Origin: Acidobacteriota bacterium
GTDB taxonomy: Bacteria; Acidobacteriota; UBA890; WLXD01
Reading direction: 5' to 3'
Length of the DNA: 64,000 nt
Assembly: GCA_965205505.1 (NCBI GenBank)
Contig: CBDBHB010000008.1
Coordinates: 512,001 to 576,000 of the forward strand
In this document: piece by piece, positions 1 to 64,000 of the stretch
How the letters are laid out: every line of letters begins with the position of its first letter
Numbering within the stretch: the stretch's first letter is position 1
The notes under the pieces: generated by a model
Told to the model about the DNA's origin: nothing
Seen by the model: the letters and a program-made list of their open reading frames with translations, nothing else
The model's database searches: none
Translations under genes and position numbers: made by a program

Positions 1-2
1 AT

Positions 3-377
3 CTGCTGGCCACCACCTTCGAGACCTTCGAGCGCAACATCCGCGACCAGCTCGGTCGAATGCTCGAGGGTGGGGGCTTCGACCCGGCCCGCGACATCGA
101 AGCGATCACCGTGAATCGCTGGCCGCACGGCTATGCCTATAGCTACAACACCCTGGACGATCCGATCGAGTGGGCGCTGTTCACCCCCGACGATCGGCCG
201 TGCGTCGTCGGCAGGCGGCGATTCGGGCGGATTTCCATCGCCAACTCCGATGCTGCTGCCTCCACCCACACGGACTCAGCCTTCGACGAGGCGCATCGAG
301 CCGTCCGCGAGCAACTCCTCGTTCGGAGCCTTGCCCGGCGAAGAACCTCCACTACGGACAAGATGCTGCCCCGGTAG
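3..377 (+). CDS. C-terminal part of FAD-dependent oxidoreductase, spermidine dehydrogenase (SpdH)-like; 5' end outside window
   Basis: Frame open from position 3: FETFERNIRDQLGRMLEGGGFDPARDIEAITVNRWPHGYAY...FGRISIANSDAAA, typical of this family's C-terminus. Confidence 0.7.
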   Translation: MLATTFETFERNIRDQLGRMLEGGGFDPARDIEAITVNRWPHGYAYSYNTLDDPIEWALFTPDDRPCVVGRRRFGRISIANSDAAASTHTDSAFDEAHRAVREQLLVRSLARRRTSTTDKMLPR

Positions 378-469
378 GACCAGGGCGTGTTTAGCGCGCG
401 CCGAGACCTCAAAAGACCGCCGTCGCCTTGACGAAGAGGGTGTCGCCCTGGTCGGAGCGCTCGCCGAAC

Positions 470-1050
470 TCGGCGGTGCCACGCTGAGGTACTCTCCTGA
501 TCGGGGTCGAGGTCGAGGTCGAGGCGCTGGAGCTCATACCCTAGCGACAGACCGTCGGTGAGCTTGTAACCGCCCTCGACTGACCAGAACATCTGCGATC
601 TTGCCGGCGACGCGCCCGGACCCAACTCGGTCAGCGGTGTCGCGGTTCAGTTCCGCGATCCCGACGCCGCAGACTACCGATTGGCTCTGACCGACGTCAC
701 GGCTTGGAACGCCAGCATGAACCTGTCGGCCGACGGCTTCAACCCCTTCGAGGACGACATCGAGGGTGAGGTGCGCGCCGATCCGTGGGACGTTGGAGCA
801 GACGAGGTGACGGACGGGCCGCTGACGGTGAGCAACATGCTGGTCGCGGCCGTGACAGAAGGCTCGGCGACCGTAACGTGGTCCACGAGCATTCCGGCCA
901 ACAATCGTGTCGAGCACGGCCTGGATTCGGGCTATGGCTCGACGTGACACGAGCGAGCATTCACCACTACATGCGAGTGAATGTCGACGGTGGAACGATC
1001 ACCGTGGAGGCCGTAGACAGCAACGGCGTGGTGATCGACACGTTTCGTGG
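470..1050. pseudogene. Mosaic of short gene fragments (outer-membrane beta-strand-like, PWDVGADE/fibronectin-like, metallophosphoesterase C-terminus-like)
   Basis: Short protein-like stretches (WSVEGGYKLTDGLSLGYE; DPWDVGADE...VTEGSATVTWST; HHYMRVNVDGGTITVEAVD) abut in different frames and strands without starts. Confidence 0.4.
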
Positions 1051-1196
1051 TGCAGTAGGAATTACGGCAGCGCGCCGAACACGACTCGACCGTCGAGCAG
1101 TTGGTGCCGATATCGACGAACACAATCGGGCCCGGGGCGAAAACGGATACGCCCCGGGCCCGGTGTGATCTTGTGATCGGCTAAACGGGTCGAAGA

Positions 1197-2837
<1,641 letters not shown>

Positions 2838-2857
2838 TTAAGAGTTCAGTGCCTGCG

Positions 2858-3163
2858 TTAGCCGACTACGCCGAGGATCTCGTCCTCGCGGACGATCAGG
2901 TGGTCGACGCCATCGAGCTTGATTTCCGTCCCCCCATACTTGCCGACCAGGACGGTGTCGCCGGCCGAAACCGACATCTCGGCGGTCGAGCCATCGTCGA
3001 GCCGCTTGCCCGGACCGATTGCCACGACCTCGGCCTCGAGCGGCTTCTCCTTGGCGGTGTCGGGGATGATGATGCCGCCGCTAACCTCTTCGGCGGCGTC
3101 CAAACGACGGAGCAGAACCCGGTCGTACAGAGGACGCACGCCGACACTCTTCTTCTTCGCCAT
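2858..3163 (-). CDS. groS: Co-chaperonin GroES
   Basis: 101 aa; RPLYDRV...[13 protein letters not shown]; directly upstream of groL. Confidence 0.99.
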
Positions 3164-3268
3164 TGACTGTGAGCTCCTTGTGAAGTGGGTGATTGCAGAC
3201 GCTGTTGGTTGTCAATTCGTCTGCTGGCAGCGAGTCCGCGCGGAATTAGCGCTTTGAGTTGGACTCCG

Positions 3269-3295
3269 CTAGCACTCTACTAAGACGACTGCCAA
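3269..3295. promoter_or_regulatory. CIRCE (HrcA operator)
   Basis: CTAGCACTC-N9-GACTGCCAA versus consensus TTAGCACTC-N9-GAGTGCTAA, about 105 nt upstream of groS. Confidence 0.85.
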
Positions 3296-3380
3296 TCCTA
3301 CACGTGATGCCCGGTCGCGGCAAGCTACCCGGGGCAGCTGGGCACGCGCTCATCGCAGTTGGTATGGACCGACACAGTGA

Positions 3381-4751
3381 CTATCGGATCACGTACCACT
3401 CGGTTTCGCGACCGCCGGGGAATTCCATGCCATCCGGGGTGAAGGTCATGCCTGTTTCCGAGAAAAACACGACGCGCTGACCATCCCACTCGGGCACTTC
3501 GTATTCGATGTCCAGCTCCAGGGCGAACAGCGTGTCGTAGCGCAGCGGGCTGCCTCCATCGCCTCTACCGCGTCCCGAGCTCAGACCAGACCCGGCCGAG
3601 TGCACCTCGTCGGAGAAGAACCGGCCGAGCAGCCCGTAGCGCATGAAGTAGTAAGCGAGGGAGTGCGCATAGAGTTTTGCCTGGATGCCTTCCGCCCGGG
3701 CTCGCTCGACCGCCGCGATGCCGATCTCATTGCCGCTGCGGCCCGGGTGCATCTCCTCGCCGATCAGGTCCTGGAAGCGGATGATGTGCCGCAGAGCTTC
3801 CTGGATCCCCTCGGGAGGCTCGTCTTCGCCCCCTTTGAGGACGTAGGCAGACTGCTGCGTATCGGTGTACAGACCCAAGTACATGATGCCCGTATCACAG
3901 AAGATGAGGTCTCCTCGCCGGATGATGAGATTGAGTCCCACCCTGGGTGACGGATCGTCCACGAAGCGTTCGTCGAAGACCCTGAAGTACTCGTCGTCGT
4001 CGTCGTACTTGGCGCGCTCGGCCTTGCTCCTCTGAACCGTGACGGTGGGATGGTCGACGGTTCCCAGCCCCAGGTCTGCGTATCGCTGCCGGATCCACCA
4101 GTTGACGTCATCGGTCGTCGTGACGTCGGGGACGATCACCTTGTTGGAGAAGGCCTCGGCGATGATCTCGTGGGCCAGCCGGAGAACCTGCTTGAAGACA
4201 CTCTGTTCCCGGGGGGTGCGAGTTCCTAGCCAGTGATTGGCGAGCGTTGCTGCCGGCACGACGCGGGAAGCAAGATTCTCGCCGAGCCGTCGCGTCATCT
4301 CTGCGAGCTCTGACTCTGAGGCGGCACTGCGGTTCCGGCGGCTGCGTCCGCCGCCGATGGCGATTCGAGCAGGGTCTCTGGCTCTGACGATTCCGGCAAG
4401 ATCGTCGCTTTCTGCCATCAGGCTCTCGATGCCCGCCGCTTCGCCTCTATCGAAGAAGACCAGGTGGGAGGGGGTCTCCAGCACGGCGCCATCCGCTTCC
4501 GATTGCAGCAGCGAGACGTAGAGGGGACCGTCGCCCTCGTTGACGATCCACATGTCGATTCCGTTCTCTCGCATCACCTGCGGCAAGATCGTTCGCTGCT
4601 TCTCCTTGAGCAGGGCGTTCATCAGAATCGCCTGCTGACGCCTCGTCAAGACACTCTCGGCATCATCGACCAGGACGATCCCGGCGCCCTGGGCAAACAC
4701 CGGACCGCTCACGGCCATCACGAGGAGCGCTGCTATGAGTCGCAAGTGCAT
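3381..4751 (-). CDS. Secreted M24 family (Xaa-Pro aminopeptidase-like) metallopeptidase
   Basis: Signal peptide; LPQVMRENGIDMW, IVPDVTTTDDVNWW, GDLIFCDTGIMYLGLYTDTQQ. Confidence 0.8.
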   Translation of the reverse strand: MHLRLIAALLVMAVSGPVFAQGAGIVLVDDAESVLTRRQQAILMNALLKEKQRTILPQVMRENGIDMWIVNEGDGPLYVSLLQSEADGAVLETPSHLVFFDRGEAAGIESLMAESDDLAGIVRARDPARIAIGGGRSRRNRSAASESELAEMTRRLGENLASRVVPAATLANHWLGTRTPREQSVFKQVLRLAHEIIAEAFSNKVIVPDVTTTDDVNWWIRQRYADLGLGTVDHPTVTVQRSKAERAKYDDDDEYFRVFDERFVDDPSPRVGLNLIIRRGDLIFCDTGIMYLGLYTDTQQSAYVLKGGEDEPPEGIQEALRHIIRFQDLIGEEMHPGRSGNEIGIAAVERARAEGIQAKLYAHSLAYYFMRYGLLGRFFSDEVHSAGSGLSSGRGRGDGGSPLRYDTLFALELDIEYEVPEWDGQRVVFFSETGMTFTPDGMEFPGGRETEWYVIR

Positions 4752-4757
4752 GATCCG

Positions 4758-5693
4758 CTAAGGCTGGCCGGCAGCGCCCTTGCCCTGGTTAATGACACTC
4801 ATCGCGGTGGCTATTATCGAAGCCGCATCGGCGACGCTCGCCGGCAGGATCATGGTGTTGTTGGTCTTGGCCAGCTCTCCGAACTTCTCGATGTAATCCT
4901 GCGCGACCTTCAGCTGCACCGCCTCCGGACCGCCGGGGGCACCAATCGCCTCGGCGACACGAGTGATCCCGTCGGCAGTCGCGGCGGCAACAGCGAGGAT
5001 CGCCTCGGCTTCGCCCTGTGCCTCGTTGATCTGCTTTTGTTTGGCGGCTTCCGAAGCCTTGATGACCTGCTGCTTGGTGCCTTCCGCCTCGTTGACTGCC
5101 GCATCACGCTCGCCTTCCGAGGTCAGCACCACGGCGCGCTTTTCCCGCTCGGCGCGCATTTGCTTTTCCATTGCGGCGAGGACGTCCTGCGGCGGAGTGA
5201 TGTTCTTGATCTCGTATCGCAGCACCTTGATCCCCCAGGGCTCGGAGGCCTTGTCCACTTCTTCGACGACCCGGATGTTTATCGTGGTGCGCTCTTCGAA
5301 GGTCCGGTCCAGATCGATCTTGCCGATTTCGCTGCGCAGGGTGGTTTGGGCGAGCTGGCTGATCGCGAACATGTAGTTGGCCACACCGTAGGAGGCGCGT
5401 TTCGGATCCATGACCTTGAGGTAGAGCACCCCGTCAACGCCGACTTGCACGTTGTCGCGCGTGATGCAGATCTGTTCCGGAATGTCGACGGCCGTCTCCT
5501 TGAGACCGTGCTGGTAGCGAATCACATCGAGGAACGGCAGGAGGATATGGAATCCCGGTTCGAGCGTCTTGTGGAACTTGCCCAGCCGCTCGACGATGAA
5601 GGCGTTCTGTTGTGGAACGACCTTCGCCGTCTTGGTAATAACGATGACAACGAAAGCTGCAAAAACGGTGAAAACGAAGACTGTCATGCTCAC
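4758..5693 (-). CDS. SPFH/stomatin-like protein (QmcA/paraslipin)
   Basis: IVERLGKF, QICITRDNV, AMEKQMRAEREKRA; GTG start overlaps the nfeD stop. Confidence 0.92.
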   Translation of the reverse strand: MSMTVFVFTVFAAFVVIVITKTAKVVPQQNAFIVERLGKFHKTLEPGFHILLPFLDVIRYQHGLKETAVDIPEQICITRDNVQVGVDGVLYLKVMDPKRASYGVANYMFAISQLAQTTLRSEIGKIDLDRTFEERTTINIRVVEEVDKASEPWGIKVLRYEIKNITPPQDVLAAMEKQMRAEREKRAVVLTSEGERDAAVNEAEGTKQQVIKASEAAKQKQINEAQGEAEAILAVAAATADGITRVAEAIGAPGGPEAVQLKVAQDYIEKFGELAKTNNTMILPASVADAASIIATAMSVINQGKGAAGQP

Positions 5694-6130
5694 GCCTGGC
5701 TCCTCCGTATATAGAGTTTCAACCCGTCGACCCACTCAACTACACCCCTGTCACCTTGGGCAAGAGCCTCTGCGCCTACGTTCTGCGCACCCCAGGAAGT
5801 GCCGCGAAGCTCAGCTCTGCCGTCGGCGCCGGGAGCGATGTCCTCGGCGACGACCACCGACTTGCCCACCAGCGAGTCGACATGCCCAGCAGCGTCTTCA
5901 GTTCTTTCCAACCTTCGTAGAATCGGCCCGCGAAGCATGAGCAGGGACGCCACCGAGAGCACCGAGAACACGGCCCACTGAAACCACACGGGGCCGCCGA
6001 TACCGAGCGAGACCAGTACCCCCACGACGACAGCAGCGGCACCAAAGAACAGCAGGATGATACCGCCCGGAACCATGACCTCGAGGGCCAGCAGCCCCAG
6101 CCCGACGAGTATCCAAATCCACCAGTCCAT
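5690..6130 (-). CDS. NfeD-family membrane protein (YbbJ-like)
   Basis: Hydrophobic N-terminus, OB-fold motif GRAELRGTSW, canonical pairing with SPFH gene. Confidence 0.9.
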   Translation of the reverse strand: MDWWIWILVGLGLLALEVMVPGGIILLFFGAAAVVVGVLVSLGIGGPVWFQWAVFSVLSVASLLMLRGPILRRLERTEDAAGHVDSLVGKSVVVAEDIAPGADGRAELRGTSWGAQNVGAEALAQGDRGVVEWVDGLKLYIRRSQA

Positions 6131-6243
6131 GTCAGATCTCCTTTCGGCCGGCGAGCTTGAGAGTCTACATGTACGTACTCTGGGTAGGGTTCGGAATCGT
6201 GAACCACCCGGCCGCGTGTCGCCGAGCTGACGAATGTGCACCG

Positions 6244-7455
6244 TCACTCACTGGGAGCGGACGCAACGCCCGCACCGCGCAACTTCACTCGTGTCTTGCT
6301 GCCGTTGGGGTCATTGGACACGATGACGACCTTGGCCCGCTGCAGCCCCGTCGCGGTGGGCTCGAAACGGACCCGGAAATCGCAGGACTGCTGAGGGGCC
6401 AAGACGGCGCTCGAACAGGTGTCCCTGCGGTTCGGCAGAGTGAACTGCGATCGGCCGCCGCCGGTGAGCTTGATCGTGAAGATGTCGACATCCTGGGGTG
6501 CTTGGTTGGTGACGGTGACCCTTTGCAACGCACCCGCACCGATTTCGACCTCCCCGAAGTCGAGCTTCGGCTCGACGGTCAGACCACCGACAGTGCTGTC
6601 CTCGACCCACAGCGGATCGGCCCCGTCCGGGTCGCGGCTCTCTCCGAGAAAGCCGTGGTTCTGGGCGGGCGACAAGTCTTCGAGGGCCTGCCCTGCACCC
6701 TCGTCGAAAGCCCAGTAGCCGACGAGGCCGGACGAGAGAGGATCCACCCCCAGCCTGTGGACGTCCGCGATCTCAGCATCGGTGAGAGCGACGTTCCACA
6801 TGGCAGGCTCGTCGATCTGTCCGGGGAAAAACCAGGTCGGCGGCTCCACGCCTCCGGGGGGCGGGCCGATCGTGCCGAACGTGCAGCCGATGGACAGGTC
6901 CTGGAAATTGTTCGATGAAGGCAGGCCGGTTCCCTGACAACTCGCCCGCCTTTGTCCGTCTATGTAGAGAGCCAGGTCCGCCGATGAGTGGCGCGCCACA
7001 GCCACGTGGTGCCAGGCATCATCGGCTACGAAAAGATCGCCATTGACAGCGCACGTACCCGACGGGAAGCAGTCGTTTAATGGATAGCAGTAGTTGTTCT
7101 CGCGCGTGTCCTCGAGCATGACCTCCAGAGTCCCGTCGCCGGTAACGTAGAGTTGCCAGCTCAGGTTGAACGAATTGTCGTCCTCCCCGCGAGCGACGAT
7201 GGCCGCTCTACCGCTGGGCTGTGTGAGCTTGATCCAGGCGCCGGCGGTGAAGACCTCGGTGGGGAACGAAGCATCGTAGGGAACAATCACGCGGTCATCG
7301 GTCCCGTCAAACTGGAGAACCGTTGCGCCCTCTAGCAGGCCGGTCGTCTGCGCCGGGGCGTTCCCATGAGCCAACAGCACGATGGCAAGCAACATCGCCC
7401 AGTACAGCGAACGGTGCAGTGCGGGTCCTTGCCGGTGCAATCGTCTGCGCCACAT
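6244..7455 (-). CDS. Secreted LamG-like jellyroll protein with C-terminal Ig-like (choice-of-anchor D) domain
   Basis: LQFDGTDD, WHHVAVAR, FPGQIDE, GLVGYWAFDEG; LDFGEV...VRFEPT...SNDP. Confidence 0.8.
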   Translation of the reverse strand: MWRRRLHRQGPALHRSLYWAMLLAIVLLAHGNAPAQTTGLLEGATVLQFDGTDDRVIVPYDASFPTEVFTAGAWIKLTQPSGRAAIVARGEDDNSFNLSWQLYVTGDGTLEVMLEDTRENNYCYPLNDCFPSGTCAVNGDLFVADDAWHHVAVARHSSADLALYIDGQRRASCQGTGLPSSNNFQDLSIGCTFGTIGPPPGGVEPPTWFFPGQIDEPAMWNVALTDAEIADVHRLGVDPLSSGLVGYWAFDEGAGQALEDLSPAQNHGFLGESRDPDGADPLWVEDSTVGGLTVEPKLDFGEVEIGAGALQRVTVTNQAPQDVDIFTIKLTGGGRSQFTLPNRRDTCSSAVLAPQQSCDFRVRFEPTATGLQRAKVVIVSNDPNGSKTRVKLRGAGVASAPSE

Positions 7456-7458
7456 TCT

Positions 7459-8995
7459 CTACTCCACCACGAACTGGCCCATCATCCCGACGTCTTCGTG
7501 CTCGAGGATGTGGCAATGGAACATGTACGGGCTCAGCGGATCCGCGTAGTCGCGAAATCGCTTGATGATGCGTACGGTCTCGAAGGGGCGCACCAGCACC
7601 ACGTCCTTCCAGCCGAGCTCTTGTGCCGGCGGCAGCACGCCGTCCCGCGACAGGACCTGGAACGAGTTTCCGTGCACGTGGAACGGATGGGCCTGAGTGT
7701 TGGGGTTGGTGATCTCCCAGATCTCGGTATCGCCAACGCGGATGCGTGCGTCGATGATCGCCATGTCCATCCGCTTGCCGTTGATTCCAAAGGGGTTGGC
7801 ATTGAGCTCGAAAGACCGTGGGCTCGTGGCGTTCACGGCTTCTGACTCCGGAATCCGAGCGACCGTTGCCAGGCGCTCGGGAACGCTCGTAACCGCATTG
7901 GCCTTGGTACGCTTGACGCGGATGGTGAGCAGATCGAAATCCGCCCTGTCCCATGAATCCTGCAACGGACGCGGTACCAACCGCGTGCCGTTCTCCGAAT
8001 TGAAGCTGCGAAGCTCGATCTTCCGGCCCTTGTCGGCACCCAGGTCGACCAGGATCTCGGCGCGCTCCGCGGGCGCCAGGATCAGCCGGGACAAGGGCAC
8101 CGGAGCGACGAGGAAGCCGCCGTCCGAGCCCACCTGATAGAAGATCCGCTCGTCACTGAAGCCTAGGTTGTAGATGCGCGCATTGGAGGCGTTCAGGGAG
8201 GCGAAGGCGGATTACCTGGGCGCCAACCTTCAGGAGCGGAGCCTCGACGCCGTTTACCAGGAAGTGACCGCCCTTGCGGAGCGCCGGATCAGTGGCGGGG
8301 TTCCAGTCGTCGGGGAAATGCATGAGGCGGCCGTCCTCGTGAAACCGTCGGTCCTGGAGAATCAGCGGGATGTCATCGCGCCCGTAGGACCGCGGCAACG
8401 CAAGCATGTCCGAGGTGTCGTCCTCGACGATGAGCATGCCGGCGAGCCCCTGGTAGACCTGGTAGCCAGTCCCCATCGGATCCATGAGCACCGACTGACC
8501 CAGCGAGGCGTGCGGGTGTGGGTGGTACCAATACGTTGCGGCGCGGTTGAGCACCGGGAACGAGGCTGCCCACGTGTCCCCGGGCTCGATCCTCTGATGG
8601 GGGCCACCATCCATGGCCGCAGGCACGTGCATGCCATGCCAGTGGGTGGTGGCGGTGACGCCGAAGCTGTTGGTCACATTGATCGCCACCAGATCGCCTT
8701 TTCGCACTACCAAGGTAGGTCCGAGGTAGTCACCGTTGTATCCGACGGTCTCCGTTTGCCTGCCAGCGAGGAATTTCCGCGTACCTGGCTACGCTGTCAG
8801 CTCGTAAGTCATGAGGCCATCTCGCGCCGTGCCCTCGAGCAGCGGGGGAATAGGTAGCGCCTGGAGCTTCAAGGCAGCCCTGACCTTCTGAGGCTCGGGA
8901 GCTCTCCAAGCGGACGTCGCTAGCAGCAGGGAGCTCGCGGTTCCTGTGGAGAGCTCCACAAACGATCGGCGTGAGAGCGTTGGCCGTTTCCGCAT
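7459..8995 (-). pseudogene. Tat-exported multicopper oxidase (CueO-like), interrupted
   Basis: SRRSF Tat motif; HWHG, WYHPH, HPFHVHG, HCHILEHED; in-frame TAG at 8789-8791 and a +1 frameshift near 8197. Confidence 0.88.
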
Positions 8996-9264
8996 GGAGT
9001 CTGCCTTCGTCCGGTGCTGAGCGTAGATCGAGCTTGTGCGGGGTGCGCATTCCACCGTCGAGCGCAAGCCTCGCAAGCAACGCCACGATATGACCTGCTG
9101 ACCAGACCCCGCGGCCAGTGGTGTCAAGTTAGACGCAACATCGGCGAGAAACGTCGATCCACGAGCCCAAGTCGTCGCTTGTCCTCCGGGCGCTGCACGT
9201 CCACCCAAGAGGACTGGGCTGCCCGCAATCGACCTGAGTAGCCAGCACCCGTGGTGCAAACCGG

Positions 9265-9350
9265 GACACGGCTATGTGGAGAGCTCCAACGGCAAGCTAC
9301 GCGACGATTTGCTGAACGGGGAGATCTTCTACGCGCTCACAGAAGCGACC
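9265..9350 (+). mobile_element. IS3-family transposase remnant
   Basis: GYVESSNGKLRDDLLNGEIFYALTEA, the third acidic-residue region of IS3 OrfB. Confidence 0.7.
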
Positions 9351-9386
9351 GCCTCAAGAACAGAGGGCGTGCTTCTCAGGAAGTCA

Positions 9387-10616
9387 CTATCGTCGAACTG
9401 TTCGATCACGGAATCGAAGAACTTCAACACTTGTCAACGAATCGGTGCCATCCCTGTTCAGGCGATTATCACGGACTGTCACCAACCCCTCGTGAGTCGT
9501 CACGGAGTAGCCTTCATAGGCCCCGGAAAACACTGCGGTGTCATCTCCAACGTTCCCGTTGAGTCGGTCGTCCCCTCCGCCTCCTCTCAATACGTTGTTC
9601 CCGGAATTCCCCGTCAGCGTATTGGCGTGACGGTTTCCAGTCAGGCTTGCATCGTTGTTTCCCGTCAGAGTCACGTTCCGCAGGTGCTGTGACTTGTAGG
9701 TATAGACCTGCGATTCATCAACTTGAATCGAGAACGTGCCCTCAAAGTCTTCTGGTAGCAAGGGCGTGTACGTCAGGTACGGGTGGAAGAAACTCGTGAT
9801 GAGCTCATAGGCGACCGGGTCGATCTCCAACAGGCGCGCGCGGGTGTTGGCCGCATTCTGCCCCCAATGAGCGGTCCCTTCCGGCATTTCTCCGGGTAGA
9901 ACATCCCTTCCTTCCCATCTCTTCGGCTGCACTACCCATAGGTCGTAGTAGACATCGAACTCTTGGGCAAAGTACTCAACCGAATTGCTCCCGTCGTTGT
10001 AATCCCTCGACCAGCCTCTTGCAGCCGCAGCCTCATGCGCCGCCGCGATCTCCGCTTGGAATTCTGGCAGCGCGGTCATGATGCCGCTGCGTTGCACGAG
10101 GTGGAGAACTTCCTCGTAGGACGCATCCCGGGTGAGGTGGCTCATGTAATCGTCAGTGCCCTCGACGGCAGTTTCCTTCGTCCACATAGACTGCAATTGA
10201 AGGTCGGTCGTACTGCCGAGCGGGCCACGCCTCGCCTCTCTGGCCGTGTCGGAGCTATTGAACAAGAGCATGGTCGCCTTTCTGTCGCCCATGGCGTTGG
10301 CGACCGCTGCCTTATTGCTGCCATATTTGGAGCCAGGATAGTCAGTTAACATATGCCTCATGACATTCCTGATCTTTATGACCTCGTCCTCAGGCCACTC
10401 GTCTTGGACAAGAAAATGAATCGGCTTCCCGTTCGTCGCGAGTACTTTGGTGTATTTCGAAAACACATCTGTAAATACGGAGGGGGTATCGGATGGAAAC
10501 GAGACAATACCGTTGGGAGAATCGGAGGTGTCGATTTCTGGCAACGTAACAATCTGCGCGTATCCCGACGCGGCGACGGAGCATGACAATAGAAACAATG
10601 TCCCGAGTGAATACAT
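9387..10616 (-). CDS. Secreted protein with C-terminal RTX/hemolysin-type Ca-binding repeats
   Basis: Signal-like N-terminus; LTGNSGNNVLRGGGGDDRLNG; DGTDSLTSVEVLRF. Confidence 0.7.
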   Translation of the reverse strand: MYSLGTLFLLSCSVAASGYAQIVTLPEIDTSDSPNGIVSFPSDTPSVFTDVFSKYTKVLATNGKPIHFLVQDEWPEDEVIKIRNVMRHMLTDYPGSKYGSNKAAVANAMGDRKATMLLFNSSDTAREARRGPLGSTTDLQLQSMWTKETAVEGTDDYMSHLTRDASYEEVLHLVQRSGIMTALPEFQAEIAAAHEAAAARGWSRDYNDGSNSVEYFAQEFDVYYDLWVVQPKRWEGRDVLPGEMPEGTAHWGQNAANTRARLLEIDPVAYELITSFFHPYLTYTPLLPEDFEGTFSIQVDESQVYTYKSQHLRNVTLTGNNDASLTGNRHANTLTGNSGNNVLRGGGGDDRLNGNVGDDTAVFSGAYEGYSVTTHEGLVTVRDNRLNRDGTDSLTSVEVLRFRDRTVRR

Positions 10617-10677
10617 GGTTGCGTTGTTGTGCACGATCACCTCTCGAATTGTGGTAAAGAGACCATGGCCTGCTAGT

Positions 10678-13419
10678 TCAACGGTCGAACCAATGGTCCT
10701 GCAGGATCTCGACTGTGCGTCGATGTTCGACACCATCGACGGTCAAGACGATCGTGTACTCGCCGGGTGGGACGCGAACGTGCTTGAATTCGCGCTCGGT
10801 CGGGCCCGGGTCATGGACGCGGGTGCGCATGGAGCGGCCGGTCATCGTGACCTCTTCGTCGGCCGCGCCATAGTAGTCGACGAGGTCGTAGTAGTCGTAA
10901 TACTCATTGTCCTCTGCGCGGAAGCGGTTTCGCCGATCCCAGGTAGCGATCTCCTCCGGCGTGCGAAGAATGCGCTCGGTCATGCCCCACTCGAGAGCGT
11001 TGAGGCCCGGTTCACCAGAGCCTGTGTACTCGCTGATAAGCCGTGCACCCTTGAAAATCTCGACGACGACTTCGCCAGCGGATCCATCTCTCAAGTAATA
11101 GTTGACGACCACCCCATGTGGCTCGTTCTCGCCGGCGAAGTTCTGGGCACTCACCGTCGTTTGGTGGGCGATGATCCATTGCACCTTGGGCTCGATGCGA
11201 AACAGGTGGGCGTCTCGCGATAGCACGTCTGAGGTGAGCTCCTGCAGCGGCGAGATGTCGGCAATGAAAAAACCGCGGCCGTGCGTGCCGACGATCAGGT
11301 CGCTCTCACGCGGGTGGATCAGCAAGTCTTGGATGCCTACGGTCGGCATGTCGTTCTGCATACGTGTCCAATGTGAGCCGCCGTCGAGGCTGACGTGGAC
11401 CGAGCGATTGGTGCCGACGAAGAGCAGGTTCGGGTTCCGGGGATCTTCCTGCAGAGCGGCAATCGATTCCTCCGGCAGGTTGCCGACGACCCATGACCAA
11501 GTCTCACCGAAATCCGTCGTTTTGTAGAGGTAGGGGGAAAAATCGTCGCGGAAGTAACCACTGAGGGCAACGTACGCGGTCCCGGCATCGTGATGGGATG
11601 CGACGATGCGTTTCACCCAGTACCCCGGGTTGTCGGGAATACGATCGTTGAGCAGCGTCCATGTGGCGCCACCATCGCGGCTGAGCTGCACGTTGCCATC
11701 GTCGGTGCCGACCCAGATAACACCTTGCTGCACGGGCGACTCGGCGATCGTGCTGATGGTGCAATAGAGGCCGCGGCGGGCAGGGTCGTCGGTCGTCAGA
11801 TCCGGGCTGACGATCTCCCACGCCTCGCCACGGAAGGGGGAGCGCAGCAGAACGTTGGCCCCCTGATACAACACGTTGGGATCGTGCGGGGAGATCAGCA
11901 CGGGTGCGTTGAAGTTGAAGCGCACGGAAGCATCGCCCTCATAGCGTATGTTCCTGCGTCGTCCCGTCTCTTGATCGACGCGCACCAATCCACCGTTCTG
12001 AGATTCGCTGTATAGCCAGCGACTATTGCTCGGATCGACCCGGTTGTAGAAACCGTCGCCTCCCGTGATGTGCTCCCAGTCCTCGAAGCGAATGGGAAAG
12101 CGCCCCTTCTTGGTGCTCGGACCCTTCCAGGACCCGAAATCATAGATGCCAGCGTAGACGTTGTACGGGTAGTCGTTGTCGGCGTCGATCTCGTAGAGTT
12201 GCGCCAGCGGCAATTCGTCGGGGTGATACCAGTTCTTGCCTGCGTCGTGGCTTATCGCGAAGCCGTAGTCGTATCCGAACAACATGCGGCGAGAATCGTT
12301 GGGGTCGATCCACAGGGCGTGGTTGTCGCCGCCGTAACGGAATGCCTCCTGCCACGTGCGGCCACCGTCTCGCGACTCGTGGGACCCGTTAGAGAGAATG
12401 TAGACGTGATCGGGATCGTTCGGATCAACGCGGATAACGCCGAAATAGGAACCGCCGGGTAGCCGTTGGTCCGCCGGGCTGACCAGGCGCCACGTCTCGC
12501 CCGCATCGTCGGAGCGGTAAATACGGGTGTTGTCGAAGCGACCGCCCGATACGCGCCCCTCATCAATCGAGGCATAGAGGATGTTGGGATCACGCCGATA
12601 GATGTCGATGCCGATCCGGCCGGGTTCGCCTTTCGGCAGGCCGTTCGTCAGCTCTCTCCATGTGCGACCGCCATCCGTCGTCTTGTGAATGCCGGCGCTC
12701 GGGTTCGGTAGGTTGAAGTCCCAGGCCGTCCACGGCCGTCGCACTTTGTTCCAGGCGGCGGCGTACAGCGTTTCCGCGTCCGTCGGGTCCATGACCACGT
12801 CAATGACACCGACGTGGAACCCATTGCGAACGATCTCGAGGACTTTGCTCCACGTCTGCCCGCCGTCGGTGGTCTTGTAGAGACCACGCTCCGCGCTCTC
12901 GGAGTAAAGCTTCCCATGGGCGGCAACATAGACCGTGTTCGGGTCATCGGGGTGAATCAGAACGCGGCCGATATGGTGGGTCTCGGACAGGCCCATGTTT
13001 CGCCAGGTCGCACCGCCGTCGACCGACTTGTACACACCGTCGCCCCAGTAGAAACCACCGTCGTTGGCTTCTCCCGTGCCAACCCAGACGACATTCGGAT
13101 CTGAAGGAGCCACGGCGAGCGAGCCGATCGAACTGACGGTCTGACGGTCGAAGATCGGCTCGAACGTGTTGCCGTTGTTGGCCGTCTTCCAAACGCCGCC
13201 ATTCGCCGTGCCAACGTAGAAAGTCGTGGAGTCCTGTGGGTTGACTGCAAAGTCGGCAATGCGACCCCCTTGCCGCGTGGGGCCGGTCTCACGGTAGTGG
13301 ATAGGCGCCAGCAACTCTTCCGATAGCTGCTGTGCTTGGATGCCCTCCGTCAGCGGGATCGCCAGAAGGAGCCCGGAGACTACGAGGATGGACTGCAGCG
13401 ATGCGAACTTGGCAAGCAT
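10678..13419 (-). CDS. VPS10/sortilin-like BNR (Asp-box) repeat protein, glycosyl hydrolase-like
   Basis: 913 aa; repeated S/TxDGGxTW boxes; GPTRQGGRI N-terminus. Confidence 0.88.
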   Translation of the reverse strand: MLAKFASLQSILVVSGLLLAIPLTEGIQAQQLSEELLAPIHYRETGPTRQGGRIADFAVNPQDSTTFYVGTANGGVWKTANNGNTFEPIFDRQTVSSIGSLAVAPSDPNVVWVGTGEANDGGFYWGDGVYKSVDGGATWRNMGLSETHHIGRVLIHPDDPNTVYVAAHGKLYSESAERGLYKTTDGGQTWSKVLEIVRNGFHVGVIDVVMDPTDAETLYAAAWNKVRRPWTAWDFNLPNPSAGIHKTTDGGRTWRELTNGLPKGEPGRIGIDIYRRDPNILYASIDEGRVSGGRFDNTRIYRSDDAGETWRLVSPADQRLPGGSYFGVIRVDPNDPDHVYILSNGSHESRDGGRTWQEAFRYGGDNHALWIDPNDSRRMLFGYDYGFAISHDAGKNWYHPDELPLAQLYEIDADNDYPYNVYAGIYDFGSWKGPSTKKGRFPIRFEDWEHITGGDGFYNRVDPSNSRWLYSESQNGGLVRVDQETGRRRNIRYEGDASVRFNFNAPVLISPHDPNVLYQGANVLLRSPFRGEAWEIVSPDLTTDDPARRGLYCTISTIAESPVQQGVIWVGTDDGNVQLSRDGGATWTLLNDRIPDNPGYWVKRIVASHHDAGTAYVALSGYFRDDFSPYLYKTTDFGETWSWVVGNLPEESIAALQEDPRNPNLLFVGTNRSVHVSLDGGSHWTRMQNDMPTVGIQDLLIHPRESDLIVGTHGRGFFIADISPLQELTSDVLSRDAHLFRIEPKVQWIIAHQTTVSAQNFAGENEPHGVVVNYYLRDGSAGEVVVEIFKGARLISEYTGSGEPGLNALEWGMTERILRTPEEIATWDRRNRFRAEDNEYYDYYDLVDYYGAADEEVTMTGRSMRTRVHDPGPTEREFKHVRVPPGEYTIVLTVDGVEHRRTVEILQDHWFDR

Positions 13420-13619
13420 GGACCCCTTCTCGAGCCTCCTCGGATCCGGGCTCAGAGGATCAGGAAACTGTCTTTCTTGGGTGGCTGAACGAACTGGACT
13501 TCCCGACCGGTGGGTGAGCTTCGTGCACGGGAGCTTAGTTCGTGCGGGCGCTCATTACCGCAACCTCTTCATCGAGCCCGTCCGGGCAGGTTGTCTCTCA
13601 GGGAACGATCATGCCGGAG

Positions 13620-13797
13620 CATCGGCATTGCTTTGACGAACGCGCATGTCAAGATGCACTTCCCCGACGGGACCAGCAAGGAAATGATCCGCAACGCCGG
13701 CGACGTTGAAGCATATCGAGCGGGAGACAACCCACCCGAGAACTTGGGCGATGAGGTCGTCGAGGTTGCGTTGGTGGAGTTGAAAGGGAAAGAGTGA
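13620..13797 (+). pseudogene. Cupin-like protein C-terminal fragment
   Basis: VKMHFPDG...NAGDV...[16 protein letters not shown]; no clear start. Confidence 0.4.
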
Positions 13798-13817
13798 CGC
13801 GCCCCCGAGCACACCGA

Positions 13818-16044
13818 ATGCACGACCAACACACGCACGGGCACGATCACGAATCCGACCCCGAGCCGACCCCGACGCTCGACCCGGTCTGCGGGATGGT
13901 GGTCGATCCCGACACGACCCTTCATCATGCGGTCCACGACGGACAGGAGTTCCACTTCTGCGGCGCCGGGTGCAAGGCGAGGTTCGAGGCCGACCCGGCT
14001 GCGTTTGGCGATGAGGCGCCACCGCCTGCGGACGTAGCGGCGGGCACGGAATACACGTGTCCCATGCACCCCGAGATCCGCCAGATCGGACCAGGGACCT
14101 GCCCGATTTGCGGCATGGCGCTCGAACCGGTGCTGATCACGGCCGAGCCCAAAGACGACGGCGAGCTGCGCGACATGACGCGGCGCCTGGTGGTCAGCGC
14201 CGCGTTCACCCTGCCGGTGTTCGTCATCGCCATGGGCGACCTCATCCCTGGCCGTCCGCTGCAGGCGGTGGCGTCTCCCGCGGCGTACGCCTGGATCGAG
14301 CTGGCCCTGGCCACGCCGGTCATCTTCTATGGAGCGTGGCCGTTCTTCGTGCGGGGCGTGCAGTCGTTGGTCAACCGCAGCCTGAACATGTTTACTCTGA
14401 TCAGCCTCGGTGTCGCGGTCGCGTACGGATACTCGGTGGTCGCCGTGCTCCTGCCGGATGTCTTTCCGCCGGCGTTCCGTGAGCACGGCGTAGTGGCGCG
14501 CTATTTCGAGGCCGCCGCCGTTATCACCACCCTGGTCCTGGTGGGCCAGGTGATGGAGCTCCGGGCCCGCAGCCAGACCGGTGCGGCGATCCGTGCCCTG
14601 CTCGGCCTGGCGCCCAAGACGGCCCGCCGCGTCGAAGACGACGGCACCGAAGGCGACGTGCCCCTCGATCAGGTGCAACTCGGCGACAAGCTTCGGGTAC
14701 GACCCGGCGAGAAGGTACCCGTCGACGGCGTCGTGCTCGAGGGCACCAGCAACATCGACGAATCGATGGTCACCGGAGAGGCCTTGCCGGTGACCAAGCA
14801 GGTCGGCGATCCGGTGATCGGCGCAACGGTGAACGGAACGGGCGGGTTGGTGATCCGCGCCGAGAGAGTGGGTGCCGACACCCTGCTCGCCCGTATCGTG
14901 CAGATGGTGGCCGAGGCACAGCGCAGCCGAGCGCCGATCCAGAAGCTAGCCGACCAGGTGGCGGGTGTGTTCGTTCCCGGCGTCATCCTGATCGCCATCG
15001 TGACCTTCGCGATCTGGGCGCTGGGCGGGCCCGAGCCGCGATTGGCGACTGCGCTCGTCAATGCCGTCGCGGTGCTGATCATCGCCTGTCCATGTGCACT
15101 GGGGCTGGCCACGCCGATGTCCATCATGGTGGCGACCGGAAAGGGCGCGCTATCGGGCGTGCTGTTCAAGAATGCCGAAGCCATCGAGGTCATGCGCCAG
15201 GTCGACACGCTGGTCACCGACAAGACCGGCACGCTGACCGAGGGCCATCCCGCGCTGGTCGCCGTCGAGTCCCTCGGCGCACTGGTCGACGACGAGCTCC
15301 TGACGCTCGCCGCCTCACTAGAGCGTGGGAGCGAGCACCCGCTCGCCGAGGCCATCGTGCGGGGCGCCGAGAAGCGGGCGCTCACTTTGCTGCCCGTCGA
15401 GGACTTCGGCTCGGTGACGGGTAAGGGCGTGCGCGGCCGGGTCGACGGCCACGACGTGGCGCTCGGAAACGCGAAGATGCTCGCGGAGATCGGCCTAGAA
15501 CCAGGTGACACATTGGCGAAGGCCGACGCGCGGCGGGCAGGGGGTCAGACGGTCATGTTCGTTGCGGTGGACGCGTCGCTTGCGGGTTTGCTGGCGGTGG
15601 CCGATCCAATCAAGGAGACGACACCGGCCGCCATCGCCGCGCTCAAGGCGGAGGGACTGCGCATCGTCATGTTGACCGGGGACGCGCGTGGTACCGCCGA
15701 AGCGGTGGCGCACCAGCTCGGTATCGACGAGGTGAAGGCCGAGGTTCTGCCCGAGGACAAGGTGGTGGAGGTGAGGCACCTGCAGGCCGCGGGGCGCATC
15801 GTCGCAATGGCCGGCGATGGCATCAACGACGCGCCGGCTCTCGCGGGCCACCATGCGCAACATTCGCCAGAATCTGGTATTCGCGTTCGGCTACAACGCG
15901 GTTGGCGTGCCGATCGCCGCCGGGGTGCTGTACCCGTTCGTAGGTCTGCTGCTATCGCCGATGCTCGCCGCCGCAGCGATGAGCCTCTCGTCCGTCTCGG
16001 TCATCGCCAACGCACTCCGCCTGGGTCGCGACCGGACTCCCTGA
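13818..16044 (+). pseudogene. copA: Cu(I)-translocating P1B ATPase with YHS domain, internal deletion plus frameshift
   Basis: [38 protein letters not shown]; the next segment is missing and [11 protein letters not shown] continues in another frame to the stop at 16044. Confidence 0.9.
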
Positions 16045-16075
16045 GCCGAAAACTCGTTCTGGGCAACCGCGGCGC

Positions 16076-17413
16076 TTACCGGCCCGCGCTCTTGAGTTGA
16101 TACCAGAGACTGAGCCCGTTATCACGGACCCCACCAAACAGCTGCTCGGAGTCGTTCCAGATCCGTCGGCTCGTCACATCAACGCCGGCACGGTCGACGA
16201 ATACGAGGGCAAACGCAACCGCGTACTGGGGCGGCATCCGCGAACCCTCGATATCGCCGGCGATCGTCCGGTAGTCAAGATCCGAATCCGCGATCCAGAC
16301 GGCCGCCTGCTCGACCGCATACGTCACGGACGGGTACAACGTCGGCGAGTTGGCGACGGTGTAGGTGCCGACCTGAATCTGATACATCAGATCCTCGAGG
16401 CGCGACTCCGTGCTCGGCGGAAGAATCTCGAGCGAGTCGCTCTTGTTGGGAATCCTGCGATCGCGCTGGCGACCGACGGTCCGCACCGTCCAGTCGCGCC
16501 AGTCGGCATCCGAGAGCACGACCCATCCATCGCGGCGAGCCACCATGTCCCTGGCACCGTCGTCGGATCGAAAATACGCTCCGACCGGCGATGTCACGAC
16601 AATCGACTGACCACCGGTTCGCCTGATGCGAATCGTCACCGCTTCGTTGCCGGCGCCAACCGCCTGAACCTCGACAAGGCCGGCGTCGATAGCGTCGAAC
16701 AGATCGTAGTCGTCGAGTGACCCTCCTGTCGTGGCGCTGCTGGAGCGAAAGAAGAAGAGGTGCTGGCTTGGAAGAAAGTCGTGCAGCTCTACCAACTCGA
16801 AGCCGGCAGCCTTCCACTCCAGCAGCACCTGGCGCACCGACATCCGGTGGTCGGCCTTGATCTGGTCTCCGGTGCCGTCCTCGACGCGATACTCGAGCAG
16901 TGCGACGCGCCCACCGGGCGAGAGCGCTCGACGGATACCCGCCAGCATCGGCTCTGGATCGGACATCTCGTGATAGACGTCGGCGATGATCACCCAGTCG
17001 ACCTCGCCGGCGGGAAGCTTCGGGTCGACGGCGGTACCGAGAATGGCCTCAATGCCGGTGACGTTTTCATCGGCGGCCAGCCCCTTCATGATCTCGAGCA
17101 TCTCTGGCTGGATGTCCTCGCAGTACACCGTTCCGCCCGGCCCTACCAACGGTGCCATCTGACGCGCGTAGTACCCTGAGCCGCACCCCACATCAGCCAC
17201 CACGTCACCGGGGCTCAGAGCCATCGCCTCCAAGACGCGTCGCGGCTGTTCCTCGACCACCCGGTCTTCACGCTCGAGCCACTCTGCACCGAGATAGGTC
17301 ATGAATTCCGCCGGCACCCGATGACGTTGCTGGCGGTCGGTCTGCGCTCCGGCCGAATGGAAACCGGTGGCGATGCCCAGGAGAACGGCGAGTACAACAG
17401 GACGGTTCTTCAA
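16076..17413 (-). CDS. Secreted class I SAM-dependent methyltransferase with additional C-terminal domain
   Basis: [32 protein letters not shown]. Confidence 0.82.
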
Positions 17414-17501
17414 GAGAGATCCCTCAGAGAGCAGCGTTCTTTCAGCCTACCATTGGTCACTGTCAAGTCCCTCTGGTCTCCGCGTACGGCTACGCACGCC
17501 G

Positions 17502-18674
17502 TCAGGTGTTCACGAAGAGCTTTCGCGGCAGGGTCGAGAAGCTCTCCGGTGCGCCGTCCTCGGTCACCCGGATCGTCTCGCTGAGCTCGAAGCCCCAGTT
17601 GTCCATCCACATCCCGAGGATCATGTGGAAGGTCATGTCGGGCTCCAGCACGGTGGTGTCGCCGGGGCGCAGGCTGGCGGTGTGCTCACCCCAGTCCGGC
17701 GGATAGCCGATGCCGATCGAGTAGCCGATGCGCGACTCCTTCTCCAAGTCGGCCTTGGTGATCACCGCGCGCCAGGCGGCCTCCACCTGCTCGCACGTGG
17801 TACCCGGACGGGCCTTCTCGAGCGCCACCTCCATGCCCTCCACGACCACGTCGGCAACCCGGGTGAGGCGGGGCGGCGGCGAGCCTAGGAATACGGTGCG
17901 AGCCAGCCCGGCGTGGTAGCGATGCCGGCAACCGGCGAGCTCGATGTTGGTTGCCTCCCCCACCCTGAAGCGATTGTCCGTCCAGCTCAGGTGGGGGGCC
18001 GACGCCTTCTCGCCGGTTGGCATGAACAGCACGTGGCTGGGGAGATCGCCCCCGAATTCCGGTGTGCCCTCGATCTCGGTAGCGTAGAAAGTCGCCGCCG
18101 CGTCGCACTCGCGCACCCCCGGCTCGATCCGATCGATGACGGCTTGCATGGCGCGGTCCGCAATCGCGCCCGCCGCGCGCAGGTGCTCGATCTCACGCGT
18201 CGACTTGACCAATCGGACCCAGTTCACCAGCAGGTTGGCGTCGACGAAAGTGGCATCGGGGAGACCCAGCCGAAGTTGCTCGTAGGCGCGGGCGGTAAAG
18301 AAGTAGCTGTCCATCTCCACACCGAGGGAACGGTCGCCCCAGCCCCTGTCCGCGAGCACGCCGGCAATGAAGTCCATCTCGTGCCGCGCTGCCGACTGCA
18401 CGTACTCCTCCGGATAGCCGACCAGGCTGTCGGAGCTCAGGAAGGCGGAGTGCCGAGCGCAGGCGATGTCCATTTGCCGCCCGATCCAGAGTGGCTCCGC
18501 CGTGTCCAGCGCCAGCGCTGCCAGCTGGTGCACGTAAAACGACCAACCGTTGTAGCCGGTCAGGTAGTTCATGTTGGACGGATCGGTGACGAGCAACACC
18601 TCGATGCCCGCCGCCTCCATACGGCGCTTGGTCTCTTCGATGCGGCTCAGGTACTCGTGCGTCTCGAAGGGCAT
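17502..18674 (-). CDS. M24 family hydrolase, ectoine hydrolase DoeA/creatinase-like
   Basis: DPSNMNYLTGYNGWSFYVHQ, LVNWVRLVKS, GYSIGIGYPPDWGEHT. Confidence 0.85.
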   Translation of the reverse strand: MPFETHEYLSRIEETKRRMEAAGIEVLLVTDPSNMNYLTGYNGWSFYVHQLAALALDTAEPLWIGRQMDIACARHSAFLSSDSLVGYPEEYVQSAARHEMDFIAGVLADRGWGDRSLGVEMDSYFFTARAYEQLRLGLPDATFVDANLLVNWVRLVKSTREIEHLRAAGAIADRAMQAVIDRIEPGVRECDAAATFYATEIEGTPEFGGDLPSHVLFMPTGEKASAPHLSWTDNRFRVGEATNIELAGCRHRYHAGLARTVFLGSPPPRLTRVADVVVEGMEVALEKARPGTTCEQVEAAWRAVITKADLEKESRIGYSIGIGYPPDWGEHTASLRPGDTTVLEPDMTFHMILGMWMDNWGFELSETIRVTEDGAPESFSTLPRKLFVNT

Positions 18675-18752
18675 CTTCGAACTTCCGTCTGTTGGCTCGT
18701 CGATTGTCGGGACGGCGGCCGGGGGGAGCCCCCGGAAATCGCGGGCAGACAT

Positions 18753-20651
18753 CTACCGAACGATCGGTAGCACCACGTAGGAGGCGTGGTCGCCGGCGTG
18801 GTGGATGGTGTTGTACGCCACCACCCACTCTGTCTCGTCGAAGTTGTTTCCCCCGGTGTTCAGGTTGCGATCAAAGCGCGGAAAGCTGGAGCTCGACACC
18901 TCCACGCGAATCCTGTGCTCGGGCCCGAAATAGTTGCTGGTGGCGTGCATATCGACCCGCAAGGCGTATACGTCGCCTGGGCTCATCCACACCGAGCGAT
19001 CGAAGCCCTCCCGGTAGCGCGCTCGCAGGATGCCTTCCTGCACATTGTAGGCGGTGCCGTCCGGATACACGTCGACCAGCTTGACGAGGAAGTCGGTGTC
19101 CCTGGCCGAGGACGATACGTACAGCATCGCCTCGATCGGCCCGGTCACCTCAACGCCCGCCTCGAGCGGCGGCGTCGTGTACACGAGCACATCCTGCCGC
19201 ATCTCGACCTCCCGCTGATCGAACGACCCTCCCTCGGCCTCGGGCGTGCCCGAGCAACAGAAGTTCCCTCCCCGCGACGGCACCGGCGTGGCCGGGTCGT
19301 AGGTGTACCGGTCGGGTGGCTCGTCGCCGGGAGACGCGACCGACAGCGTGCCGCTGCCGAAGCGACTGTTAGCCAGTCCGTCGCTATGCAGGTAGTACTT
19401 GGTAAACCGGGTGTCGGGTACGGGCCACTGCGGCGCGGAGCGCCACTCGTTCCTACCCATCAGGTAGTACTGCACCTTGGGCATCGTGGTGATGCCGTTG
19501 TCCACGCCTGCGAGCCAGTGATCGAACCAATCGACGTAGATCCTCCGGAAATCTTTGCGAGCATCGCCGAGGTCACGCTCCCCGACGATGGTGCGCTGTG
19601 TGGTTCTCTCCGAGCCGCAGTGCGTCGTCGGCGAGATGATCACGAACTGGTTGTCACGCGCGCGGGTGCTCTCGGAGTTGCGCTGCAGCAGGTTGAACTC
19701 GTAGAGGGTCTCGGCAACGCCGTAGTCGTACCAGGAGTTGATGAACAGTGCGGGAACGTCGAAGCGATCCTCGTCGGTCAGGTAGTGGAACTGGTCCCAC
19801 CAGGGGTCGGTGAGCGGTGTCGACACGACACGCTCCCAATCGGTCGGAGGCGTGCGGCCTTTGTTCATCATGTCCACGATGGGCAAGGTCGGCCAGATCT
19901 CCGCGTGATCGATGTCGGGTAGCTTCGGGGCCGGATCGAAGTACTGTGCGTCATCGGACGCGAGCCACTCGCCGCGGTCCAGCTGCGGCGGCGGCGCGTA
20001 GTAGATCTTGTTGCCGCTGCCACGGAACCAGCCGAAGCCGAGAGCAAGCTCGATGGCGCCCCCGTTGATGAGCCCGAAGTAGCGATATCGCCCGCCCGCG
20101 GAACCCACGGCACCGCCTGTGGCCTGCGGGATCATGGCCGCATGATGGGGGCTCCTGAGCGTTGCCTGGAACATCTGGTAGTCGCCCGGCGAGGAGCAGC
20201 CGTAGGTCCCCACCCGGCCGTTGGACCAGGGCTGCGCCGCCAGCCAGTCCACCGTGTCGTAGCCGTCCTCCGCATCGCCGCCGTAGACCAGGAACCGTCC
20301 CTCCGATTCGTACCGCCCACGCTTGTCCTGCACGGCGACCACGTGCCCCCGGCCGGCGAACAGATTCGCCACCGACCGAGGCCGGCTGCGGTAGGCGTTC
20401 TTGTCGTACGGGGTGCGGATCAGAACGGTCGGCAGCCGGTCTCCGGCGCCCTCGGGGAAATACAAGTCGGTGGACAGGCGCACCCCGTCGCGCATCGGGA
20501 CCATGGCGCTTCGTTGTAGACGCACCTGGTACGTCGCGCTCGGCATGTCGTACTGCGCCGGACCGGCGCTCAGCGGCAAGGCCGCGGACTCGACAGAGCC
20601 GGCCGATACCGCGGCCGAGACGAACAGGAGGCCGGAAAGGACACGCCCCAT
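18753..20651 (-). CDS. CocE/NonD family serine hydrolase
   Basis: VPMRDGVRLSTD, QDKRGRYESEG, GCSSPG, SSSFPRFDRN. Confidence 0.92.
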   Translation of the reverse strand: MGRVLSGLLFVSAAVSAGSVESAALPLSAGPAQYDMPSATYQVRLQRSAMVPMRDGVRLSTDLYFPEGAGDRLPTVLIRTPYDKNAYRSRPRSVANLFAGRGHVVAVQDKRGRYESEGRFLVYGGDAEDGYDTVDWLAAQPWSNGRVGTYGCSSPGDYQMFQATLRSPHHAAMIPQATGGAVGSAGGRYRYFGLINGGAIELALGFGWFRGSGNKIYYAPPPQLDRGEWLASDDAQYFDPAPKLPDIDHAEIWPTLPIVDMMNKGRTPPTDWERVVSTPLTDPWWDQFHYLTDEDRFDVPALFINSWYDYGVAETLYEFNLLQRNSESTRARDNQFVIISPTTHCGSERTTQRTIVGERDLGDARKDFRRIYVDWFDHWLAGVDNGITTMPKVQYYLMGRNEWRSAPQWPVPDTRFTKYYLHSDGLANSRFGSGTLSVASPGDEPPDRYTYDPATPVPSRGGNFCCSGTPEAEGGSFDQREVEMRQDVLVYTTPPLEAGVEVTGPIEAMLYVSSSARDTDFLVKLVDVYPDGTAYNVQEGILRARYREGFDRSVWMSPGDVYALRVDMHATSNYFGPEHRIRVEVSSSSFPRFDRNLNTGGNNFDETEWVVAYNTIHHAGDHASYVVLPIVR

Positions 20652-20834
20652 GAATCACCTCCTCGTTGGCTGCCAAGATCCGCACGCCACAGCGGTCAGA
20701 TCTGACCACAGGCTCACCACGGGCTCAACTGGAGACCCGTTGCCTCGCTGGCCGCGACAGCCGTAGTCTCGCCCCCTGCGACCGAGTACATTGGTGTTCC
20801 CCAAGTTCCTCCCCTGCGGCCTCGGCTGCCGACC

Positions 20835-22730
20835 ATGGACACGATGAGAGAGATCTCAGTTGCGACCCGGTCCGGGTCATCCGGGACAGTCCGTGCTCGT
20901 GTCGTATGGATCGGCGTCCTGCTACTGACCCTGTGGGCGGGGTTTCTCTCGGGTCAGCAGGGCTTCCCGCGCAACCAGGCCCTCTATGTGACGATGCGCG
21001 ACGGAGTCAAGATTGCGATCGATGTCTGGTTACCTGCAAGCCTGGAGCCTGACCAGGAGATCCCGACGGTTCTTCGTGCAACGCGCTACTGGCGCGCCAC
21101 CGATACCCGCAGCGACCGGCCCGAGGACGATCGCAACTTTGGCGAGGCGGAGCGCTTCAACAACAATGGGTACGCCCTGGTCCTCGTCGACGCGCGCGGC
21201 AGTGGAGCTTCCTTCGGTACCCGGCCCTATGAGCTCAGCCAAGAAGAGGTGCAGGACTACGGTGAGGTCGTCGATTGGGTCGTCGGGCAGCCTTGGTCCA
21301 ACGGCCGGGTTGGAGCGTGGGGCGTTTCCTACTCCGGCAACACGGCGGAGATGCTGGCCGTAACCGGTCACCCAGCGGTCAAGGCGATCGCACCGCTGTT
21401 CAACGACTTCGACAACTTCGGTCACCTGGTGTTTCCGAACAGCTTGCTCACCGTCGGCTTCCTGCAAGCCTGGGGCGAGGCGGTCCATAACATGGACATG
21501 AACGATATCTGCGCGCTGCGGGATGTGACCGGAGACGCCTGTGCCGAGCTCGAGCAGCAAACGAGTGGCGTAAAGCCGGTCGACAGCGATCATGACCGGC
21601 AACAGCTCGCCGCCGCGATCCGCCAGCATGCCGCCAACACCCAGCCATACTTCGCAGCGCTGGACTACGACTTCCGCGACGACCCCTTCGGCTCTGCCGG
21701 CGTGCGGGACGTTGGCTTCAAGCGCAGCCCTGCCGGTTACCTACCTCAGATCGAGGCGTCGGGAGTAGCGATGTTGATCCGAGTCGGTTGGCTGGATGCC
21801 GCAACCGTCAACGGCGCTCTCGGCCGCTACACGACGATCGATAATCCACAGCTGGTGAAGATCGGACCCTGGGACCACGGGGCTAACAACGACACCGATC
21901 CGTTCAAGCCTGTGGCAACAGCGGTCTCGCCTTCTCGCCAGGCACAAGACGAGGAATTGATCGAGTTCTTCGATCAATTCCTCAAGACAGACACCCCGGT
22001 GACGCCGGCGAGCCGTATCGACTACTACACGATGGGCTCCGGTCAATGGAATAGCACTCAGGTGTGGCCACCCGAGGGGTTTGCGCCTCAGCGTTGGTAC
22101 TTTGCTGCAGGTTCCGCCTTGAGCAGAGACGCGCCGGCACAGGCAACCGGCGCCGACAGCTACGTAGTGGACTTCGAGGCCACCACCGGACGGCACAATC
22201 GCTGGTTCACCAATGGTGGGGCCGGAGACGTGACCTACCCGGACCGTGCGCGAGCGGATCAACGGCTTCTGACGTACACCGGCAGCCCATTGAGCAGCGA
22301 CGTCGAGATCACCGGCCACCCCCTGGTCACGCTCTACGTGGCTTCGACACACAGCGACGGCGCATTCATCGCCTATCTTGAAGACGTCGCTCCGAACGGG
22401 AAAGTGACCTATATCACCGAAGGCGGGCTACGAGCCGTGGTTCGACGCGTGACCGAGGAGCCTCCCCTCTACACGAAGTTCGGACCTCACCGCACGGAAA
22501 GGCGTGCCGACGCCTGGCACCTGATACCGGGAGAAGTCGCCGAGCTGACGTTCGACCTTTGGGCGACGTCCGTCCTTGTGAAGAAGGGACACAGAATTCG
22601 CGTAGCGATCGCGGGAGCAGACCAGGATACGTTCTTTCGCTACCCCAAAGAGGGCGGCACCCCGACGATCACGGTGTACCGGGACCGCTTGCACGCGTCC
22701 CATATCGAGCTACCCGTCAAGGCACGCTAA
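20835..22730 (+). CDS. CocE/NonD family serine hydrolase
   Basis: MRDGVKIAID, DARGSGASFG, GVSYSG; start may lie further downstream. Confidence 0.92.
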   Translation: MDTMREISVATRSGSSGTVRARVVWIGVLLLTLWAGFLSGQQGFPRNQALYVTMRDGVKIAIDVWLPASLEPDQEIPTVLRATRYWRATDTRSDRPEDDRNFGEAERFNNNGYALVLVDARGSGASFGTRPYELSQEEVQDYGEVVDWVVGQPWSNGRVGAWGVSYSGNTAEMLAVTGHPAVKAIAPLFNDFDNFGHLVFPNSLLTVGFLQAWGEAVHNMDMNDICALRDVTGDACAELEQQTSGVKPVDSDHDRQQLAAAIRQHAANTQPYFAALDYDFRDDPFGSAGVRDVGFKRSPAGYLPQIEASGVAMLIRVGWLDAATVNGALGRYTTIDNPQLVKIGPWDHGANNDTDPFKPVATAVSPSRQAQDEELIEFFDQFLKTDTPVTPASRIDYYTMGSGQWNSTQVWPPEGFAPQRWYFAAGSALSRDAPAQATGADSYVVDFEATTGRHNRWFTNGGAGDVTYPDRARADQRLLTYTGSPLSSDVEITGHPLVTLYVASTHSDGAFIAYLEDVAPNGKVTYITEGGLRAVVRRVTEEPPLYTKFGPHRTERRADAWHLIPGEVAELTFDLWATSVLVKKGHRIRVAIAGADQDTFFRYPKEGGTPTITVYRDRLHASHIELPVKAR

Positions 22731-23498
22731 TCGCTGCCCGCTGCGAAACCCGGGCCACTTCCTCTGCGTAATGCAAGCAAGGAGAGCCCGGACGCCCGAC
22801 CGTCGCCCGCTCCTCCCCGTTTCCGAGGCCGGTCATGATCACCCAGAAGCTCCGCACCACGATACGCAAGCTCGCCCTGTCGCCCTTCTTCTCGATCGTC
22901 GCAATATTGACGTTGGCGTTGGGGATCTCCGCCATAGTAATGTAACTAAATTACGTATTTACAATAGTTTACAGGAACTTCTAGTAGGCTATCACCTCAC
23001 TATTACCACCATTAAATCTGGGAATAAAGCGAACTTCTCCGGACCTCTGGGGAGCCCTGAACACACCGAGCGCCGAGGCCACAATCGCACCCGGGGCTGC
23101 AACTACACCACGCATCGCGGCCTCTTATTGCCCCATCTTCGGGTCGCTAGCACAGCGAGCCGACCTTCACGGGCGCGCCCGAGCTGTACCTTTCACCCCT
23201 CATGTGACCAAGGCACTGCCTGGTCCCATAGCGCCTCCAGGGCTTCGGTGTCGCCGGCAGCGCGGGCGCGTACCAGCGCCGCCAGGAGTGCCCCATCCAT
23301 CCGGAACACCTCTGTGCGCCGGTACCAGGTCGGTGGCCCTCCAGCCGTGGTGAGCTCCACTGCCTGGTCGGTCACGGCCAGCACACGCCGCAATGCGGCG
23401 CGCCCATCCGCCATGCGGCACACAACCAGCTGGCCTCTCTTCATGCAGCACGATAAGAGCTTAAGCTAGGAAGTTCCGGATGGAACTTTAACCTACTG

Positions 23499-24047
23499 AT
23501 GGAGAACAAGGTGATGGCTATCAACAAGGCAGTTCGTGACGGACTCCAAGCAGAACAAGCAGACGTTGCGGATGAGATGGCTCAGCTTGAGGCACGGCTG
23601 CAGTGGCTCAAGACACGACAGGACGCCCTCCACTTAATCCTGCAACAAGAGGCAGCACCTCCGGAACAAAAGGCGGCACCGGACGCCGGACTGCGCCGAC
23701 TCAGTGTTCGTGATGCGGCCCGAGCGGTACTCAAGGAGGCTGGGGCGCTGAAGCCTTCGCGGGTCACGCAGATTCTGCGCGATCGTGGCTATCAGCTCAA
23801 AGGAAAGATGAAGCCGGGTGCGCGTGTCGGGCAGGAGCTTTGGGCGATGGCCAAGTCGGGCACGCTGAGCAAGAACTCCGCTGGAGAGTACTTCTTGCCC
23901 GGTGAGGAACAAGACGAACCGAACACGGCTGCGCCACCGCCGCCCAGCTCCGATGAGGATGCCTCAGCCGTTGTCCGGAACGAATCAGCCGGCGCAACAG
24001 GTGCGGACAGCGGTACCGAGGCAGAAGGGTCAGGAGCATCGAGTTGA
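23499..24047 (+). CDS. Hypothetical protein, coiled coil plus putative winged-helix DNA-binding domain
   Basis: N-terminal heptad helix then LSVRDAARAVLKEAGALKPSRVTQILRDRGY. Confidence 0.55.
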   Translation: MENKVMAINKAVRDGLQAEQADVADEMAQLEARLQWLKTRQDALHLILQQEAAPPEQKAAPDAGLRRLSVRDAARAVLKEAGALKPSRVTQILRDRGYQLKGKMKPGARVGQELWAMAKSGTLSKNSAGEYFLPGEEQDEPNTAAPPPPSSDEDASAVVRNESAGATGADSGTEAEGSGASS

Positions 24048-24519
24048 CGGTCTTGAGGTGGTGCCGGTGAGTTCCACTCCATTCGAGCCGTCACTGCCGG
24101 GTGATGGACCTTAGCCCCTTCGGCGGCGCTCAGGGTCCGGTGGCGTTTGTCTTTCACGACGGCGGCACGACGCCGCTCGATCTTTCCTTTCACTTCCTCG
24201 ACGCCGATGGCGGTTCCGAAGTTACTCCGGAACTGTGCGCCGCCGAGACCGGTGGCCGCGTCCGAGTTCATGTTGACGGGCTTCCTGACATATTCGACGT
24301 GCGGTGGCAGGACTCGGCACTGTGCTGCGACGGCGCGCCAGGGCAGCTTTTCGTTCTTCCTCGGACGTTGCGACTCGACCTCGGTCACACCTCGTTACGG
24401 TGGCTGCTCACTGGCTCATGCGGCCAACGGGGCTGGAGTGTGGCGCAAAACGACACGGCGGGGAGGTCGGTCGACAGCGTGCCACTCGACCGGGTGCAGC
24501 GCATTGACTTCGTATTGCA

Positions 24520-24748
24520 GTAGGGGGCCTACATCAAGCCCGATCGCCTTCGGCGACAGATCCAGAGAGTCCATCAAAATTTGGTGGAACAATGCCTCGC
24601 AGCCGATGCCGATCTGTCGGTACACACTCGTCATCCCACCGGCGGCCTTGTGCGCCGTGTACATCAGCGGGATTAGCGAGGCACATCCAGTGATAGGAGG
24701 GGTCGCTTCCACGCATCTGCTCGAAGTCCGCGAGCGAGAAGCCGACCT
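24520..24748 (-). pseudogene. Frameshifted fragment of putative type II restriction endonuclease-like protein
   Basis: DPSYHW...PLMYTAHKAAGGMTSVYRQIGIGCE split over two frames and cut at the tRNA remnant; family assignment from memory. Confidence 0.4.
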
Positions 24749-24805
24749 TAGGTTCAGGACCTAGTGGGCGCAAGCCCGTGGGGGTTCAAGTCCCTCCTTG
24801 GGCAC
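24749..24805 (+). other. 3' fragment of tRNA-Leu(CAG), att-site remnant
   Basis: TAGG-TTCAGGA-CCTAG anticodon arm, long variable arm GGGC-GCAA-GCCC, GGTTCAAGTCC T-arm; no D-arm or 5' acceptor strand. Confidence 0.85.
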
Positions 24806-24840
24806 TACGGGTTAACCTCTTATAAAACAAGAAGATGTCG

Positions 24841-24873
24841 AGGGGACCGGGGCATTTCGTCTCGGTCCCCTTT
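24841..24873 (+). terminator. Intrinsic terminator-like hairpin after att remnant
   Basis: AGGGGACCG...CGGTCCCCT then short T run. Confidence 0.55.
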
Positions 24874-25159
24874 CGCCGTTTCCAGGGCGAAAATTAACAA
24901 ACAGTTAACAAAACGGTCGCGAATTCGTCGTCGGTGGCGGTGATGATGCTGTTTGCCGACGGAGACATCGTCCGCTCGATGCAGCGGGCCGATACGGCAT
25001 AGCAACCGTTACGGGCCCTTTTCACCGAAGTCCGACCCGGCGCGCGTACGGACCCGACGCTTAGAGGTGACCCGGGAGGGTCCCGACGGCCTCGGCGATC
25101 GGATTCTTTACCGTGAGGATGAGCCCCGACTTCGCGATGTCGCACCGGGCCGCTCCTAC

Positions 25160-25720
25160 GCGTTCGATGGTGACGGCCATTACTTCCTGCTCATCATGGA
25201 CGACTGGCTGCTCATGCCCTTCATCACCACCGAGCGGCGCAAGATCCTCAAGGTCATCGAGGATCGCCACGAGCTTGCCTCAACGTTGATCGCCTCCCGC
25301 CTGCCGATCCCAGCCTGGCACGAGGCGCTGGCGAACCGACGGTCGCGGGCGCGATCTGTGACCGCCTGATCCACGCGGCTCACAAGATCCAGCTCAAGGG
25401 CTGCTCGATGCGTGAGATCCGCGCCCAGAGTCGATCGAAAAGCTAGTCGATGACGCCCGTCGCTGCGCTCCGATCCCGAACGCCGCCTCAGGGCCGTGGA
25501 TCCTGCCTGGCCTGTAGAAAACGCTGCGCGTTTACCACCGATCCTTGGGCGGCGCTGCGCGCCGCAGCACAGTTTCCACAGTCCCCCACGGCTACTACTC
25601 CTGCAACCCCGACTCCCAAGCAGATAAGCTACTCGTCGCTTCACTCCGATGGTGTGATCCCGTTCAGCCGAAACTGCTGATTACGTTGCACCGAAACGAG
25701 CGATCACGTTCCCCGAAATA
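25160..25720 (+). mobile_element. istB: IS21-family remnant (degenerate istB 3' part and right end)
   Basis: LLIMDDW...IEDRHELASTLIASRLPIPAWH and DRLIHAAHKIQLKGCSMR; three GATyaCGTT..CCGAAA repeats at about 23-bp period (25656-25719); terminal CA absent. Confidence 0.82.
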
Positions 25721-25827
25721 GGCTGTGCCCGCCTTCGACGAAGGGTAGAGCGTGGAGGTGGCACTCAGAAAGCGCTGAGGACGGATCGTTTTCCCGCAGC
25801 CTGCTCGAGCACAACGGAATACGCTGT

Positions 25828-27402
25828 ATGGCCAAGCTACGCCGACTTCTAACACATGGGTACCTCCCTGAGGAGTTGCCGCAAGCCTTCAACAGCAACT
25901 CCTTTGGCCGACTACTTGGGGTAGCGAGCGCGAGTCCGCAACGAGGCTTCTATCGAACAAGGGGCAAAAAACTTCCTGTATATGAACTGGCCCGCCACAA
26001 CATCGCGCGCGCCGGTCAACTACGACGAGTTCTTTCGATCCCGAACCCTCTCGGACACTACTCTCTGGCACGTGAGATCGCCGTTAATTGGGAGCCCATT
26101 CAATCTCAATGTCGACGGAGTTCTCTTTCCCGAACCACGCCGTTGGCGGTGGACCAAGGTCCCCGGGCACTCATGTCCGAGACAGGAATCGAAGATCGGG
26201 TCCGACTTCGAGCTAGGTACAGAGCAACTGGCGGGTACCTTCTACGTGCGGACATCCAGAGCTTCTATCAATCGATCTACACGCACTCCATCCGCTGGGC
26301 GCTCTACGGTAAGGTCAAAGCAAAGCAGAACCGTTATGGACGCAACTTAGGCAACAATCTCGATTATTGGATTCGCCAAGCACAGGATCAGCAGACCAAG
26401 GGCATTCCTATCGGGCCCGACACCTCGTTGGTTATCGCAGAGATCGTGTTGAGTGCTGTCGATGAGGCTCTCGAAAAGAAGCTCGGTCGCGTCGTGGGAT
26501 TCAGGGCAATCGATGACTACGAACTCGCCTTCAAATCGCGAGACGAGGCCGAGGGAGCACTCGCCGGCCTCCAGACAGAGCTAATGCGCTTCGAGCTCCA
26601 ACTCAATCAGAACAAGTGTTCTGTACACCCACTGCCGGAGCCTATCACGCCGCTATGGACGACACAGTTGCGCACCTTCAAGATCCGATCGACTAGTCGC
26701 GAGCAGATCTCGGACCTCATGGAGTTCTTCAGCTTGGCGTTCGAACTTTTCCAACAATTCTCCGCTTCGTCGATACTACGATACGCAATTGGGCGGACAA
26801 GCAATGAGAACATCGACCCGGCGGCATGGCCCGTCTACCAAGATCTCCTGCTTCAGTGCGCCACTTCCGAGTCAGGCACCATCAGGTGGGTGCTTGCAGA
26901 GCTAGACCGCTACGCGAGCAATAGCGGGTGCTTGGATCACGACCGCATCCAACAGATGCTCACCGGTCTCATTACTCGCCATCTGCCCCTTGGCCACGGA
27001 AGTGAGGTGGCGTGGGCCATCTGGACCGCCATCAAACTAAAGATCAGGCTCGGGCATGAAGCGAGCGTCGATCTGACTCAAATGGAGGATCCTCTAGTAC
27101 CCATCCTGGCACTGGATGCGGACGCAAGAGGGTTGTTTGACTCTCATCTGGATAAGGGCCCGTGGAGCGCTATGATGACCGTGCAGGATCTCCACGGCGC
27201 GAATTGGCTGCTCGCCTACGAGGCTAGCGTTCAGGGGTGGCTTCCCTCCGTGGGAACACGCGATCACATAAAAGACTCGAGAGGATTTTCTTATCTGCGT
27301 CGGAACGATGTCCGCTTCTACAATCGCGCCGCGTCCGCTCGCTACATCAAGACGTGGCCGAGTCGGTTCACATTCTCGCAGCTGATTGGCTATGGCATCT
27401 AG
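25828..27402 (+). CDS. Class 1 Abi/UG-type reverse transcriptase (AbiK/Abi-P2-like) with alpha-helical C-terminal domain; probable anti-phage protein
   Basis: 524 aa; GYLPEELP, RADIQSFYQSIYTHSIRWA, GIPIGPDTS..IAEI, catalytic region FRAIDDY, LQLNQNK. Confidence 0.88.
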   Translation: MAKLRRLLTHGYLPEELPQAFNSNSFGRLLGVASASPQRGFYRTRGKKLPVYELARHNIARAGQLRRVLSIPNPLGHYSLAREIAVNWEPIQSQCRRSSLSRTTPLAVDQGPRALMSETGIEDRVRLRARYRATGGYLLRADIQSFYQSIYTHSIRWALYGKVKAKQNRYGRNLGNNLDYWIRQAQDQQTKGIPIGPDTSLVIAEIVLSAVDEALEKKLGRVVGFRAIDDYELAFKSRDEAEGALAGLQTELMRFELQLNQNKCSVHPLPEPITPLWTTQLRTFKIRSTSREQISDLMEFFSLAFELFQQFSASSILRYAIGRTSNENIDPAAWPVYQDLLLQCATSESGTIRWVLAELDRYASNSGCLDHDRIQQMLTGLITRHLPLGHGSEVAWAIWTAIKLKIRLGHEASVDLTQMEDPLVPILALDADARGLFDSHLDKGPWSAMMTVQDLHGANWLLAYEASVQGWLPSVGTRDHIKDSRGFSYLRRNDVRFYNRAASARYIKTWPSRFTFSQLIGYGI

Positions 27403-27538
27403 TTCGGCGTCTCCGACTCTCGTGACGATTGACCTTGCCCCGCTTTCCCGGACACTTAGTTAAGATCCATTGTCGTAGTCGTGACCTGCCCCCCAAAGCT
27501 GGACACATCAAAACGAGAAAATCTCGGGGTATGAGTGC

Positions 27539-28390
27539 TCATCCTTCGGCAACCTGTTGGAGCTGTTGGACATACACAGCCGGAGCTAGATATCCCAAGG
27601 AAGAATGCGGTCTCGTTTCGTTGTACTCCCGGCGCCACCCCTCCAGCTGTTCCTGGGCCTCAGAGAGGCTCAGGAACCAGCTCTGGCTCAGACACTCGTC
27701 CCTGAGTTTGCCGTTGAAGCTCTCGATGTAGCCGTTCTCGACCGGTCGGCCGGGGCTGATGAAGTCCAGTTGGATACCGGCCGTGTAGGCCCAAGCGTCG
27801 AAGTGGTTGGAAGTGAACTCCGTGCCGTTGTCGAGCGTCAAGGCGATCGGCGCACCTCGTTGCGCCACGACCTTCTCGAGCACGTCCGTGACTCGCCTGG
27901 AGGGCAGCGACACGTCCGCCTCCAGCGCTAGGCATTCGCGGCTGTGGATGTCGATCACCGTGAGCACGCGGAACCTCCGGCCGTTGGCCAGAGCATCGCT
28001 GACGAAGTCCAGACTCCACCGCTCGTTGGGTGCCGACGGGGCCGGCAGATGAGCCCGCGGCCGCGCCGCGACCTTTCGCCGACGGGGTCGCGTTCGTAAC
28101 TGCAGTCTCTCCTGCTGGTAGAGCCGCAGCACTCGCTTGGCGTTGATCTTCCAGCCCTCCCGGCACAACAGCACATGCAATCGTCGATATCCGTAACGCG
28201 GCCGGGCCGCCGCCAGGTCGCGGATTCTGAGTCGCAGTGCCTCCTGCGGATCTTTTCGGTGCCGATAGTAGAAACTGCTGCGCTGAAGTTGCATCAGCCC
28301 GCACGCGCGGCGTGTCCCGATCTGGTACCGCTGTCGGGTTTGACGCACCAGCTGGCGCTTGCGCGCGGGCCTCAGACTTTTCTTGCCAGC
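27539..28390 (-). CDS. IS3 transposase OrfB (inner IS)
   Basis: WSLDF, DNGTEF, ENGYIESFNGKLRDE; A-run frameshift window at end of orfA. Confidence 0.9.
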   Translation of the reverse strand, partial: AGKKSLRPARKRQLVRQTRQRYQIGTRRACGLMQLQRSSFYYRHRKDPQEALRLRIRDLAAARPRYGYRRLHVLLCREGWKINAKRVLRLYQQERLQLRTRPRRRKVAARPRAHLPAPSAPNERWSLDFVSDALANGRRFRVLTVIDIHSRECLALEADVSLPSRRVTDVLEKVVAQRGAPIALTLDNGTEFTSNHFDAWAYTAGIQLDFISPGRPVENGYIESFNGKLRDECLSQSWFLSLSEAQEQLEGWRREYNETRPHSSLGYLAPAVYVQQLQQVAEG

Positions 28391-28638
28391 ACATCCTGGA
28401 GGATCTGCTTGTCCAATCTCAGATCGGCTACCAGCTTCTTGAGTTGACCGTTCTCCCGCTCCAGCTCTTTGAGCCGTCGCAGCTCGCTCGGCGCTAACCC
28501 CCCGTACTTGCTGCGCCACCGATAAAACGTCTGCTGGCTGACCCCGTACTTGCGGCACAACTCCGGAATCGGTACGCCGAGCTCCACCTGCTTGATCGCC
28601 GTGACGATCTGCGCGTCGCTGAATCGGGACCTCTTCAC
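28372..28638 (-). CDS. IS3 transposase OrfA (inner IS)
   Basis: KRSRFSDAQI...ELCRKYGVSQQTFYRW HTH. Confidence 0.92.
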   Translation of the reverse strand: MKRSRFSDAQIVTAIKQVELGVPIPELCRKYGVSQQTFYRWRSKYGGLAPSELRRLKELERENGQLKKLVADLRLDKQILQDVLARKV

Positions 28639-28659
28639 GAGTTTCTCCTCCTCTTTCGA

Positions 28660-29682
28660 TTACGGAGATTTTCTCGCTTCGATGCGTCCAGTTTCCAGGG
28701 GCAGGTCAGTCGTATTAGCGGCTGTGGGAGCTGTTGGCAACGCGGAGCGTTGTCCAAGCGACGGTGGAAATCGGGAGTCGATTTCCACGGGCGCGTCAGC
28801 TTCCACAGCTGATTGGCCGCTCTGGCCTGGCCGCCGCATTGCCGCCTCGAACTGAGCCGGACTCTGGTCTCCGATCGAGGTGTGCATGCGAGCCCGGTTG
28901 TAGAACACTTCGATGTAGTGGAACAACTCGGCTCGGGCCGCCGCCCGGGAACTGAAGCAGCCACCGAGTTGGAACTTCAGGGTAGAGAAGAAACTCTCCA
29001 TCGGCGCGTTATCCCAGCAGTCTCCTTTCCTGCTCATGCTGATGGTGAAGCCACGGTCACGCAGCTTGTCTAGGTAATCGTCGCTGCTGTACTGGCTGCC
29101 GCGGTCGCTGTGATGGAGCACTCCGGAACCGGGACGGCGTTGCTCCAAGGCCTGATCCAGGACCGCCAGCGTCAAATCGTCCGTCATCGTCTCGCTCACC
29201 GCCCAGCCGATGATCCGTCGCGAGCACAGATCCATCACCACGGCCAGGTATAGCCATCCTTCCTGCGTCCACAGGTATGTCAGGTCGCCCACCCAGACGC
29301 TGTCCACGGCATCCACCGTGAAGCGCCGTGCCAGCACGTTGGGCGCCGCTGACCGGCCAGGTGTGGGCCGTGTTGTCACCCGGAACCGACGGGGTTGGCG
29401 AGCTCGAAGTCCTTCCTGGCGCATCAGCCGAGCTACCCGCTTGCGAGAGCAGCGGATCCCTCGTTGCCGAAGTTGCTTGTGGATGCGCGGACTTCCGTAA
29501 CGGTCGCGGCTCTCTCGGAATGCAGCTCTGATCTGCACACGTAGACGGCGATCTTCTCGCGCTCTCGGGCTCGGCCCCCTTCCTCGCCACTCGTAGTAAC
29601 CGCCGTGAGACACCTCGAGCATCTTGCACAACCGCCGCACCGGGAACTTGCCGGACAGTTGCTTGATGATCGGGTACTTCAT
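28660..29682 (-). CDS. IS3 transposase OrfB (outer IS), C-terminus altered by nested IS
   Basis: WVGDLTY, HSDRGSQY, CWDNAPMESFF; ATGA overlap with orfA. Confidence 0.9.
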   Translation of the reverse strand: MKYPIIKQLSGKFPVRRLCKMLEVSHGGYYEWRGRGPSPRAREDRRLRVQIRAAFRESRDRYGSPRIHKQLRQRGIRCSRKRVARLMRQEGLRARQPRRFRVTTRPTPGRSAAPNVLARRFTVDAVDSVWVGDLTYLWTQEGWLYLAVVMDLCSRRIIGWAVSETMTDDLTLAVLDQALEQRRPGSGVLHHSDRGSQYSSDDYLDKLRDRGFTISMSRKGDCWDNAPMESFFSTLKFQLGGCFSSRAAARAELFHYIEVFYNRARMHTSIGDQSPAQFEAAMRRPGQSGQSAVEADAPVEIDSRFPPSLGQRSALPTAPTAANTTDLPLETGRIEARKSP

Positions 29683-29972
29683 CGCGGGCGTTCCGAGAAG
29701 ATCGCCAACGCTTTTTTTAGAATGTCGCGCACCTGCCGTACTCGCCGCACGTCCCGCCGTAGCTGTTGCCCGTCCAGGTCCTGGTCGGGCATCTTCCCCG
29801 CGCCCGGAAACGCCGTGACCCCCTGCTCCTGGAGCTGTTTGCGCCACTTGGTCAACATGCCGCGGCCAACACCCAGATCCCGGGCCACCTCAGACACCGG
29901 ATGGCCCAGCTGCGTCACCATCCTCACTGCCTCAATCTTGAACTCGCGACTGTACCGCCGTCGTGACCCCAT
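29679..29972 (-). CDS. IS3 transposase OrfA (outer IS)
   Basis: RRRYSREFKIEAV...VARDLGV; DILKKALAIFS. Confidence 0.92.
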   Translation of the reverse strand: MGSRRRYSREFKIEAVRMVTQLGHPVSEVARDLGVGRGMLTKWRKQLQEQGVTAFPGAGKMPDQDLDGQQLRRDVRRVRQVRDILKKALAIFSERPR

Positions 29973-30348
29973 GCTTCACCTCCGAGCCCATTATCGGGCT
30001 TCCAAAGGTGTCCGGGAAATCGGGGGAGGCCCAGATGTCGATCTGCTGGTCGAGATCGAAACCGGCCCCGGTCGTAGGCCTGTAGCTCGTCCAGGTAGCG
30101 CGTCAAGTGATCGGCGCGCCGCGAAGCCGGCGGCCCTCATCGCCTCCGGAGCGACGTCGCCGCGCTGGATCGGCGGCGCCAGGCCGCCAGGGCCACCGAC
30201 GACGACGACTCGCGCAGTACCGGTCGATGAAGGCTTCGAAGCACCCGCCCGCCGCGGCGTACTGAGGCTCCGGCCCCTCGTGACGCGTAGGTGCGGGGCA
30301 GCGCACCGCGTACGGATCTCGTTACGGACGTTCCTCCGCCCGTGGGGC

Positions 30349-30520
30349 TCAATCTCTCGTTGCGGCGCCGAACTCTTGTTCCAGCTCGTAGAACAACGCG
30401 TCGCGCACGAGCACGACCGGCGAGAACCCGATGCGGTAGATACGGTCGTGAAAGTCCTTCAACGTTCCCCCCTGATCGAGCTCGCGCATCTCTTGGAAGT
30501 AGCCCTCGTCACGGAGAAGG
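30349..30520 (-). pseudogene. DUF885-like C-terminal fragment
   Basis: GYFQEMRE...TLKDFHDRIYRIG..PV.LVRDAL. Confidence 0.4.
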
Positions 30521-30649
30521 CGGATCCCGAGGACGAAGCCGTCTACACGCTCGGGGTCAACACCAGCGGCCAGGTCGAGGAAGCCACGGTGCGGATCCTG
30601 TCGGCCTCGGGCACGGCCGGGCAACATCCGGGCAGCATCCGGTAGACTC

Positions 30650-31148
30650 TCCCGCATGGATTCACCGCACCACACCGGGCGCCGCGGCCGCGTTCAAGTG
30701 CTACCGGGATCTCGGGCCACGTCGAACGATCCGAGCCGCGGCACGTGCGGCCGGTCACGCACAGACGCCGGGTTCATGGAGCCGATGGGCGAAGCGTCAT
30801 GAATGGGCGCAGCGCGCGGCCGAGTGGGACGCTCGCGTTGATGATCGAACGCTCGACGGCTGCCGAGAATCCGCGCGGGCCCGTCGGCGAGATTGGGAGC
30901 CACTCGCGGCCGAGCTCGCGGCGGGCTGCCGAGCCGAACTCGCCGCGATGTCGAAGGGCGGCATGCGGATGACCGTCGGTGAGCTCTGCCGGCTGATCCG
31001 GGCCGGCGTTGCGATCGAAGCGATGCTCACGGGCGCGAAGGCGGCGCAAGATCGCTCCGGTGTGGATGCAGCTCAACGCTGGGCCGCAAAGCTCGAACGG
31101 ATCGCGCAACGGCAGCATGGCCTCCGATCCGACGGTGCGCTTCACTGA
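30650..31148 (+). pseudogene. Phage terminase small-subunit-like HTH protein, 5' start lost
   Basis: AFKCYRDLGPRRTIRAAA...RWAKRHEWAQRAAEWD pattern. Confidence 0.45.
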
Positions 31149-31169
31149 GAACGCGGCCGACGTCGGAGC

Positions 31170-31300
31170 GGCTGGTGAGCTGTTTATGAAAAGGGGGATC
31201 CCGGAGCATATTGGCTCCGATAACGGCCCGGAGTTCACGGTCGAGGCCGTGCGTGACTGGCTATCACGGTGAGGAATCGGGACGCTGTTCGTCGAGCCGG
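31170..31300 (+). mobile_element. IS3 transposase remnant
   Basis: RGIPEHIGSDNGPEFTVEAVRDWL*GIGTLFVEP. Confidence 0.75.
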
Positions 31301-31329
31301 TTCGAACAACCACCGGCACGCTACCTCCG

Positions 31330-32130
31330 CCGCTCTGGCGTCGAGGGCGATTCCACTGATTGCTGCGGCCGTTGGCCTCGCGCTGGTGACATGGGGGGGT
31401 ACCTCATGCTGCGCGGGCGGAGGCGCAGCAGGCACCTTCGGTGCCGCGGCTCTTGCGGCCCGATGCGGACGGCCGCCAGGTGCCGCTTGTGCCGGATTCC
31501 AACGTCACCCGTTCTCGTCGGGTTCGCGTAAGGACGCGGCTGCTCGGTGGCCTGTCGTTTTCTGAGCGCCGAGCACCGGATCCCGGAAGCACCGTCACGC
31601 TGAACCTCTTTGACGATGCCCGGTTCGTGGCGGTGCTCGAGTACGTCGAGCCGCTCGGGGACGGAGGCTACGCCTGGGCTGGCCACTTGGCGGATCGGCC
31701 CGACGCCAGCGTGATCCTCACTGTTCGAGACGGGCGCATACAAGCCAGCGTCAACGCCCTGCAGGACGGCTTCTACCTGCTCCGGGCAACACGTGATGGC
31801 GCCCAGCTCGTAGTGCAGATCGAAGGCGCGCCACCGCCCGACGCGGTGGAGATTTCCCCGAGCGACGGTGTTTCAGTTCAGCCGGACGACGATCGCACTA
31901 CGGGATCGGTTCAAAGAACCGCGCAGATTGACATGCTCGTCGTCTACACGCGGGCGGCGCAGCGAAGCGCTAGCAACATTCACGGCGTTATCGACCTGGC
32001 AATCGCCCAAACGAACAACGTCCTGCGGCGCTCGGGAATCAACGGTCGCTTGCGCCTGGTCCAGTCTGCCGAGGTCTCCTACAACGAGGGCGGGCGGAGT
32101 ACGCGCGATGTGCTCAAGCATCTCCATGAG
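31330..32130 (+). pseudogene. Reprolysin-like (M12) metallopeptidase N-terminal fragment
   Basis: VTLNLFDD prodomain; IDMLVVYT...IAQTN...RLRLV; truncated before HExxH. Confidence 0.6.
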
Positions 32131-32388
32131 CCGCTCAGTCGGCGTCGGGCCTTTCTTCTTCGGCTTGTCGCACTTCGCCGGGGTTTCCGTAGCCTCCTCC
32201 TCCTCGGCCGCCTCAGCGCGTGCGCGCTCCATGGTGCGCCGCGACACCTTGGCCACCTCGGCGAGCTCCTCGGTGGTGCGCGGTGGCGGGCCCGTCGGAA
32301 AATTCGCCACGGGGCGTATTTTTCGGCCGACCGCGCTACGGAGGTGGCTGAGGCGCAGCTCGGTACGGGGTGACCGTGCTGAGATTTT

Positions 32389-32900
32389 CTAGTGAGGCGA
32401 TGAGGCACCAGGCTTTTCGACCTCGCGCCGTTCGATGGTGATGCCGTAATCGACTGCCGTCCGGTTCCTGCTGGCAACGCGCGTGAGCACGAACTGATAG
32501 TTCGTACGGCGCCGAGTCGGGACGCCGATGGATGTTTCGACCCAGCCGTCGCGACCTTCACTCGTGGCAACGTCGCCATCAGAGTTTCGCACGATGGTCT
32601 TCAGGAACGGGGAGGCCGGGGCGTGTTCGACCCTGAACCGGTACTGGAAGACTCTTTCGCGGTGCCGCGATATCGAAAGCCGCACCGCGACATCCTCTCG
32701 CTCGAATGCTTCTAGGCGACCGGAAACTGTACGGACGTGTGTCCAGTTAGGCGGCGGTGGAGGTGGTGGGTCGGACGTGCAGCTCAGTTGCGCTCCCCCA
32801 CCTGCGAGCAGCACCTCGAGCGCAGCCCGCTCGGCGGGATCGACGCTCAATCCGTATTCCCGCTTTGCCTGGATCACCCGGTTCGCGAACGCGGCGACCG
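32389..32900 (-). pseudogene. C-terminal part of DUF1524/HNH-like secreted nuclease with Pro linker
   Basis: FANRVIQAKREYGLSVDPAERAALE followed by poly-Pro linker. Confidence 0.45.
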
Positions 32901-33649
32901 TGCCCGCGAAGCCGGCCTGGTGATCCGCGCCTCTGCTCGTTTCTGTGAAGCCGTTGCGAGGGCGCATGGCAAGACCGAATGAAAGCGGCTACCGGCGTGG
33001 CGATTGCTCGGCGGCTGAATCCGAGCGCGCGAATGCCGTCCACCAATTCGGCGAATATTCCCTGGCGTTATTGAAGGTCGGTCGACCCCTGCGTCCCTAC
33101 GTGCCCTAGTGGGGACGTGTAAGGGAGCGGCCCGTGGCCTGACGGCCAACCGCCCCACAGTCCAAGAATAAGCAACATCGCTCCGCGGCCCCTCGAGGAC
33201 GGGACCCTGGTGCTCGCCGGCCTCAACCCCATCGCTGGGATTGACGGCGAGCAACCGGCGAAGTCTGCCAAACCGGCTGTTCGCCCCCGCTCGTCACTCG
33301 GGCATCAAGGGGATGCCGACCCATCGTTCAGCCGGCGCTGGCCAATGCGACAAGGCGAGGATCACTCGCCGCGACACGGTGGCCGCGTTCTTTGCGCCAT
33401 GTCCAAATGGCGCAATACCTGGCGCGATAGTCGCCGCTCACCGGCCGCCACGGTGGCAGGTGGGACGGCTGGAACGGATGATCAACGGCGCGATCCAGGC
33501 CTCCGCTACGGGGGCGCATGCAGGCATGGCGTGAGGAAGACCCAAGAAACGGCAATCCGATCAGGATGCGAAGCCGGGCGATCAGGCTGCCACGATCGGG
33601 TACGAAGCGGACCTGGGGCGCATGGCCGACACGCTACGCGGCAGCATAG

Positions 33650-33735
33650 CGCTGAGCCTGGTGGGCCCGCTGCGCCCACCCTCCGCGGCTCATAGATGCC
33701 TCCGAGTTCAAGGAGTACATCTTCGGGCTATTGTG
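33650..33735 (+). pseudogene. Degenerate type I R-M HsdM N-terminal stub
   Basis: LRG..DASEFKEYIFGLL motif across a frameshift. Confidence 0.55.
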
Positions 33736-33789
33736 TCGGGGGGAGGCCGACGAACGCAACGACGCGACTCCACACCGTGAGAGGGAGCG

Positions 33790-34107
33790 ATGATCACCGG
33801 CGAACTCAAATCCAAGGTCGACCGCATGTGGGACACTATGTGGTCCGGGGGCATCTCGAACCCTCTCTCGGTCATCGAGCAGCTTACCTACCTGCTCTTC
33901 ATCAAGCGCCTCGACGAGTTGCAGACGCTCAAGGAAGCCAAGGCCGCCCGCACCGGCAAGCCCATCGAAGGGCCGATCTTCGCCGCCGACCAAGACAGGC
34001 TCCGCTGGTCGCGCTTCAAGGAGGTCGCCCCAGAGCAGATATTCGAGACAGTCCGCGACGGCGTGTTCCCCTTCATCAACACTCTCGGCAACAAAGAAGG
34101 GTATTGA
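33790..34107 (+). pseudogene. hsdM: Type I R-M methyltransferase subunit, truncated N-terminus
   Basis: MITGELKSKVDRMW...GGISNPLSVIEQLTYLLFIKRLD; stops after about 100 aa at a composition shift. Confidence 0.88.
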
Positions 34108-34325
34108 TATACTTCGCTAATCCCCCAACGTGCCCATTTTAAAGGGTTTTCAACACGTAAAGAGAACAACGTCTAGAGATTTCTTCCTCTCTGAGCGGCG
34201 GTTCCTTCCGTCGCTCTTTTTATATGGAGCTAACGATTTTCTCTTCCTCTACTAATTCCTCTCAATCGTCACTCAAGCGCTAGCGAAAGTCGCAGTTATA
34301 TTGCTGCGCGGCGATCCGCAACTGT

Positions 34326-34781
34326 TTAGTCGGTGCCCAAATGATATCGGTCATAGCCATCCCTCACCCCCAAGTGGGATAGATGCATTACGCTGAGGAC
34401 GCAATCTTCATTGAATGGGACGAGAAGGCCTATCTTGTCCCCTTCGTCCAACGAATATGGCAACTTGCCAACAGTGAACTTCTCTATTATGAACTTGTTC
34501 TGCTTACCCCGAGGCAATCGCTGCCACCAGCGACCTGCCCTGCCTTCTACCATCGCTATCTTGATCCGTCCAGGACCACGATTAGTGACCTCAATCGCAA
34601 CGTAAACGTCACCGGAAAGTTGGTTGTCGCTAGCCTTCAAGCTCCGGGCAAGGAGCACCCGTCCGGTCACCTGAATTACATGCACACGGACGCGGAGACG
34701 TGGCTTCCTACGATCGGTATAGATCTTCCAACCCAGTCCCAATAAAGCGACGACGAGGCTGCCGATTACGAGAAGGTCCAA
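34326..34781 (-). CDS. Hypothetical protein with N-terminal membrane anchor
   Basis: 151-aa ORF, hydrophobic start then RKPRLRV; lower-GC context. Confidence 0.55.
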   Translation of the reverse strand: MDLLVIGSLVVALLGLGWKIYTDRRKPRLRVRVHVIQVTGRVLLARSLKASDNQLSGDVYVAIEVTNRGPGRIKIAMVEGRAGRWWQRLPRGKQNKFIIEKFTVGKLPYSLDEGDKIGLLVPFNEDCVLSVMHLSHLGVRDGYDRYHLGTD

Positions 34782-34940
34782 CTTGGAATCACCCTATTAC
34801 TTGTAAGCGGCGGATAAAGGAGAGGTTATCGTAATCTACTGAAGCTCAAAAAGACATAAACAACTATAACTAAATAATCCAAAGACAGGCAGGGGAGCGT
34901 ACCCTCGCTCTCCTGCCTGTTCTATGTGTGGACAGAGAAC

Positions 34941-35489
34941 ATGACTACTACGCCGAAGACACTACTAGAAGCCATCCGTGTTGATTCCGACTTGGATATC
35001 TGCGAGGAGACATTAGCCGAGGCTAGATGGCCTGATGGTGTGATCTGCCCACAATGCGGTCGTGATCGCCCGACTTATCTGTTCAATCAGAGACGGTGGC
35101 AATGCAGGCGAAAGCATCCCAAGCGGCAGTTCTCAGCCAAGGTTGGCACGGTGTTCGAATCTTCTCCCATCGGCCTGGACAAGTGGTTCGCTGCGGTCTG
35201 GCTGATTGCCAACGCGAAGAACGGTATCAGTAGCCACGAGATCCACAGGTCCATAGGTGTTACTCAGAAATGCGCATGGTTCATGCTGCATCGTGTGCGC
35301 CTAGCCATGCAGAAGGAAGTAGAAATATTACGAGGTGAAATAGAAGTAGATGAGACCTTCATTGGTGGTAAGGCTCGGAACATGCATGTGCATAAGCGCA
35401 GGGAAAAGATAACGGGCCGAGGTCCGAGCGGCAAGACGGCAGTGCTACGTCTACTACAACGCAAGGGCATGTACGAACAATTCCAATAG
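34941..35489 (+). mobile_element. IS1595-family transposase, truncated
   Basis: RWPDGVICPQCG zinc ribbon, KNGISS, AWFMLHRVR, EVDETFIGG; ends before the remaining catalytic residues. Confidence 0.88.
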
Positions 35490-35702
35490 ATCCTTATCCT
35501 CTGGCTTCACATCGTTAGTAACCATGATATCCTTGTCCCGGTCGATCAGCTTGAGCAAGGCAGCCAGGTGCCGGTCGGTCGGTTCCAGCTCGTCGCCGGT
35601 TTTGATCGATCGCTCGATCCGCGCCTTCAGCGACCGGTCGCGAGTCGAGTTGACTTGCTGACCCCACGGGATCTGGTCGGCCGTGATCGGTGGCTCGCTC
35701 AT
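35490..35702 (-). pseudogene. Hypothetical protein downstream of primase-like gene, truncated at IS1595 remnant
   Basis: ATGA-coupled to upstream ORF, runs into IS sequence. Confidence 0.4.
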
Positions 35703-36004
35703 GACGCGCGCTCCCGGCGCACCTGGATCCAGCCCACAAGGTCATCCTCAGCGTCGTGGTAGGGCCACGTGTGCGCTGGCCTGCCGAGCTCGGGGTGGCG
35801 GCGGATGCCCAGACTCCGGGCCGTGAGGGCCTCCAGGACCGCCTCCTGCATGCATCCGGCGTGACAGTGCAACAGCACCTGCCCGTCGCGCTCTGTCGCG
35901 CTCAGACTCACGTTGCGGTCCTTGTGCGCCGGGCAACGGCACATGCCGCCATGTCCGCTGCATCGACCCGCGAGCGCGCGGACGATCTGCTCCATGCTGG
36001 CCAT
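35699..36004 (-). CDS. Primase-type zinc-binding domain protein
   Basis: CRCPAHKDRNVSLS...LLHCHAGC. Confidence 0.72.
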   Translation of the reverse strand: MASMEQIVRALAGRCSGHGGMCRCPAHKDRNVSLSATERDGQVLLHCHAGCMQEAVLEALTARSLGIRRHPELGRPAHTWPYHDAEDDLVGWIQVRRERAS

Positions 36005-36005
36005 G

Positions 36006-36233
36006 TCACGTTGACGACAGCGGGGACGGGGCTGGCTGATCGCCGCCCGGCAGGGCCGTCGGACGGCTCGCCAACCAGGCCTCGATGTCCGCCAGGCGCC
36101 AGGCTACGGCACGCCGGCCGATGCGCACCGGACGGGGAAACTCCCCCGCATCCATCGCAGCGTAGATCGCTGACCTGGAAAGTAGCGTGATCCGCTCAAC
36201 TTCAGGGCGTCGGATAAGTGTCGGTTGCATCAT
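36006..36233 (-). CDS. alpA: AlpA-family regulator/excisionase
   Basis: LIRRPEVERITLLSRSAIY...GEFPRPVRIGRRAVAW. Confidence 0.92.
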   Translation of the reverse strand: MMQPTLIRRPEVERITLLSRSAIYAAMDAGEFPRPVRIGRRAVAWRLADIEAWLASRPTALPGGDQPAPSPLSST

Positions 36234-36342
36234 TGGGAACCCTCCGGGTAGCTGTAGGATCCCCACTGTGCACGCCACGACTTGGCGTGTCATTGGGACA
36301 GGTTTTCGGAAACTCGTCCCTACACAGCGCGACGCGTAGGCG

Positions 36343-37008
36343 CTAGCGCTTGCTCTGCCAGATAGCGAGAACGCTGCTGTACTTGCTCACGCTTTGATTT
36401 CTGTCGGCGAGCACCCCGGCCACGATGTCGCAGGCAGATGCACGCTCGGTAAGTTCATTGCGCATCACATTCATGCCGCACTTTTTCAGGATGTAGACTG
36501 CCCATGCGATCACGTAGTTTCGCTCGGCCATCTTGGGCTCAGGGCCCCTGCTGCCTTCGCTGGCTCTGGGACGCTGTCCCCGCTCGGCCACCCATCTTTG
36601 CAGCGTTTGCCCAAGCGGATACTTGCCTCCTTTTTGCATGAGCACCCAATCCAGTACGTCCCAATGTAGTGCGGAGGTACGTGATCGTTCAGCGAAAAGA
36701 TCGACCACCTCCTCGCGCGGGGTGCCGTCCAGAGGGCCCAGAGACGAAGCGAGCATCCCTACGTAGTAGTCGCGAGCCCACTCCGGGTCATCCGACAGGT
36801 CCAGGTCCAGCCACAAGTGCACGAGGGCCCGCGCATCGTCGTCTGAAATGCGCTCTCCCTGCTCCGTGAATCGTGCCACGTGCTCGCGGTGTTTACGGTG
36901 AAACTCATCGTGCTGGGATTGGTCGTAGGCGGCACGCACAGGCGGTATGGGACTACAGAGCTTCAGCTTCAGTCGAACGGTCTGCCTCGGGCGCGGTTCC
37001 TCACCCAT
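36343..37008 (-). CDS. Hypothetical satellite protein between integrase and alpA
   Basis: 221-aa ORF co-oriented with int and alpA. Confidence 0.55.
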   Translation of the reverse strand: MGEEPRPRQTVRLKLKLCSPIPPVRAAYDQSQHDEFHRKHREHVARFTEQGERISDDDARALVHLWLDLDLSDDPEWARDYYVGMLASSLGPLDGTPREEVVDLFAERSRTSALHWDVLDWVLMQKGGKYPLGQTLQRWVAERGQRPRASEGSRGPEPKMAERNYVIAWAVYILKKCGMNVMRNELTERASACDIVAGVLADRNQSVSKYSSVLAIWQSKR

Positions 37009-37312
37009 GAGGCAGCACCGGCACGATGGTCTGGATCGGGGCGGGCAACCTGGAGTGCGGCCCGGGCCCACTGATCGATGGGGACAGCAGCATCAGGCCC
37101 AGGATGACGGCCGGAATCAGCGTCAGTGCACGGCCCGAAAGGTTGATCCTGGGCGAGCGGAGATCGCCCATCCGCACGTTGCCGAGCTCACCTCTGTCCA
37201 TATCATCTCTCCGTAGGCACGGGGGCGGTGGGGTAGACACGTCTTCAGGGTAGCGTGCGTGGCCGTGTGCCAACCCACTTCAGCAGGCAGGGAACCGACC
37301 CGGTACTGCTCC

Positions 37313-38566
37313 CTAGACAGGGCGCAGCATCGGCACCACCTTGCCGCCCTCAGCACTCAGGTAGGCGGCCCAGTCTTCCATCAGCTTCCGGCGCCGCTCC
37401 AGCAGGTCCGAGCGCGCATAGGCCGCCTCGGTCGGGTCGCGCACCGCATGCGCCAGCGCCGCCTCCATGACCGCCCGCGGTGCGTTGGTGCACTCCGCCG
37501 CCCAGTCCCGGAACGATGAGCGAAACCCGTGCGGTACCGCTTCAATACCCAGCTGCCGCAGCACCCGGGAAAGCGTTGCGTCCGCCAGCGGCCTGCCGGC
37601 CCGTGCGCCGGGAAACACCAGCCCCTCGCCATCCCTGAGCCCCCGCGCCTGGCGCAGGATCTCCATTGCCCGGCCCGATAGCGGTACCCGGTGCGCCCGG
37701 TTCGACTTCATGCGCTCGGGTGCAAGAGTCCACTCCCTCGCCTCCAGGTCCATCTCCTGCCAGGTAGCCAACCGCACCTCGCCGGAGCGGGCCGCCGTCA
37801 ACACCAGAAACTCCAGGGCCAGCTTCACCACCCCGGAGGCATCCGAAGCCCGTACCGCCTCGATCGCACCGTCCACCTCGGCATGCGGCAACGCCCGCAT
37901 ATGCTGTCGCCGCTTGCGGTGCCGTGGCAGCGCCTGGGTGATCGCCTCACCAGCCGGGTTGTCGCCACGGTACCCCTGCGCCATGGCCCACTTCATCACC
38001 GCACCGATGCGCGCCCGCACCCGCCGTGCGGTCTCGGCCTTGTCATGCCAGATCGGACCCAGTACCTCCAACACCTCGGCCGTCGTCACCTCCGACACCG
38101 GCATCTCACCGATGCGCCCGTACGCATAGGTGCGCAACTCCGTTTTCCATTGCGCCGCATACTTGGCGTTGCGCCACCCGGGGCGGTGCATCTCATACAC
38201 CTTGGCCGCTGCTTGCGCGAACGTCGGCATGCCCTCGGCCCGGCGCTTGTCTGTCAGCGGGTCACCGCCGGCACGGGCCAGCTTGCGGTTGGCAAATGCC
38301 ACCTCGCGCGCCTCCGACAGCGACACCAAGGGGTAGCCTCCGAGACCCAGTTCCCGGCGACGGCCCTGGATCACGATCCGCTGTACCCAGCTGCGCGCTC
38401 CGCTCGGGATCACGTTCAGGTACAGGCCGTGTCCATCGCAGTACCGGCCCGGCTTCATTACCGTGCGTACGAACGCCGCCGACAGGGCCCGCTCCGGGTG
38501 CTTGCCGCTCTTGCGCCGAGGGCTGGGTTTCGGTGCAGTTGCTTGCGCATCGGCGATATTCTGCAT
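37313..38566 (-). CDS. P4-like tyrosine integrase with Arm DNA-binding domain
   Basis: DGHGLYL, LGLGGYPLVSL, TAARSGE, HGFRSSFRDW, ALAH, AYARSD; catalytic set intact. Confidence 0.95.
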   Translation of the reverse strand: MQNIADAQATAPKPSPRRKSGKHPERALSAAFVRTVMKPGRYCDGHGLYLNVIPSGARSWVQRIVIQGRRRELGLGGYPLVSLSEAREVAFANRKLARAGGDPLTDKRRAEGMPTFAQAAAKVYEMHRPGWRNAKYAAQWKTELRTYAYGRIGEMPVSEVTTAEVLEVLGPIWHDKAETARRVRARIGAVMKWAMAQGYRGDNPAGEAITQALPRHRKRRQHMRALPHAEVDGAIEAVRASDASGVVKLALEFLVLTAARSGEVRLATWQEMDLEAREWTLAPERMKSNRAHRVPLSGRAMEILRQARGLRDGEGLVFPGARAGRPLADATLSRVLRQLGIEAVPHGFRSSFRDWAAECTNAPRAVMEAALAHAVRDPTEAAYARSDLLERRRKLMEDWAAYLSAEGGKVVPMLRPV

Positions 38567-38707
38567 CCCCCTCTCATTCCGCCATTAAAGGCGGGAATGT
38601 AGCGGATTGTCCGGGAACACGCAAGATGGACGAATACTCGTAACTGTCTGACTCTACTGATGATTAGGGACTAATAGGTCAACTCAGGAATGCACCGGAT
38701 CTGGATG

Positions 38708-39814
38708 ATGGCAGAGGTACGCGCTGCCGTCAGGCGCACGCGGCTCACATGGGACGACGCGCTGCTCGACCACAACGTGTTCGGGCGCTTGGCGCAGATC
38801 GTGCCCGCGATCGTCATCTACTCCGGCATTGGTCTCGTGCCGGATATCGTCGAGCCCGCCGAAAGGGCCATCCACAACGTCGCGAGCGCTTACATGGTCG
38901 TCATGATCATGCTGACCCTGACCGCGACAATGTCGGCGGCTAACCAGATCTACGTGACCTTCCCGCTGGCGCGCCACCGACCGATCAAGGGCTTCGTCCA
39001 GCTCGCGCAGATCGCTGTATACGTACTCGGCGCGATCGTGGTGATCGGAATGCTGATCGACCGCTCGCCGGTGATCCTCCTGAGCGGCCTCGGCGCTATG
39101 ACGGCGGTGCTGTTGCTTATCTTCAAAGACACGCTGCTGTCGGTGGTGGCCAGCATTCAGCTCACGGCCCAAGACCTGGTGCGCGTCGGCGACTGGATCG
39201 AGGTGCCTCAGTTCGGCGCCGACGGCGACGTGGTCGACGTCGCGCTCTACACCGTAACGGTGCAGAACTGGGACAAGACGATCACGACGATCCCGACTCA
39301 CTGGATGATCTCCGATTCGTTCAAGAACTGGCGCAGCATGAGTGATTCCGGCGGACGGCGGATCAAGCGGTCGATCAACGTCGATGTCAACTCGATTCGC
39401 GTTCTGACCGATCGTGAAATGGAGCGCTTCAAGGGTTTTGCGTTGCTGAAGAACTACATCGAGGCCAAGGAGGCCGACCTCAAGACCTACAACGAGACCC
39501 TCGATGAGCCGGGTGAGGCAGGCATCAACCTACGGCGGCTGACGAATATCGGCACTTTCCGCGCGTACATCCGCAACTACCTGGAACATCATCCGAAGAT
39601 TCATCACCGCCTGACGCTGATCGTGCGCCAATTGCAGCCCGGCGCCGAAGGTGTGCCGATCGAGGTCTACGCGTTCACCAACGACACGAACTGGGTGGCC
39701 TATGAAGGCATCCAGGCCGACATCTTCGATCACATTTACACGATCGCGCCCGAGTTCGGCCTGCGCATCTATCAGAAACCCGCTGGCGCGGATCTGGCTG
39801 GGCTGCGGGCCTGA
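38708..39814 (+). pseudogene. MscS-family mechanosensitive channel (YbdG-like), 5'-truncated
   Basis: FKDTLL, GDWIEVPQFGADGDV, VQNWDKTI, GGRRIKRS; first TM helix missing at integrase-element junction. Confidence 0.8.
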
Positions 39815-40063
39815 CCGTAGAAGGTCCTAGCAGGCCGAGACGCCAGTAGCCGTGGCCTCTGCCTTCACTCCTCCGATGCCATCTGCTCACGCCAGGGATC
39901 GTCAGGGTGCGCTATGCTCGTGCCCTGGCAGAGGGCCGTTTCGGAGCACTCAGACATTGTTTCCTTGGTGCTCGGATGGACACCGTTATGGTCACCAACG
40001 TGTTTTTTGAGCGACCCTGGGTGGCCTCGAAATCGACGCAAGCCCTTGATTTCAAGGAACGTA

Positions 40064-40147
40064 GCCGAGGTGGCGGAATTGGCAGACGCGCCGGACTCAA
40101 AATCCGGTGGGCTTACGCTCGTGAGGGTTCGAGTCCCTCCCTCGGTA
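40064..40147 (+). tRNA. tRNA-Leu(CAA)
   Basis: GCCGAGG/CCTCGGT acceptor, GGCGGAATTGGCAGACGC D-arm, CCGGA-CTCAAAA-TCCGG, long variable arm, GGTTCGAGTCC; CCA not encoded. Confidence 0.95.
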
Positions 40148-40919
40148 CTTTTGTATAATCAGCGACTTACAGACGATTAGGCAGCGGGCCTGTCGCCCCT
40201 GATTTCTCGTTTCGGACACCAAATCGGACACCTTCTGTGTCCTCGGATCCCGCTCAAGGAAGCGCAGCTCGGCCCCTAGAATACCGAAACTGGCAGAAAG
40301 CAGTATGAGGTCATCCGACGAGACACGGAGACCGCTCGTCACGATTTCGACTCGGATCACGTAGCGTGGGACGGTAGTGGCTTCGCGTTTACCAAGTACG
40401 GTGGCCCGGGCCGGCCTCCACTGCCGCTGGAGCAGACATATCCCACTCAAGGGCAGCCCGCTGATCAGCGGGCGCCGGTCCCTTTCGGAGTCATGCTCTC
40501 GGGCGGCAGAAGTCTGTCCGGGCGGACCCTTTGCTTCCAGGCCGGGAGTCTCACAGTCCCTTTTCTACTTGCCGTTACGAACCCATCACAACGCGATCGT
40601 GACTGCATGCGAGACAGAGGCAACATGGACCGCAAATCGCGTTCGTTGGTGGACTGGTCCAAGACCCTTGTACGCGCCGCCGATGGAGAGCAAGATCGTT
40701 AGGCTAAGCGCTCTCCGGACTTCAGCCACCCGAGTGCAGGTCAGCCTAGTCCCAGCCCCGCGGCGATCTGAGCAACCAGACCTCCGATCGAGGACACATC
40801 GCCAGAAACGCGCGCTAAGGAAGACCGGGTGAAACACGAGGACGCGGTGGAGGCCTGCCACAGCCTTCGGCGTCTCGCGTACAAGGGAGGTCAAGGGAAA
40901 AGCTCTGGAACAGGGAGTC

Positions 40920-40938
40920 TCAAATCCTGGCCCCGCTA
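40920..40938 (+). other. Possible tRNA-Met 3' end remnant (att core)
   Basis: TCAAATCCTGGCCCCGCTA resembles initiator tRNA T-loop plus acceptor; preceded by CAAGGGA x2 and followed by hairpin. Confidence 0.5.
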
Positions 40939-40942
40939 GTCT

Positions 40943-40992
40943 AAAGCCCCGGTGACGTACGCTCTGTTCCCCGTGCTCGTCACCGGGGCTTT
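40943..40992. terminator. Bidirectional terminator-like inverted repeat
   Basis: AAAGCCCCGGTGACG...CGTCACCGGGGCTTT perfect 15-bp stem. Confidence 0.7.
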
Positions 40993-41099
40993 CTGCGTCC
41001 AGAGGCCGAAGGTCCTCCCCGAGTGCTCCGGGTGCTCGTGCGGCGAGTTCCGGGTCTCACTTCAGCCGGTTTTGAACCGCCGTGTGTAAACTACCGTCC

Positions 41100-42554
41100 A
41101 TGGAGAGTATTTGGTCTCGATGGAGCACGGTCGCAACGTTACTGGGGGCTGGCGCGACGGTGGGCGCTCTTTACTACATCATGGCCCAGTCTGCACCTGG
41201 GTGGCTTCGCACGGTTGTTCTAATCCTATCGATATCGCTCATTGTCGGCGGGGTTCTCACGGCGCTCTATCTCTCTTGGGATCCTGTTCAGGCGGCGGTG
41301 AAAGTCGTCGCAGGAAACTGGCCAGAACGCGTGTTTTGGTCCGGTGTCGCGTTCGTCACGACAGGCGGTTTCCTGCTGGTTGTCTACTACGGTGTGATCC
41401 GTCCCGTAACGAGTTCTTCCAACTCACCGGCGCCACGCACCGTGTCCGATGCCGAGAACGAAAACCGCGGATCTGAGGACCAGCCTGCAACCGTCCCGGC
41501 GGATCCAGCGCCCGAGGAAGTCCTGGAAATCGATCAAGATCGTGTCGAGGCGTTTGACCAAACCGTTTTCGCAGGTACCGGCGACGCGGCGTACGACGGA
41601 GATGGAGGACCCGCAGTTCAAGCCGATCTGTGGGGGCCGCGCGGAATCGATGTTGATGCGGGCGGCAACGTCTATTTCGCGGCGGAAGGGAATCACGCGA
41701 TTCGGAGAGTGGACACCGACGGCATCATCACAACGATCGCCGGCAACGGAACAGGTGGCTGCGGAAAAGCCGAAGGGAGGGCGCAAGAGGTCCAACTACT
41801 AGCGCCGAAGGACGTCGCCGTTGACAGTCACGGCTTCGCCTTCATCGCCGACCCGAACTGCAACCGAGTGCTCCGGGTCGACGCGAACGGGACGATTACC
41901 AAGGTTGCGGGTACCAGCACGGCAGGCTTCAGCGGGGACGGAGGTCCAGCCACGGCAGCCCAGCTGGACGGTCCGTACGGTGTGGCGATCGATCACCAAG
42001 GGGCCGTGTACATAGCGGATCTCCACAATCAGCGGATCCGGCGAGTCGATCCCTCGGGCAGAATCTCGACAGTCGCAGGAACCGGCACCGCCGGATTCTC
42101 TGGAGACGGCAAGCAGGCTACCGACGCGACCCTCAACGACCCTCTCCGAGTCGCGGTGGACGCTGACGGCAGTATCTACATCACCGACCGTGGCAACCAG
42201 CGCATTCGCAGGGTCGACGCTGCAGGCATCATCGAGACCGTCGCCGGGAACGGCTCCCGAGGATTCTCTGGCGATGGGGGTTCGGCAATTCTCGCGCAAC
42301 TCAATGATCCCTCGTACGTCGAGCCCCTTGAGGAAGGCGCTTTCCTGATCGCCGATCATCTGAACAACCGGGTCCGACATGTCGACTCGTCGGGCCTGAT
42401 CACCACCTATCTCGGCGGCGAGCCGGATGAGGGGCACGAGGGGGCTACAGCTGTGCGCTTTGATGGAGTAATGGGCGTGGCCGTTGCCCCCGCCGGCAAC
42501 ATCTTCGTTTCCGAGAGCAATCGCCATCGAATCCGAAGACTCTCGGCTCAATGA
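41100..42554 (+). CDS. Membrane-anchored NHL-repeat (teneurin-like) beta-propeller protein
   Basis: Three TM helices then repeats of TVAGTG.AGFSGDGG.A..A.L..P..VAVD. Confidence 0.88.
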   Translation: MESIWSRWSTVATLLGAGATVGALYYIMAQSAPGWLRTVVLILSISLIVGGVLTALYLSWDPVQAAVKVVAGNWPERVFWSGVAFVTTGGFLLVVYYGVIRPVTSSSNSPAPRTVSDAENENRGSEDQPATVPADPAPEEVLEIDQDRVEAFDQTVFAGTGDAAYDGDGGPAVQADLWGPRGIDVDAGGNVYFAAEGNHAIRRVDTDGIITTIAGNGTGGCGKAEGRAQEVQLLAPKDVAVDSHGFAFIADPNCNRVLRVDANGTITKVAGTSTAGFSGDGGPATAAQLDGPYGVAIDHQGAVYIADLHNQRIRRVDPSGRISTVAGTGTAGFSGDGKQATDATLNDPLRVAVDADGSIYITDRGNQRIRRVDAAGIIETVAGNGSRGFSGDGGSAILAQLNDPSYVEPLEEGAFLIADHLNNRVRHVDSSGLITTYLGGEPDEGHEGATAVRFDGVMGVAVAPAGNIFVSESNRHRIRRLSAQ

Positions 42555-42695
42555 CTGACGCTGTGACGATCGCACGGACGATCCACCCGCCGACGGCGCA
42601 AGCCAGTCTGTCGGCGAGCACGCCATACCGCTTCGAGTGGTCAGCTTGCTCCAGGACGTCTTTCGGTATTGCGCAAGTATATGCCGCGACGTCCT

Positions 42696-43037
42696 CTAGT
42701 ACTCGTTCCTGAGCATCATCACGCCGTCAACACAGTAGAACGAGAATTCCTGCATTGGGAAGTCGGTGTACGGAATCGACTGCTCCACGATGACGGGTTC
42801 GCCAGTGTCTTCTTTAGCACACACGACAGCGCTCCGGTCTTCCTCGACCGCAAGCTCCCAAAGCTGGAATGGAACTCTCCTGAGCTGCGGCTGATAGCTT
42901 CCCACCAAATCAATGAGCCAGTAGCACTCCGCCTGATCAGCCAAGTACTTTATCCCATCGGTAAACAGCAGTCCCGTGTAGTTCCGGTAGTACTGCGTCG
43001 TTCCAATGAAGCCAGCTAGCTCATCCTCCAGTCCCAT
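42696..43037 (-). CDS. DUF6876 family protein
   Basis: GFIGTTQYYR..LLFTDGIKYLA...YWLIDL...Q.IPYTDFP...MLRNEY. Confidence 0.82.
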   Translation of the reverse strand: MGLEDELAGFIGTTQYYRNYTGLLFTDGIKYLADQAECYWLIDLVGSYQPQLRRVPFQLWELAVEEDRSAVVCAKEDTGEPVIVEQSIPYTDFPMQEFSFYCVDGVMMLRNEY

Positions 43038-43102
43038 AACTGCTGCAGAGCTCTTGGACGTTATAAAGCCCACGCCGTCAACTAGTACCTGTGGGAGAAG
43101 CT

Positions 43103-43255
43103 TCAAGACGCAATTACATCGGCTTCGTCCTCTTGCTGCTGCACGTGGTGTTCGATTGCCGAGATAATCTGTTGTCGAATGCTCACTCCTGTGCGTTCGC
43201 GTATTCGGTACATGGCACAAATCAGTGGCGGCGGGATGACCAGGCTGTACGTCAT
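43103..43255 (-). CDS. Small ribbon-helix-helix-like protein
   Basis: 50 aa; YSLVIP strand, helix, TGVSIRQQI..AI; Shine-Dalgarno (SD) GGAGG. Confidence 0.55.
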   Translation of the reverse strand: MTYSLVIPPPLICAMYRIRERTGVSIRQQIISAIEHHVQQQEDEADVIAS

Positions 43256-43341
43256 CTTCCTCCCTCCACAGTCGCAAGCTCCTGCTCGTGCAGGTACGCC
43301 ACGTAGACTTCCCGTACATCCTGCCAAAACGTCTGCCACAT
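43252..43341 (-). CDS. Small hypothetical peptide (29 aa)
   Basis: MWQTFWQDVREVYVAYLHEQELATVEGGR; GAGGAG upstream; ATGA overlap with next gene. Confidence 0.4.
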   Translation of the reverse strand: MWQTFWQDVREVYVAYLHEQELATVEGGR

Positions 43342-43359
43342 GAGCGGATCTCCTCGACG

Positions 43360-43587
43360 TTATAAGTAACTCTGGAAGACGAACCTAGTGCCCATCTTAA
43401 AGGCACTTCGCTTCTCTGCTCTCGTAATCAACAACTTCACCTTCAAGCCTAGTTCATCTGTTGGCGCTGCAATAACAAGCTGGCTCTCCGTTGGCTTTAC
43501 CTCGCACGTCCGCTGATCACATCTACGGAATCTTCTCCAAACTTTTTCTTCTTCTTTGCGGATTCTCTCCACTATTTCCTTCTTCAT
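43360..43587 (-). CDS. Hypothetical protein
   Basis: 75 aa; GAGGTGA SD 6 nt before ATG. Confidence 0.6.
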   Translation of the reverse strand: MKKEIVERIRKEEEKVWRRFRRCDQRTCEVKPTESQLVIAAPTDELGLKVKLLITRAEKRSAFKMGTRFVFQSYL

Positions 43588-44564
43588 TACCTTTCACCTC
43601 TGTTGTATTCGCTTTCCGACCCCAAAAGGGTGGGCCTCTTCGGGCCTTCTCCGACCAAGAGGGTCCGCCTGCCGATATGTCTTTAGGCCGTTAGGCCGAC
43701 CGGAGAGCAGCGGGGAGCGTCGTGGAGGGGAAAGACTTACGTGCAGGCGGAGAATCTATAACCAGCTAGACAAACACTTGGGCAGCCTGACTCGTTGGGA
43801 GCCTTTTGTGCGGTAGAACTCGGCATCATCACTGGAGCTGCGTGACGTTCCGTGTAGACACATGCAGACTGCGTCAGGACAGAAACTGGCGGGAGCCATA
43901 TCACCCTTCGCGGCTCTAGGCCATATGCTTCAAACCGAACCCGCAGAGAGCAATAGCCGCGACCCTCATGCCCCTTCGTTCCGACAGAGAGAAGATCATG
44001 TCCCGAAACAATAACCACGAGATTCGGTTCGAAGATCAGAACCGCGAAGGCAGAAATGCCTCCCGTTGGCAGCAGGAGTGTGCCGCAAGAGACGCGGTCG
44101 TTTTCCACGCCGTGAGACCGCGCGCCTAGGACGCTCCGAGCAAGCGGGCGTCAGCAGACACCGTTGGTAAATTCGATCTACAACGGCCTTCTCTGCTTGA
44201 CTCGGTCCATTTCAAGTTAACAGATGAAGCTTATGATGAAACAAAGACCTGTATACAAAATTGAAGAAAAACCACATTATCAAACAGAAACGCTATGGGC
44301 TGATAGTTATACTTAATGTTTCCTGCTTCTTTCATGTAATATACAGTGAACTTGACAATAGTTATTACGTAACTACTATTATTCTATTGTTAGAGACGAG
44401 ACTGATTTCCCACCTCACCACTACGCCACCCGTCCCCCTGGGGTGTTATTAGATGTATTTAAGTTTTGTAATGCAGATTAGTAGCTAGTCTGTCGTCAAT
44501 ATCATCGAACCTCTACGCTTTTTCTAGTTGATAGAAATCGTTACTCATGATGGCAACAGATAAC

Positions 44565-44765
44565 TCATCCTTTAGCTGCTGCCGGCCTTTGCACGCTCTC
44601 ACTGAACCGTGACGCCTGGAGAATCTCAACTCCAATCAGGTCGCCGTTCTCATCCAATTCGACATTGACCCCTGGGACAATCTCTTCAAAACTCTCCTGC
44701 TTGCCCTCTTTCACTAGTATGAAGAGAGAGTCAGATTCTTCGTCGTAGTTGTATTGCTTACTCAT
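44565..44765 (-). CDS. DUF2283 family putative antitoxin
   Basis: YDEESDSLFI...VELDENGDLIGVEILQAS. Confidence 0.88.
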   Translation of the reverse strand: MSKQYNYDEESDSLFILVKEGKQESFEEIVPGVNVELDENGDLIGVEILQASRFSESVQRPAAAKG

Positions 44766-45048
44766 TCTTCGTCCACCTCTTGTTAGCAATTCGGTTGATC
44801 ATCTGTTCTTCCCGTATCGGATGTATCGTTATAATTTCGACAGTATCATTCTTGTTGTAGGCAATCATCATCTGTCGCATTTTGCTGTTGTATTCCAAGC
44901 GCTTGATAGCGATAAGCGTCCGCTCGACCGTATCAAAGAACTTCTGGTCGGGCTCTTCCAAGACGAGCCTGGGATACTCACGCGGTATCCTCCGGGCCTT
45001 CAATCTCAGCTCTAGATGGCTCGTGTAAACAACTCTTGCCCTTTGCAT
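44758..45048 (-). CDS. DUF4258-like (BrnT/RelE-fold) putative toxin
   Basis: YTSHLELRLKARRI...EPD...IITIHP; overlaps DUF2283 gene. Confidence 0.75.
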   Translation of the reverse strand: MQRARVVYTSHLELRLKARRIPREYPRLVLEEPDQKFFDTVERTLIAIKRLEYNSKMRQMMIAYNKNDTVEIITIHPIREEQMINRIANKRWTKNE

Positions 45049-45181
45049 CTCTTGTAGATCGCTGAGTCTATAAAGCTATCGATTGCGAAAATCAGAGCGA
45101 GCGTCGTTCCAGTAGCTCCATTCTACTACCCGAACAGGCCGGGCCGGCCGGGCGTCACTGGACTTCCACTGAAGACGGGAC

Positions 45182-46507
45182 TTAGGATCTGTTCTGTACC
45201 AAGCCCTTCCCCACCTCAACCTTCGGAAACGCCACGTGTAGAGGACACCGCACTCGTCCTTTCAACGCAACAACGGCCTCTCCAACCTCGAGTAGATCGA
45301 TATAACCACGCTCCTCGTCATCCAGATTCAGACAACGAGCCATATCATCAACATCGTCGCCATTTCCTAGGTTGAAAACAATCTTGCAGTAGGTGTTCGC
45401 CTTGATGGAGTTGCTGAGCTTCGTCGGCTCCTGATCTATCACAACAACAGCTTCTCCAAATTCACGAATCTGACGCAGGCTCGTTTCGAGAATCGTCTCA
45501 GCCCCTTCCGCGCGTTCCTTCCGCCGAGACAGCACATGATGCCCTTCTTCGATGACGAGAGCGTGCTTGAAGACTTCGCGATTTCCTTCGTGTTTCCTGA
45601 ACTCGTAGAGCCACAGAATCACAGCCTCTGTGAGGAACACCTTATCTACGTCTGACAGGACGTCGAGTTCGAGCACGGCCGGAGCGTTGAGAAGCTGCTC
45701 GTCAAGCGCAGAATCAGTGTTCACCACCGGACCAAGGCCGTGGCGGAAGCACAGGCTTTCGAAAACGCGCACTGCGGATGCCTTCCACAGTTGCATCCTT
45801 CCCTGCGCGCGCTTCTTCAGCACACGATAGCGCACCAACAAGAACGTCGGCGTCCCCGTTGATGATTCATCATAGAACCCGCATTCGTCATACACGGTGT
45901 CGATGGCTTCCCTGAGCAAATACTCAACTCCTTCTCCCACGAAGTAGGCATGCTTGATAACATCGACTAGTTTCATCAGCCATTCGCCCGGCGCGGTGCC
46001 GGGAGGCGGAATCACCGGATTGAACTTGAATGGCTCAACATCGCCGCCAGGCCTATAGACACGTAGCTCCTTGAACTCCGGAAGCTGGCGAAGATCGCGG
46101 TAGTTGCGCTTCCAGTCAAATACCATGAATGGCTTCTTGTTCTTCTGGAACTCTCTCAGCATGTGGAAGACGAGATTCGTCTTTCCCGTGCCTGTCATCC
46201 CAACAATGAGCATGTGCTTGATCCAGTCGTCCTCCCGCATGCCGAAGCCACAGTATGTCTTTTCAGGCGGATAGCGGACGGTGCCGAGAACATACTTTCC
46301 ATAGCAGAGCGAAGGATGCGGCGGATCTAGCAGAATTCTCTTGCGATAGTCCTTCGCGAGCTTCTGAAACAGAAGAACGTCAACTAGCTCACTAGCGTGG
46401 CTACGCTCCTCGCCTTCCCCAGACAGATAGAGCAGCCAACCTTTGTCGCCTCTTCCCTTCCCCAGGGGAGCGAGCTTCCGCAGTTTCTCCTCAGTGCTCT
46501 CTCTCAT
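45182..46507 (-). CDS. HerA/FtsK-superfamily (DUF87-like) ATPase
   Basis: HMLIVGMTGTGKT Walker A, FDWK, VIEEGH Walker B, QIREFGE...IDQ.P. Confidence 0.85.
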   Translation of the reverse strand: MRESTEEKLRKLAPLGKGRGDKGWLLYLSGEGEERSHASELVDVLLFQKLAKDYRKRILLDPPHPSLCYGKYVLGTVRYPPEKTYCGFGMREDDWIKHMLIVGMTGTGKTNLVFHMLREFQKNKKPFMVFDWKRNYRDLRQLPEFKELRVYRPGGDVEPFKFNPVIPPPGTAPGEWLMKLVDVIKHAYFVGEGVEYLLREAIDTVYDECGFYDESSTGTPTFLLVRYRVLKKRAQGRMQLWKASAVRVFESLCFRHGLGPVVNTDSALDEQLLNAPAVLELDVLSDVDKVFLTEAVILWLYEFRKHEGNREVFKHALVIEEGHHVLSRRKERAEGAETILETSLRQIREFGEAVVVIDQEPTKLSNSIKANTYCKIVFNLGNGDDVDDMARCLNLDDEERGYIDLLEVGEAVVALKGRVRCPLHVAFPKVEVGKGLVQNRS

Positions 46508-46796
46508 TGTTCTGGAACAGCCGCTTGTGTAGAGCGAGCACGTCTTTGAAGCACTTGATTTCTTCGAGTAGCTTGAGCCTCTTCGTGTCGTTCAACTTCT
46601 TGATGAGTTCCTCGGATTCCCGTTCCAAACGCTCGATTTCCTCATCATGAAGTTGTTCCCTGTTACGGATTAGGTAGCTGATTACATCTCTCAGCTCAGC
46701 CCCGCTCGCCGTCACCTTGAGTAGCTCGTCGATGGCGTGCCTTCTTTGCTTATCGTTGTTTGTAACGTCCTTCCTTGACGTTGCTTTGTCTTCCAT
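46491..46796 (-). CDS. Hypothetical helical protein, overlapping the ATPase start
   Basis: 101-aa charged helical ORF. Confidence 0.6.
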   Translation of the reverse strand: MEDKATSRKDVTNNDKQRRHAIDELLKVTASGAELRDVISYLIRNREQLHDEEIERLERESEELIKKLNDTKRLKLLEEIKCFKDVLALHKRLFQNNEREH

Positions 46797-46989
46797 CTTG
46801 TATCAGGAATCGATAGAGAATCTCCGTTCTTAAGCTTTATAGTGCATCCTGCACTTCTCAGGGCCATTGAAACGCGTTAGCTGACCATTTGCAGGCGTGC
46901 CAGGCCTTCGGCTTCGATCGACTTGAAATTGGGTGAAGCCGTTATATAGTCCCCCCGCATTTACAACGACAGGAAAAGGGGATCACCTA

Positions 46990-47437
46990 ATGACCGAGGT
47001 AACGCTCACAAGGCCAACGAAACCTATGATGGAGGCTGTCAACGCTTCTTATCGCCGGCAACCAACAAGCGGTGGATGGGTTTGTGAAGCAGCACAAGCT
47101 AGACCGCCAGCTATTAGACAGATACGTGGCGAAGCGTGCGGGTAAGTCTTACGGCCTTACGCGTCAGAAGCGAGGCAAGAAGAAAGCCACGAAGAAGAGA
47201 GCGAAGAAAGCGCCGCCTCACGCTGAGGTACAAGATGTCCTGACGATGCTCGACCGCCGAACCAAGGTAGCTACGCTGCTAAGGTTGCAGGCCAAGGTAG
47301 CGGACTTAATCGCTCAGAAGGACGCGGAAGAGGTCGCCGCCATGCAGAGCACTCTCAAAAATCTCGAGAAGTTTCGCGAGCAGGCAGACGCGGCCGCCAA
47401 GAAGGTGAAGGACGCAGAAGCTCTACTAGGGATGTGA
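46990..47437 (+). pseudogene. Basic coiled-coil protein, apparent single-base frameshift near 47047
   Basis: MTEVTLT...VNA then LIAGNQQAVDGF...KRGKKKATKKRAKK in next frame. Confidence 0.5.
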
Positions 47438-47610
47438 GTCCCGACCGTCCAGCGTCCATCAAGCGCACACCCTACTTCTTTAACGTCGACTACTACCCGC
47501 GGACCGAGTACGAAGAATCATCTCCGGTACAGCGAAGGACGCGGGAATGCTCGTGATCTGCCATAGGCTGCTGGCCACGAGCGCGGCGCGCGAGGAGTTG
47601 GCCGATTACA

Positions 47611-48690
47611 GGCGTTGGTGCATGGCTCCTGATCTCAGTGCATCATCGTGGCAAGGTCCCCGATCTGGAGTTGCCACCCATGAAGTACCCGAAACGGAGC
47701 CAATACAAGTACGCGAAGTCTCGATATCGGATTCGCAATTGGCCTGAGTACGAGGCGGGCCTACAAAGACGAGGCAACGTTACGGTATGGTTTTCCGCCG
47801 ATGCCCTCGACTCCTGGTGGGCTCCACCTAGCGGGAAACCCGGCGGCCAACGCACCTACGCGGACATCGCAATCGAGGCAGCTCTCACGATCCGCATGGT
47901 CTTCCACCTTCCGCTCCGGCAGACCGAGGGCTTCCTGCGTTCTCTCGCAGACATGCTGCACGTGGAGATCCCTATTCCCGACCATACGCCTCTGTCCCGA
48001 CGGCTCAAGAAGCTTGGCGAGATTCCATTTCGTGCGGTCGCGAGCGATCAACCTATCCACCTGCTCATCGACAGTACGGGGCTCCGGATTCATGTCGGCC
48101 ATCTGCGCAAGCCACCGAAGCACAGAGCCTGGCGGAAGCTGCACCTGGCGGTCGACGCGAGTACGGGCGAGATCGTTGCCTCGGATCTGACCGGTCGTCG
48201 GACGCGTGACTGTGCTCGAGTTCCTGTGTTACTCGAACAGATCGACGATCCGGTGGCGTCCATCTCTGCAGACGGTGCCTACGACACCGAGGGGGTCTAC
48301 GAAGCGGCTCAAGCAAGGGGCGACGGGCGAGCAGTCAGAGTGGTCATTCCACCTGGACGCAACGCCCGGTTGCGTCCAAGACCGTCGGATGCGTTGAAGG
48401 AGAGAAACCGGAACGTTTGCTCCATCAGCAGACTCGGCCGACGCGAGTGGCACACGCGATCCGGCTACAGCAGCGCGCCATGGTCGAGAACGCGATCTAT
48501 CGATACAAGACGATCATCGGCCGAGACTTGAGGAGTCGCACGTTGGTGGGCCAACGCGTGGAGGTGCGACTTGCGTGCAGGATCCTCAATACGATGGCTC
48601 GTCTCGGGATGCCCGACAGCTACCGAGCGGCGTGATTCCATCTCGGACGAGGAACGAACTGTCCTGAGCTCCGAGCCATGCACCAACGCC
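47611..48690 (+). mobile_element. IS5-family (IS903-like) element; transposase 47680-48635 frameshifted near 48470
   Basis: Perfect 18-bp TIR GGCGTTGGTGCATGGCTC; RNWPEYE..L..RG, IDSTG, WRKLH, ADGAYD; no matching TSD. Confidence 0.93.
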
Positions 48691-48958
48691 CGTTCGGTCT
48701 GGAGTGAGGCCATGGTAACGCTCACTCCGCTGCGATATTACCGGGGATCGTGCTGACAGTCCGTCTTGTCGACTGGCAGGCTTCAACAACCTCTTGTCAG
48801 CACCGAGTTACTGAGAATAAGACGTGATACTAACCGAGGGGGCAGGTCACTTCGATCGATCGTGCCGCTCGGCGCAGCCGCTCAGGAAGTCGTCTACTTG
48901 GTTCGCCACCCCGAGAGGTGCAGGGTGGGAGGATCCGCCCGAAAGACGTCCCTCTTAC

Positions 48959-50179
48959 TTATTGACCCACTTTAAACTTAGCAGCTTCTCCAGATCCGCC
49001 GGTTGCATCACCCTCAGTGTAGGAATGTGCTCCGGCTCCTGCGAGCTTTCCGCCTTCCACGATAAGATATTCTTCTCGTATTTGCCTATCATCAAACCAG
49101 CATTCCAAGATTTCCTTGACGCCCGCTGCGTATCGAGCTTGAGCCGCCAGCGAAGTTCCGGATGTATGTGGCGTCATTGCATGGTTTGGCATTGTTCGCC
49201 AAGGGTGATCTCTTGGTGCTGGCTGTGGAAACCAAACATCCCCGGCATAACCGGCTAATTGGCCGCTCTCAAGTGCTCTTGCAACTGCATTACGATCACA
49301 GATCTTTCCCCGAGCAGTATTAACAAGATAAGCTCCACGCTTCATCTTGCCAATCATCTCGTCATCAAAGAGGTGTTCCGTCTCGGGATGAAGTGGACAA
49401 TTAACCGACACAACGTCGCAGACCTCGACCATAGACTCAACGCTATCGTGAACGGTTAAATCAAGTTCCTCTTCAACCTCTGGTGGGAGTCTATGTTTAT
49501 CAAAGTAATGGAGTTCTACATCGAAAGGCTTCATACGTCTTAGAACTGCTGAACCAATTCGACCTGCTCCTCCAACGATACCCACTCGCATTCCTTCAAC
49601 GTCATAAGACCTTGATACGCAATCAGCGATATTCCATCCTCCTTTGATAACCCAATTATATGAGGGAATGTAATTTCGAACGAGCGTCAAGATCATCATC
49701 ACAACATGCTCGGATACACTGATGCTGTTACAATAAGTGACCTCCGCCACCGTGATATCGTTATCGATAGCGGCTTGTAAGTCCACATGATCTGAACCAA
49801 TACCTGCTGTAATCGCCAGTTTCAATTTGGGCGAGTTAGCAACTCTTTCCGCAGTTATATACGCAGGCCAAAACGGTTGTGAGATAACAATGTCAGCATC
49901 AACGATTTCTTTTTCGAAGACGGAATCCGGACCGTCTTTATCAGCGGTAACAACAAATCGATGGCCGCGGCCTTCGACGAAGTTCCGTAGACGAAGTTCG
50001 CCAGAGACACATCCAAGAAGATCCCCAGGATGGAAATCTATCGCGCTCGGTGATGGCATTGATTGCCCATCAGGATAATGAGGTAGATTCGGGATATCGC
50101 GGCGCGCATATTGTGGCGGATATCCATCTACGGGATCATCATATAAGACACAGACGATCTTCAGGTTGTCTTTGCCCAT
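48959..50179 (-). CDS. fdh: NAD-dependent formate dehydrogenase
   Basis: LLGCVSGELRLR, ISQPFWPAY, GIGSDH, AGRIG, GDVWFPQP, TPHTSG. Confidence 0.95.
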   Translation of the reverse strand: MGKDNLKIVCVLYDDPVDGYPPQYARRDIPNLPHYPDGQSMPSPSAIDFHPGDLLGCVSGELRLRNFVEGRGHRFVVTADKDGPDSVFEKEIVDADIVISQPFWPAYITAERVANSPKLKLAITAGIGSDHVDLQAAIDNDITVAEVTYCNSISVSEHVVMMILTLVRNYIPSYNWVIKGGWNIADCVSRSYDVEGMRVGIVGGAGRIGSAVLRRMKPFDVELHYFDKHRLPPEVEEELDLTVHDSVESMVEVCDVVSVNCPLHPETEHLFDDEMIGKMKRGAYLVNTARGKICDRNAVARALESGQLAGYAGDVWFPQPAPRDHPWRTMPNHAMTPHTSGTSLAAQARYAAGVKEILECWFDDRQIREEYLIVEGGKLAGAGAHSYTEGDATGGSGEAAKFKVGQ

Positions 50180-50325
50180 TTTGCTCCACCTGGTTGTCTA
50201 ATCCGATCATTCCCCATGTGACATCTTGGCAAGCCCAGCGCTTGCCCCGAAGGACGTCAAACTACCGCCTTCCCCCGACAAGGCTGCCCTCTGTCGCGGG
50301 AGCTGTCTGCGTGGCCGCGGAACCG

Positions 50326-50464
50326 AGAGGTGGACCCCATCCTTCGGACAGGTTTTCGTCACCGCTAGGGTGGAATCTGGGTTGATGATTCAGGCAGCCT
50401 CCTCGTCAGTGTACGCGTCATCGGGCGTCAGGTCACCCAGCGACGAGTAGGGGCGCCGATATTG
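50326..50464 (-). mobile_element. IS3-family 3' end remnant
   Basis: RRPYSSLGDLTPDDAY* followed by right-TIR-like CTGTCC...GGGTCCACCTC. Confidence 0.6.
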
Positions 50465-50850
50465 ACGCCGGTTGCTCGGGGTCACCTCCCGGGGAAGGAA
50501 CCGAGGCTTCGGGAGGTTCAGACGGTCGTGCTAATTGACGGTCAGCAGCACTAGCCGGCCACATCGCGCCCGTTTGAGGTTCATCTGTTCAATATCCACC
50601 TGTCTGCACGTCGGCCCCGGCTCGGGACACCGGTGCTGGGCCGGTGGTTCGAGGGTATGAGCTACAGGGTATCTACTTCATCCCGGCGATCCTCGGAGCT
50701 TTCGGAGTACTCGTCCTCGCCATCGATTTGCTCAGCAGTTTTGGAAGCGTCTGTCAGGGAAAGCAAGCCGAAACGAGCTAGCCGCAAGGAAGAGGCGTGA
50801 AACGGTCAGCGTGCGCGGTAGTTGTGCGCCGCGTGGCCGAGGCCGGACAC

Positions 50851-51324
50851 TCAGTGGGTGACGTGGCTGAAGGTGCCGCGCCGGGGGTGTACGAGTCGCT
50901 CATAGTCTTGGAACGACATCCTGAACGTCTCGCGGTGATTGCCGGCGTTGAAGACGATGTACTCGTCGGCGGCGAGGCTCTCGTCGATGATTACCGGGAC
51001 GTCGTAGAGGTTGCCGAAGGGCGGCATGGCGCCCACTTCACAGTCCTCGAAGACCGCTCCGAACTCCTCCTCGGCCGCTAGCCGAACGCGCTCGGCGCCG
51101 ACCGCCTTGGCCGCGGTGTCGAACTCGATCTCGTGGTGCGCAGGGACGCAGAGCATCACCAGGCTGTCATCCGCCTTCACCATGACGACCTTGACGAAGT
51201 TCTTCCCGGGGACGTGCTCGGCGGCCGCGACCTCCTGCGCGGTATAGGTCTCGGGATGCACCACCACGGAGAACTCGGCTCCGTGCTCCTGCAAGTAGCT
51301 CGCAAGTCGTTGACGTCCGTCCAT
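50851..51324 (-). CDS. YbaK/EbsC aminoacyl-tRNA deacylase family protein
   Basis: HPETYTAQE, VKVVM, DCEVGAMPPFG, FNAGNH. Confidence 0.9.
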   Translation of the reverse strand: MDGRQRLASYLQEHGAEFSVVVHPETYTAQEVAAAEHVPGKNFVKVVMVKADDSLVMLCVPAHHEIEFDTAAKAVGAERVRLAAEEEFGAVFEDCEVGAMPPFGNLYDVPVIIDESLAADEYIVFNAGNHRETFRMSFQDYERLVHPRRGTFSHVTH

Positions 51325-51362
51325 CTCTCCCTCCCGACCCGGCAGGCCAACAGTCACACCCT

Positions 51363-52532
51363 CTAGCGGCTCGCCCCGACAGTGTCCCCTTCCGGCGCCG
51401 GTTGTAAAGCCAGTCGAACCGGTTGCCGCTTCGGGCCCCAGGAGCCGGGGGCCGATTCGAAAACACCGGCGCACGGGGTGCCGCACGCGGCACAAGCGCC
51501 GGCGGTCGGGTTCGCGCCCCCGTCTCCCTGCACATCCAGGTTCCACGCGGTCAGCAGGTACCAGTCGCGACCGATGAGGCGCTCCCCGCAAGCGTGACTA
51601 TAGGTGCTGCCCCCTTGTTCATCGTGGACGTTGCCGGTGTAGGCGTAGCGGACACCGTTGCTCACGGCGATCTCGCGGGCCCGCACCAGCGTCGCGGCCG
51701 GGGTCCTGGGTCGGTCCATCATCTTGTAATCGGGATGGAAGGCGGTGAAGTGGACGGGCACCGCGGGGCCGAGCTTGTCGACGATCCAGGCGCTCATCTC
51801 GTCGAGCTCCGCATCGGAGTCGTTGAGGCCGGGAATCAAGAGGTTGGTGATCTCGAACCAGACGTCGGTCTCGTGGGCGAGGTACTCGAGCGTCTCTAGC
51901 ACCGGGGCCAGCTCCGACAGCGTCACGCTCTTGTAGAACTCCTCGGTAAACGCTTTCAGGTCGACGTTGGCCGCGTCCATGTGGGCATAGAACTCGGCCC
52001 TGGGTTCGGTGCACACGTAGCCGGCTGTCACCGCCACCGTTTTGATTCCCCTCTCGCGGCAGGCATCGGCGACGTCGATCGCATACTCGTGAAAGATCAC
52101 GGGATCGTTGTAGGTGAAGGCTATGCTGCGCGAGCCCGATTCCTCGGCGGCGCGAGCCATCGCCTCGGGCGTCGCCTGGTCGGCGAGCGTATCGAACTCC
52201 CGTGACTTGCTGATATCCCAGTTCTGGCAGAATCGGCATGCGAGGTTGCAACCGGCCGTGCCAAACGACAGGACAGGGGTTCCGGGCAGGAAGTGGTTCA
52301 GTGGCTTCTTCTCGATCGGATCAACGCAAAAACCGCTCGAGCGACCGTAGCTCGTGAGAACGATCTGGTCCCCGTCACTGGCGCGCACGAAGCAGTGGCC
52401 CTGCTGCCCCTCGCGCAGCCGGCAGTAGCGCGGGCACAGATCGCACTGGATGCGGCCGTCTTCGAGCTGGTGCCAAAAGCGGCCGGGGTAGACATCGGGC
52501 GCCGTGGAGATTTGTCCCGAAAGAGCGGTCAT
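51363..52532 (-). CDS. amrS: AmmeMemoRadiSam system radical SAM enzyme
   Basis: CDLCPRYC, DPIEKKPLNHF, GCNLACRFCQNWDIS, FTYNDP, HFTAFHP. Confidence 0.92.
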   Translation of the reverse strand: MTALSGQISTAPDVYPGRFWHQLEDGRIQCDLCPRYCRLREGQQGHCFVRASDGDQIVLTSYGRSSGFCVDPIEKKPLNHFLPGTPVLSFGTAGCNLACRFCQNWDISKSREFDTLADQATPEAMARAAEESGSRSIAFTYNDPVIFHEYAIDVADACRERGIKTVAVTAGYVCTEPRAEFYAHMDAANVDLKAFTEEFYKSVTLSELAPVLETLEYLAHETDVWFEITNLLIPGLNDSDAELDEMSAWIVDKLGPAVPVHFTAFHPDYKMMDRPRTPAATLVRAREIAVSNGVRYAYTGNVHDEQGGSTYSHACGERLIGRDWYLLTAWNLDVQGDGGANPTAGACAACGTPCAGVFESAPGSWGPKRQPVRLALQPAPEGDTVGASR

Positions 52533-52831
52533 CGTCTTTGAGATAGCGCGGGTAAACCGTTCCCGTATTCAACAAGCGCCGAGCGGCCGTGGACACTGGG
52601 CTGGTTGGGCGGTACGAAAACGCCTTCCTCGATGAAGCATGCGGCCCAGCCTTCCCAGTCTCGCGTGCGAAAGGCCTCTTCCACCGCCCGCACGTGGTCC
52701 CCGAGTGCTGCAAAGGCTTCTGAATACAGCATGATTCCCCTCCTGGTCGGTACTCGTGCTATTGGCAGCCGTCGTTGAACCCGGCCGAACTCGGCTCCGT
52801 CCTCGTCTCGTACGACGAGGGTGTCGCCCAT
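52529..52831 (-). CDS. Hypothetical protein with truncated NTF2/SnoaL-like segment
   Basis: EAFRTRDWEGWAACFIEEGVFVPPNQPSVHGR. Confidence 0.4.
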   Translation of the reverse strand: MGDTLVVRDEDGAEFGRVQRRLPIARVPTRRGIMLYSEAFAALGDHVRAVEEAFRTRDWEGWAACFIEEGVFVPPNQPSVHGRSALVEYGNGLPALSQRR

Positions 52832-52862
52832 CGATGACCTCGAGCGTATTCATGGGCGGGGC

Positions 52863-53075
52863 CTACTCCTCGAGCTCGTGAAGACCGGCCATCTGTCGAT
52901 GTCCGTTGACCTGAGCCTGACTGAGGTCGATCCGCAAATGACCGCAGCCGCAGTAGTCGACCGCTCCGGTAGATAGGTTCGAGGCGTGAACCCGGACGAT
53001 ACGCCTGCACTTGCACCGATAGCTGACCTGCCCTGACAGAAGGTCCATCTTTAAGGGGATGAGCTGGCTTCTCAT
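52863..53075 (-). CDS. Small Cys-rich (zinc-ribbon-like) protein
   Basis: CKC...CGCG; ATGA overlap with upstream ORF. Confidence 0.5.
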   Translation of the reverse strand: MRSQLIPLKMDLLSGQVSYRCKCRRIVRVHASNLSTGAVDYCGCGHLRIDLSQAQVNGHRQMAGLHELEE

Positions 53076-53398
53076 TGGGCCGCCTTGGCCCGCAGGCCGG
53101 CCAGGCGCTTAGCCAGCCTCTCTGGAACGGCCCCAAGGGCCTTCGCTTGTCGTTCGTACCGCTCGAGGATCGCGAGCTCGTCGGCCGGCTGCTCCTTCTT
53201 CCGGTAGATGATGGCCAGGTGTTCGTAGTACCACGGATCAACCCCCCAGCCTCCGCCGTCGGCCTCGGCCTCGGAGGCGTCCACCAGGCGCAGGAGAAGC
53301 TCCTTCGCGCCATCGAGGTCGCCCACCCGCTTGAGGCGACGAACCTCCACCACGTAGGCCGAGTAGTGCCGTCCGTCGACGAAGCCCAGCTTGCTCAT
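53072..53398 (-). CDS. TPR-like hypothetical protein
   Basis: PWYYEHLAIIYRKK...ELAILERY. Confidence 0.65.
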   Translation of the reverse strand: MSKLGFVDGRHYSAYVVEVRRLKRVGDLDGAKELLLRLVDASEAEADGGGWGVDPWYYEHLAIIYRKKEQPADELAILERYERQAKALGAVPERLAKRLAGLRAKAAQ

Positions 53399-53488
53399 GC
53401 TCGTCGGCCTCTCACTGGAGGGCTCGGTAGGTGGTCGGGGTCATGGGACGGGACGCGCTGCAGCCGTGAAGGGGCACCGGATCAAGCG

Positions 53489-53682
53489 CGGCTACATGCG
53501 AGGCCCCCCAGCGCGGGACTCTCGACACTAGCTCTCCCTCTACAGTCCCAGTGTTGCCCGCTAGCGGCGGTCGGGGTTGCGGCCAAACTTGTCCCGCGCC
53601 GAGAGGTAACCTCATCCTAGTCGCAACGGGGGCGACTCGGCTACAGCGCGGGGAGCACTGAGCAACTCGGACACGGCTACAT
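53489..53682. repeat. Non-coding ~190-nt repeat unit, copy A
   Basis: CGGCTACAT recurs at 185-nt period; 53591-53682 aligns with 54314-54406. Confidence 0.85.
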
Positions 53683-53863
53683 GATGCGGGGAGCTAAGTT
53701 TCTGCCCGCGACTTTCCCTATTTCTGATAGTGGGGCGAAGTAGTCGCGGGCCATCGCCGATCGGGCGGCGCCGGCGGAGGTGGAGGAGGAAGAGGAGGAG
53801 GAGGAGGCTCCGGATATTTCCCTGTGTCCTGCGCCGTCCACAGTTTGTCGCTCTTCGGATCGG

Positions 53864-54136
53864 TCACTTAGTACCGTTCTCTTGTCTGGCGGCGAGGGCG
53901 CGGTCGATGGCATCATGTTTGAGCCTGGCGTGGATATCCTCGCTTACCCGCACCGCCCGCACCAGCGCCTCTACCTTCTCGGTGCATGTTTCCAGCAGGC
54001 CGTTGTCCACGTCGCGGGCTATCAACGCGCCGGCTAGTTTGCTCACTGCTTCCCGCGCCTCGTCGCGTAGGCTGTCGATGGTGGCGTCCATTTTCTCGAT
54101 GGCGGCTTCATATTGCTGTTTGGTGAACGGCATCAT
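53864..54136 (-). CDS. Hypothetical helical protein between repeat copies
   Basis: 90-aa ORF with GAGGGG upstream. Confidence 0.55.
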   Translation of the reverse strand: MMPFTKQQYEAAIEKMDATIDSLRDEAREAVSKLAGALIARDVDNGLLETCTEKVEALVRAVRVSEDIHARLKHDAIDRALAARQENGTK

Positions 54137-54219
54137 GCCCCTCGGACCCCGTAATTCTGGGGATTTTCGATACAACATGCAAGGCTGCGTAGCGCCTTCT
54201 CGCTCGCTAGGTTCCCCAG

Positions 54220-54538
54220 ACCCCCCCCCAACACGGGACGCCGCCGCTAATTGGACCTGGGACAGGCGCAGTCCTCTCGGGAAGCCTGCTACGGCGGTGA
54301 AGCACCCAAGCTCGTCCCGTGCCGAGAGGCAACAACCATCCTAGTCGCAACGGAGTCGACTCGGCTACAGCGGGGGGCGCACGGAGCAACTCGGACACGG
54401 CTACATACGAGCCCTCCCAACGCGAGACGCTCGCCGCTAGGCGTCTGTCTCTATCTACTTTCCTAGTGCTGCCCGCGTAGCGACTGCCATGGGGTCGCTG
54501 CCGGGCGCGTCCCGCGCCAAGAGGTAACACCATCCTAG
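54220..54538. repeat. Non-coding ~190-nt repeat unit, tandem copies B and partial C
   Basis: GTCCCG.GCC.AGAGG.AAC..CATCCTAG at 54314 and 54509 (195-nt period). Confidence 0.85.
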
Positions 54539-54630
54539 ACTCCCAGCAGCCCAACCGGGTAGTGCCTAGTGAACTGCGTCCTTCTTCGTGCCAACCGTCG
54601 GGTCGAGCTCGATGACTACGGTCCCTCCCG

Positions 54631-54659
54631 TGGACCCTCGCGTGCCCCAGCGATAGTCT
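54631..54659 (+). promoter_or_regulatory. Putative sigma70 promoter of kinase fragment
   Basis: TGGACC-N17-TAGTCT, conserved with 60847-60875. Confidence 0.55.
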
Positions 54660-54691
54660 GCAGGCGCTCACCCCCCCTCTGCGGTAGCGCC

Positions 54692-54990
54692 ATGGAACCT
54701 GGCACCAAACTAGGCCCCTACGAGATCACCGAGCAGCTCGGCGCTGGCGGCATGGGTGAGGTGTACCTGGCGCAGGACACGCGCCTGGGCCGCAAGGTGG
54801 CCATCAAGGTGCTGCCTGCCGAGTTCGCCTCTGACCCCGAGCGCCTGGCCCGCTTCGAGCAGGAGGCCCGCGCTGCCGCTGCCCTGAATCACCCGCACAT
54901 CGCCGCCGTCTTCGATGTCGGCACCGAGGACGGCACCCACTTCATGGTGCAGGAGTACCTGGAGGGAGACACGCTTCGGGAGCCGCTGAA
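54692..54990 (+). pseudogene. Truncated Ser/Thr kinase (N-lobe only)
   Basis: [23 protein letters not shown]; similarity ends before HRD. Confidence 0.88.
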
Positions 54991-55184
54991 GTTGTGCCGC
55001 GGACGCAGCGCGAGGATACTCGCAAGAACAACTGTAGAGCGAGCGCCGAGTCTCTCTCACCGTGGCCCGGTGTTGACAATTCCGCTGCGAAGAACCGCAA
55101 ACAACCGCAAGTAACACTAAGTCTCGGCTGCGCTAAACGCTGATAACGGCAAGCGATCGCAACTATTCGTCATCATGTCCCCGT

Positions 55185-55228
55185 TTCACACGGCGGAAGT
55201 CCCAGGTTCGAATCCCGGTTGCCCCCAC
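55185..55228 (+). other. 3' fragment of tRNA-Val(CAC), att remnant
   Basis: TTCACAC loop, GGCGG, AAGTC, CCAGG-TTCGAAT-CCCGG, acceptor strand; 5' half absent. Confidence 0.72.
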
Positions 55229-55444
55229 TTTCCCGTATCGCGCCGTCCGCTCGCCCAGCGACGTCGGATGCTGCTGCCCGGAAACTCAGCGGACGCTATC
55301 GGACACTAATCGGACACCTACGTGTTCCCATTTCTTCGAATCCCTTCGAAGTCTATCGAAAGGAGAAGGGATCATAACCTCTTGAGAATCAGTCGGTTCC
55401 GAGAAGCCCAGAGCGCTATCGAGCCCCTTCGAAAACAGGGTTCA

Positions 55445-55504
55445 CCGGACTCAAAATCCGGTGGGCTTACGCTCGTGAGGGTTCGAGTCCCTCCCTCGGT
55501 ACTT
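55445..55504 (+). repeat. Duplicated 3' part of tRNA-Leu(CAA) (att copy 2)
   Basis: 60 bp identical to 40091-40150. Confidence 0.95.
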
Positions 55505-55752
55505 CTTTAGATACAACGAGTTACAGTATTCTCGACGCCACTAGGGGCGTCAGGTAGCGGTTGCGTGGGGCCACATTTGGGGCCACATCACAGCGCAAGA
55601 TCGGTCCCCATAGCAAGGATCGATAAAGATCGAGAGCAGCCAGCAACACCGCGACGACAGGCGTTGCGGGAAATAGCCAGGTATCACGGGCGATCGCGGC
55701 AGGTGCGCGAAATGGGGTGAACCCTCCGCCGCTAACGCACGTCCGCCTTCCG

Positions 55753-56514
55753 TCAGAAGTCCTTGACCCGCTTGATGGTCTCCGCGTCGAGGAAGCAGGC
55801 GACGGTGGCCTCCCGTTCCAGCCGCATCGCAGCAGCGAGGTCCGTCATCGCCGTGCGGTAGAGCGTCCGGCGCATGGCGCGTACCGCCAGCGGCGGCAGC
55901 TCGGCGAGCTGGCGCGCCACAGCGCGCGCCTCGTCCATCAGCGCGGCATCGGGCACCACGCGCCAGGCAATGCCGTACTCGCGCAGCGTTGCGGCGTCGT
56001 AGCGCGCACCGAGAAACAGCATCTCTCTCGCGCGGTTGAGGCCGACCAGCGCTGGCAGCAGTGCGGTGACGCCGCCGGTGACGAACAGGTTGAGCGAGAC
56101 CTCCGGGAAGAAGCCCTTGGCGCTTTCGGCCCAGATCGGAAAGTCGCAGTTGATCGCCCATTCGAAGCCGCCGCCGACGGCCCAGCCGTTGATCGCGCCA
56201 ACCACCGGCTTGCCGCCGAAGACGATGGCGTCGGTCGCGCGCTGGATCGCGTCGACGATGTCGCGTGCAGCGGCCTCGGTCTCCGGGTGCGTGTGCTCGC
56301 GCCGGTCATCGCCGGCACAGAACCCGCGGCCGGCGCCGGTGAAGATCACTGCCCGCGTGTCGGGGTCGGCGTCGGCGTCGGCGAAGGCCTGCGCCACGTC
56401 GTCGATCAACTGGCGGTTCATGGCGTTGAGGCTCTCCGGCCGATTAAGCGTGATGGTGCGGACGCCGTCGGCCTCGCGCTCGCTCAGCACCGTCGCGTAG
56501 CCGAATGCAGTCAT
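55753..56514 (-). CDS. Enoyl-CoA hydratase/isomerase family protein
   Basis: ITLNRPESLNAM, FCAGDD, GWAVGGGFE, FPE. Confidence 0.92.
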   Translation of the reverse strand: MTAFGYATVLSEREADGVRTITLNRPESLNAMNRQLIDDVAQAFADADADPDTRAVIFTGAGRGFCAGDDRREHTHPETEAAARDIVDAIQRATDAIVFGGKPVVGAINGWAVGGGFEWAINCDFPIWAESAKGFFPEVSLNLFVTGGVTALLPALVGLNRAREMLFLGARYDAATLREYGIAWRVVPDAALMDEARAVARQLAELPPLAVRAMRRTLYRTAMTDLAAAMRLEREATVACFLDAETIKRVKDF

Positions 56515-57827
56515 GTGTAGGTTCTCCAGACGCGGCGAGTCTTTCCTTCGGTGCGCGGCAGGCTGAGCGGTGGCAGCACCGTCACCCGCGCCGTGGCGCC
56601 AAGCTCCCGCTTGATTGCCGCCTCGATGCTGGCCGCCAGATCAGCGCCGTCCTGCCCTTCGGCTAGCTCGACCTCGACCGGCAGCACATCGTAGGGCGGC
56701 GGCCGGTCGAGCACGATGCGGTACTCGCCGCTCGCCGCGTCGAAGCGGTTGAGCACGGACGCCACCATGGTCGGGTATGTATTGAGACCGCGCACCACCA
56801 CCATGTCGTCGCTGCGGCCGACGACGCGGAACCGCGGTACCGTGCGGCCGCAGTCAGCCCGGCCGGTGCCGGTCAACGTGACGATGTCGCCGGTGCGGAA
56901 GCGCACCAGCGGCTGGCAATCCTTAGCGAGGTGGGTCAGCACCAGCTCGCCGGACTCGCCCTCGCGCCACGGCAGCCGGATGCCGGCGTCGGGGTCGATC
57001 AGCTCCGCCTCCAGCACGTCGGTCGCCATGAGGTGCAGGTCGTTGCAGAGTTCCGTCTGGCCGGCGAAGTTGCACAGCACGTCGGAGACGCCGTAGTTCG
57101 CGTTGCGGGCGCGGAAGCCCCAGGTCTCCTCCAGCCGGGCACGGAACGCCGGGTCGTCGAGGCCGGGCTCTCCGCCGAACAGGCCGAGCTGCAGGCCGAG
57201 GTCACGCGGCGCCAGGCCGGGATAGTGCTCCGCCAGGACCTGCCCCAGCACCGCCGGATAGGAGGGCGTGCAGGAGATCGCGGTGACGCCGAGCTCGCGG
57301 ATCACCCGGATCAGGCCCGTACTGCCGCCGACCCCGTAGGGGATCACCGTGGCGCCGGTGGCCTCCAGCGTCGTGTGGTCGGTGAACCCGCCCATCCAAA
57401 GCTGATAGTTGAGACAGTGCACCACCCGGTGGCCCGGTCCGAGTCCGGCAGCGGACTGGGCGCGCGCGCCGACCGCAGCGGTCATCCTCGCGTCCGCGGC
57501 CGACAGCGCCAAGTTCATGGCGTCGCCGGTGGTCGCCGAGGTGCGGTGGACGCGGCAAATTTCCTGCGGCGGCGCGGCGAGGTAGCTGCCGAACGGCGGC
57601 TGGGCGCGCTGGTCGGCGCGCAGCATCTCCTTGTCAGTGAACGGCAGGTCCGCCAGCTCCGCGAGGTCGCCGGTCAGTTTCAACCCGGCGAAGTGCCTTG
57701 CGTAGAACACGGACGCGCGCGCTACATAGGCGCTCTGCGCGCGCCAACGGTCTGTGCGGATCGCTGCGAGGTCGCCTTCGTCGAGGAACTCTGCCCCATC
57801 GATCGCGTGCTGTGTCCGCACCGTCAT
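56511..57827 (-). CDS. Phenylacetate-CoA ligase (PaaK)-family protein
   Basis: LPFTDK, TSATTG, GGEP, RFRTGD, GRSDDM..VRG.N. Confidence 0.88.
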   Translation of the reverse strand: MTVRTQHAIDGAEFLDEGDLAAIRTDRWRAQSAYVARASVFYARHFAGLKLTGDLAELADLPFTDKEMLRADQRAQPPFGSYLAAPPQEICRVHRTSATTGDAMNLALSAADARMTAAVGARAQSAAGLGPGHRVVHCLNYQLWMGGFTDHTTLEATGATVIPYGVGGSTGLIRVIRELGVTAISCTPSYPAVLGQVLAEHYPGLAPRDLGLQLGLFGGEPGLDDPAFRARLEETWGFRARNANYGVSDVLCNFAGQTELCNDLHLMATDVLEAELIDPDAGIRLPWREGESGELVLTHLAKDCQPLVRFRTGDIVTLTGTGRADCGRTVPRFRVVGRSDDMVVVRGLNTYPTMVASVLNRFDAASGEYRIVLDRPPPYDVLPVEVELAEGQDGADLAASIEAAIKRELGATARVTVLPPLSLPRTEGKTRRVWRTYT

Positions 57828-58059
57828 CCGCCGTACAAATAGCCAGGATTGAATTTGCTGCAACCCAGACTGTCTACCACTCGACAGTCTCCCTGTCTCG
57901 GCTCCTGTTGCCGGTTATGCTCCCGTGCGGCAAGCGCTCAGGTGGGGGTCGCTGCCAGCAAAGCAGCAGCAACTAGCCGCGGGGGCTGCAGCGCTGCGGC
58001 TTCACCGCGATTGGTTGAGCGAACGACCCACTGACCAACCACCTGCCTGTTCCCGTCGC

Positions 58060-60030
58060 CTAGGGGAGCGCCACCGCGACGTACTCCGGCGGGTGGTTCT
58101 GGTCGCCGACCGACACGACGATGTACTGCCTACCGTCTAGCATGTAGGTCATGGGGCCGGCTGTGGTTCCGGATGGCAACTCCATGGCCCACACCACGTC
58201 GCCGGTAGCCTTGTCATAGGCGCGAAAGACCCTGCCCCAGGCCCACTCCTCGTCGAGGGTACCCATGACGGCGTTGCTGCCCTCTCCGAGGAAGAGCAGG
58301 GTCTTGGTCAGCAGCGGCGCCGGACGGTTCGGAACGCCGAGCGGCGGCAGGTTCAGGTGCCGCAGCAACGGGTGCTTTCGCTGCCCGTCGCCGTTGGCCG
58401 CCATCCACAGCTGCTCGCCGCGGTTCAGGTCCAGGGCCGTGATGCGGCCGTGGGGGGGCTTCATGATGAACAGCCCGTCGATCGTGGGCGCGGCGGCCGG
58501 CTCGTAGGCGTACTCCATGGTCGCCGCCGGGTCGGTCTGCTTGACTGCGTTGCGGTTCGTCGGGCCGTAGGAGCTGTTGGAGACCGCGTAGTAGACGCCG
58601 GTCTCCGGGTCGAACGCGCCAGTGTTCCAGTTGCCCGCGCCCCAGGAGCCGGGGTACAGCAGCGAGCCCTTCGTGCCTCCGGGCTCGTCGCTGGGGACGG
58701 AGGGCGGCGTGAACAGGGGCCCGGTGACGTACTGGCTGGCGAGCTCGCGCGCCTGGCGGTTGAGCGCCGGCGTGTAGTCGATCAGGTCGGCTTCGGTGAT
58801 GCCCTGCCAGTCGAACGGCGGCGGCTTGGTGGGGAACGGCTGTGTCGGCGAGGCTGCCTCCCCGGGCACCGTCGACGCCGGCACCGGGCGCTCCTCGATG
58901 GGCCACAAGGGCTCGCCGTTCCGGCGGTCGAACACGAACAGGAACGCGTGCTTGGTGGGCTGCATCACCACCGGGATCCGGCGCCCGTCGACCGTGATCT
59001 CGCCCAGCGTCGCCGGGCCGATGGGCTCGTAGTCCCACAGGCCATGGTGGATCATCTGGAAGTGCCAGACGCGCTCACCGGTCTGCGCGTCGAGCGCCAC
59101 GAGGCTGTTGGAAAAGAGGTTGTCGCCCGGCCTCCAGCCCCCGTACCAGGCGGTCGTCGGAGCCGAGAACGCCACATACACGTGGCCGAGCTCCTCGTCG
59201 GCGCTCATCAGCGACCAGGCACCCATGTCGCCGGCGACCTTCCACGAGTCGTTGCCCCAGGTCGAGACGCCGAACTCGCCTTCTTGTGGCACCACGTGGA
59301 ACGTCCACAGCAACTCGCCCGTGCGCACGTCATAGCCACGGGCATCCTCGGGAACCGCTTCCCTCTTGTTGCCCCTGTCCCCGGCGCCGGCGGTTAAGCC
59401 GCTGACCACAACGACATCACCGACGATGATCGGGCCGCTGCTGTCGCTGAACCTGCCGGCGAGCGGCTGACGATCCTCGAACCTCAGGCTGACCCTGCCG
59501 TCGTCGCCGAAATCACCGTACGGCTCGCCGGTGCCGGTGTTGAGTGCGTACAGATACTCGCCGCGAACCGCGAGGATCCGGTCGTCTCCAGAGCCACTGC
59601 TCCAGTAGTCGACGCCACGAGTGGACTCGCCCTCGGCCTCCTCCTGGGTGAACTCGACGAGCTCCTGTTCCCAGACGATCTCGCCGGTGGCTGCGTCGAG
59701 GGCGATCACCAGGCCGTGGGCGTCCTGCGTGTAGAGCACACCGTCGACGAAGATCGGCGTGGAGCGCAGGTAGGCGCTGGGGAACAGGTCGGGAAACGCC
59801 TCGGTGAGCTCGCTGCGCACTGCCGGGCGCCGCCAGACGATACGCAGGTCGGCGACGTTGTCGCGGTGAATCTGATCGAGGGGGGAGTAGCGGGTGAACG
59901 CTTTGCTGCCACCGAAGTAGCTCCACTCCGACTGCTGTGGTTGTGTAGGCGGGGTTGTTGCGGCCGGTAGCGCCCCCGCACCGAGGCTGGCCATGAGGCA
60001 GATGATGACGGAATGGCGGAAACGAGCCAT
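58060..60030 (-). CDS. PQQ-dependent (glucose/quinate-type) dehydrogenase, secreted
   Basis: RYSPLDQI, WHFQMIHHGLWDY, AYDKATGDVVW, PMTYMLDGRQY. Confidence 0.9.
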   Translation of the reverse strand: MARFRHSVIICLMASLGAGALPAATTPPTQPQQSEWSYFGGSKAFTRYSPLDQIHRDNVADLRIVWRRPAVRSELTEAFPDLFPSAYLRSTPIFVDGVLYTQDAHGLVIALDAATGEIVWEQELVEFTQEEAEGESTRGVDYWSSGSGDDRILAVRGEYLYALNTGTGEPYGDFGDDGRVSLRFEDRQPLAGRFSDSSGPIIVGDVVVVSGLTAGAGDRGNKREAVPEDARGYDVRTGELLWTFHVVPQEGEFGVSTWGNDSWKVAGDMGAWSLMSADEELGHVYVAFSAPTTAWYGGWRPGDNLFSNSLVALDAQTGERVWHFQMIHHGLWDYEPIGPATLGEITVDGRRIPVVMQPTKHAFLFVFDRRNGEPLWPIEERPVPASTVPGEAASPTQPFPTKPPPFDWQGITEADLIDYTPALNRQARELASQYVTGPLFTPPSVPSDEPGGTKGSLLYPGSWGAGNWNTGAFDPETGVYYAVSNSSYGPTNRNAVKQTDPAATMEYAYEPAAAPTIDGLFIMKPPHGRITALDLNRGEQLWMAANGDGQRKHPLLRHLNLPPLGVPNRPAPLLTKTLLFLGEGSNAVMGTLDEEWAWGRVFRAYDKATGDVVWAMELPSGTTAGPMTYMLDGRQYIVVSVGDQNHPPEYVAVALP

Positions 60031-60587
60031 TGCAGGTCCTCCTGAACTGGTCTCCAGTCCCTGCGAACGAGCAGCTCGCAGGGCAGACGTACGCTTTAGT
60101 CGTGACAGAGTAACGGCATCGCCGTGGCTCTTCACCGGGACGCAACGTCGCCGGTCCATTGGCCACCCTCGCAGCCTTGCGACCCCGCGCCTGGGGCCGG
60201 GAGAGTCTAGCCTCGGCCACGACTATGCCTCAACCGGGCGAACGCCCGATCTCGTGGACATCCGTGGGTAAGTGGCCACGAAAAGAGCCTCTTCGAGGCA
60301 ACTGGGTCGACGAGCTGCAGCGACTCGTGCCGACGGAGCCGTAGCGGGCTCAGCGGAGTCTTGTGAGCCGCCCAGAGAGGTTCGATCCGGCCCTGCGTAA
60401 CGCGCTGGCCCGGCCACCCAGACGTGGCACAGTTTTTGGCACAGTACGCCCTGCATTGATCTGCAACGAAAGTGCATGATCGCGTACGATCTGCACCCCC
60501 GGCGAGCATACTGAGAGCCCGGCCCTAGGCGAAACTCCAGGGATGGCAAGGGGTTGCGGGCATGGGCGTTGAGGCACGTGCACCGTT

Positions 60588-60642
60588 CTCAAAATCCGGT
60601 GGGCTTACGCTCGTGAGGGTTCGAGTCCCTCCCTCGGTACTT
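60588..60642 (+). repeat. Duplicated 3' part of tRNA-Leu(CAA) (att copy 3)
   Basis: 55 bp identical to 40096-40150, beginning at the anticodon loop. Confidence 0.95.
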
Positions 60643-60846
60643 GAAAACAAAGGACTTACGCGGCGGCGCGGGTTCGAGTTGTTGTCTCGTACGGGCTGAT
60701 TGTCCCCATTCTGTCCCTGTCGCGGGCCTCGGGCCTTCCACGGGGTGCGAGCACAGCGAAGCGCCCTCGCGATAGGTGGCTTCCGGAATCCCGTGGTATC
60801 GGGACGTTCTGCACGCGAAGCTGGGGACAAGACGCGGCACCCTCCG

Positions 60847-60875
60847 TGGACCCTCGCCCGTCCCAGCGATAGGCT
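60847..60875 (+). promoter_or_regulatory. Putative sigma70 promoter of kinase gene
   Basis: TGGACC-N17-TAGGCT. Confidence 0.55.
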
Positions 60876-60908
60876 TCCGGCGTTCCCCCACATCCCTGTG
60901 GAAGCGCC

Positions 60909-63563
60909 ATGGACCCCGGCACCCGACTCGGCCACTACGAGATCCTCGCCCCGCTCGGCGCAGGCGGGATGGGGCAAGTGTACCGAGCCCGCGACACGAC
61001 GCTGGATCGTGATGTCGCCATCAAGGTGCTGCCGGAGGACTTCGCCAGCGATGCCAACAGGCTGGCTCGATTCGAGCGCGAAGCCAAGCTGCTCGCATCG
61101 CTGAACCACCCGAACATCGCCACCATCCACGGCTTCGATGAATCCGACGGTGTGCGCTTCATCGCCATGGAGTTGGTCGAGGGCCAGAGCCTCGCCGAGC
61201 GCATCGCAGCCTCCGGTCGCATCGAGATCGATGAGGCGTTGGAGATCGCTCGCCGGATCGCTCTGGCGCTCGAAGCTGCCCACGAGGCAGGTGTCATCCA
61301 TCGTGATCTGAAGCCTGCCAACGTGCAGGTCGCAACCGATGGCACGGTCAAGGTGCTCGACTTCGGGTTGGCAAAAGCCTACGAAGTGGACGGCAGCGAT
61401 CCGTCATCGGATCTGAGCCACTCGCCCACCATGATGGCGGCTACCGGCGCCGGCGTGATCATGGGTACGGCCCCCTACATGAGCCCAGAGCAGGCGCGTG
61501 GCACCCCGGTTGATAAACGGAGCGATATCTGGGCTTTTGGTTGTGTGCTGTACGAGATGTTGAGCGGTCACCGTACGTTTGCGGCCGACTCCGTGTCCGA
61601 GACGTTGGCGGAGATGCTGAAGTCCGAGCCGGATTGGAGCAGGCTCCCGGTCGACACGCCCGATGCGATCCGGCGCCTGCTGCGCCGGAGCCTGCGCAAG
61701 GACCCGAGGGTCCGGTTGCCCGACATAGGTGTGGCGAGGCTCGAGATCGATGACGCGGTCGTGGAACCGGCCGGCCCCCAGCCCCCGGCCGGACAACCGC
61801 CTTCGGGTAGCGGTTGGCGACAACGGCTCCCCTGGGCGCTCGCCGCGCTGTTCGCGGTGGCAGCCGGAGTCGGCATATGGACGGGTCTGCAGCCACGCGA
61901 CGCGCCCCCGCCGCAGCGACTCGATATGGCGCTTCCGTTCCCGCAGCAACTCGCGCGGAGCGCGGAGGGGGGCGTGAGTCCCATCGCGCTGTCGCCCGAC
62001 GGGCAGCTGTTCGCCTACGTGGCCGCCCGGCCCGGTGCAACGACCCAACTGTTTCTTCGCGCCATCGATGCGTTCGAGTCGAGGCCGATCGAGGGCAGCC
62101 AGCGCGCACAGGCCCCCTTTTTCTCGCCGGACGGCCGGTCGATCGGTTTCTTCGCCAACGAGGCGCTTTGGAAGGTCTCGCTCCCTGACGGGCAGCCGCT
62201 GAAGATCGCCGACATGACCGTGCTTTTCCCGAGCGCGAGCTGGGGGGTCGACGGCACCATCATCTTTTCGAACTATTCGCTCGGCTTGGCCGAAGTGTCG
62301 GCGGAGGGGGGAGAGCCCGAGCCGCTGACCCATCCGGATCCCGAGCATGGAGAGCTACGCTACTTCGCGCCCCAGATCCTCCCCGGCGGGCGCTCCGTGC
62401 TGTTCACCGTCGCCGACGCCGACAGTTTTTTCGTCGCGGTCCTGTCCCGGGAGTCGAACCAGTGGCATCGGGTACTCGACAATGCCGAGAGTGCGCGGTA
62501 CGTCTCGACCGGTCACCTCGTCTTTGCTCCGTCGGGGGCGTTGCATGCGATTTCGTTTGAGCTCGACGGTCTGGAGACCAGCGGCGCCGCGTTCTCGACG
62601 GCAGAAAGGGTGCCGTCGGCCGTGGGTCTGGGTGCCCAGCGTTTCGCGGTTTCCGATGCCGGCACACTCGCGTACCTGCCGGAAGATGCGGGAGCGACGA
62701 GCACCAGGTTGGTGTGGGTAGACCGGCAGGGTGGTGTGATCCCCATCCTGGACGACCCTGCCCCCTTCCGCTCCCCCCGAGTGTCGCCCGACGGCAAACG
62801 GATTGCCATCATCGCCGGCACCGACATCTGGGTCTACGATGCCGAGCGTGCCACTCCCAGCGTGCTGACCACCGACGGGTACAATCTCTCGCCCTTGTGG
62901 GACGGAGATCGGCTGCTGTTTTCCGCGGTCAGGTCGGGGGCTTATTTCGACATACACTCGGTGCCGGCAAACGGGGGGGCCGAGCCGGAGCTGCTCCTAC
63001 GACGCGAGAGTCGTCAATTCCCGTTCTCGCGGGGTGGGCCCGACATGAGTGTCATCAGCTTCGTCGAGGTCACGCCGGTGGGAGGAGACGTTGGCATGCT
63101 GGAAGGGGGGACGGCGAGCATCGTCCTCGACGGCGCCTACAACGAACACTCTCCGGTGTTCCATCCCGACGGTCGATGGTTCGCGTACGTTTCCGACGAA
63201 TCCGGCGAAGAAGAAGTCTACGTGACGCGATATCCGGAACGCGCCGACCGTGTGCCGGTATCCCGTGGTGGCGGCCGTGAACCGGTGTGGTCGCGCGACG
63301 GTCGTGAACTGTTCTATCGCAACGGGGAGCGGGTAATGGTCGTCGATGTACAGAGCACCGACAACGCCTTCACGGCCGAGTCGCCACAGGAGCTCTTCCA
63401 GGGGAGGTTCTCGCTGCTGGGCGTCGGCACCATCAGCTACGACGTCGCCCCCGACGGCCGGTTCGTCATGCTGCAGCTGCCCGAGGTCACCTCGTCTCGA
63501 ATCAAGGTGGTTCTTCATTGGTTGGAGGAGCTGAAAGAGCTGGTTGCGACGGGAGGGCGGTGA
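60909..63563 (+). CDS. Hanks-type Ser/Thr kinase with TM helix and TolB-like (PD40) beta-propeller
   Basis: GAGGMG, HRDLKPAN, DFG, YMSPE; repeated SPDG blades. Confidence 0.95.
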   Translation: MDPGTRLGHYEILAPLGAGGMGQVYRARDTTLDRDVAIKVLPEDFASDANRLARFEREAKLLASLNHPNIATIHGFDESDGVRFIAMELVEGQSLAERIAASGRIEIDEALEIARRIALALEAAHEAGVIHRDLKPANVQVATDGTVKVLDFGLAKAYEVDGSDPSSDLSHSPTMMAATGAGVIMGTAPYMSPEQARGTPVDKRSDIWAFGCVLYEMLSGHRTFAADSVSETLAEMLKSEPDWSRLPVDTPDAIRRLLRRSLRKDPRVRLPDIGVARLEIDDAVVEPAGPQPPAGQPPSGSGWRQRLPWALAALFAVAAGVGIWTGLQPRDAPPPQRLDMALPFPQQLARSAEGGVSPIALSPDGQLFAYVAARPGATTQLFLRAIDAFESRPIEGSQRAQAPFFSPDGRSIGFFANEALWKVSLPDGQPLKIADMTVLFPSASWGVDGTIIFSNYSLGLAEVSAEGGEPEPLTHPDPEHGELRYFAPQILPGGRSVLFTVADADSFFVAVLSRESNQWHRVLDNAESARYVSTGHLVFAPSGALHAISFELDGLETSGAAFSTAERVPSAVGLGAQRFAVSDAGTLAYLPEDAGATSTRLVWVDRQGGVIPILDDPAPFRSPRVSPDGKRIAIIAGTDIWVYDAERATPSVLTTDGYNLSPLWDGDRLLFSAVRSGAYFDIHSVPANGGAEPELLLRRESRQFPFSRGGPDMSVISFVEVTPVGGDVGMLEGGTASIVLDGAYNEHSPVFHPDGRWFAYVSDESGEEEVYVTRYPERADRVPVSRGGGREPVWSRDGRELFYRNGERVMVVDVQSTDNAFTAESPQELFQGRFSLLGVGTISYDVAPDGRFVMLQLPEVTSSRIKVVLHWLEELKELVATGGR

Positions 63564-63577
63564 CCCTCGGGCTGTGG

Positions 63578-64000
63578 TGGAGTTACCTCACTTTGGTGGA
63601 CACCTGAACGCTTGGAGTTTGGGTACTCGTAGTAGTAGTGAAGTGGGAACTCGTGGGAGCCGCACAGCGGCTTCCAAGGGGCTGTGCGGATCGCGCAGCG
63701 ATCTGCATGGCCACGTCAGTTTCCACGTCCGTGGCCGGATCTTCTCCATGCCTCCTTTCGTACTGGATCGGGGAGATCCTGCCGAGAGCCGAGTGGCGCC
63801 GGCGGGGATTGTAGAAGCCCTCGATGAACTCGAAGATTGCCATCCGCGCCTCCGCGTGGCTGCGGAAGGTGCTGCGCCACAGCAGCTCCGTCTCGAGCGT
63901 CGCGAAGAAGCTCTCGGCCATGGCGTTGTCGTAAGCATCGCCGACTGAGCCGGTCGAGGGGCGCACGCCGAGCTGTTTGCATCGCTTGCCGAACTGGATG
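63578..64000 (-). mobile_element. IS3-family element, 3' portion (continues beyond window)
   Basis: GDAYDNAMAESFF, YNPRRRHSALG; right TIR TGTCCACCAAAGTGAGGTAACTCCA. Confidence 0.9.

Follow-up and report, generated by a model that had tools for sequence, protein, structure and literature searches.

The window, by which we mean the whole stretch of 64,000 nt that was analysed, contains a reverse transcriptase (RT) gene enclosed by insertion sequences (Table 1). Its translation carries ADIQSFYQSIYTHS at residues 141-154, GIPIGPDTS at residues 192-200 and GFRAIDDYELAF at residues 224-235. Both the open frame and its translation agree with the initial annotation, which had described an intact RT of 524 aa with its quoted motifs and the AIDD codons; its remark that a change from Tyr to Ala needs several base substitutions is also right, because 2-3 are required from TAY to GCA. 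In the database, the protein (P0001) has been called with a length of only 409 aa. An AlphaFold (AF2) model was obtained with a mean pLDDT of 94.1 and a pTM of 0.92, and its C-terminal half is helical between residues ~290 and ~492, so that the long helical C-terminus already noticed in the letters is found in a confident model; the C-terminal tail has pLDDT values of 74-91. On the basis of this model and of Foldseek comparisons, the protein has the class 1 architecture of the solved DRT6: the RT part comprises fingers and palm but lacks a thumb, and it is followed by an alpha-helical repeat domain at the C-terminus. Residues corresponding to those of DRT4 were counted from HMMER alignments with PDB sequences.

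Table 1. Features of the RT gene, its product and its surroundings (positions in the window, or residues where so stated)
Feature	Position	Strand	Remarks
IS21-family istB remnant	24953..25446	+	N-terminal part gone, frameshifted near end
DRT6/UG12 reverse transcriptase gene	25828..27402	+	ORF, 524 aa plus stop, ATG start
RT fingers/palm	~residues 1-285 of RT protein		
Alpha-helical repeat domain	~residues 286-500 of RT protein		
Asp142 codon, motif A catalytic Asp	26251..26253	+	aligned to DRT4 Asp149
His153 codon, YTHS motif	26284..26286	+	aligned to DRT4 His160
Asp179 codon	26362..26364	+	aligned to DRT4 Asp192
Motif C, A227-I228-D229-D230	26506..26517	+	GCA ATC GAT GAC; Ala227 at DRT4 Tyr238 position
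Tyr319 codon	26782..26784	+	aligned to DRT4 Tyr337
C-terminal tail, branch-typical	27328..27399	+	residues 501-524, Trp510, ends ...QLIGYGI (Tyr522)
Outer IS3-family element	27438..30025	-	transposase ORFs 28660..29847 and 29679..29972; rve/HTH_21 (Pfam)
Inner IS3-family element	27477..28707	-	ORFs 27539..28558 and 28372..28638; inserted in outer element's end
HsdM N-terminal fragment, 105 aa	33790..34107	+	PADLOC MTase_I 86.6 bits, profile 2-99 of 491
P4-type tyrosine integrase	37313..38566	-	Pfam Arm-DNA-bind_3, Phage_int_M, Phage_integrase

The surroundings of the gene are debris, as had been stated: it follows an IS21 remnant and precedes two IS3 elements, one inside the other. The istB remnant was recognised by Pfam IstB_IS21 (28.7 bits, profile 156-204 of 238) in an ORF at 24953..25369; read directly from the sequence, it continues in another frame to a TAG at 25444-25446, and we take this continuation to resemble the C-terminus of IstB. 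The remnant cuts the upstream region about 380 nt before the RT start codon. On the other side, the outer IS3 element starts 36 nt past the stop codon and is bounded by an 18-nt inverted repeat (27438-27455/30008-30025, 94% complementary), and the inner element has a 44-nt inverted repeat (27482-27525/28665-28708). In 4/4 runs, contigs were found in which 27476 is followed directly by 28708, 1231 nt being left out; the position of the junction is ambiguous by 6 nt. The view that the RT is the only intact gene outside the IS elements is firm only for the region of about 24.9-30 kb, since small unannotated ORFs lie upstream; the upstream ORF at 23499..24047 gave no Pfam or PADLOC match. The HsdM fragment is what is left of a further defence system (type I restriction-modification) in the same variable region, and the P4-type integrase may be part of the island that carries the RT gene. 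A search for repeats at the island borders gave short imperfect two-copy matches only, and in a genome of the same genus (G004) the two flanking genes are 46 kb apart and in reversed order.

Neither a conserved partner gene, the commonest neighbour cluster being present in only 5/73 related loci, nor an ncRNA besides tRNA-Leu at 40064-40147 (Rfam gathering thresholds, whole window) was found, and the initial description of a gene with no partner ORF is thus borne out. The single member of the query's branch for which flanking sequence was at hand (L082), whose RT has the same length of 524 aa and is 49% identical, has type I R-M genes on one side and, on the other, a retron of type II-A (NDT_II-A at 285 bits, with an RT) and an OLD-type TOPRIM gene. 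This defence-island setting lends indirect support to a role in protection against phage.

The family assignment was examined with profiles, PDB sequences and structures. The PADLOC model Drt6 (PDLC03748) matched at 536.9 bits, with residues 2-509 on profile positions 2-488 of 511, and lower scores were given by the UG-derived models Drt4 (PDLC03752, UG15; 268.9), UG30 (196.7) and UG14 (157.8). In the PDB sequence search, the DRT6 entry 9wy8 was matched over residues 1-502 at 242.9 bits, the DRT4 chains at 115 bits, and AbiK/Abi-P2 at 52-59 bits over residues 134-270. The top Foldseek match of the AF2 model was again 9wy8, entitled 'hexameric DRT6' (TM 0.89/0.94, rmsd 2.3, 506 columns, 32% identity), and the TM values were 0.79-0.80 for DRT4 and 0.64-0.70 for AbiK. 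Three other assignments have been rejected: a group II intron RT (TIGR04416 34.4 vs a cut-off of 300; no intron RNA in the window with Rfam), a retron RT (Retron St85 22.6 vs a cut-off of 235; no retron RNA in the window with Rfam), and membership of AbiK/Abi-P2, for which the PADLOC profile matches are confined to the palm region (AbiK, 121.6 bits, residues 123-271 only; AbiP2, residues 137-266 only).

With a probability of roughly 80%, we read the gene as an intact full-length DRT6 (UG12), a single-gene anti-phage RT of class 1 of the UG/Abi group, which was horizontally acquired and resides in a decaying island ridden with IS elements. It is another DRT6 gene, from an environmental bacterium, in a family that is already characterised. 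The initial annotation had named nesting within a characterised type as an outcome that would tell against its proposal, and PADLOC, PDB sequence and Foldseek comparisons all place the gene within such a type. Concerning its origin, the gene has one copy in its own genome and no match at E<=1e-10 in 40 relatives, and its GC content is 0.562 vs 0.62 for the window. Phage records contained no match at E<=1e-20, 10 plasmid records had matches of at most 34% identity, and six loci in IMG/VR were 27-39% identical; among the phage, plasmid and IMG/VR records there was no close mobile-element relative.

Several properties of the family are known from published work. UG12, which was given the name DRT6, protects moderately against T5 and ZL-19, and RT mutation abolishes this effect (PMC9226505). 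According to another report (PMC12783706), DRT6 forms oligomers, defends through abortive infection and synthesises protein-linked DNA independently of a template, the synthesis being demonstrated there for the Sphingopyxis enzyme only; DRT6 becomes toxic with T5 ORF55 or without sbcB, and the D223A/D224A exchange inactivates the tested DRT6. As to DRT4, the literature describes a single gene that brings about abortive infection in response to SSB-like proteins of phage. Its Asp149/240/241 are catalytic, Tyr125 primes, and two further tyrosines, Tyr238 and Tyr337, make stacking contacts with the 3' nucleotides of the product; Tyr125 is reported to be absolutely conserved in 174 DRT4 systems, and His160/Asp192 have been proposed in a preprint as an RNase pair.

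By analogy with these enzymes, the RT described here would be of the protein-primed, template-independent kind; the initial annotation had already placed it there as a stand-alone class 1 UG/Abi RT, and the PADLOC, PDB and fold matches are in line with that placement. The protein would form a hexamer of two trimers, as judged from the tested DRT6 and DRT4, and would make short single-stranded DNA without a template, the chain being begun at a hydroxyl residue of the enzyme itself and kept covalently attached to it. A single-strand-DNA-binding protein of the phage would then bind the attached DNA, possibly together with the C-terminal part of the helical domain, and would switch the complex to a toxic state, either through accumulation of single-stranded DNA or through an RNase site at His153/Asp179 as proposed for DRT4, and the infected cell would die or stop growing ahead of phage release. 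That the gene constitutes a single-gene anti-phage system, as had been supposed from the letters, is very probable.

We next consider motif C, where the canonical Tyr of YxDD is replaced by Ala227, on the basis of a family alignment and tree of 324 sequences (rows), with the query in a branch of 58 rows. The position of this Tyr is occupied by Y in 158 rows, A in 48, F in 44, H in 24 and S in 14, with Q, W and V likewise occurring, and 87 changes were inferred over the 324 rows. Since Tyr is present in only 158 of them, it is not a defining residue of UG12. The query lies in a branch set clearly apart from the rest (support 100, stem 0.277), in which the position is A in 45 rows, S in 6, L and M in 2 each, and Y, I and W in 1 each. 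AIDD is therefore the norm in this branch and no private defect of the allele, and the initial impression of an oddity confined to this gene does not hold, the position being labile throughout the family. The catalytic surroundings are kept: D142, H153, D179 and D229 are each found in 324/324 rows, D230 is replaced by N in 10 rows and by E in 5 but retained in the other 309, and Tyr319 is Y in 57/58 branch rows and in 237/266 of the others. The invariance of His153 is no proof of an RNase site, because this residue lies within a motif conserved for the polymerase fold.

The branch has fixed residues of its own. Pro425 occurs in 100% of its rows vs 0% elsewhere, Glu358 and Gln19 are further examples, and Trp510 is present in 78% of its rows at a place where 92% of the other rows have a gap. 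We have examined this Trp of the C-terminal tail as a substitute for the lost stacking Tyr, and rejected it: in an independent-pair test on the tree (median p 1), 2.7 of 15 pairs changed in the same way, 4.0 in the opposite way, and 8.3 were unchanged. AIDN instead of AIDD was found in 7/58 branch rows, on two separate twigs with 51-89% mutual identity and with the other key residues intact, and the nearest sisters of the query (P0004, P0011) are among the carriers. The occurrence of AIDN in the closest sisters shows that evolution of the polymerase site is unusual in this branch. The proposal of a possibly uncharacterised subclade can be retained for the sub-branch, of which to our knowledge no member has been tested experimentally, but not for the family, which is UG12 and thus DRT6. 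No member of the 73 usable GTDB species-representative loci (80 kept) fell in the Ala branch, and among 80 metagenome loci motif C was recognised by pattern in 33, with Ala in one (L082).

The initial annotation had further supposed that the loss of Tyr may alter priming. This mixes two residues, because DRT4 primes with Tyr125, at a great distance from motif C. The Tyr within that motif makes a stacking contact with the 3' terminus of the product in DRT4, so that by analogy any effect of its loss would concern product handling; with Ala227 in its place, Tyr319 is the sole remaining one of the two stacking tyrosines, and the length or composition of the product may be changed. The column aligned to Tyr125 holds Glu118 in the query and K in 59 rows, E in 49, R in 45 and other residues in the rest of the 324, and the adjoining Ser117 and Thr119 are not conserved, so that the alignment singles out no priming residue; candidates are Ser117, Thr119, Ser101 and Tyr522.

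An alternative is that the Ala branch, which has AxDD and, in the sisters closest to the query, AIDN, differs in function from other DRT6 enzymes, either with a different product (shorter, differently biased, or a primer-length adduct only) or with a polymerase site that is mainly a sensor, killing being left to the invariant His153/Asp179. The clear separation of the branch with loss of Tyr in 57/58 rows, its fixed Pro425, Glu358 and Gln19 and its tail with Trp510, the maintenance of AIDN on two twigs with otherwise intact key residues, and the contact of the DRT4 motif C Tyr with the 3' end of the product are consistent with this explanation. However, a position that has changed so often across the family may simply tolerate residues other than Tyr, the query keeps the second stacking Tyr as well as all three catalytic Asp, and loss of the aromatic residue does not co-vary with the tail Trp. 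We consider this alternative unlikely, and similarly doubtful is the view that the AxDD branch, which makes up 58 of the 324 sampled rows, has its polymerase site in the course of remodelling, with the product-holding Tyr lost and the second catalytic Asp changed to Asn in the nearest sisters, while the putative RNase His/Asp pair and the branch-specific tail are fixed. If this is true, the DNA made by the branch would differ, or nucleotide addition would serve only as a switch for an RNase effector.

It is also rather improbable that the gene is a stranded silent relic, intact in sequence but deprived of its promoter by the IS insertions and heading for decay. Such a fate would agree with the IS21 remnant before the gene, the nested IS3 elements so close behind it, and the presence of an HsdM fragment and further broken genes in this region. 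A simple promoter scan of 25300-27600 points only weakly in that direction, with no promoter-like site upstream and one site inside the gene, no more than in shuffled sequences. Against this, the frame is open over 524 codons and all catalytic residues are retained. Of 100 columns with a conservation of 90% or more within the branch, the query deviates at only 2, an average value for the branch (median of the other members, 3). The ends of IS elements, moreover, often have outward promoters. Contigs of a second study (X3) contain the identical locus in six pieces with 0 other letters, which indicates that it is stable in the population.

The reading as an intact DRT6 is the one that we retain. 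Points that weigh against it are the distance from the tested DRT6, the shortened upstream region, the 409-aa database gene call, the lack of a conserved residue where DRT4 has its priming Tyr, and the AIDN motif of the closest sisters. The value of this gene is comparative. The DRT6 family tolerates Ala, Ser, His and Phe where nearly all RTs keep Tyr, and one branch has fixed Ala. The Ala branch and its AIDN sisters are natural variants with which to study the grip of a template-free polymerase on its product and the coupling of synthesis to toxic output.

An assignment to DRT4 (UG15) instead of DRT6 is very improbable: two PADLOC models labelled Drt4 (PDLC02177, 530.7 bits; PDLC02179, 508.1 bits) score close to Drt6, but the UG15-derived model scores only about half as high, the NCBIfam Drt4 equivalog gives 250.4, below its cut-off of 450, solved DRT4 is matched less well than solved DRT6 in both sequence and fold, and Glu118 stands where DRT4 has its priming Tyr.

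Among the known systems, the DRT6 of Sphingopyxis sp. (9wy8) is alike in its full-length sequence match, fold, size, domain order and stand-alone gene, and shares the motif A Asp, the motif C Asp pair, the His of YTHS and the Asp of LD. It differs in having YVDD in motif C, where the query has AIDD, and is only 32% identical to the query, whose separate branch is marked by fixed residues of its own and by a structured tail at the C-terminus that ends in ...QLIGYGI. E. coli DRT4 (UG15; 9vdo, 9vdv, 9l9s, 21ou) has the same architecture, and the hexamer is probably shared; its Asp149, His160, Asp192, Asp240, Asp241 and Tyr337 correspond to Asp142, His153, Asp179, Asp229, Asp230 and Tyr319 of the query. 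The unlike points are an identity of 24-25%, the lower TM, the score under the NCBIfam Drt4 cut-off, and the replacement of Tyr125 by Glu118 and of Tyr238 by Ala227. AbiK and Abi-P2 (7r06/7r07 and 7r08), which are protein-primed, template-independent class 1 enzymes, have in common with the query an RT core followed by a helical domain (TM 0.60-0.70), whereas their sequence similarity is restricted to the palm (16-18% identity) and their helical domains and oligomers are different, Abi-P2 being a trimer.

Translation of the window gives a reverse transcriptase (RT) reading frame that starts with ATG and encodes 524 aa; its residues 141–154 are ADIQSFYQSIYTHS, residues 192–200 are GIPIGPDTS and residues 224–235 are GFRAIDDYELAF, and the motif C codons read GCA ATC GAT GAC. 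The translation and these codons bear out the initial annotation, which had described a 524-aa RT with these motifs and an AIDD active site. In the public protein database the product appears only as a form of 409 aa (P0001), which starts at an internal Met and lacks the first 115 residues, a stretch that aligns with all relatives; in the alignment with the relative P0004, for example, residues 1–524 of the query lie on residues 1–526. As the alignments with relatives begin at residue 1, 524 aa is the true length of the protein. The stop-to-stop frame has 573 codons, and no start codon was found within it upstream of the RT ATG.

We assigned the query to UG12, that is, DRT6, because sequence profiles, solved structures and the predicted fold concur. 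Pfam recognized RVT_1 alone and weakly (33.2 bits); the PADLOC Drt6 model (PDLC03748) matched full-length with 536.9 bits (residues 2–509), and the scores were 268.9 for the UG15-derived Drt4 model, 196.7 for UG30, 157.8 for UG14 and 121.6 for AbiK, the last in the palm only. Two PADLOC models labelled Drt4 came near the Drt6 score (PDLC02177, 530.7 bits; PDLC02179, 508.1 bits), which we regard as an ambiguity of annotation because the curated NCBIfam equivalog for Drt4 gave 250.4 bits against its cut-off of 450; given these scores, automatic annotation may label UG12-type genes like this one DRT4. When solved structures were searched by sequence, the best was the DRT6 entry 9wy8 (242.9 bits, residues 1–502), with 115 bits for DRT4 chains and 52–59 bits for AbiK or Abi-P2. 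An AlphaFold2 model built from 120 sequences was confident (pLDDT 94.1, pTM 0.92), and the top Foldseek match of this predicted fold was also 9wy8 ('Cryo-EM structure of the hexameric DRT6'; TM 0.89/0.94, rmsd 2.3, 32% identity), followed by DRT4/UG15 (TM 0.79–0.80) and AbiK (0.64–0.70). Membership in DRT4 is ruled out by the NCBIfam cut-off, the bit scores against solved structures and the Foldseek TM values. The query is one further gene of the already known DRT6 kind, a family found in numerous bacterial phyla and in some archaea, with at least 549 confirmed stretches among the at least 578 matches listed and 1067 cluster representatives in the protein database at E ≤ 1e-30.

In the set formed by the query and its 119 best database relatives, motif C opens with Ala 47 times, with Tyr 41 times, and with His, Ser and Phe 8, 7 and 6 times; RAIDD is seen 15 times and RAVDD 21 times, and Arg226 and Asp229 are invariant. 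A larger set of 324 rows consisted of the query, related database proteins and proteins encoded in genome loci, leaving out rows shorter than 450 aa and 7 of 80 loci in which the script found no RT frame; here the position is Y in 158, A in 48, F in 44, H in 24, S in 14, Q and W in 6 each, V in 5, and N and R in 4 each. On a FastTree tree of these rows computed without the column in question, its residue changed at least 87 times; scored as Ala versus non-Ala, it changed 9 times. The query side of a well-supported branch (support 100, length 0.277) comprises 58 rows, with Ala in 45, Ser in 6, Leu and Met in 2 each, and Tyr, Ile and Trp in 1 each. Since Ala is thus the majority in the supported branch of the query, AIDD is a lineage trait rather than a lesion. 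We know of no tested member of this Ala branch.

A less likely reading, that the AxDD branch would be functionally distinct, is supported by its clean separation and its own fixed residues: Pro425 is present in 100% of the branch rows versus 0% elsewhere, Glu358 and Gln19 also set the branch apart, and so does a Trp510-bearing C-terminal tail that is absent in 92% of the other rows. Sister proteins with AIDN, found in 7 of the 58 rows on two separate twigs with 51–89% mutual identity, also speak for a distinct function, a suggestion weakened, however, by the general lability of the first position of motif C. These AIDN proteins include the nearest relatives of the query; in them Asn replaces the second catalytic Asp of motif C, and every other key residue is intact. 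In canonical RTs, Asp to Asn at this position is expected to cripple polymerisation.

Residue equivalences to the sister family DRT4 were counted from a HMMER alignment. Asp142, His153, Asp179 and Asp229 of the query, corresponding to Asp149, His160, Asp192 and Asp240 of DRT4, are kept in 324 of 324 rows; Asp230 (DRT4 Asp241) is D in 309 of 324, and Tyr319 (DRT4 Tyr337) is Y in 57 of the 58 branch rows and 237 of the 266 others. Ala227, at the labile position, corresponds to Tyr238, and Glu118 corresponds to Tyr125, whose column is not conserved and, with its neighbours, is variable across UG12. The catalytic set of the query is intact. At 100 columns conserved to at least 90% among the other branch members, the query is off consensus at two (L59I and T264C), the median for the others being three, and no sign of decay was seen in the RT sequence. 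As to expression, it is possible that the gene is a silent relic among the IS elements, although no relaxation is visible in its sequence.

The C-terminal tails of UG12 proteins are varied in sequence, and Tyr is unusually frequent near their end: of the 314 tails that are 10 aa or longer, 183 have Tyr within the last 6 residues, versus 114 ± 8.3 (maximum 143) in 1000 shuffles of the same tails, and 70 tails close with Y and 39 with F. The tail of the query terminates in QLIGYGI. In some relatives the tails terminate in acidic runs plus PF/DF, which we take to be reminiscent of SSB C-terminal tips. The tail might serve in docking or in priming.

The RT gene is stand-alone: across 73 loci taken from GTDB species representatives, no neighbour cluster occurred in more than 5, and Rfam found no RNA family near the RT gene. 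It is of foreign origin; its own genome has a single copy, none turned up in a search of 40 relatives, 4 of which share the genus, and its GC content is 0.562 versus 0.62 for the window. The outer IS3-family element starts 36 nt past the RT stop codon; other copies of it lack the inner one, as shown by a joint 27476->28708 in contigs of 4 of 4 runs. Identical pieces of the istB–RT locus are present at low depth in contigs of one run from a second study (X3: six pieces, zero differences). The HsdM fragment is a remnant of a second defence system (type I R-M) in the same variable region.

The right-hand one of two S15 paralogues has 94% DNA identity in the same-genus genome G004, where 46 kb separate it from the MscS/tRNA-Leu segment and the order of the two is reversed. 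Genomes of the same genus (G002 and G003) carry many repeats of about 60 nt from the 3' end of tRNA-Leu(CAA), for example more than 10 partial copies within about 45 kb of G002 contig 33, the pattern expected of serial integrations at that tRNA.

Features of the window and of the related metagenome locus L082
Feature	Coordinates	Strand	Remarks
S15 X-Pro dipeptidyl-peptidase paralogues	18753–22730		two, divergent, 631–632 aa; just left of variable region
istB remnant			upstream of RT gene
RT gene	25828..27402	+	524 aa
Stretch missing from P0001	25828–26172		
Motif C codons	26506–26517		
C-terminal tail of RT	27328–27399		
Outer IS3-family element	27438–30025		
Inner IS3-family element	about 27477–28707		1231 nt; nested within outer element
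HsdM fragment	33790–34107	+	N-terminal, 105 aa; PADLOC MTase_I 86.6 bits, profile 2–99 of 491
IS-like fragment			downstream, in region of HsdM fragment and integrase
P4-type integrase	37313–38566		
tRNA-Leu(CAA)	40064–40148		
Low-GC stretch (0.46–0.54)	41000–50000		beyond tRNA-Leu; DUF6876, HerA/TraG-like ATPase (PADLOC mad8 54 bits, HerA 46 bits), DDE transposase
L082 defence island	454–8485 (L082)		metagenome contig; hsdS with GIY-YIG domain, split hsdM, DRT6-type RT, type II-A retron, OLD-like TOPRIM gene
AIDN relatives	3424–4998 (L082)		coordinates for locus L082 only; proteins P0003, P0004, P0006, P0009, P0011, P0016, P0030

The sole member of the Ala branch whose flanks were obtained is the RT of L082, which is 49% identical to the query and has the motif AIDN. 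Type I R-M genes lie on one side of it; on the other are an OLD-type TOPRIM gene and a retron of type II-A (effector NDT_II-A, 285 bits, and RT). These surroundings are a defence island.

UG12 was named 'DRT type 6' by Mestre et al. (2022), who describe moderate protection of E. coli against T5 and ZL-19 that was gone upon mutation of the RT site (PMC9226505). The DRT6 of Sphingopyxis sp. is reported to be oligomeric, to act by abortive infection and to synthesize DNA without a template, the product being covalently bound to the protein; it becomes toxic upon co-expression of the T5 DNA-binding protein ORF55 or deletion of sbcB, and D223A/D224A is its dead mutant (Wang et al., Nat Commun, PMC12783706). 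For DRT4, reports give Tyr125 as the priming residue, kept in 174 of 174 systems examined, and Asp149, Asp240 and Asp241 as metal-binding; its RNase site, His160 and Asp192, is described as switched on by phage SSB and dGTP (preprint 10.64898/2026.10.21.760695). By analogy with DRT6 and DRT4, the query protein would form a hexamer and constitutively add nucleotides, template-free, onto one of its own hydroxyl residues; the tethered DNA would then be bound by a phage ssDNA-binding protein, and the outcome would be abortive infection, through either ssDNA accumulation or a putative RNase site of His153 and Asp179. That both residues are invariant fits such an RNase model and is no proof of it, because His153 is part of YTHS, a motif of the polymerase core. 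In DRT4, Tyr337 and Tyr238, the tyrosine of its YIDD motif, are reported to stack with the 3'-terminal nucleotides, whereas in the query one of the two stacking tyrosines is left and Ala227 takes the place of the other, which may or may not alter the DNA product; the solved and tested DRT6 has YVDD, and the query has AIDD.

Follow-up and report, generated by a model that had tools for sequence, protein, structure and literature searches.

In archaea, a BRE, with its purine-rich consensus, and a TATA box about 25 nt upstream of leaderless mRNAs make up the usual promoter layout; HerA-type ATPases and DUF2283 proteins are common there, and DPANN genomes are low in GC. Bacterial tRNA-anchored islands carry toxin-antitoxin and defence cargo, while DUF6876 genes are known from cyanobacterial, Acetobacter and Piscirickettsia plasmids, although no mention of the family was found in the literature searched. 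The available part of one description lists DUF4258 as a BECR-fold toxin family of the RelE/ParE superfamily, target unknown, with the gene order A/T (PMC11980606), and the available part of another describes MADS as mad1-mad8 with a MAD7-MAD8 ATPase-nuclease module (PMC13662399).

The locus described here shares features with each of these systems. Within the window, the whole 64-kb stretch of DNA analysed, a sequence-only reading had taken the block at 42696-47437 for a piece of an archaeal (possibly DPANN) mobile element, or else for a chimeric join. We consider that the block is probably a horizontally acquired mosaic islet inside a bacterial island of ~15 kb, which is anchored at tRNA-Leu(CAA), with the islet ending at an IS5-family element. 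The features are as follows.

40064..40148, +, tRNA-Leu(CAA), left anchor of the island (ARAGORN; Rfam tRNA 58.8 bits)
42696..43037, -, DUF6876 family gene, 113 aa (Pfam PF21781, 1.9e-37, 128 bits)
43061..43068, -, TATA-like box CTTTATAA, 24-31 nt upstream of the DUF6876 start codon (43037), its TTTATA starting at -30
43103..43255, -, 50-aa ORF, earlier called RHH, with the SD GGAGGGAGG in its upstream sequence
43252..43341, -, tentative 29-aa ORF read from the sequence, its stop overlapping the ATG at 43255 (ATGA)
43360..43587, -, orf75, orphan gene, 75 aa, with the SD GAGGTGA in its upstream sequence
43588..44564, no strand, 977 nt without a supported gene, GC 54-62% up to ~44180, then an AT-rich tail
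44565..44765, -, DUF2283 antitoxin-like gene, 66 aa, SD GAGGTGGA (Pfam PF10049, 8e-15)
44758..45048, -, toxin-like gene, 96 aa, likened to DUF4258 solely on gene order and features (6 homologues)
45068..45081, -, TATA-like CGATAGCTTTATAG, its TTTATA 21-26 nt before the toxin ATG (45048), starting at -26
45182..46507, -, HerA/FtsK-superfamily P-loop ATPase, 441 aa, short form (Pfam DUF87 and TrwB_AAD_bind)
46491..46796, -, coiled-coil partner, 101 aa, overlapping the ATPase start by 17 nt
46923..46950, +, sigma-70-like promoter TTGAAA-16-TATAGT, with TTATATAG as its -10 part (10 of 12 consensus positions)
47072..47437, +, basic orphan protein, 121 aa, a Lys/Arg-rich stretch followed by a coiled-coil-like tail
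47608..48693, +, IS5-family insertion sequence, right border of the block (NF033579, 205.9 bits, cut-off 140)
55445..55508, +, att-like scar at the island's right end, the first copy repeating the 3' 62 nt of tRNA-Leu

Island frame, composition and assembly

The frame of the block resembles that of tRNA-anchored bacterial islands, with the tRNA at one end and direct repeats of its 3' 62 nt, at 55445-55508 and 60580-60645, as successive right ends; measured to the first repeat, the island extends from 40149 to 55508. Further points of likeness are its atypical composition, DNA that is absent from relatives among the matches listed, and the internal IS, toxin-antitoxin pair and ATPase that it carries. 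The same-genus genome G004 matches at 94% over 38716-40169 and diverges beyond, and DNA-level comparison with 30 related genomes gave no match within 42700-47600 among those listed. The inverted repeats of the IS5 element are 21 nt long and 95% complementary. Unlike such islands, this one has no internal integrase gene, the sole integrase in the window (37313-38566) lying on the other, 5' side of tRNA-Leu, and normal-GC and low-GC pieces make up a mosaic within it.

The lower GC noted earlier is confirmed, at 51.8% against 64% for the genome, and none of 1254 genome tiles of 4.75 kb falls below the block in GC or exceeds it in tetranucleotide distance, making it the strongest compositional outlier. 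The 1-kb bins across 43001-47000 have GC values of 0.535, 0.460, 0.537 and 0.516 where the surroundings have 0.60-0.69; GC3 of the block genes, all single-copy in the genome, is 0.53-0.70 against a host median of 0.785. Together with the tRNA-Leu island, the att-like repeats and the adjoining IS5, this outlier status supports the view of a foreign segment amid mobile elements. Along the block GC ranges between 33% and 62%, a spread that speaks for a mosaic rather than a single donor. The stretch without a supported gene has no second copy in the genome, and its AT-rich tail (44200-44550, 33-43% GC) lies downstream of the toxin-antitoxin pair.

The shift in GC is abrupt near 42700, and the right border is formed by a repeat, the IS5, of the sort at which assemblers can misjoin; both would fit a misassembly in which the bacterial contig took in one from a different organism. 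Two contigs built independently from reads, X3 (7534 nt, depth 4.5, spanning 40121-47654 and ending inside the IS5) and X4 (6331 nt, depth 12.8, spanning 41254-47584), nevertheless cross 42600-42700 and the right junction, each as one contig with one depth figure and 0 differences, although the runs behind them may be the source sample, in which case they check the assembler rather than the sample. In a second study, one run (X1) gave 0-difference pieces of both block and flanks, and the window is part of a 1.32-Mb contig. Since the read contigs bridge both junctions, a chimeric join is ruled out, and we give it next to no probability.

The ATPase module and the DUF6876 gene

The ATPase was correctly recognized from the sequence as of HerA/FtsK type (DUF87/HerA-type, 3.9e-09, above the cut-off). 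Its best PADLOC model is mad8 (3.8e-15, most of the core covered), its PDB sequence matches are weak (HerA 4d2i at 3.5e-05, and a DUF87 protein), and its NCBIfam hits all fall far below the cut-offs. The DUF87/HerA-type P-loop core is common to the block ATPase, archaeal HerA (PDB 4d2i) and MAD8 of MADS, but the block holds no NurA, Sir2 or nuclease partner, nor the eight-gene operon that the available part of the MADS description sets out. The partner here is the 101-aa coiled-coil protein, the small partner that had been proposed, to which no known family matched. It is kept just upstream of the ATPase in two other loci, L006 (57% identity), where the pair adjoins TIR and Mrr-type genes, and L005 (31%); in more distant ATPase relatives longer coiled-coil ORFs occupy its place.

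Homologues of the ATPase number 458. The best cluster, at 72% identity, includes Acidobacteria bacterium AH-259-D05, a match at 69% is an Acidobacteriota MAG, and more distant relatives come from Gemmatimonadota and Latescibacterota MAGs. Both Acidobacteria relatives share a 99-row clade with the block sequence (SH-aLRT 99), whereas the sole homologue from an archaeal MAG (58%, contig of 2.3 kb) falls in a separate clade of 17 rows. The closest named relatives of the ATPase and partner module lie in Acidobacteria.

The DUF6876 assignment also stands, as a full-length Pfam match. The gene has 94 other homologues, the best at 75% identity and the closest (65-75%) on short metagenome contigs; 107 plasmid records match, with 39-47% identity to the plasmid copies, and the genera are bacterial throughout among the matches listed. 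On an Acetobacter MOBF conjugative plasmid the gene has ParB-N/DUF3085 on one side and a zincin-like gene on the other, whereas here it is chromosomal, in a tRNA island, and has no ParB-N, DUF3085 or zincin-like neighbours. Judged by its sequence relatives, DUF6876 is a bacterial plasmid family.

The remaining small genes are less informative. The RHH assignment of the 50-aa ORF found no match in Pfam, NCBIfam or PDB sequence searches; the 29-aa ORF, preceded by a GAGGAG SD and, at 19-24 nt, by TTATAA, is without homologue support; orf75 has no family or plasmid match; and the 121-aa protein, Lys/Arg-rich and, as had been stated, basic, gave a sub-threshold PspA match and no plasmid or PDB match. 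None of the 50-aa ORF, orf75, the 101-aa partner and the basic protein has taxonomically informative relatives.

These results bear on the proposal, in our view very improbable, that the entire block came from an archaeal (DPANN) mobile element and kept its BRE-TATA and leaderless promoters intact. Its extreme composition would fit, as would the prevalence of HerA-type ATPases and DUF2283 in archaea, the archaeal MAG homologue of the ATPase, and Halanaeroarchaeum, which supplies two of the 39 plasmid records with distant matches. The grouping of the ATPase with Acidobacteria, apart from the archaeal sequence, and the bacterial plasmid genera of DUF6876 already contradict it for those two modules, Pfam and NCBIfam searches found no archaeal hallmark genes in the block, and the range of GC speaks against one donor.

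TATA-like boxes and the toxin-antitoxin pair

All the motifs noted earlier (CTTTATAA, CGATAGCTTTATAG, AAAGCTTAAGAA, TTATATAG and GAGGTGA) are found where they had been placed. CTTTATAA and CGATAGCTTTATAG are positioned non-randomly, which favours an archaeal reading: TTTAWA starting at -36 to -23, a distance window picked after seeing the data, precedes two of the eight block starts. That count was reached once in 5000 dinucleotide shuffles of the block, and twice when the 60-nt upstream pieces were shuffled 5000 times. The genome contains 89 copies of TTTATA/TATAAA where ~392 are expected, three of the 89 being in the block, and by a crude ORF definition (60 aa or longer) TATA-like hexamers stand 20-33 nt upstream of an ORF at ~24 other places in normal-GC DNA of the same genome. 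The CTTTATAA region belongs to a 22-nt repeat (43045-43066, other copy 43344-43365), and the 10-mer AGCTTTATAG of the CGATAGCTTTATAG region recurs inverted at 46833-46842. Of the other two motifs, AAAGCTTAAGAA (46828-46839, 32-43 nt before the ATG at 46796) is no TATA box, and TTATATAG (46942-46949) is the -10 part of the sigma-70-like promoter. Upstream of the DUF6876, toxin and partner genes, the minus strand yielded no canonical -35/-10 pair.

Likewise, the described lack of an obvious SD holds for five of the eight starts, whereas the other three have a strong one: GGAGGGAGG (43255), GAGGTGA (43587, 6 nt ahead of the ATG) and GAGGTGGA (44765). The likeness to archaeal promoters, drawn from sequence alone, consists of TTTATA-type hexamers that begin 26-30 nt before two SD-less starts. 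The boxes differ from BRE-TATA promoters in that the bases directly upstream are GGGC and TAGC and not a purine-rich BRE, while other genes carry SD sites, one promoter is sigma-70-like and the traceable relatives are mostly bacterial. The distance from box to start suits a bacterial -10 with a short leader as well as an archaeal TATA, and the boxes do not show archaeal ancestry. They are probably non-random AT-rich promoter or operator elements carried along with the modules of a mosaic islet.

In the toxin operon, the first gene lacks an SD and follows the TATA-like box, and the second, whose start overlaps the toxin stop by 8 nt, has an SD, a layout of the kind expected in archaea. The DUF2283 assignment of the second gene is confirmed, with 292 representative proteins at E<=1e-3. 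That of the first to DUF4258 is not met by the Pfam model, which gave no hit, and is pointed to by protein-language-model features (atlas score 0.92-0.93) and gene order. The same order, DUF4258 then DUF2283, occurs on the Thermus thermophilus plasmid pTthSNM1-1e, again as two small genes, with antitoxins 46% identical; the toxins differ, a profile comparison being insignificant (probability 0.8%), and the block toxin belongs to a tight group of seven. Toxin first, here and in Thermus, differs from the A/T order given in the available part of PMC11980606.

Only six relatives of the toxin occur among 5.8 billion proteins, at 54-63% identity, and the sole organism-named one is a Nanoarchaeota (DPANN) MAG (61%), seen on contigs up to 80,755 nt. 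Hence the nearest homologues of the block genes are not uniformly bacterial. It is conceivable, though unlikely, that the cassette alone (~44180-45100, AT-rich tail and TATA-type promoter included) passed, in either direction, between a DPANN archaeon and a bacterial lineage, the rest of the block being bacterial. Its region is the lowest in GC (33-49%), its box lies at -26, and the best toxin match in the host phylum is 34%, in 1 of 400 other genomes. One named match of six is thin evidence, however: the toxin is about equally distant from all six, the archaeal one not being specially close; its nearest feature clusters are 73%, 55% and 100% Bacteria; the gene pair recurs on Thermus plasmids, and one genome of the host's phylum has a homologous toxin/DUF2283 pair flanked by 35-nt inverted repeats; the two cassette genes have GC3 values (0.63 and 0.55) above those expected of a low-GC DPANN donor; and MAG binning of small mobile cassettes is error-prone.

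A probable mosaic of mobile modules

The toxin operon with its TATA-like box, the 34% host-phylum toxin match and the Nanoarchaeota relative stand against the mosaic-islet explanation, as do the minus-strand starts with no canonical -35/-10 pair, the four products without taxonomically informative relatives and the absence of an integrase within the island; for DUF6876, the antitoxin and the ATPase, moreover, the close homologues lie mostly on metagenome contigs. We nonetheless favour that explanation, as the traceable relatives are mostly bacterial and this argues for an islet acquired in the ordinary way rather than for an archaeal block moved in whole.

The islet was probably assembled from a number of small selfish modules, each mobile on its own. 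The first would comprise the DUF6876 gene and one or two tiny upstream ORFs, the second the orphan orf75, and the third the cassette of DUF4258-like toxin and DUF2283 antitoxin, in which we infer an RNase of the RelE/ParE (BECR) kind, restrained by its antitoxin, that may stabilise the island or abort phage infection. A fifth module would be the basic coiled-coil protein, driven by the sigma-70-like promoter. The fourth, the coiled-coil adaptor and HerA/FtsK-type ATPase, is a pair conserved across bacterial phyla, in which a ring ATPase would act on DNA and the adaptor would recruit or gate it, with a role in defence or conflict more likely than one in DNA transfer.

Composition, continuity and island setting

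The window lies on a 1.32-Mb contig of a bacterial genome of 5.98 Mb and 64% GC, and carries GroEL at 1197–2822. Against this background the block at 42696–47437 is extreme: its GC content is 51.8% overall and 46–54% per kb, and among 1254 genome tiles as long as the block not one is poorer in GC or departs further from the genome mean in tetranucleotides, which bears out the lower-GC segment described in the sequence-only reading. The GC3 of the block genes ranges from 0.53 to 0.70 against a median of 0.785 for the long ORFs of the genome, and every one of these genes is single-copy. Composition is also uneven within the block, with 33–43% GC in the tail at 44200–44550 and 54–62% at 43600–44180, and because of this internal range of 33–62% a mosaic fits better than a single donor.

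Features of the block and its setting (window coordinates)
40064–40148, tRNA-Leu(CAA), the island anchor
42696–43037, minus strand, DUF6876 gene (Pfam E = 1.9e-37)
43103–43255, minus strand, 50-aa ORF with Shine-Dalgarno (SD) site GGAGGGAGG
43252–43341, minus strand, tentative 29-aa ORF whose stop overlaps the ATG of the 50-aa ORF
43360–43587, minus strand, orf75, an orphan of 75 aa with SD site GAGGTGA
44565–44765, minus strand, DUF2283 (putative antitoxin) gene (Pfam E = 8e-15) with SD site GAGGTGGA
44758–45048, minus strand, toxin-like gene, 96 aa, overlapping the DUF2283 gene by 8 nt
45182–46507, minus strand, HerA/FtsK-type ATPase, 441 aa, with Pfam DUF87 and TrwB_AAD_bind above their cut-offs
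46491–46796, minus strand, coiled-coil partner, 101 aa, overlapping the ATPase gene by 17 nt
47072–47437, plus strand, basic protein, 121 aa, Lys/Arg-rich, the only block gene on this strand
47608–48693, IS5-family element with 21-nt inverted repeats, adjoining the block

It had been proposed that the segment could be a chimeric join. Read-built Logan contigs contradict this, as they reproduce 40121–47654 (run X3, 7534 nt) and 41254–47584 (run X4, 6331 nt) with 0 differences, each as one contig with one depth figure, although both runs may be the source sample of the window, which makes this a check of the assembler rather than of the sample. The left junction of the block is crossed by both contigs, and that of X3 ends at 47654, within the IS5 element. 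Run X1, from another study, supplies 0-difference pieces in the block at 43502–43707, 44814–45008 and 45719–46675 as well as in the left flank, its uncovered stretches carrying no evidential weight, while run X2, with a small share, has coverage confined to the tRNA, the IS5 element and short conserved parts. Given the X3 and X4 contigs over the junctions and the identical X1 pieces, a chimeric join is very unlikely.

Identical copies of the 3′-terminal 62 nt of tRNA-Leu(CAA) occur at 55445–55508 and 60580–60645. This arrangement, a tRNA gene at one border and its 3′ end directly repeated at the other, is that of a tRNA-anchored genomic island. These repeats suggest two islands in tandem at the tRNA gene, of about 15.3 kb and 5.1 kb. 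A scan of ORFs within 40149–55508 revealed no integrase domain, and hence no internal integrase by the att site; an integrase-domain gene at 37313–38566 lies on the opposite side of the tRNA, outside the island. Identity to a same-genus genome (G004) is 94% over 38716–40169, with divergence beyond. Across 30 relatives, the DNA matches listed for 40000–51000 fall on the tRNA, the IS5 element, a formate dehydrogenase cassette and a few short repeats, and none of those listed, beyond which there are 54 weaker ones, falls within 42700–47600.

Several further features of the surroundings were observed. The IS5 transposase frame is seemingly split (47638–48531 and 48417–48635), and shorter deletion derivatives of the element occur in the read contigs with joints at 47759/48659 and 47761/48472. 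The NAD-dependent formate dehydrogenase gene at 48959–50179 (690 bits on NF005750) has 47.8% GC and a GC3 of 0.40, below every long ORF of the genome, and is found in at least four places in G004 at 88–96% identity. Sequences of about 75 nt (48776–48852 and 50326–50401) with many copies in related genomes bracket it, and 48776–50422 resembles a metabolic gene cassette flanked by repeats of MITE or IS-end type. Directly before the first tRNA repeat lies the N-terminus of a truncated Ser/Thr kinase (54569–55114), and a full-length kinase (60909–63563) follows the second. To the left of the tRNA, a Drt4-like reverse transcriptase at 25828–27402 scores 250 bits, below its 450-bit cut-off; together with the integrase-domain gene it may mark a second accessory or defence region adjoining the one studied here.

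The DUF6876 gene and the putative toxin–antitoxin pair

The DUF6876 product matches PF21781 at 128.3 bits (cut-off 27) over profile positions 3–117 of 117. Its relatives comprise 94 other proteins, nearly all on short contigs, the best at 75% identity. The family is found in 107 plasmid records, 97 of which belong to ten bacterial genera (Piscirickettsia 48, Acetobacter 20, Acaryochloris 9 and others), the genera of the remaining records being only partly listed; on an Acetobacter MOBF conjugative plasmid its neighbours are ParB-N, DUF3085 and zincin-like genes. Of 400 further genomes from the host phylum, 2 carry a relative (44% and 31%), and a viral collection contains three distant loci. 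A PDB sequence search returned nothing significant and a literature search found no paper naming DUF6876.

An RHH protein had been read at 43103–43339, a span without any Pfam, NCBIfam or PDB sequence match. The 50-aa ORF, orf75 and the basic protein carry no taxonomic signal; neither the 50-aa ORF nor the basic protein has a significant match in the PDB by sequence, and the plasmid collection contained no match to orf75 or the basic protein. The 977-nt stretch between orf75 and the DUF2283 gene holds no supported gene and no Rfam match.

The toxin-like and DUF2283 genes have a type II toxin–antitoxin layout, being two small co-directional genes that overlap by 8 nt with an SD site on the second, and the DUF2283 model (PF10049) is matched at 55.2 bits (cut-off 23; E = 8e-15). 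The order of toxin followed by DUF2283 is common to the block, a Thermus plasmid and G260, a genome of the host phylum. The antitoxin has 292 representative relatives at E ≤ 1e-3, the best at about 53–63%, and is 46% identical to the DUF2283 protein of the Thermus plasmid, whose gene has a DUF4258 gene ahead of it. An hhalign comparison of the block toxin with the Thermus DUF4258 protein is insignificant (probability 0.8%), and the DUF4258 label (PF14076) originally given to the block toxin could not be upheld: Pfam gave no match up to E = 10 and a six-frame family search of the whole genome yielded 0 matches. In the language-model features of the Atlas the toxin points to DUF4258-containing clusters at 0.92, and its neighbour clusters there are 73%, 55% and 100% bacterial, one of them being half DUF4258. 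DUF4258 is listed in PMC11980606 as a BECR-fold toxin family of unknown target, described there as “undescribed in the literature”. By analogy, the block toxin would be a BECR-type RNase neutralised by DUF2283. No paper naming both DUF4258 and DUF2283 was found in a literature search.

Toxin relatives number only six, at 54–63% identity, and the sole one with an organism name is MEK6964409.1 from a Nanoarchaeota MAG (61%, contigs up to 80,755 nt). The viral, phage and plasmid collections contained no match to the toxin, and a PDB search with its profile gave nothing significant. In G260 (C45, 104–748) a toxin of 34% identity and an overlapping DUF2283 gene are bracketed by 35-nt inverted repeats that are 94% complementary, and the pair may therefore move as a small cassette in bacteria. 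Adjoining the G260 pair, at positions 786–1766 of the compared locus (L035), is a 326-aa ORF that by eye looks like an IS200/REP-associated tyrosine transposase.

The ATPase and its coiled-coil partner

The ATPase belongs to the HerA/FtsK superfamily of P-loop proteins, with PF01935 at 37.4 bits (cut-off 23.2), PF10412 at 28.6 bits (cut-off 20.5) and a Walker A motif, GMTGTGKTN, that is invariant in 29 homologues. Other matches are to PADLOC mad8 (3.8e-15, 54 bits) and to HerA in the PDB (4d2i, 3.5e-05). There are 458 related proteins at E ≤ 1e-3, of which the best 120 share 57–72% identity. Four clusters among these 120 are organism-named: the best match, at 72%, contains Acidobacteria bacterium AH-259-D05, and the remaining three come from MAGs of Acidobacteriota (69%), Thermodesulfobacteriota (60%) and, on a 2.3-kb contig, the archaeal Methanosarcinales (58%). 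A tree of 122 rows, built from 120 of the 458 matches, one cluster member and a Gemmatimonadota outgroup, unites the window sequence and both Acidobacteria names in a clade of 99 rows (SH-aLRT 99), with the archaeal sequence and that from Thermodesulfobacteriota apart from it in a clade of 17 rows. Among 400 other species of the host phylum seven have a match, one close (66%, shortened by an IS) and the rest at 29–35%. On plasmids there are only relatives of about 25–30% identity (39 records, including Streptomyces 19 and Halanaeroarchaeum 2), the phage collection gave two matches only, at 25%, and the viral collection none.

The partner has no family match, no taxonomic signal and no usable match in the Atlas. 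It is conserved directly upstream of the ATPase in two compared loci, L006 (57%) and L005 (31%), with a shared C-terminal ExxxFxDxLxLH motif. In L012, L013, L028, L029 and L030, where the ATPase takes a 650-aa form, a longer coiled-coil ORF stands in the partner's place, a pattern that holds without L030, which is from an unpublished genome (G047). From the gene overlap and this conservation we infer that partner and ATPase may bind each other. The neighbouring genes encode, in L006, a TIR-FGE protein together with an Mrr-type nuclease and, in L002, a tyrosine recombinase. The distant ATPase relatives (29–41%; L002, L010, L011, L012 and L028–L030) are about 650 aa long, with a C-terminal extension of about 200 aa that has no Pfam match; the gene follows a tyrosine recombinase in L002 and L010, and in L028 and L029 it is preceded by a MarR-like winged-helix gene and a coiled-coil gene.

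Membership of known systems was considered and rejected, as scores fall below threshold and partners are missing. For HerA proper, whether HerA–NurA or anti-phage HerA, the NCBIfam models reach 27–29 bits against cut-offs of 800–970, and where HerA systems have a nuclease, Sir2 or DUF4297 partner the block ATPase is adjoined by a familyless coiled-coil protein instead. The mad8-like match (54 bits) is the only link to MADS, the other seven block proteins scanned being without any PADLOC match, and since MADS is presented in PMC13662399 as a system of eight genes, mad1–mad8, with methyltransferase, kinase and nuclease genes, it is excluded. A conjugative coupling protein of the TraG/TrwB type is likewise rejected on below-threshold scores and missing partners. 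Given its mad8-like core and the TIR and Mrr genes nearby in L006, we favour for the ATPase a role in conflict or defence over one in DNA transfer, in which the ATPase would act as a DNA-acting ring motor and the coiled-coil protein as its adaptor. The two genes may represent an undescribed two-gene conflict system across bacterial phyla, a less exotic proposition than archaeal exchange.

TATA-like boxes and the origin of the block

The case for an archaeal block began with TATA-like boxes, and all of the motif coordinates on which it relied are confirmed in the sequence. TTTATA/TATAAA is strongly avoided in the genome, where it occurs 89 times instead of the roughly 392 expected; the block has three of these sites, all intergenic. 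TTTAWA starts between −36 and −23 at two of the eight block starts. When the block was dinucleotide-shuffled 5000 times, 1 shuffle gave as many, and when the upstream 60-mers were shuffled, 2 of 5000 did, for a distance range chosen post hoc with the data already seen. Taken together, the avoidance in the genome and a placement beyond that of the shuffles make it very likely that the boxes are functional elements and not chance occurrences.

An archaeal TATA box lies about 23–30 nt upstream of the transcript start, which is the start codon in leaderless mRNAs, and a bacterial −10 box with a 13–17 nt leader yields identical spacing to the ATG. In spacing to the ATG, the DUF6876 box at −30 would fit the archaeal layout and the toxin box at −26 would fit it roughly, the TATAAA of the partner being at −45 to −40. 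The archaeal layout fails on the BRE, a purine-rich element directly upstream of the archaeal TATA box: the bases in that position, GCGTGGGC and TCGATAGC, are GC-rich. Strong SD sites precede three of the eight genes (four of nine counting the tentative 29-aa ORF); a short-pattern search for the 16S 3′ end, where the host anti-SD would lie, gave no match. Of the other motifs put forward, AAAGCTTAAGAA is not a TATA box and TTATATAG is the −10 half of a sigma-70-like site, TTGAAA-16-TATAGT (10 of 12 positions); a sigma-70 scan counts four sites, not above the 3.0 ± 1.6 of its shuffles. TATA-like hexamers also lie 20–33 nt before ORFs of at least 60 aa, crudely defined, at about 24 further places of normal GC in the same genome, and a CTTATAAC box stands 25–30 nt before the partner ATG in L005 too, on a metagenome contig of 56% GC. 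The SD sites, the sigma-70-like site, the GC-rich bases before the boxes and the boxes elsewhere in the genome all weaken the archaeal reading.

Short repeats accompany these elements. A 22-nt repeat, TTATAACGTCnAnGAG, precedes both the DUF6876 ATG and the tentative 29-aa ORF, with a GAGGAG SD site after the second copy. The 10-mer AGCTTTATAG has three copies in the genome, two of them within 45068–45083 and 46809–46842, and the 8-mer ATCGATAG before the toxin gene recurs inverted, with an 18-nt gap, in the intergenic region between the partner and the basic protein. These shared sequences may be a common operator or promoter element; with two copies only, chance could also account for them.

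Gene lineages also depart from an archaeal origin. The ATPase groups with Acidobacteria and DUF6876 is carried on bacterial plasmids, which contradicts such an origin for the whole block, and only the toxin has a named archaeal relative. As judged by sequence, the traceable relatives of the modules are mostly bacterial, and the best-supported account is that the block is an ordinary, horizontally acquired mosaic islet of self-moving small modules in the tRNA-Leu island. The archaeal reading holds on for the toxin–antitoxin cassette only, and even there is rather improbable. In its fullest form, which is more unlikely still, a DPANN (Nanoarchaeota) archaeon and an acidobacterium would have exchanged the cassette along with its AT-rich flank and a TATA-type promoter, and this archaeal-style promoter would go on driving the operon because its TATA box would double as a −10 element. 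If true, it would represent a small, directly testable inter-domain transfer with promoter carry-over.

AT-rich boxes some 25 nt before starts look archaeal by eye in low-GC foreign DNA of a high-GC bacterium, and caution is needed in reading them; here the gene relatives, the Shine-Dalgarno sites and the sigma-70-like promoter point to bacterial mobile modules. The analysis mainly shows that the eye-catching “archaeal” look has an ordinary explanation and leaves two modest leads, a DPANN-linked toxin family and an adaptor–ATPase pair. The former, a rare family of seven members whose sole named relative is from DPANN, could document toxin–antitoxin traffic between ultrasmall archaea and bacteria. 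The latter, a widespread and uncharacterised pairing of an adaptor with a HerA/FtsK ATPase, is a lead worth keeping.
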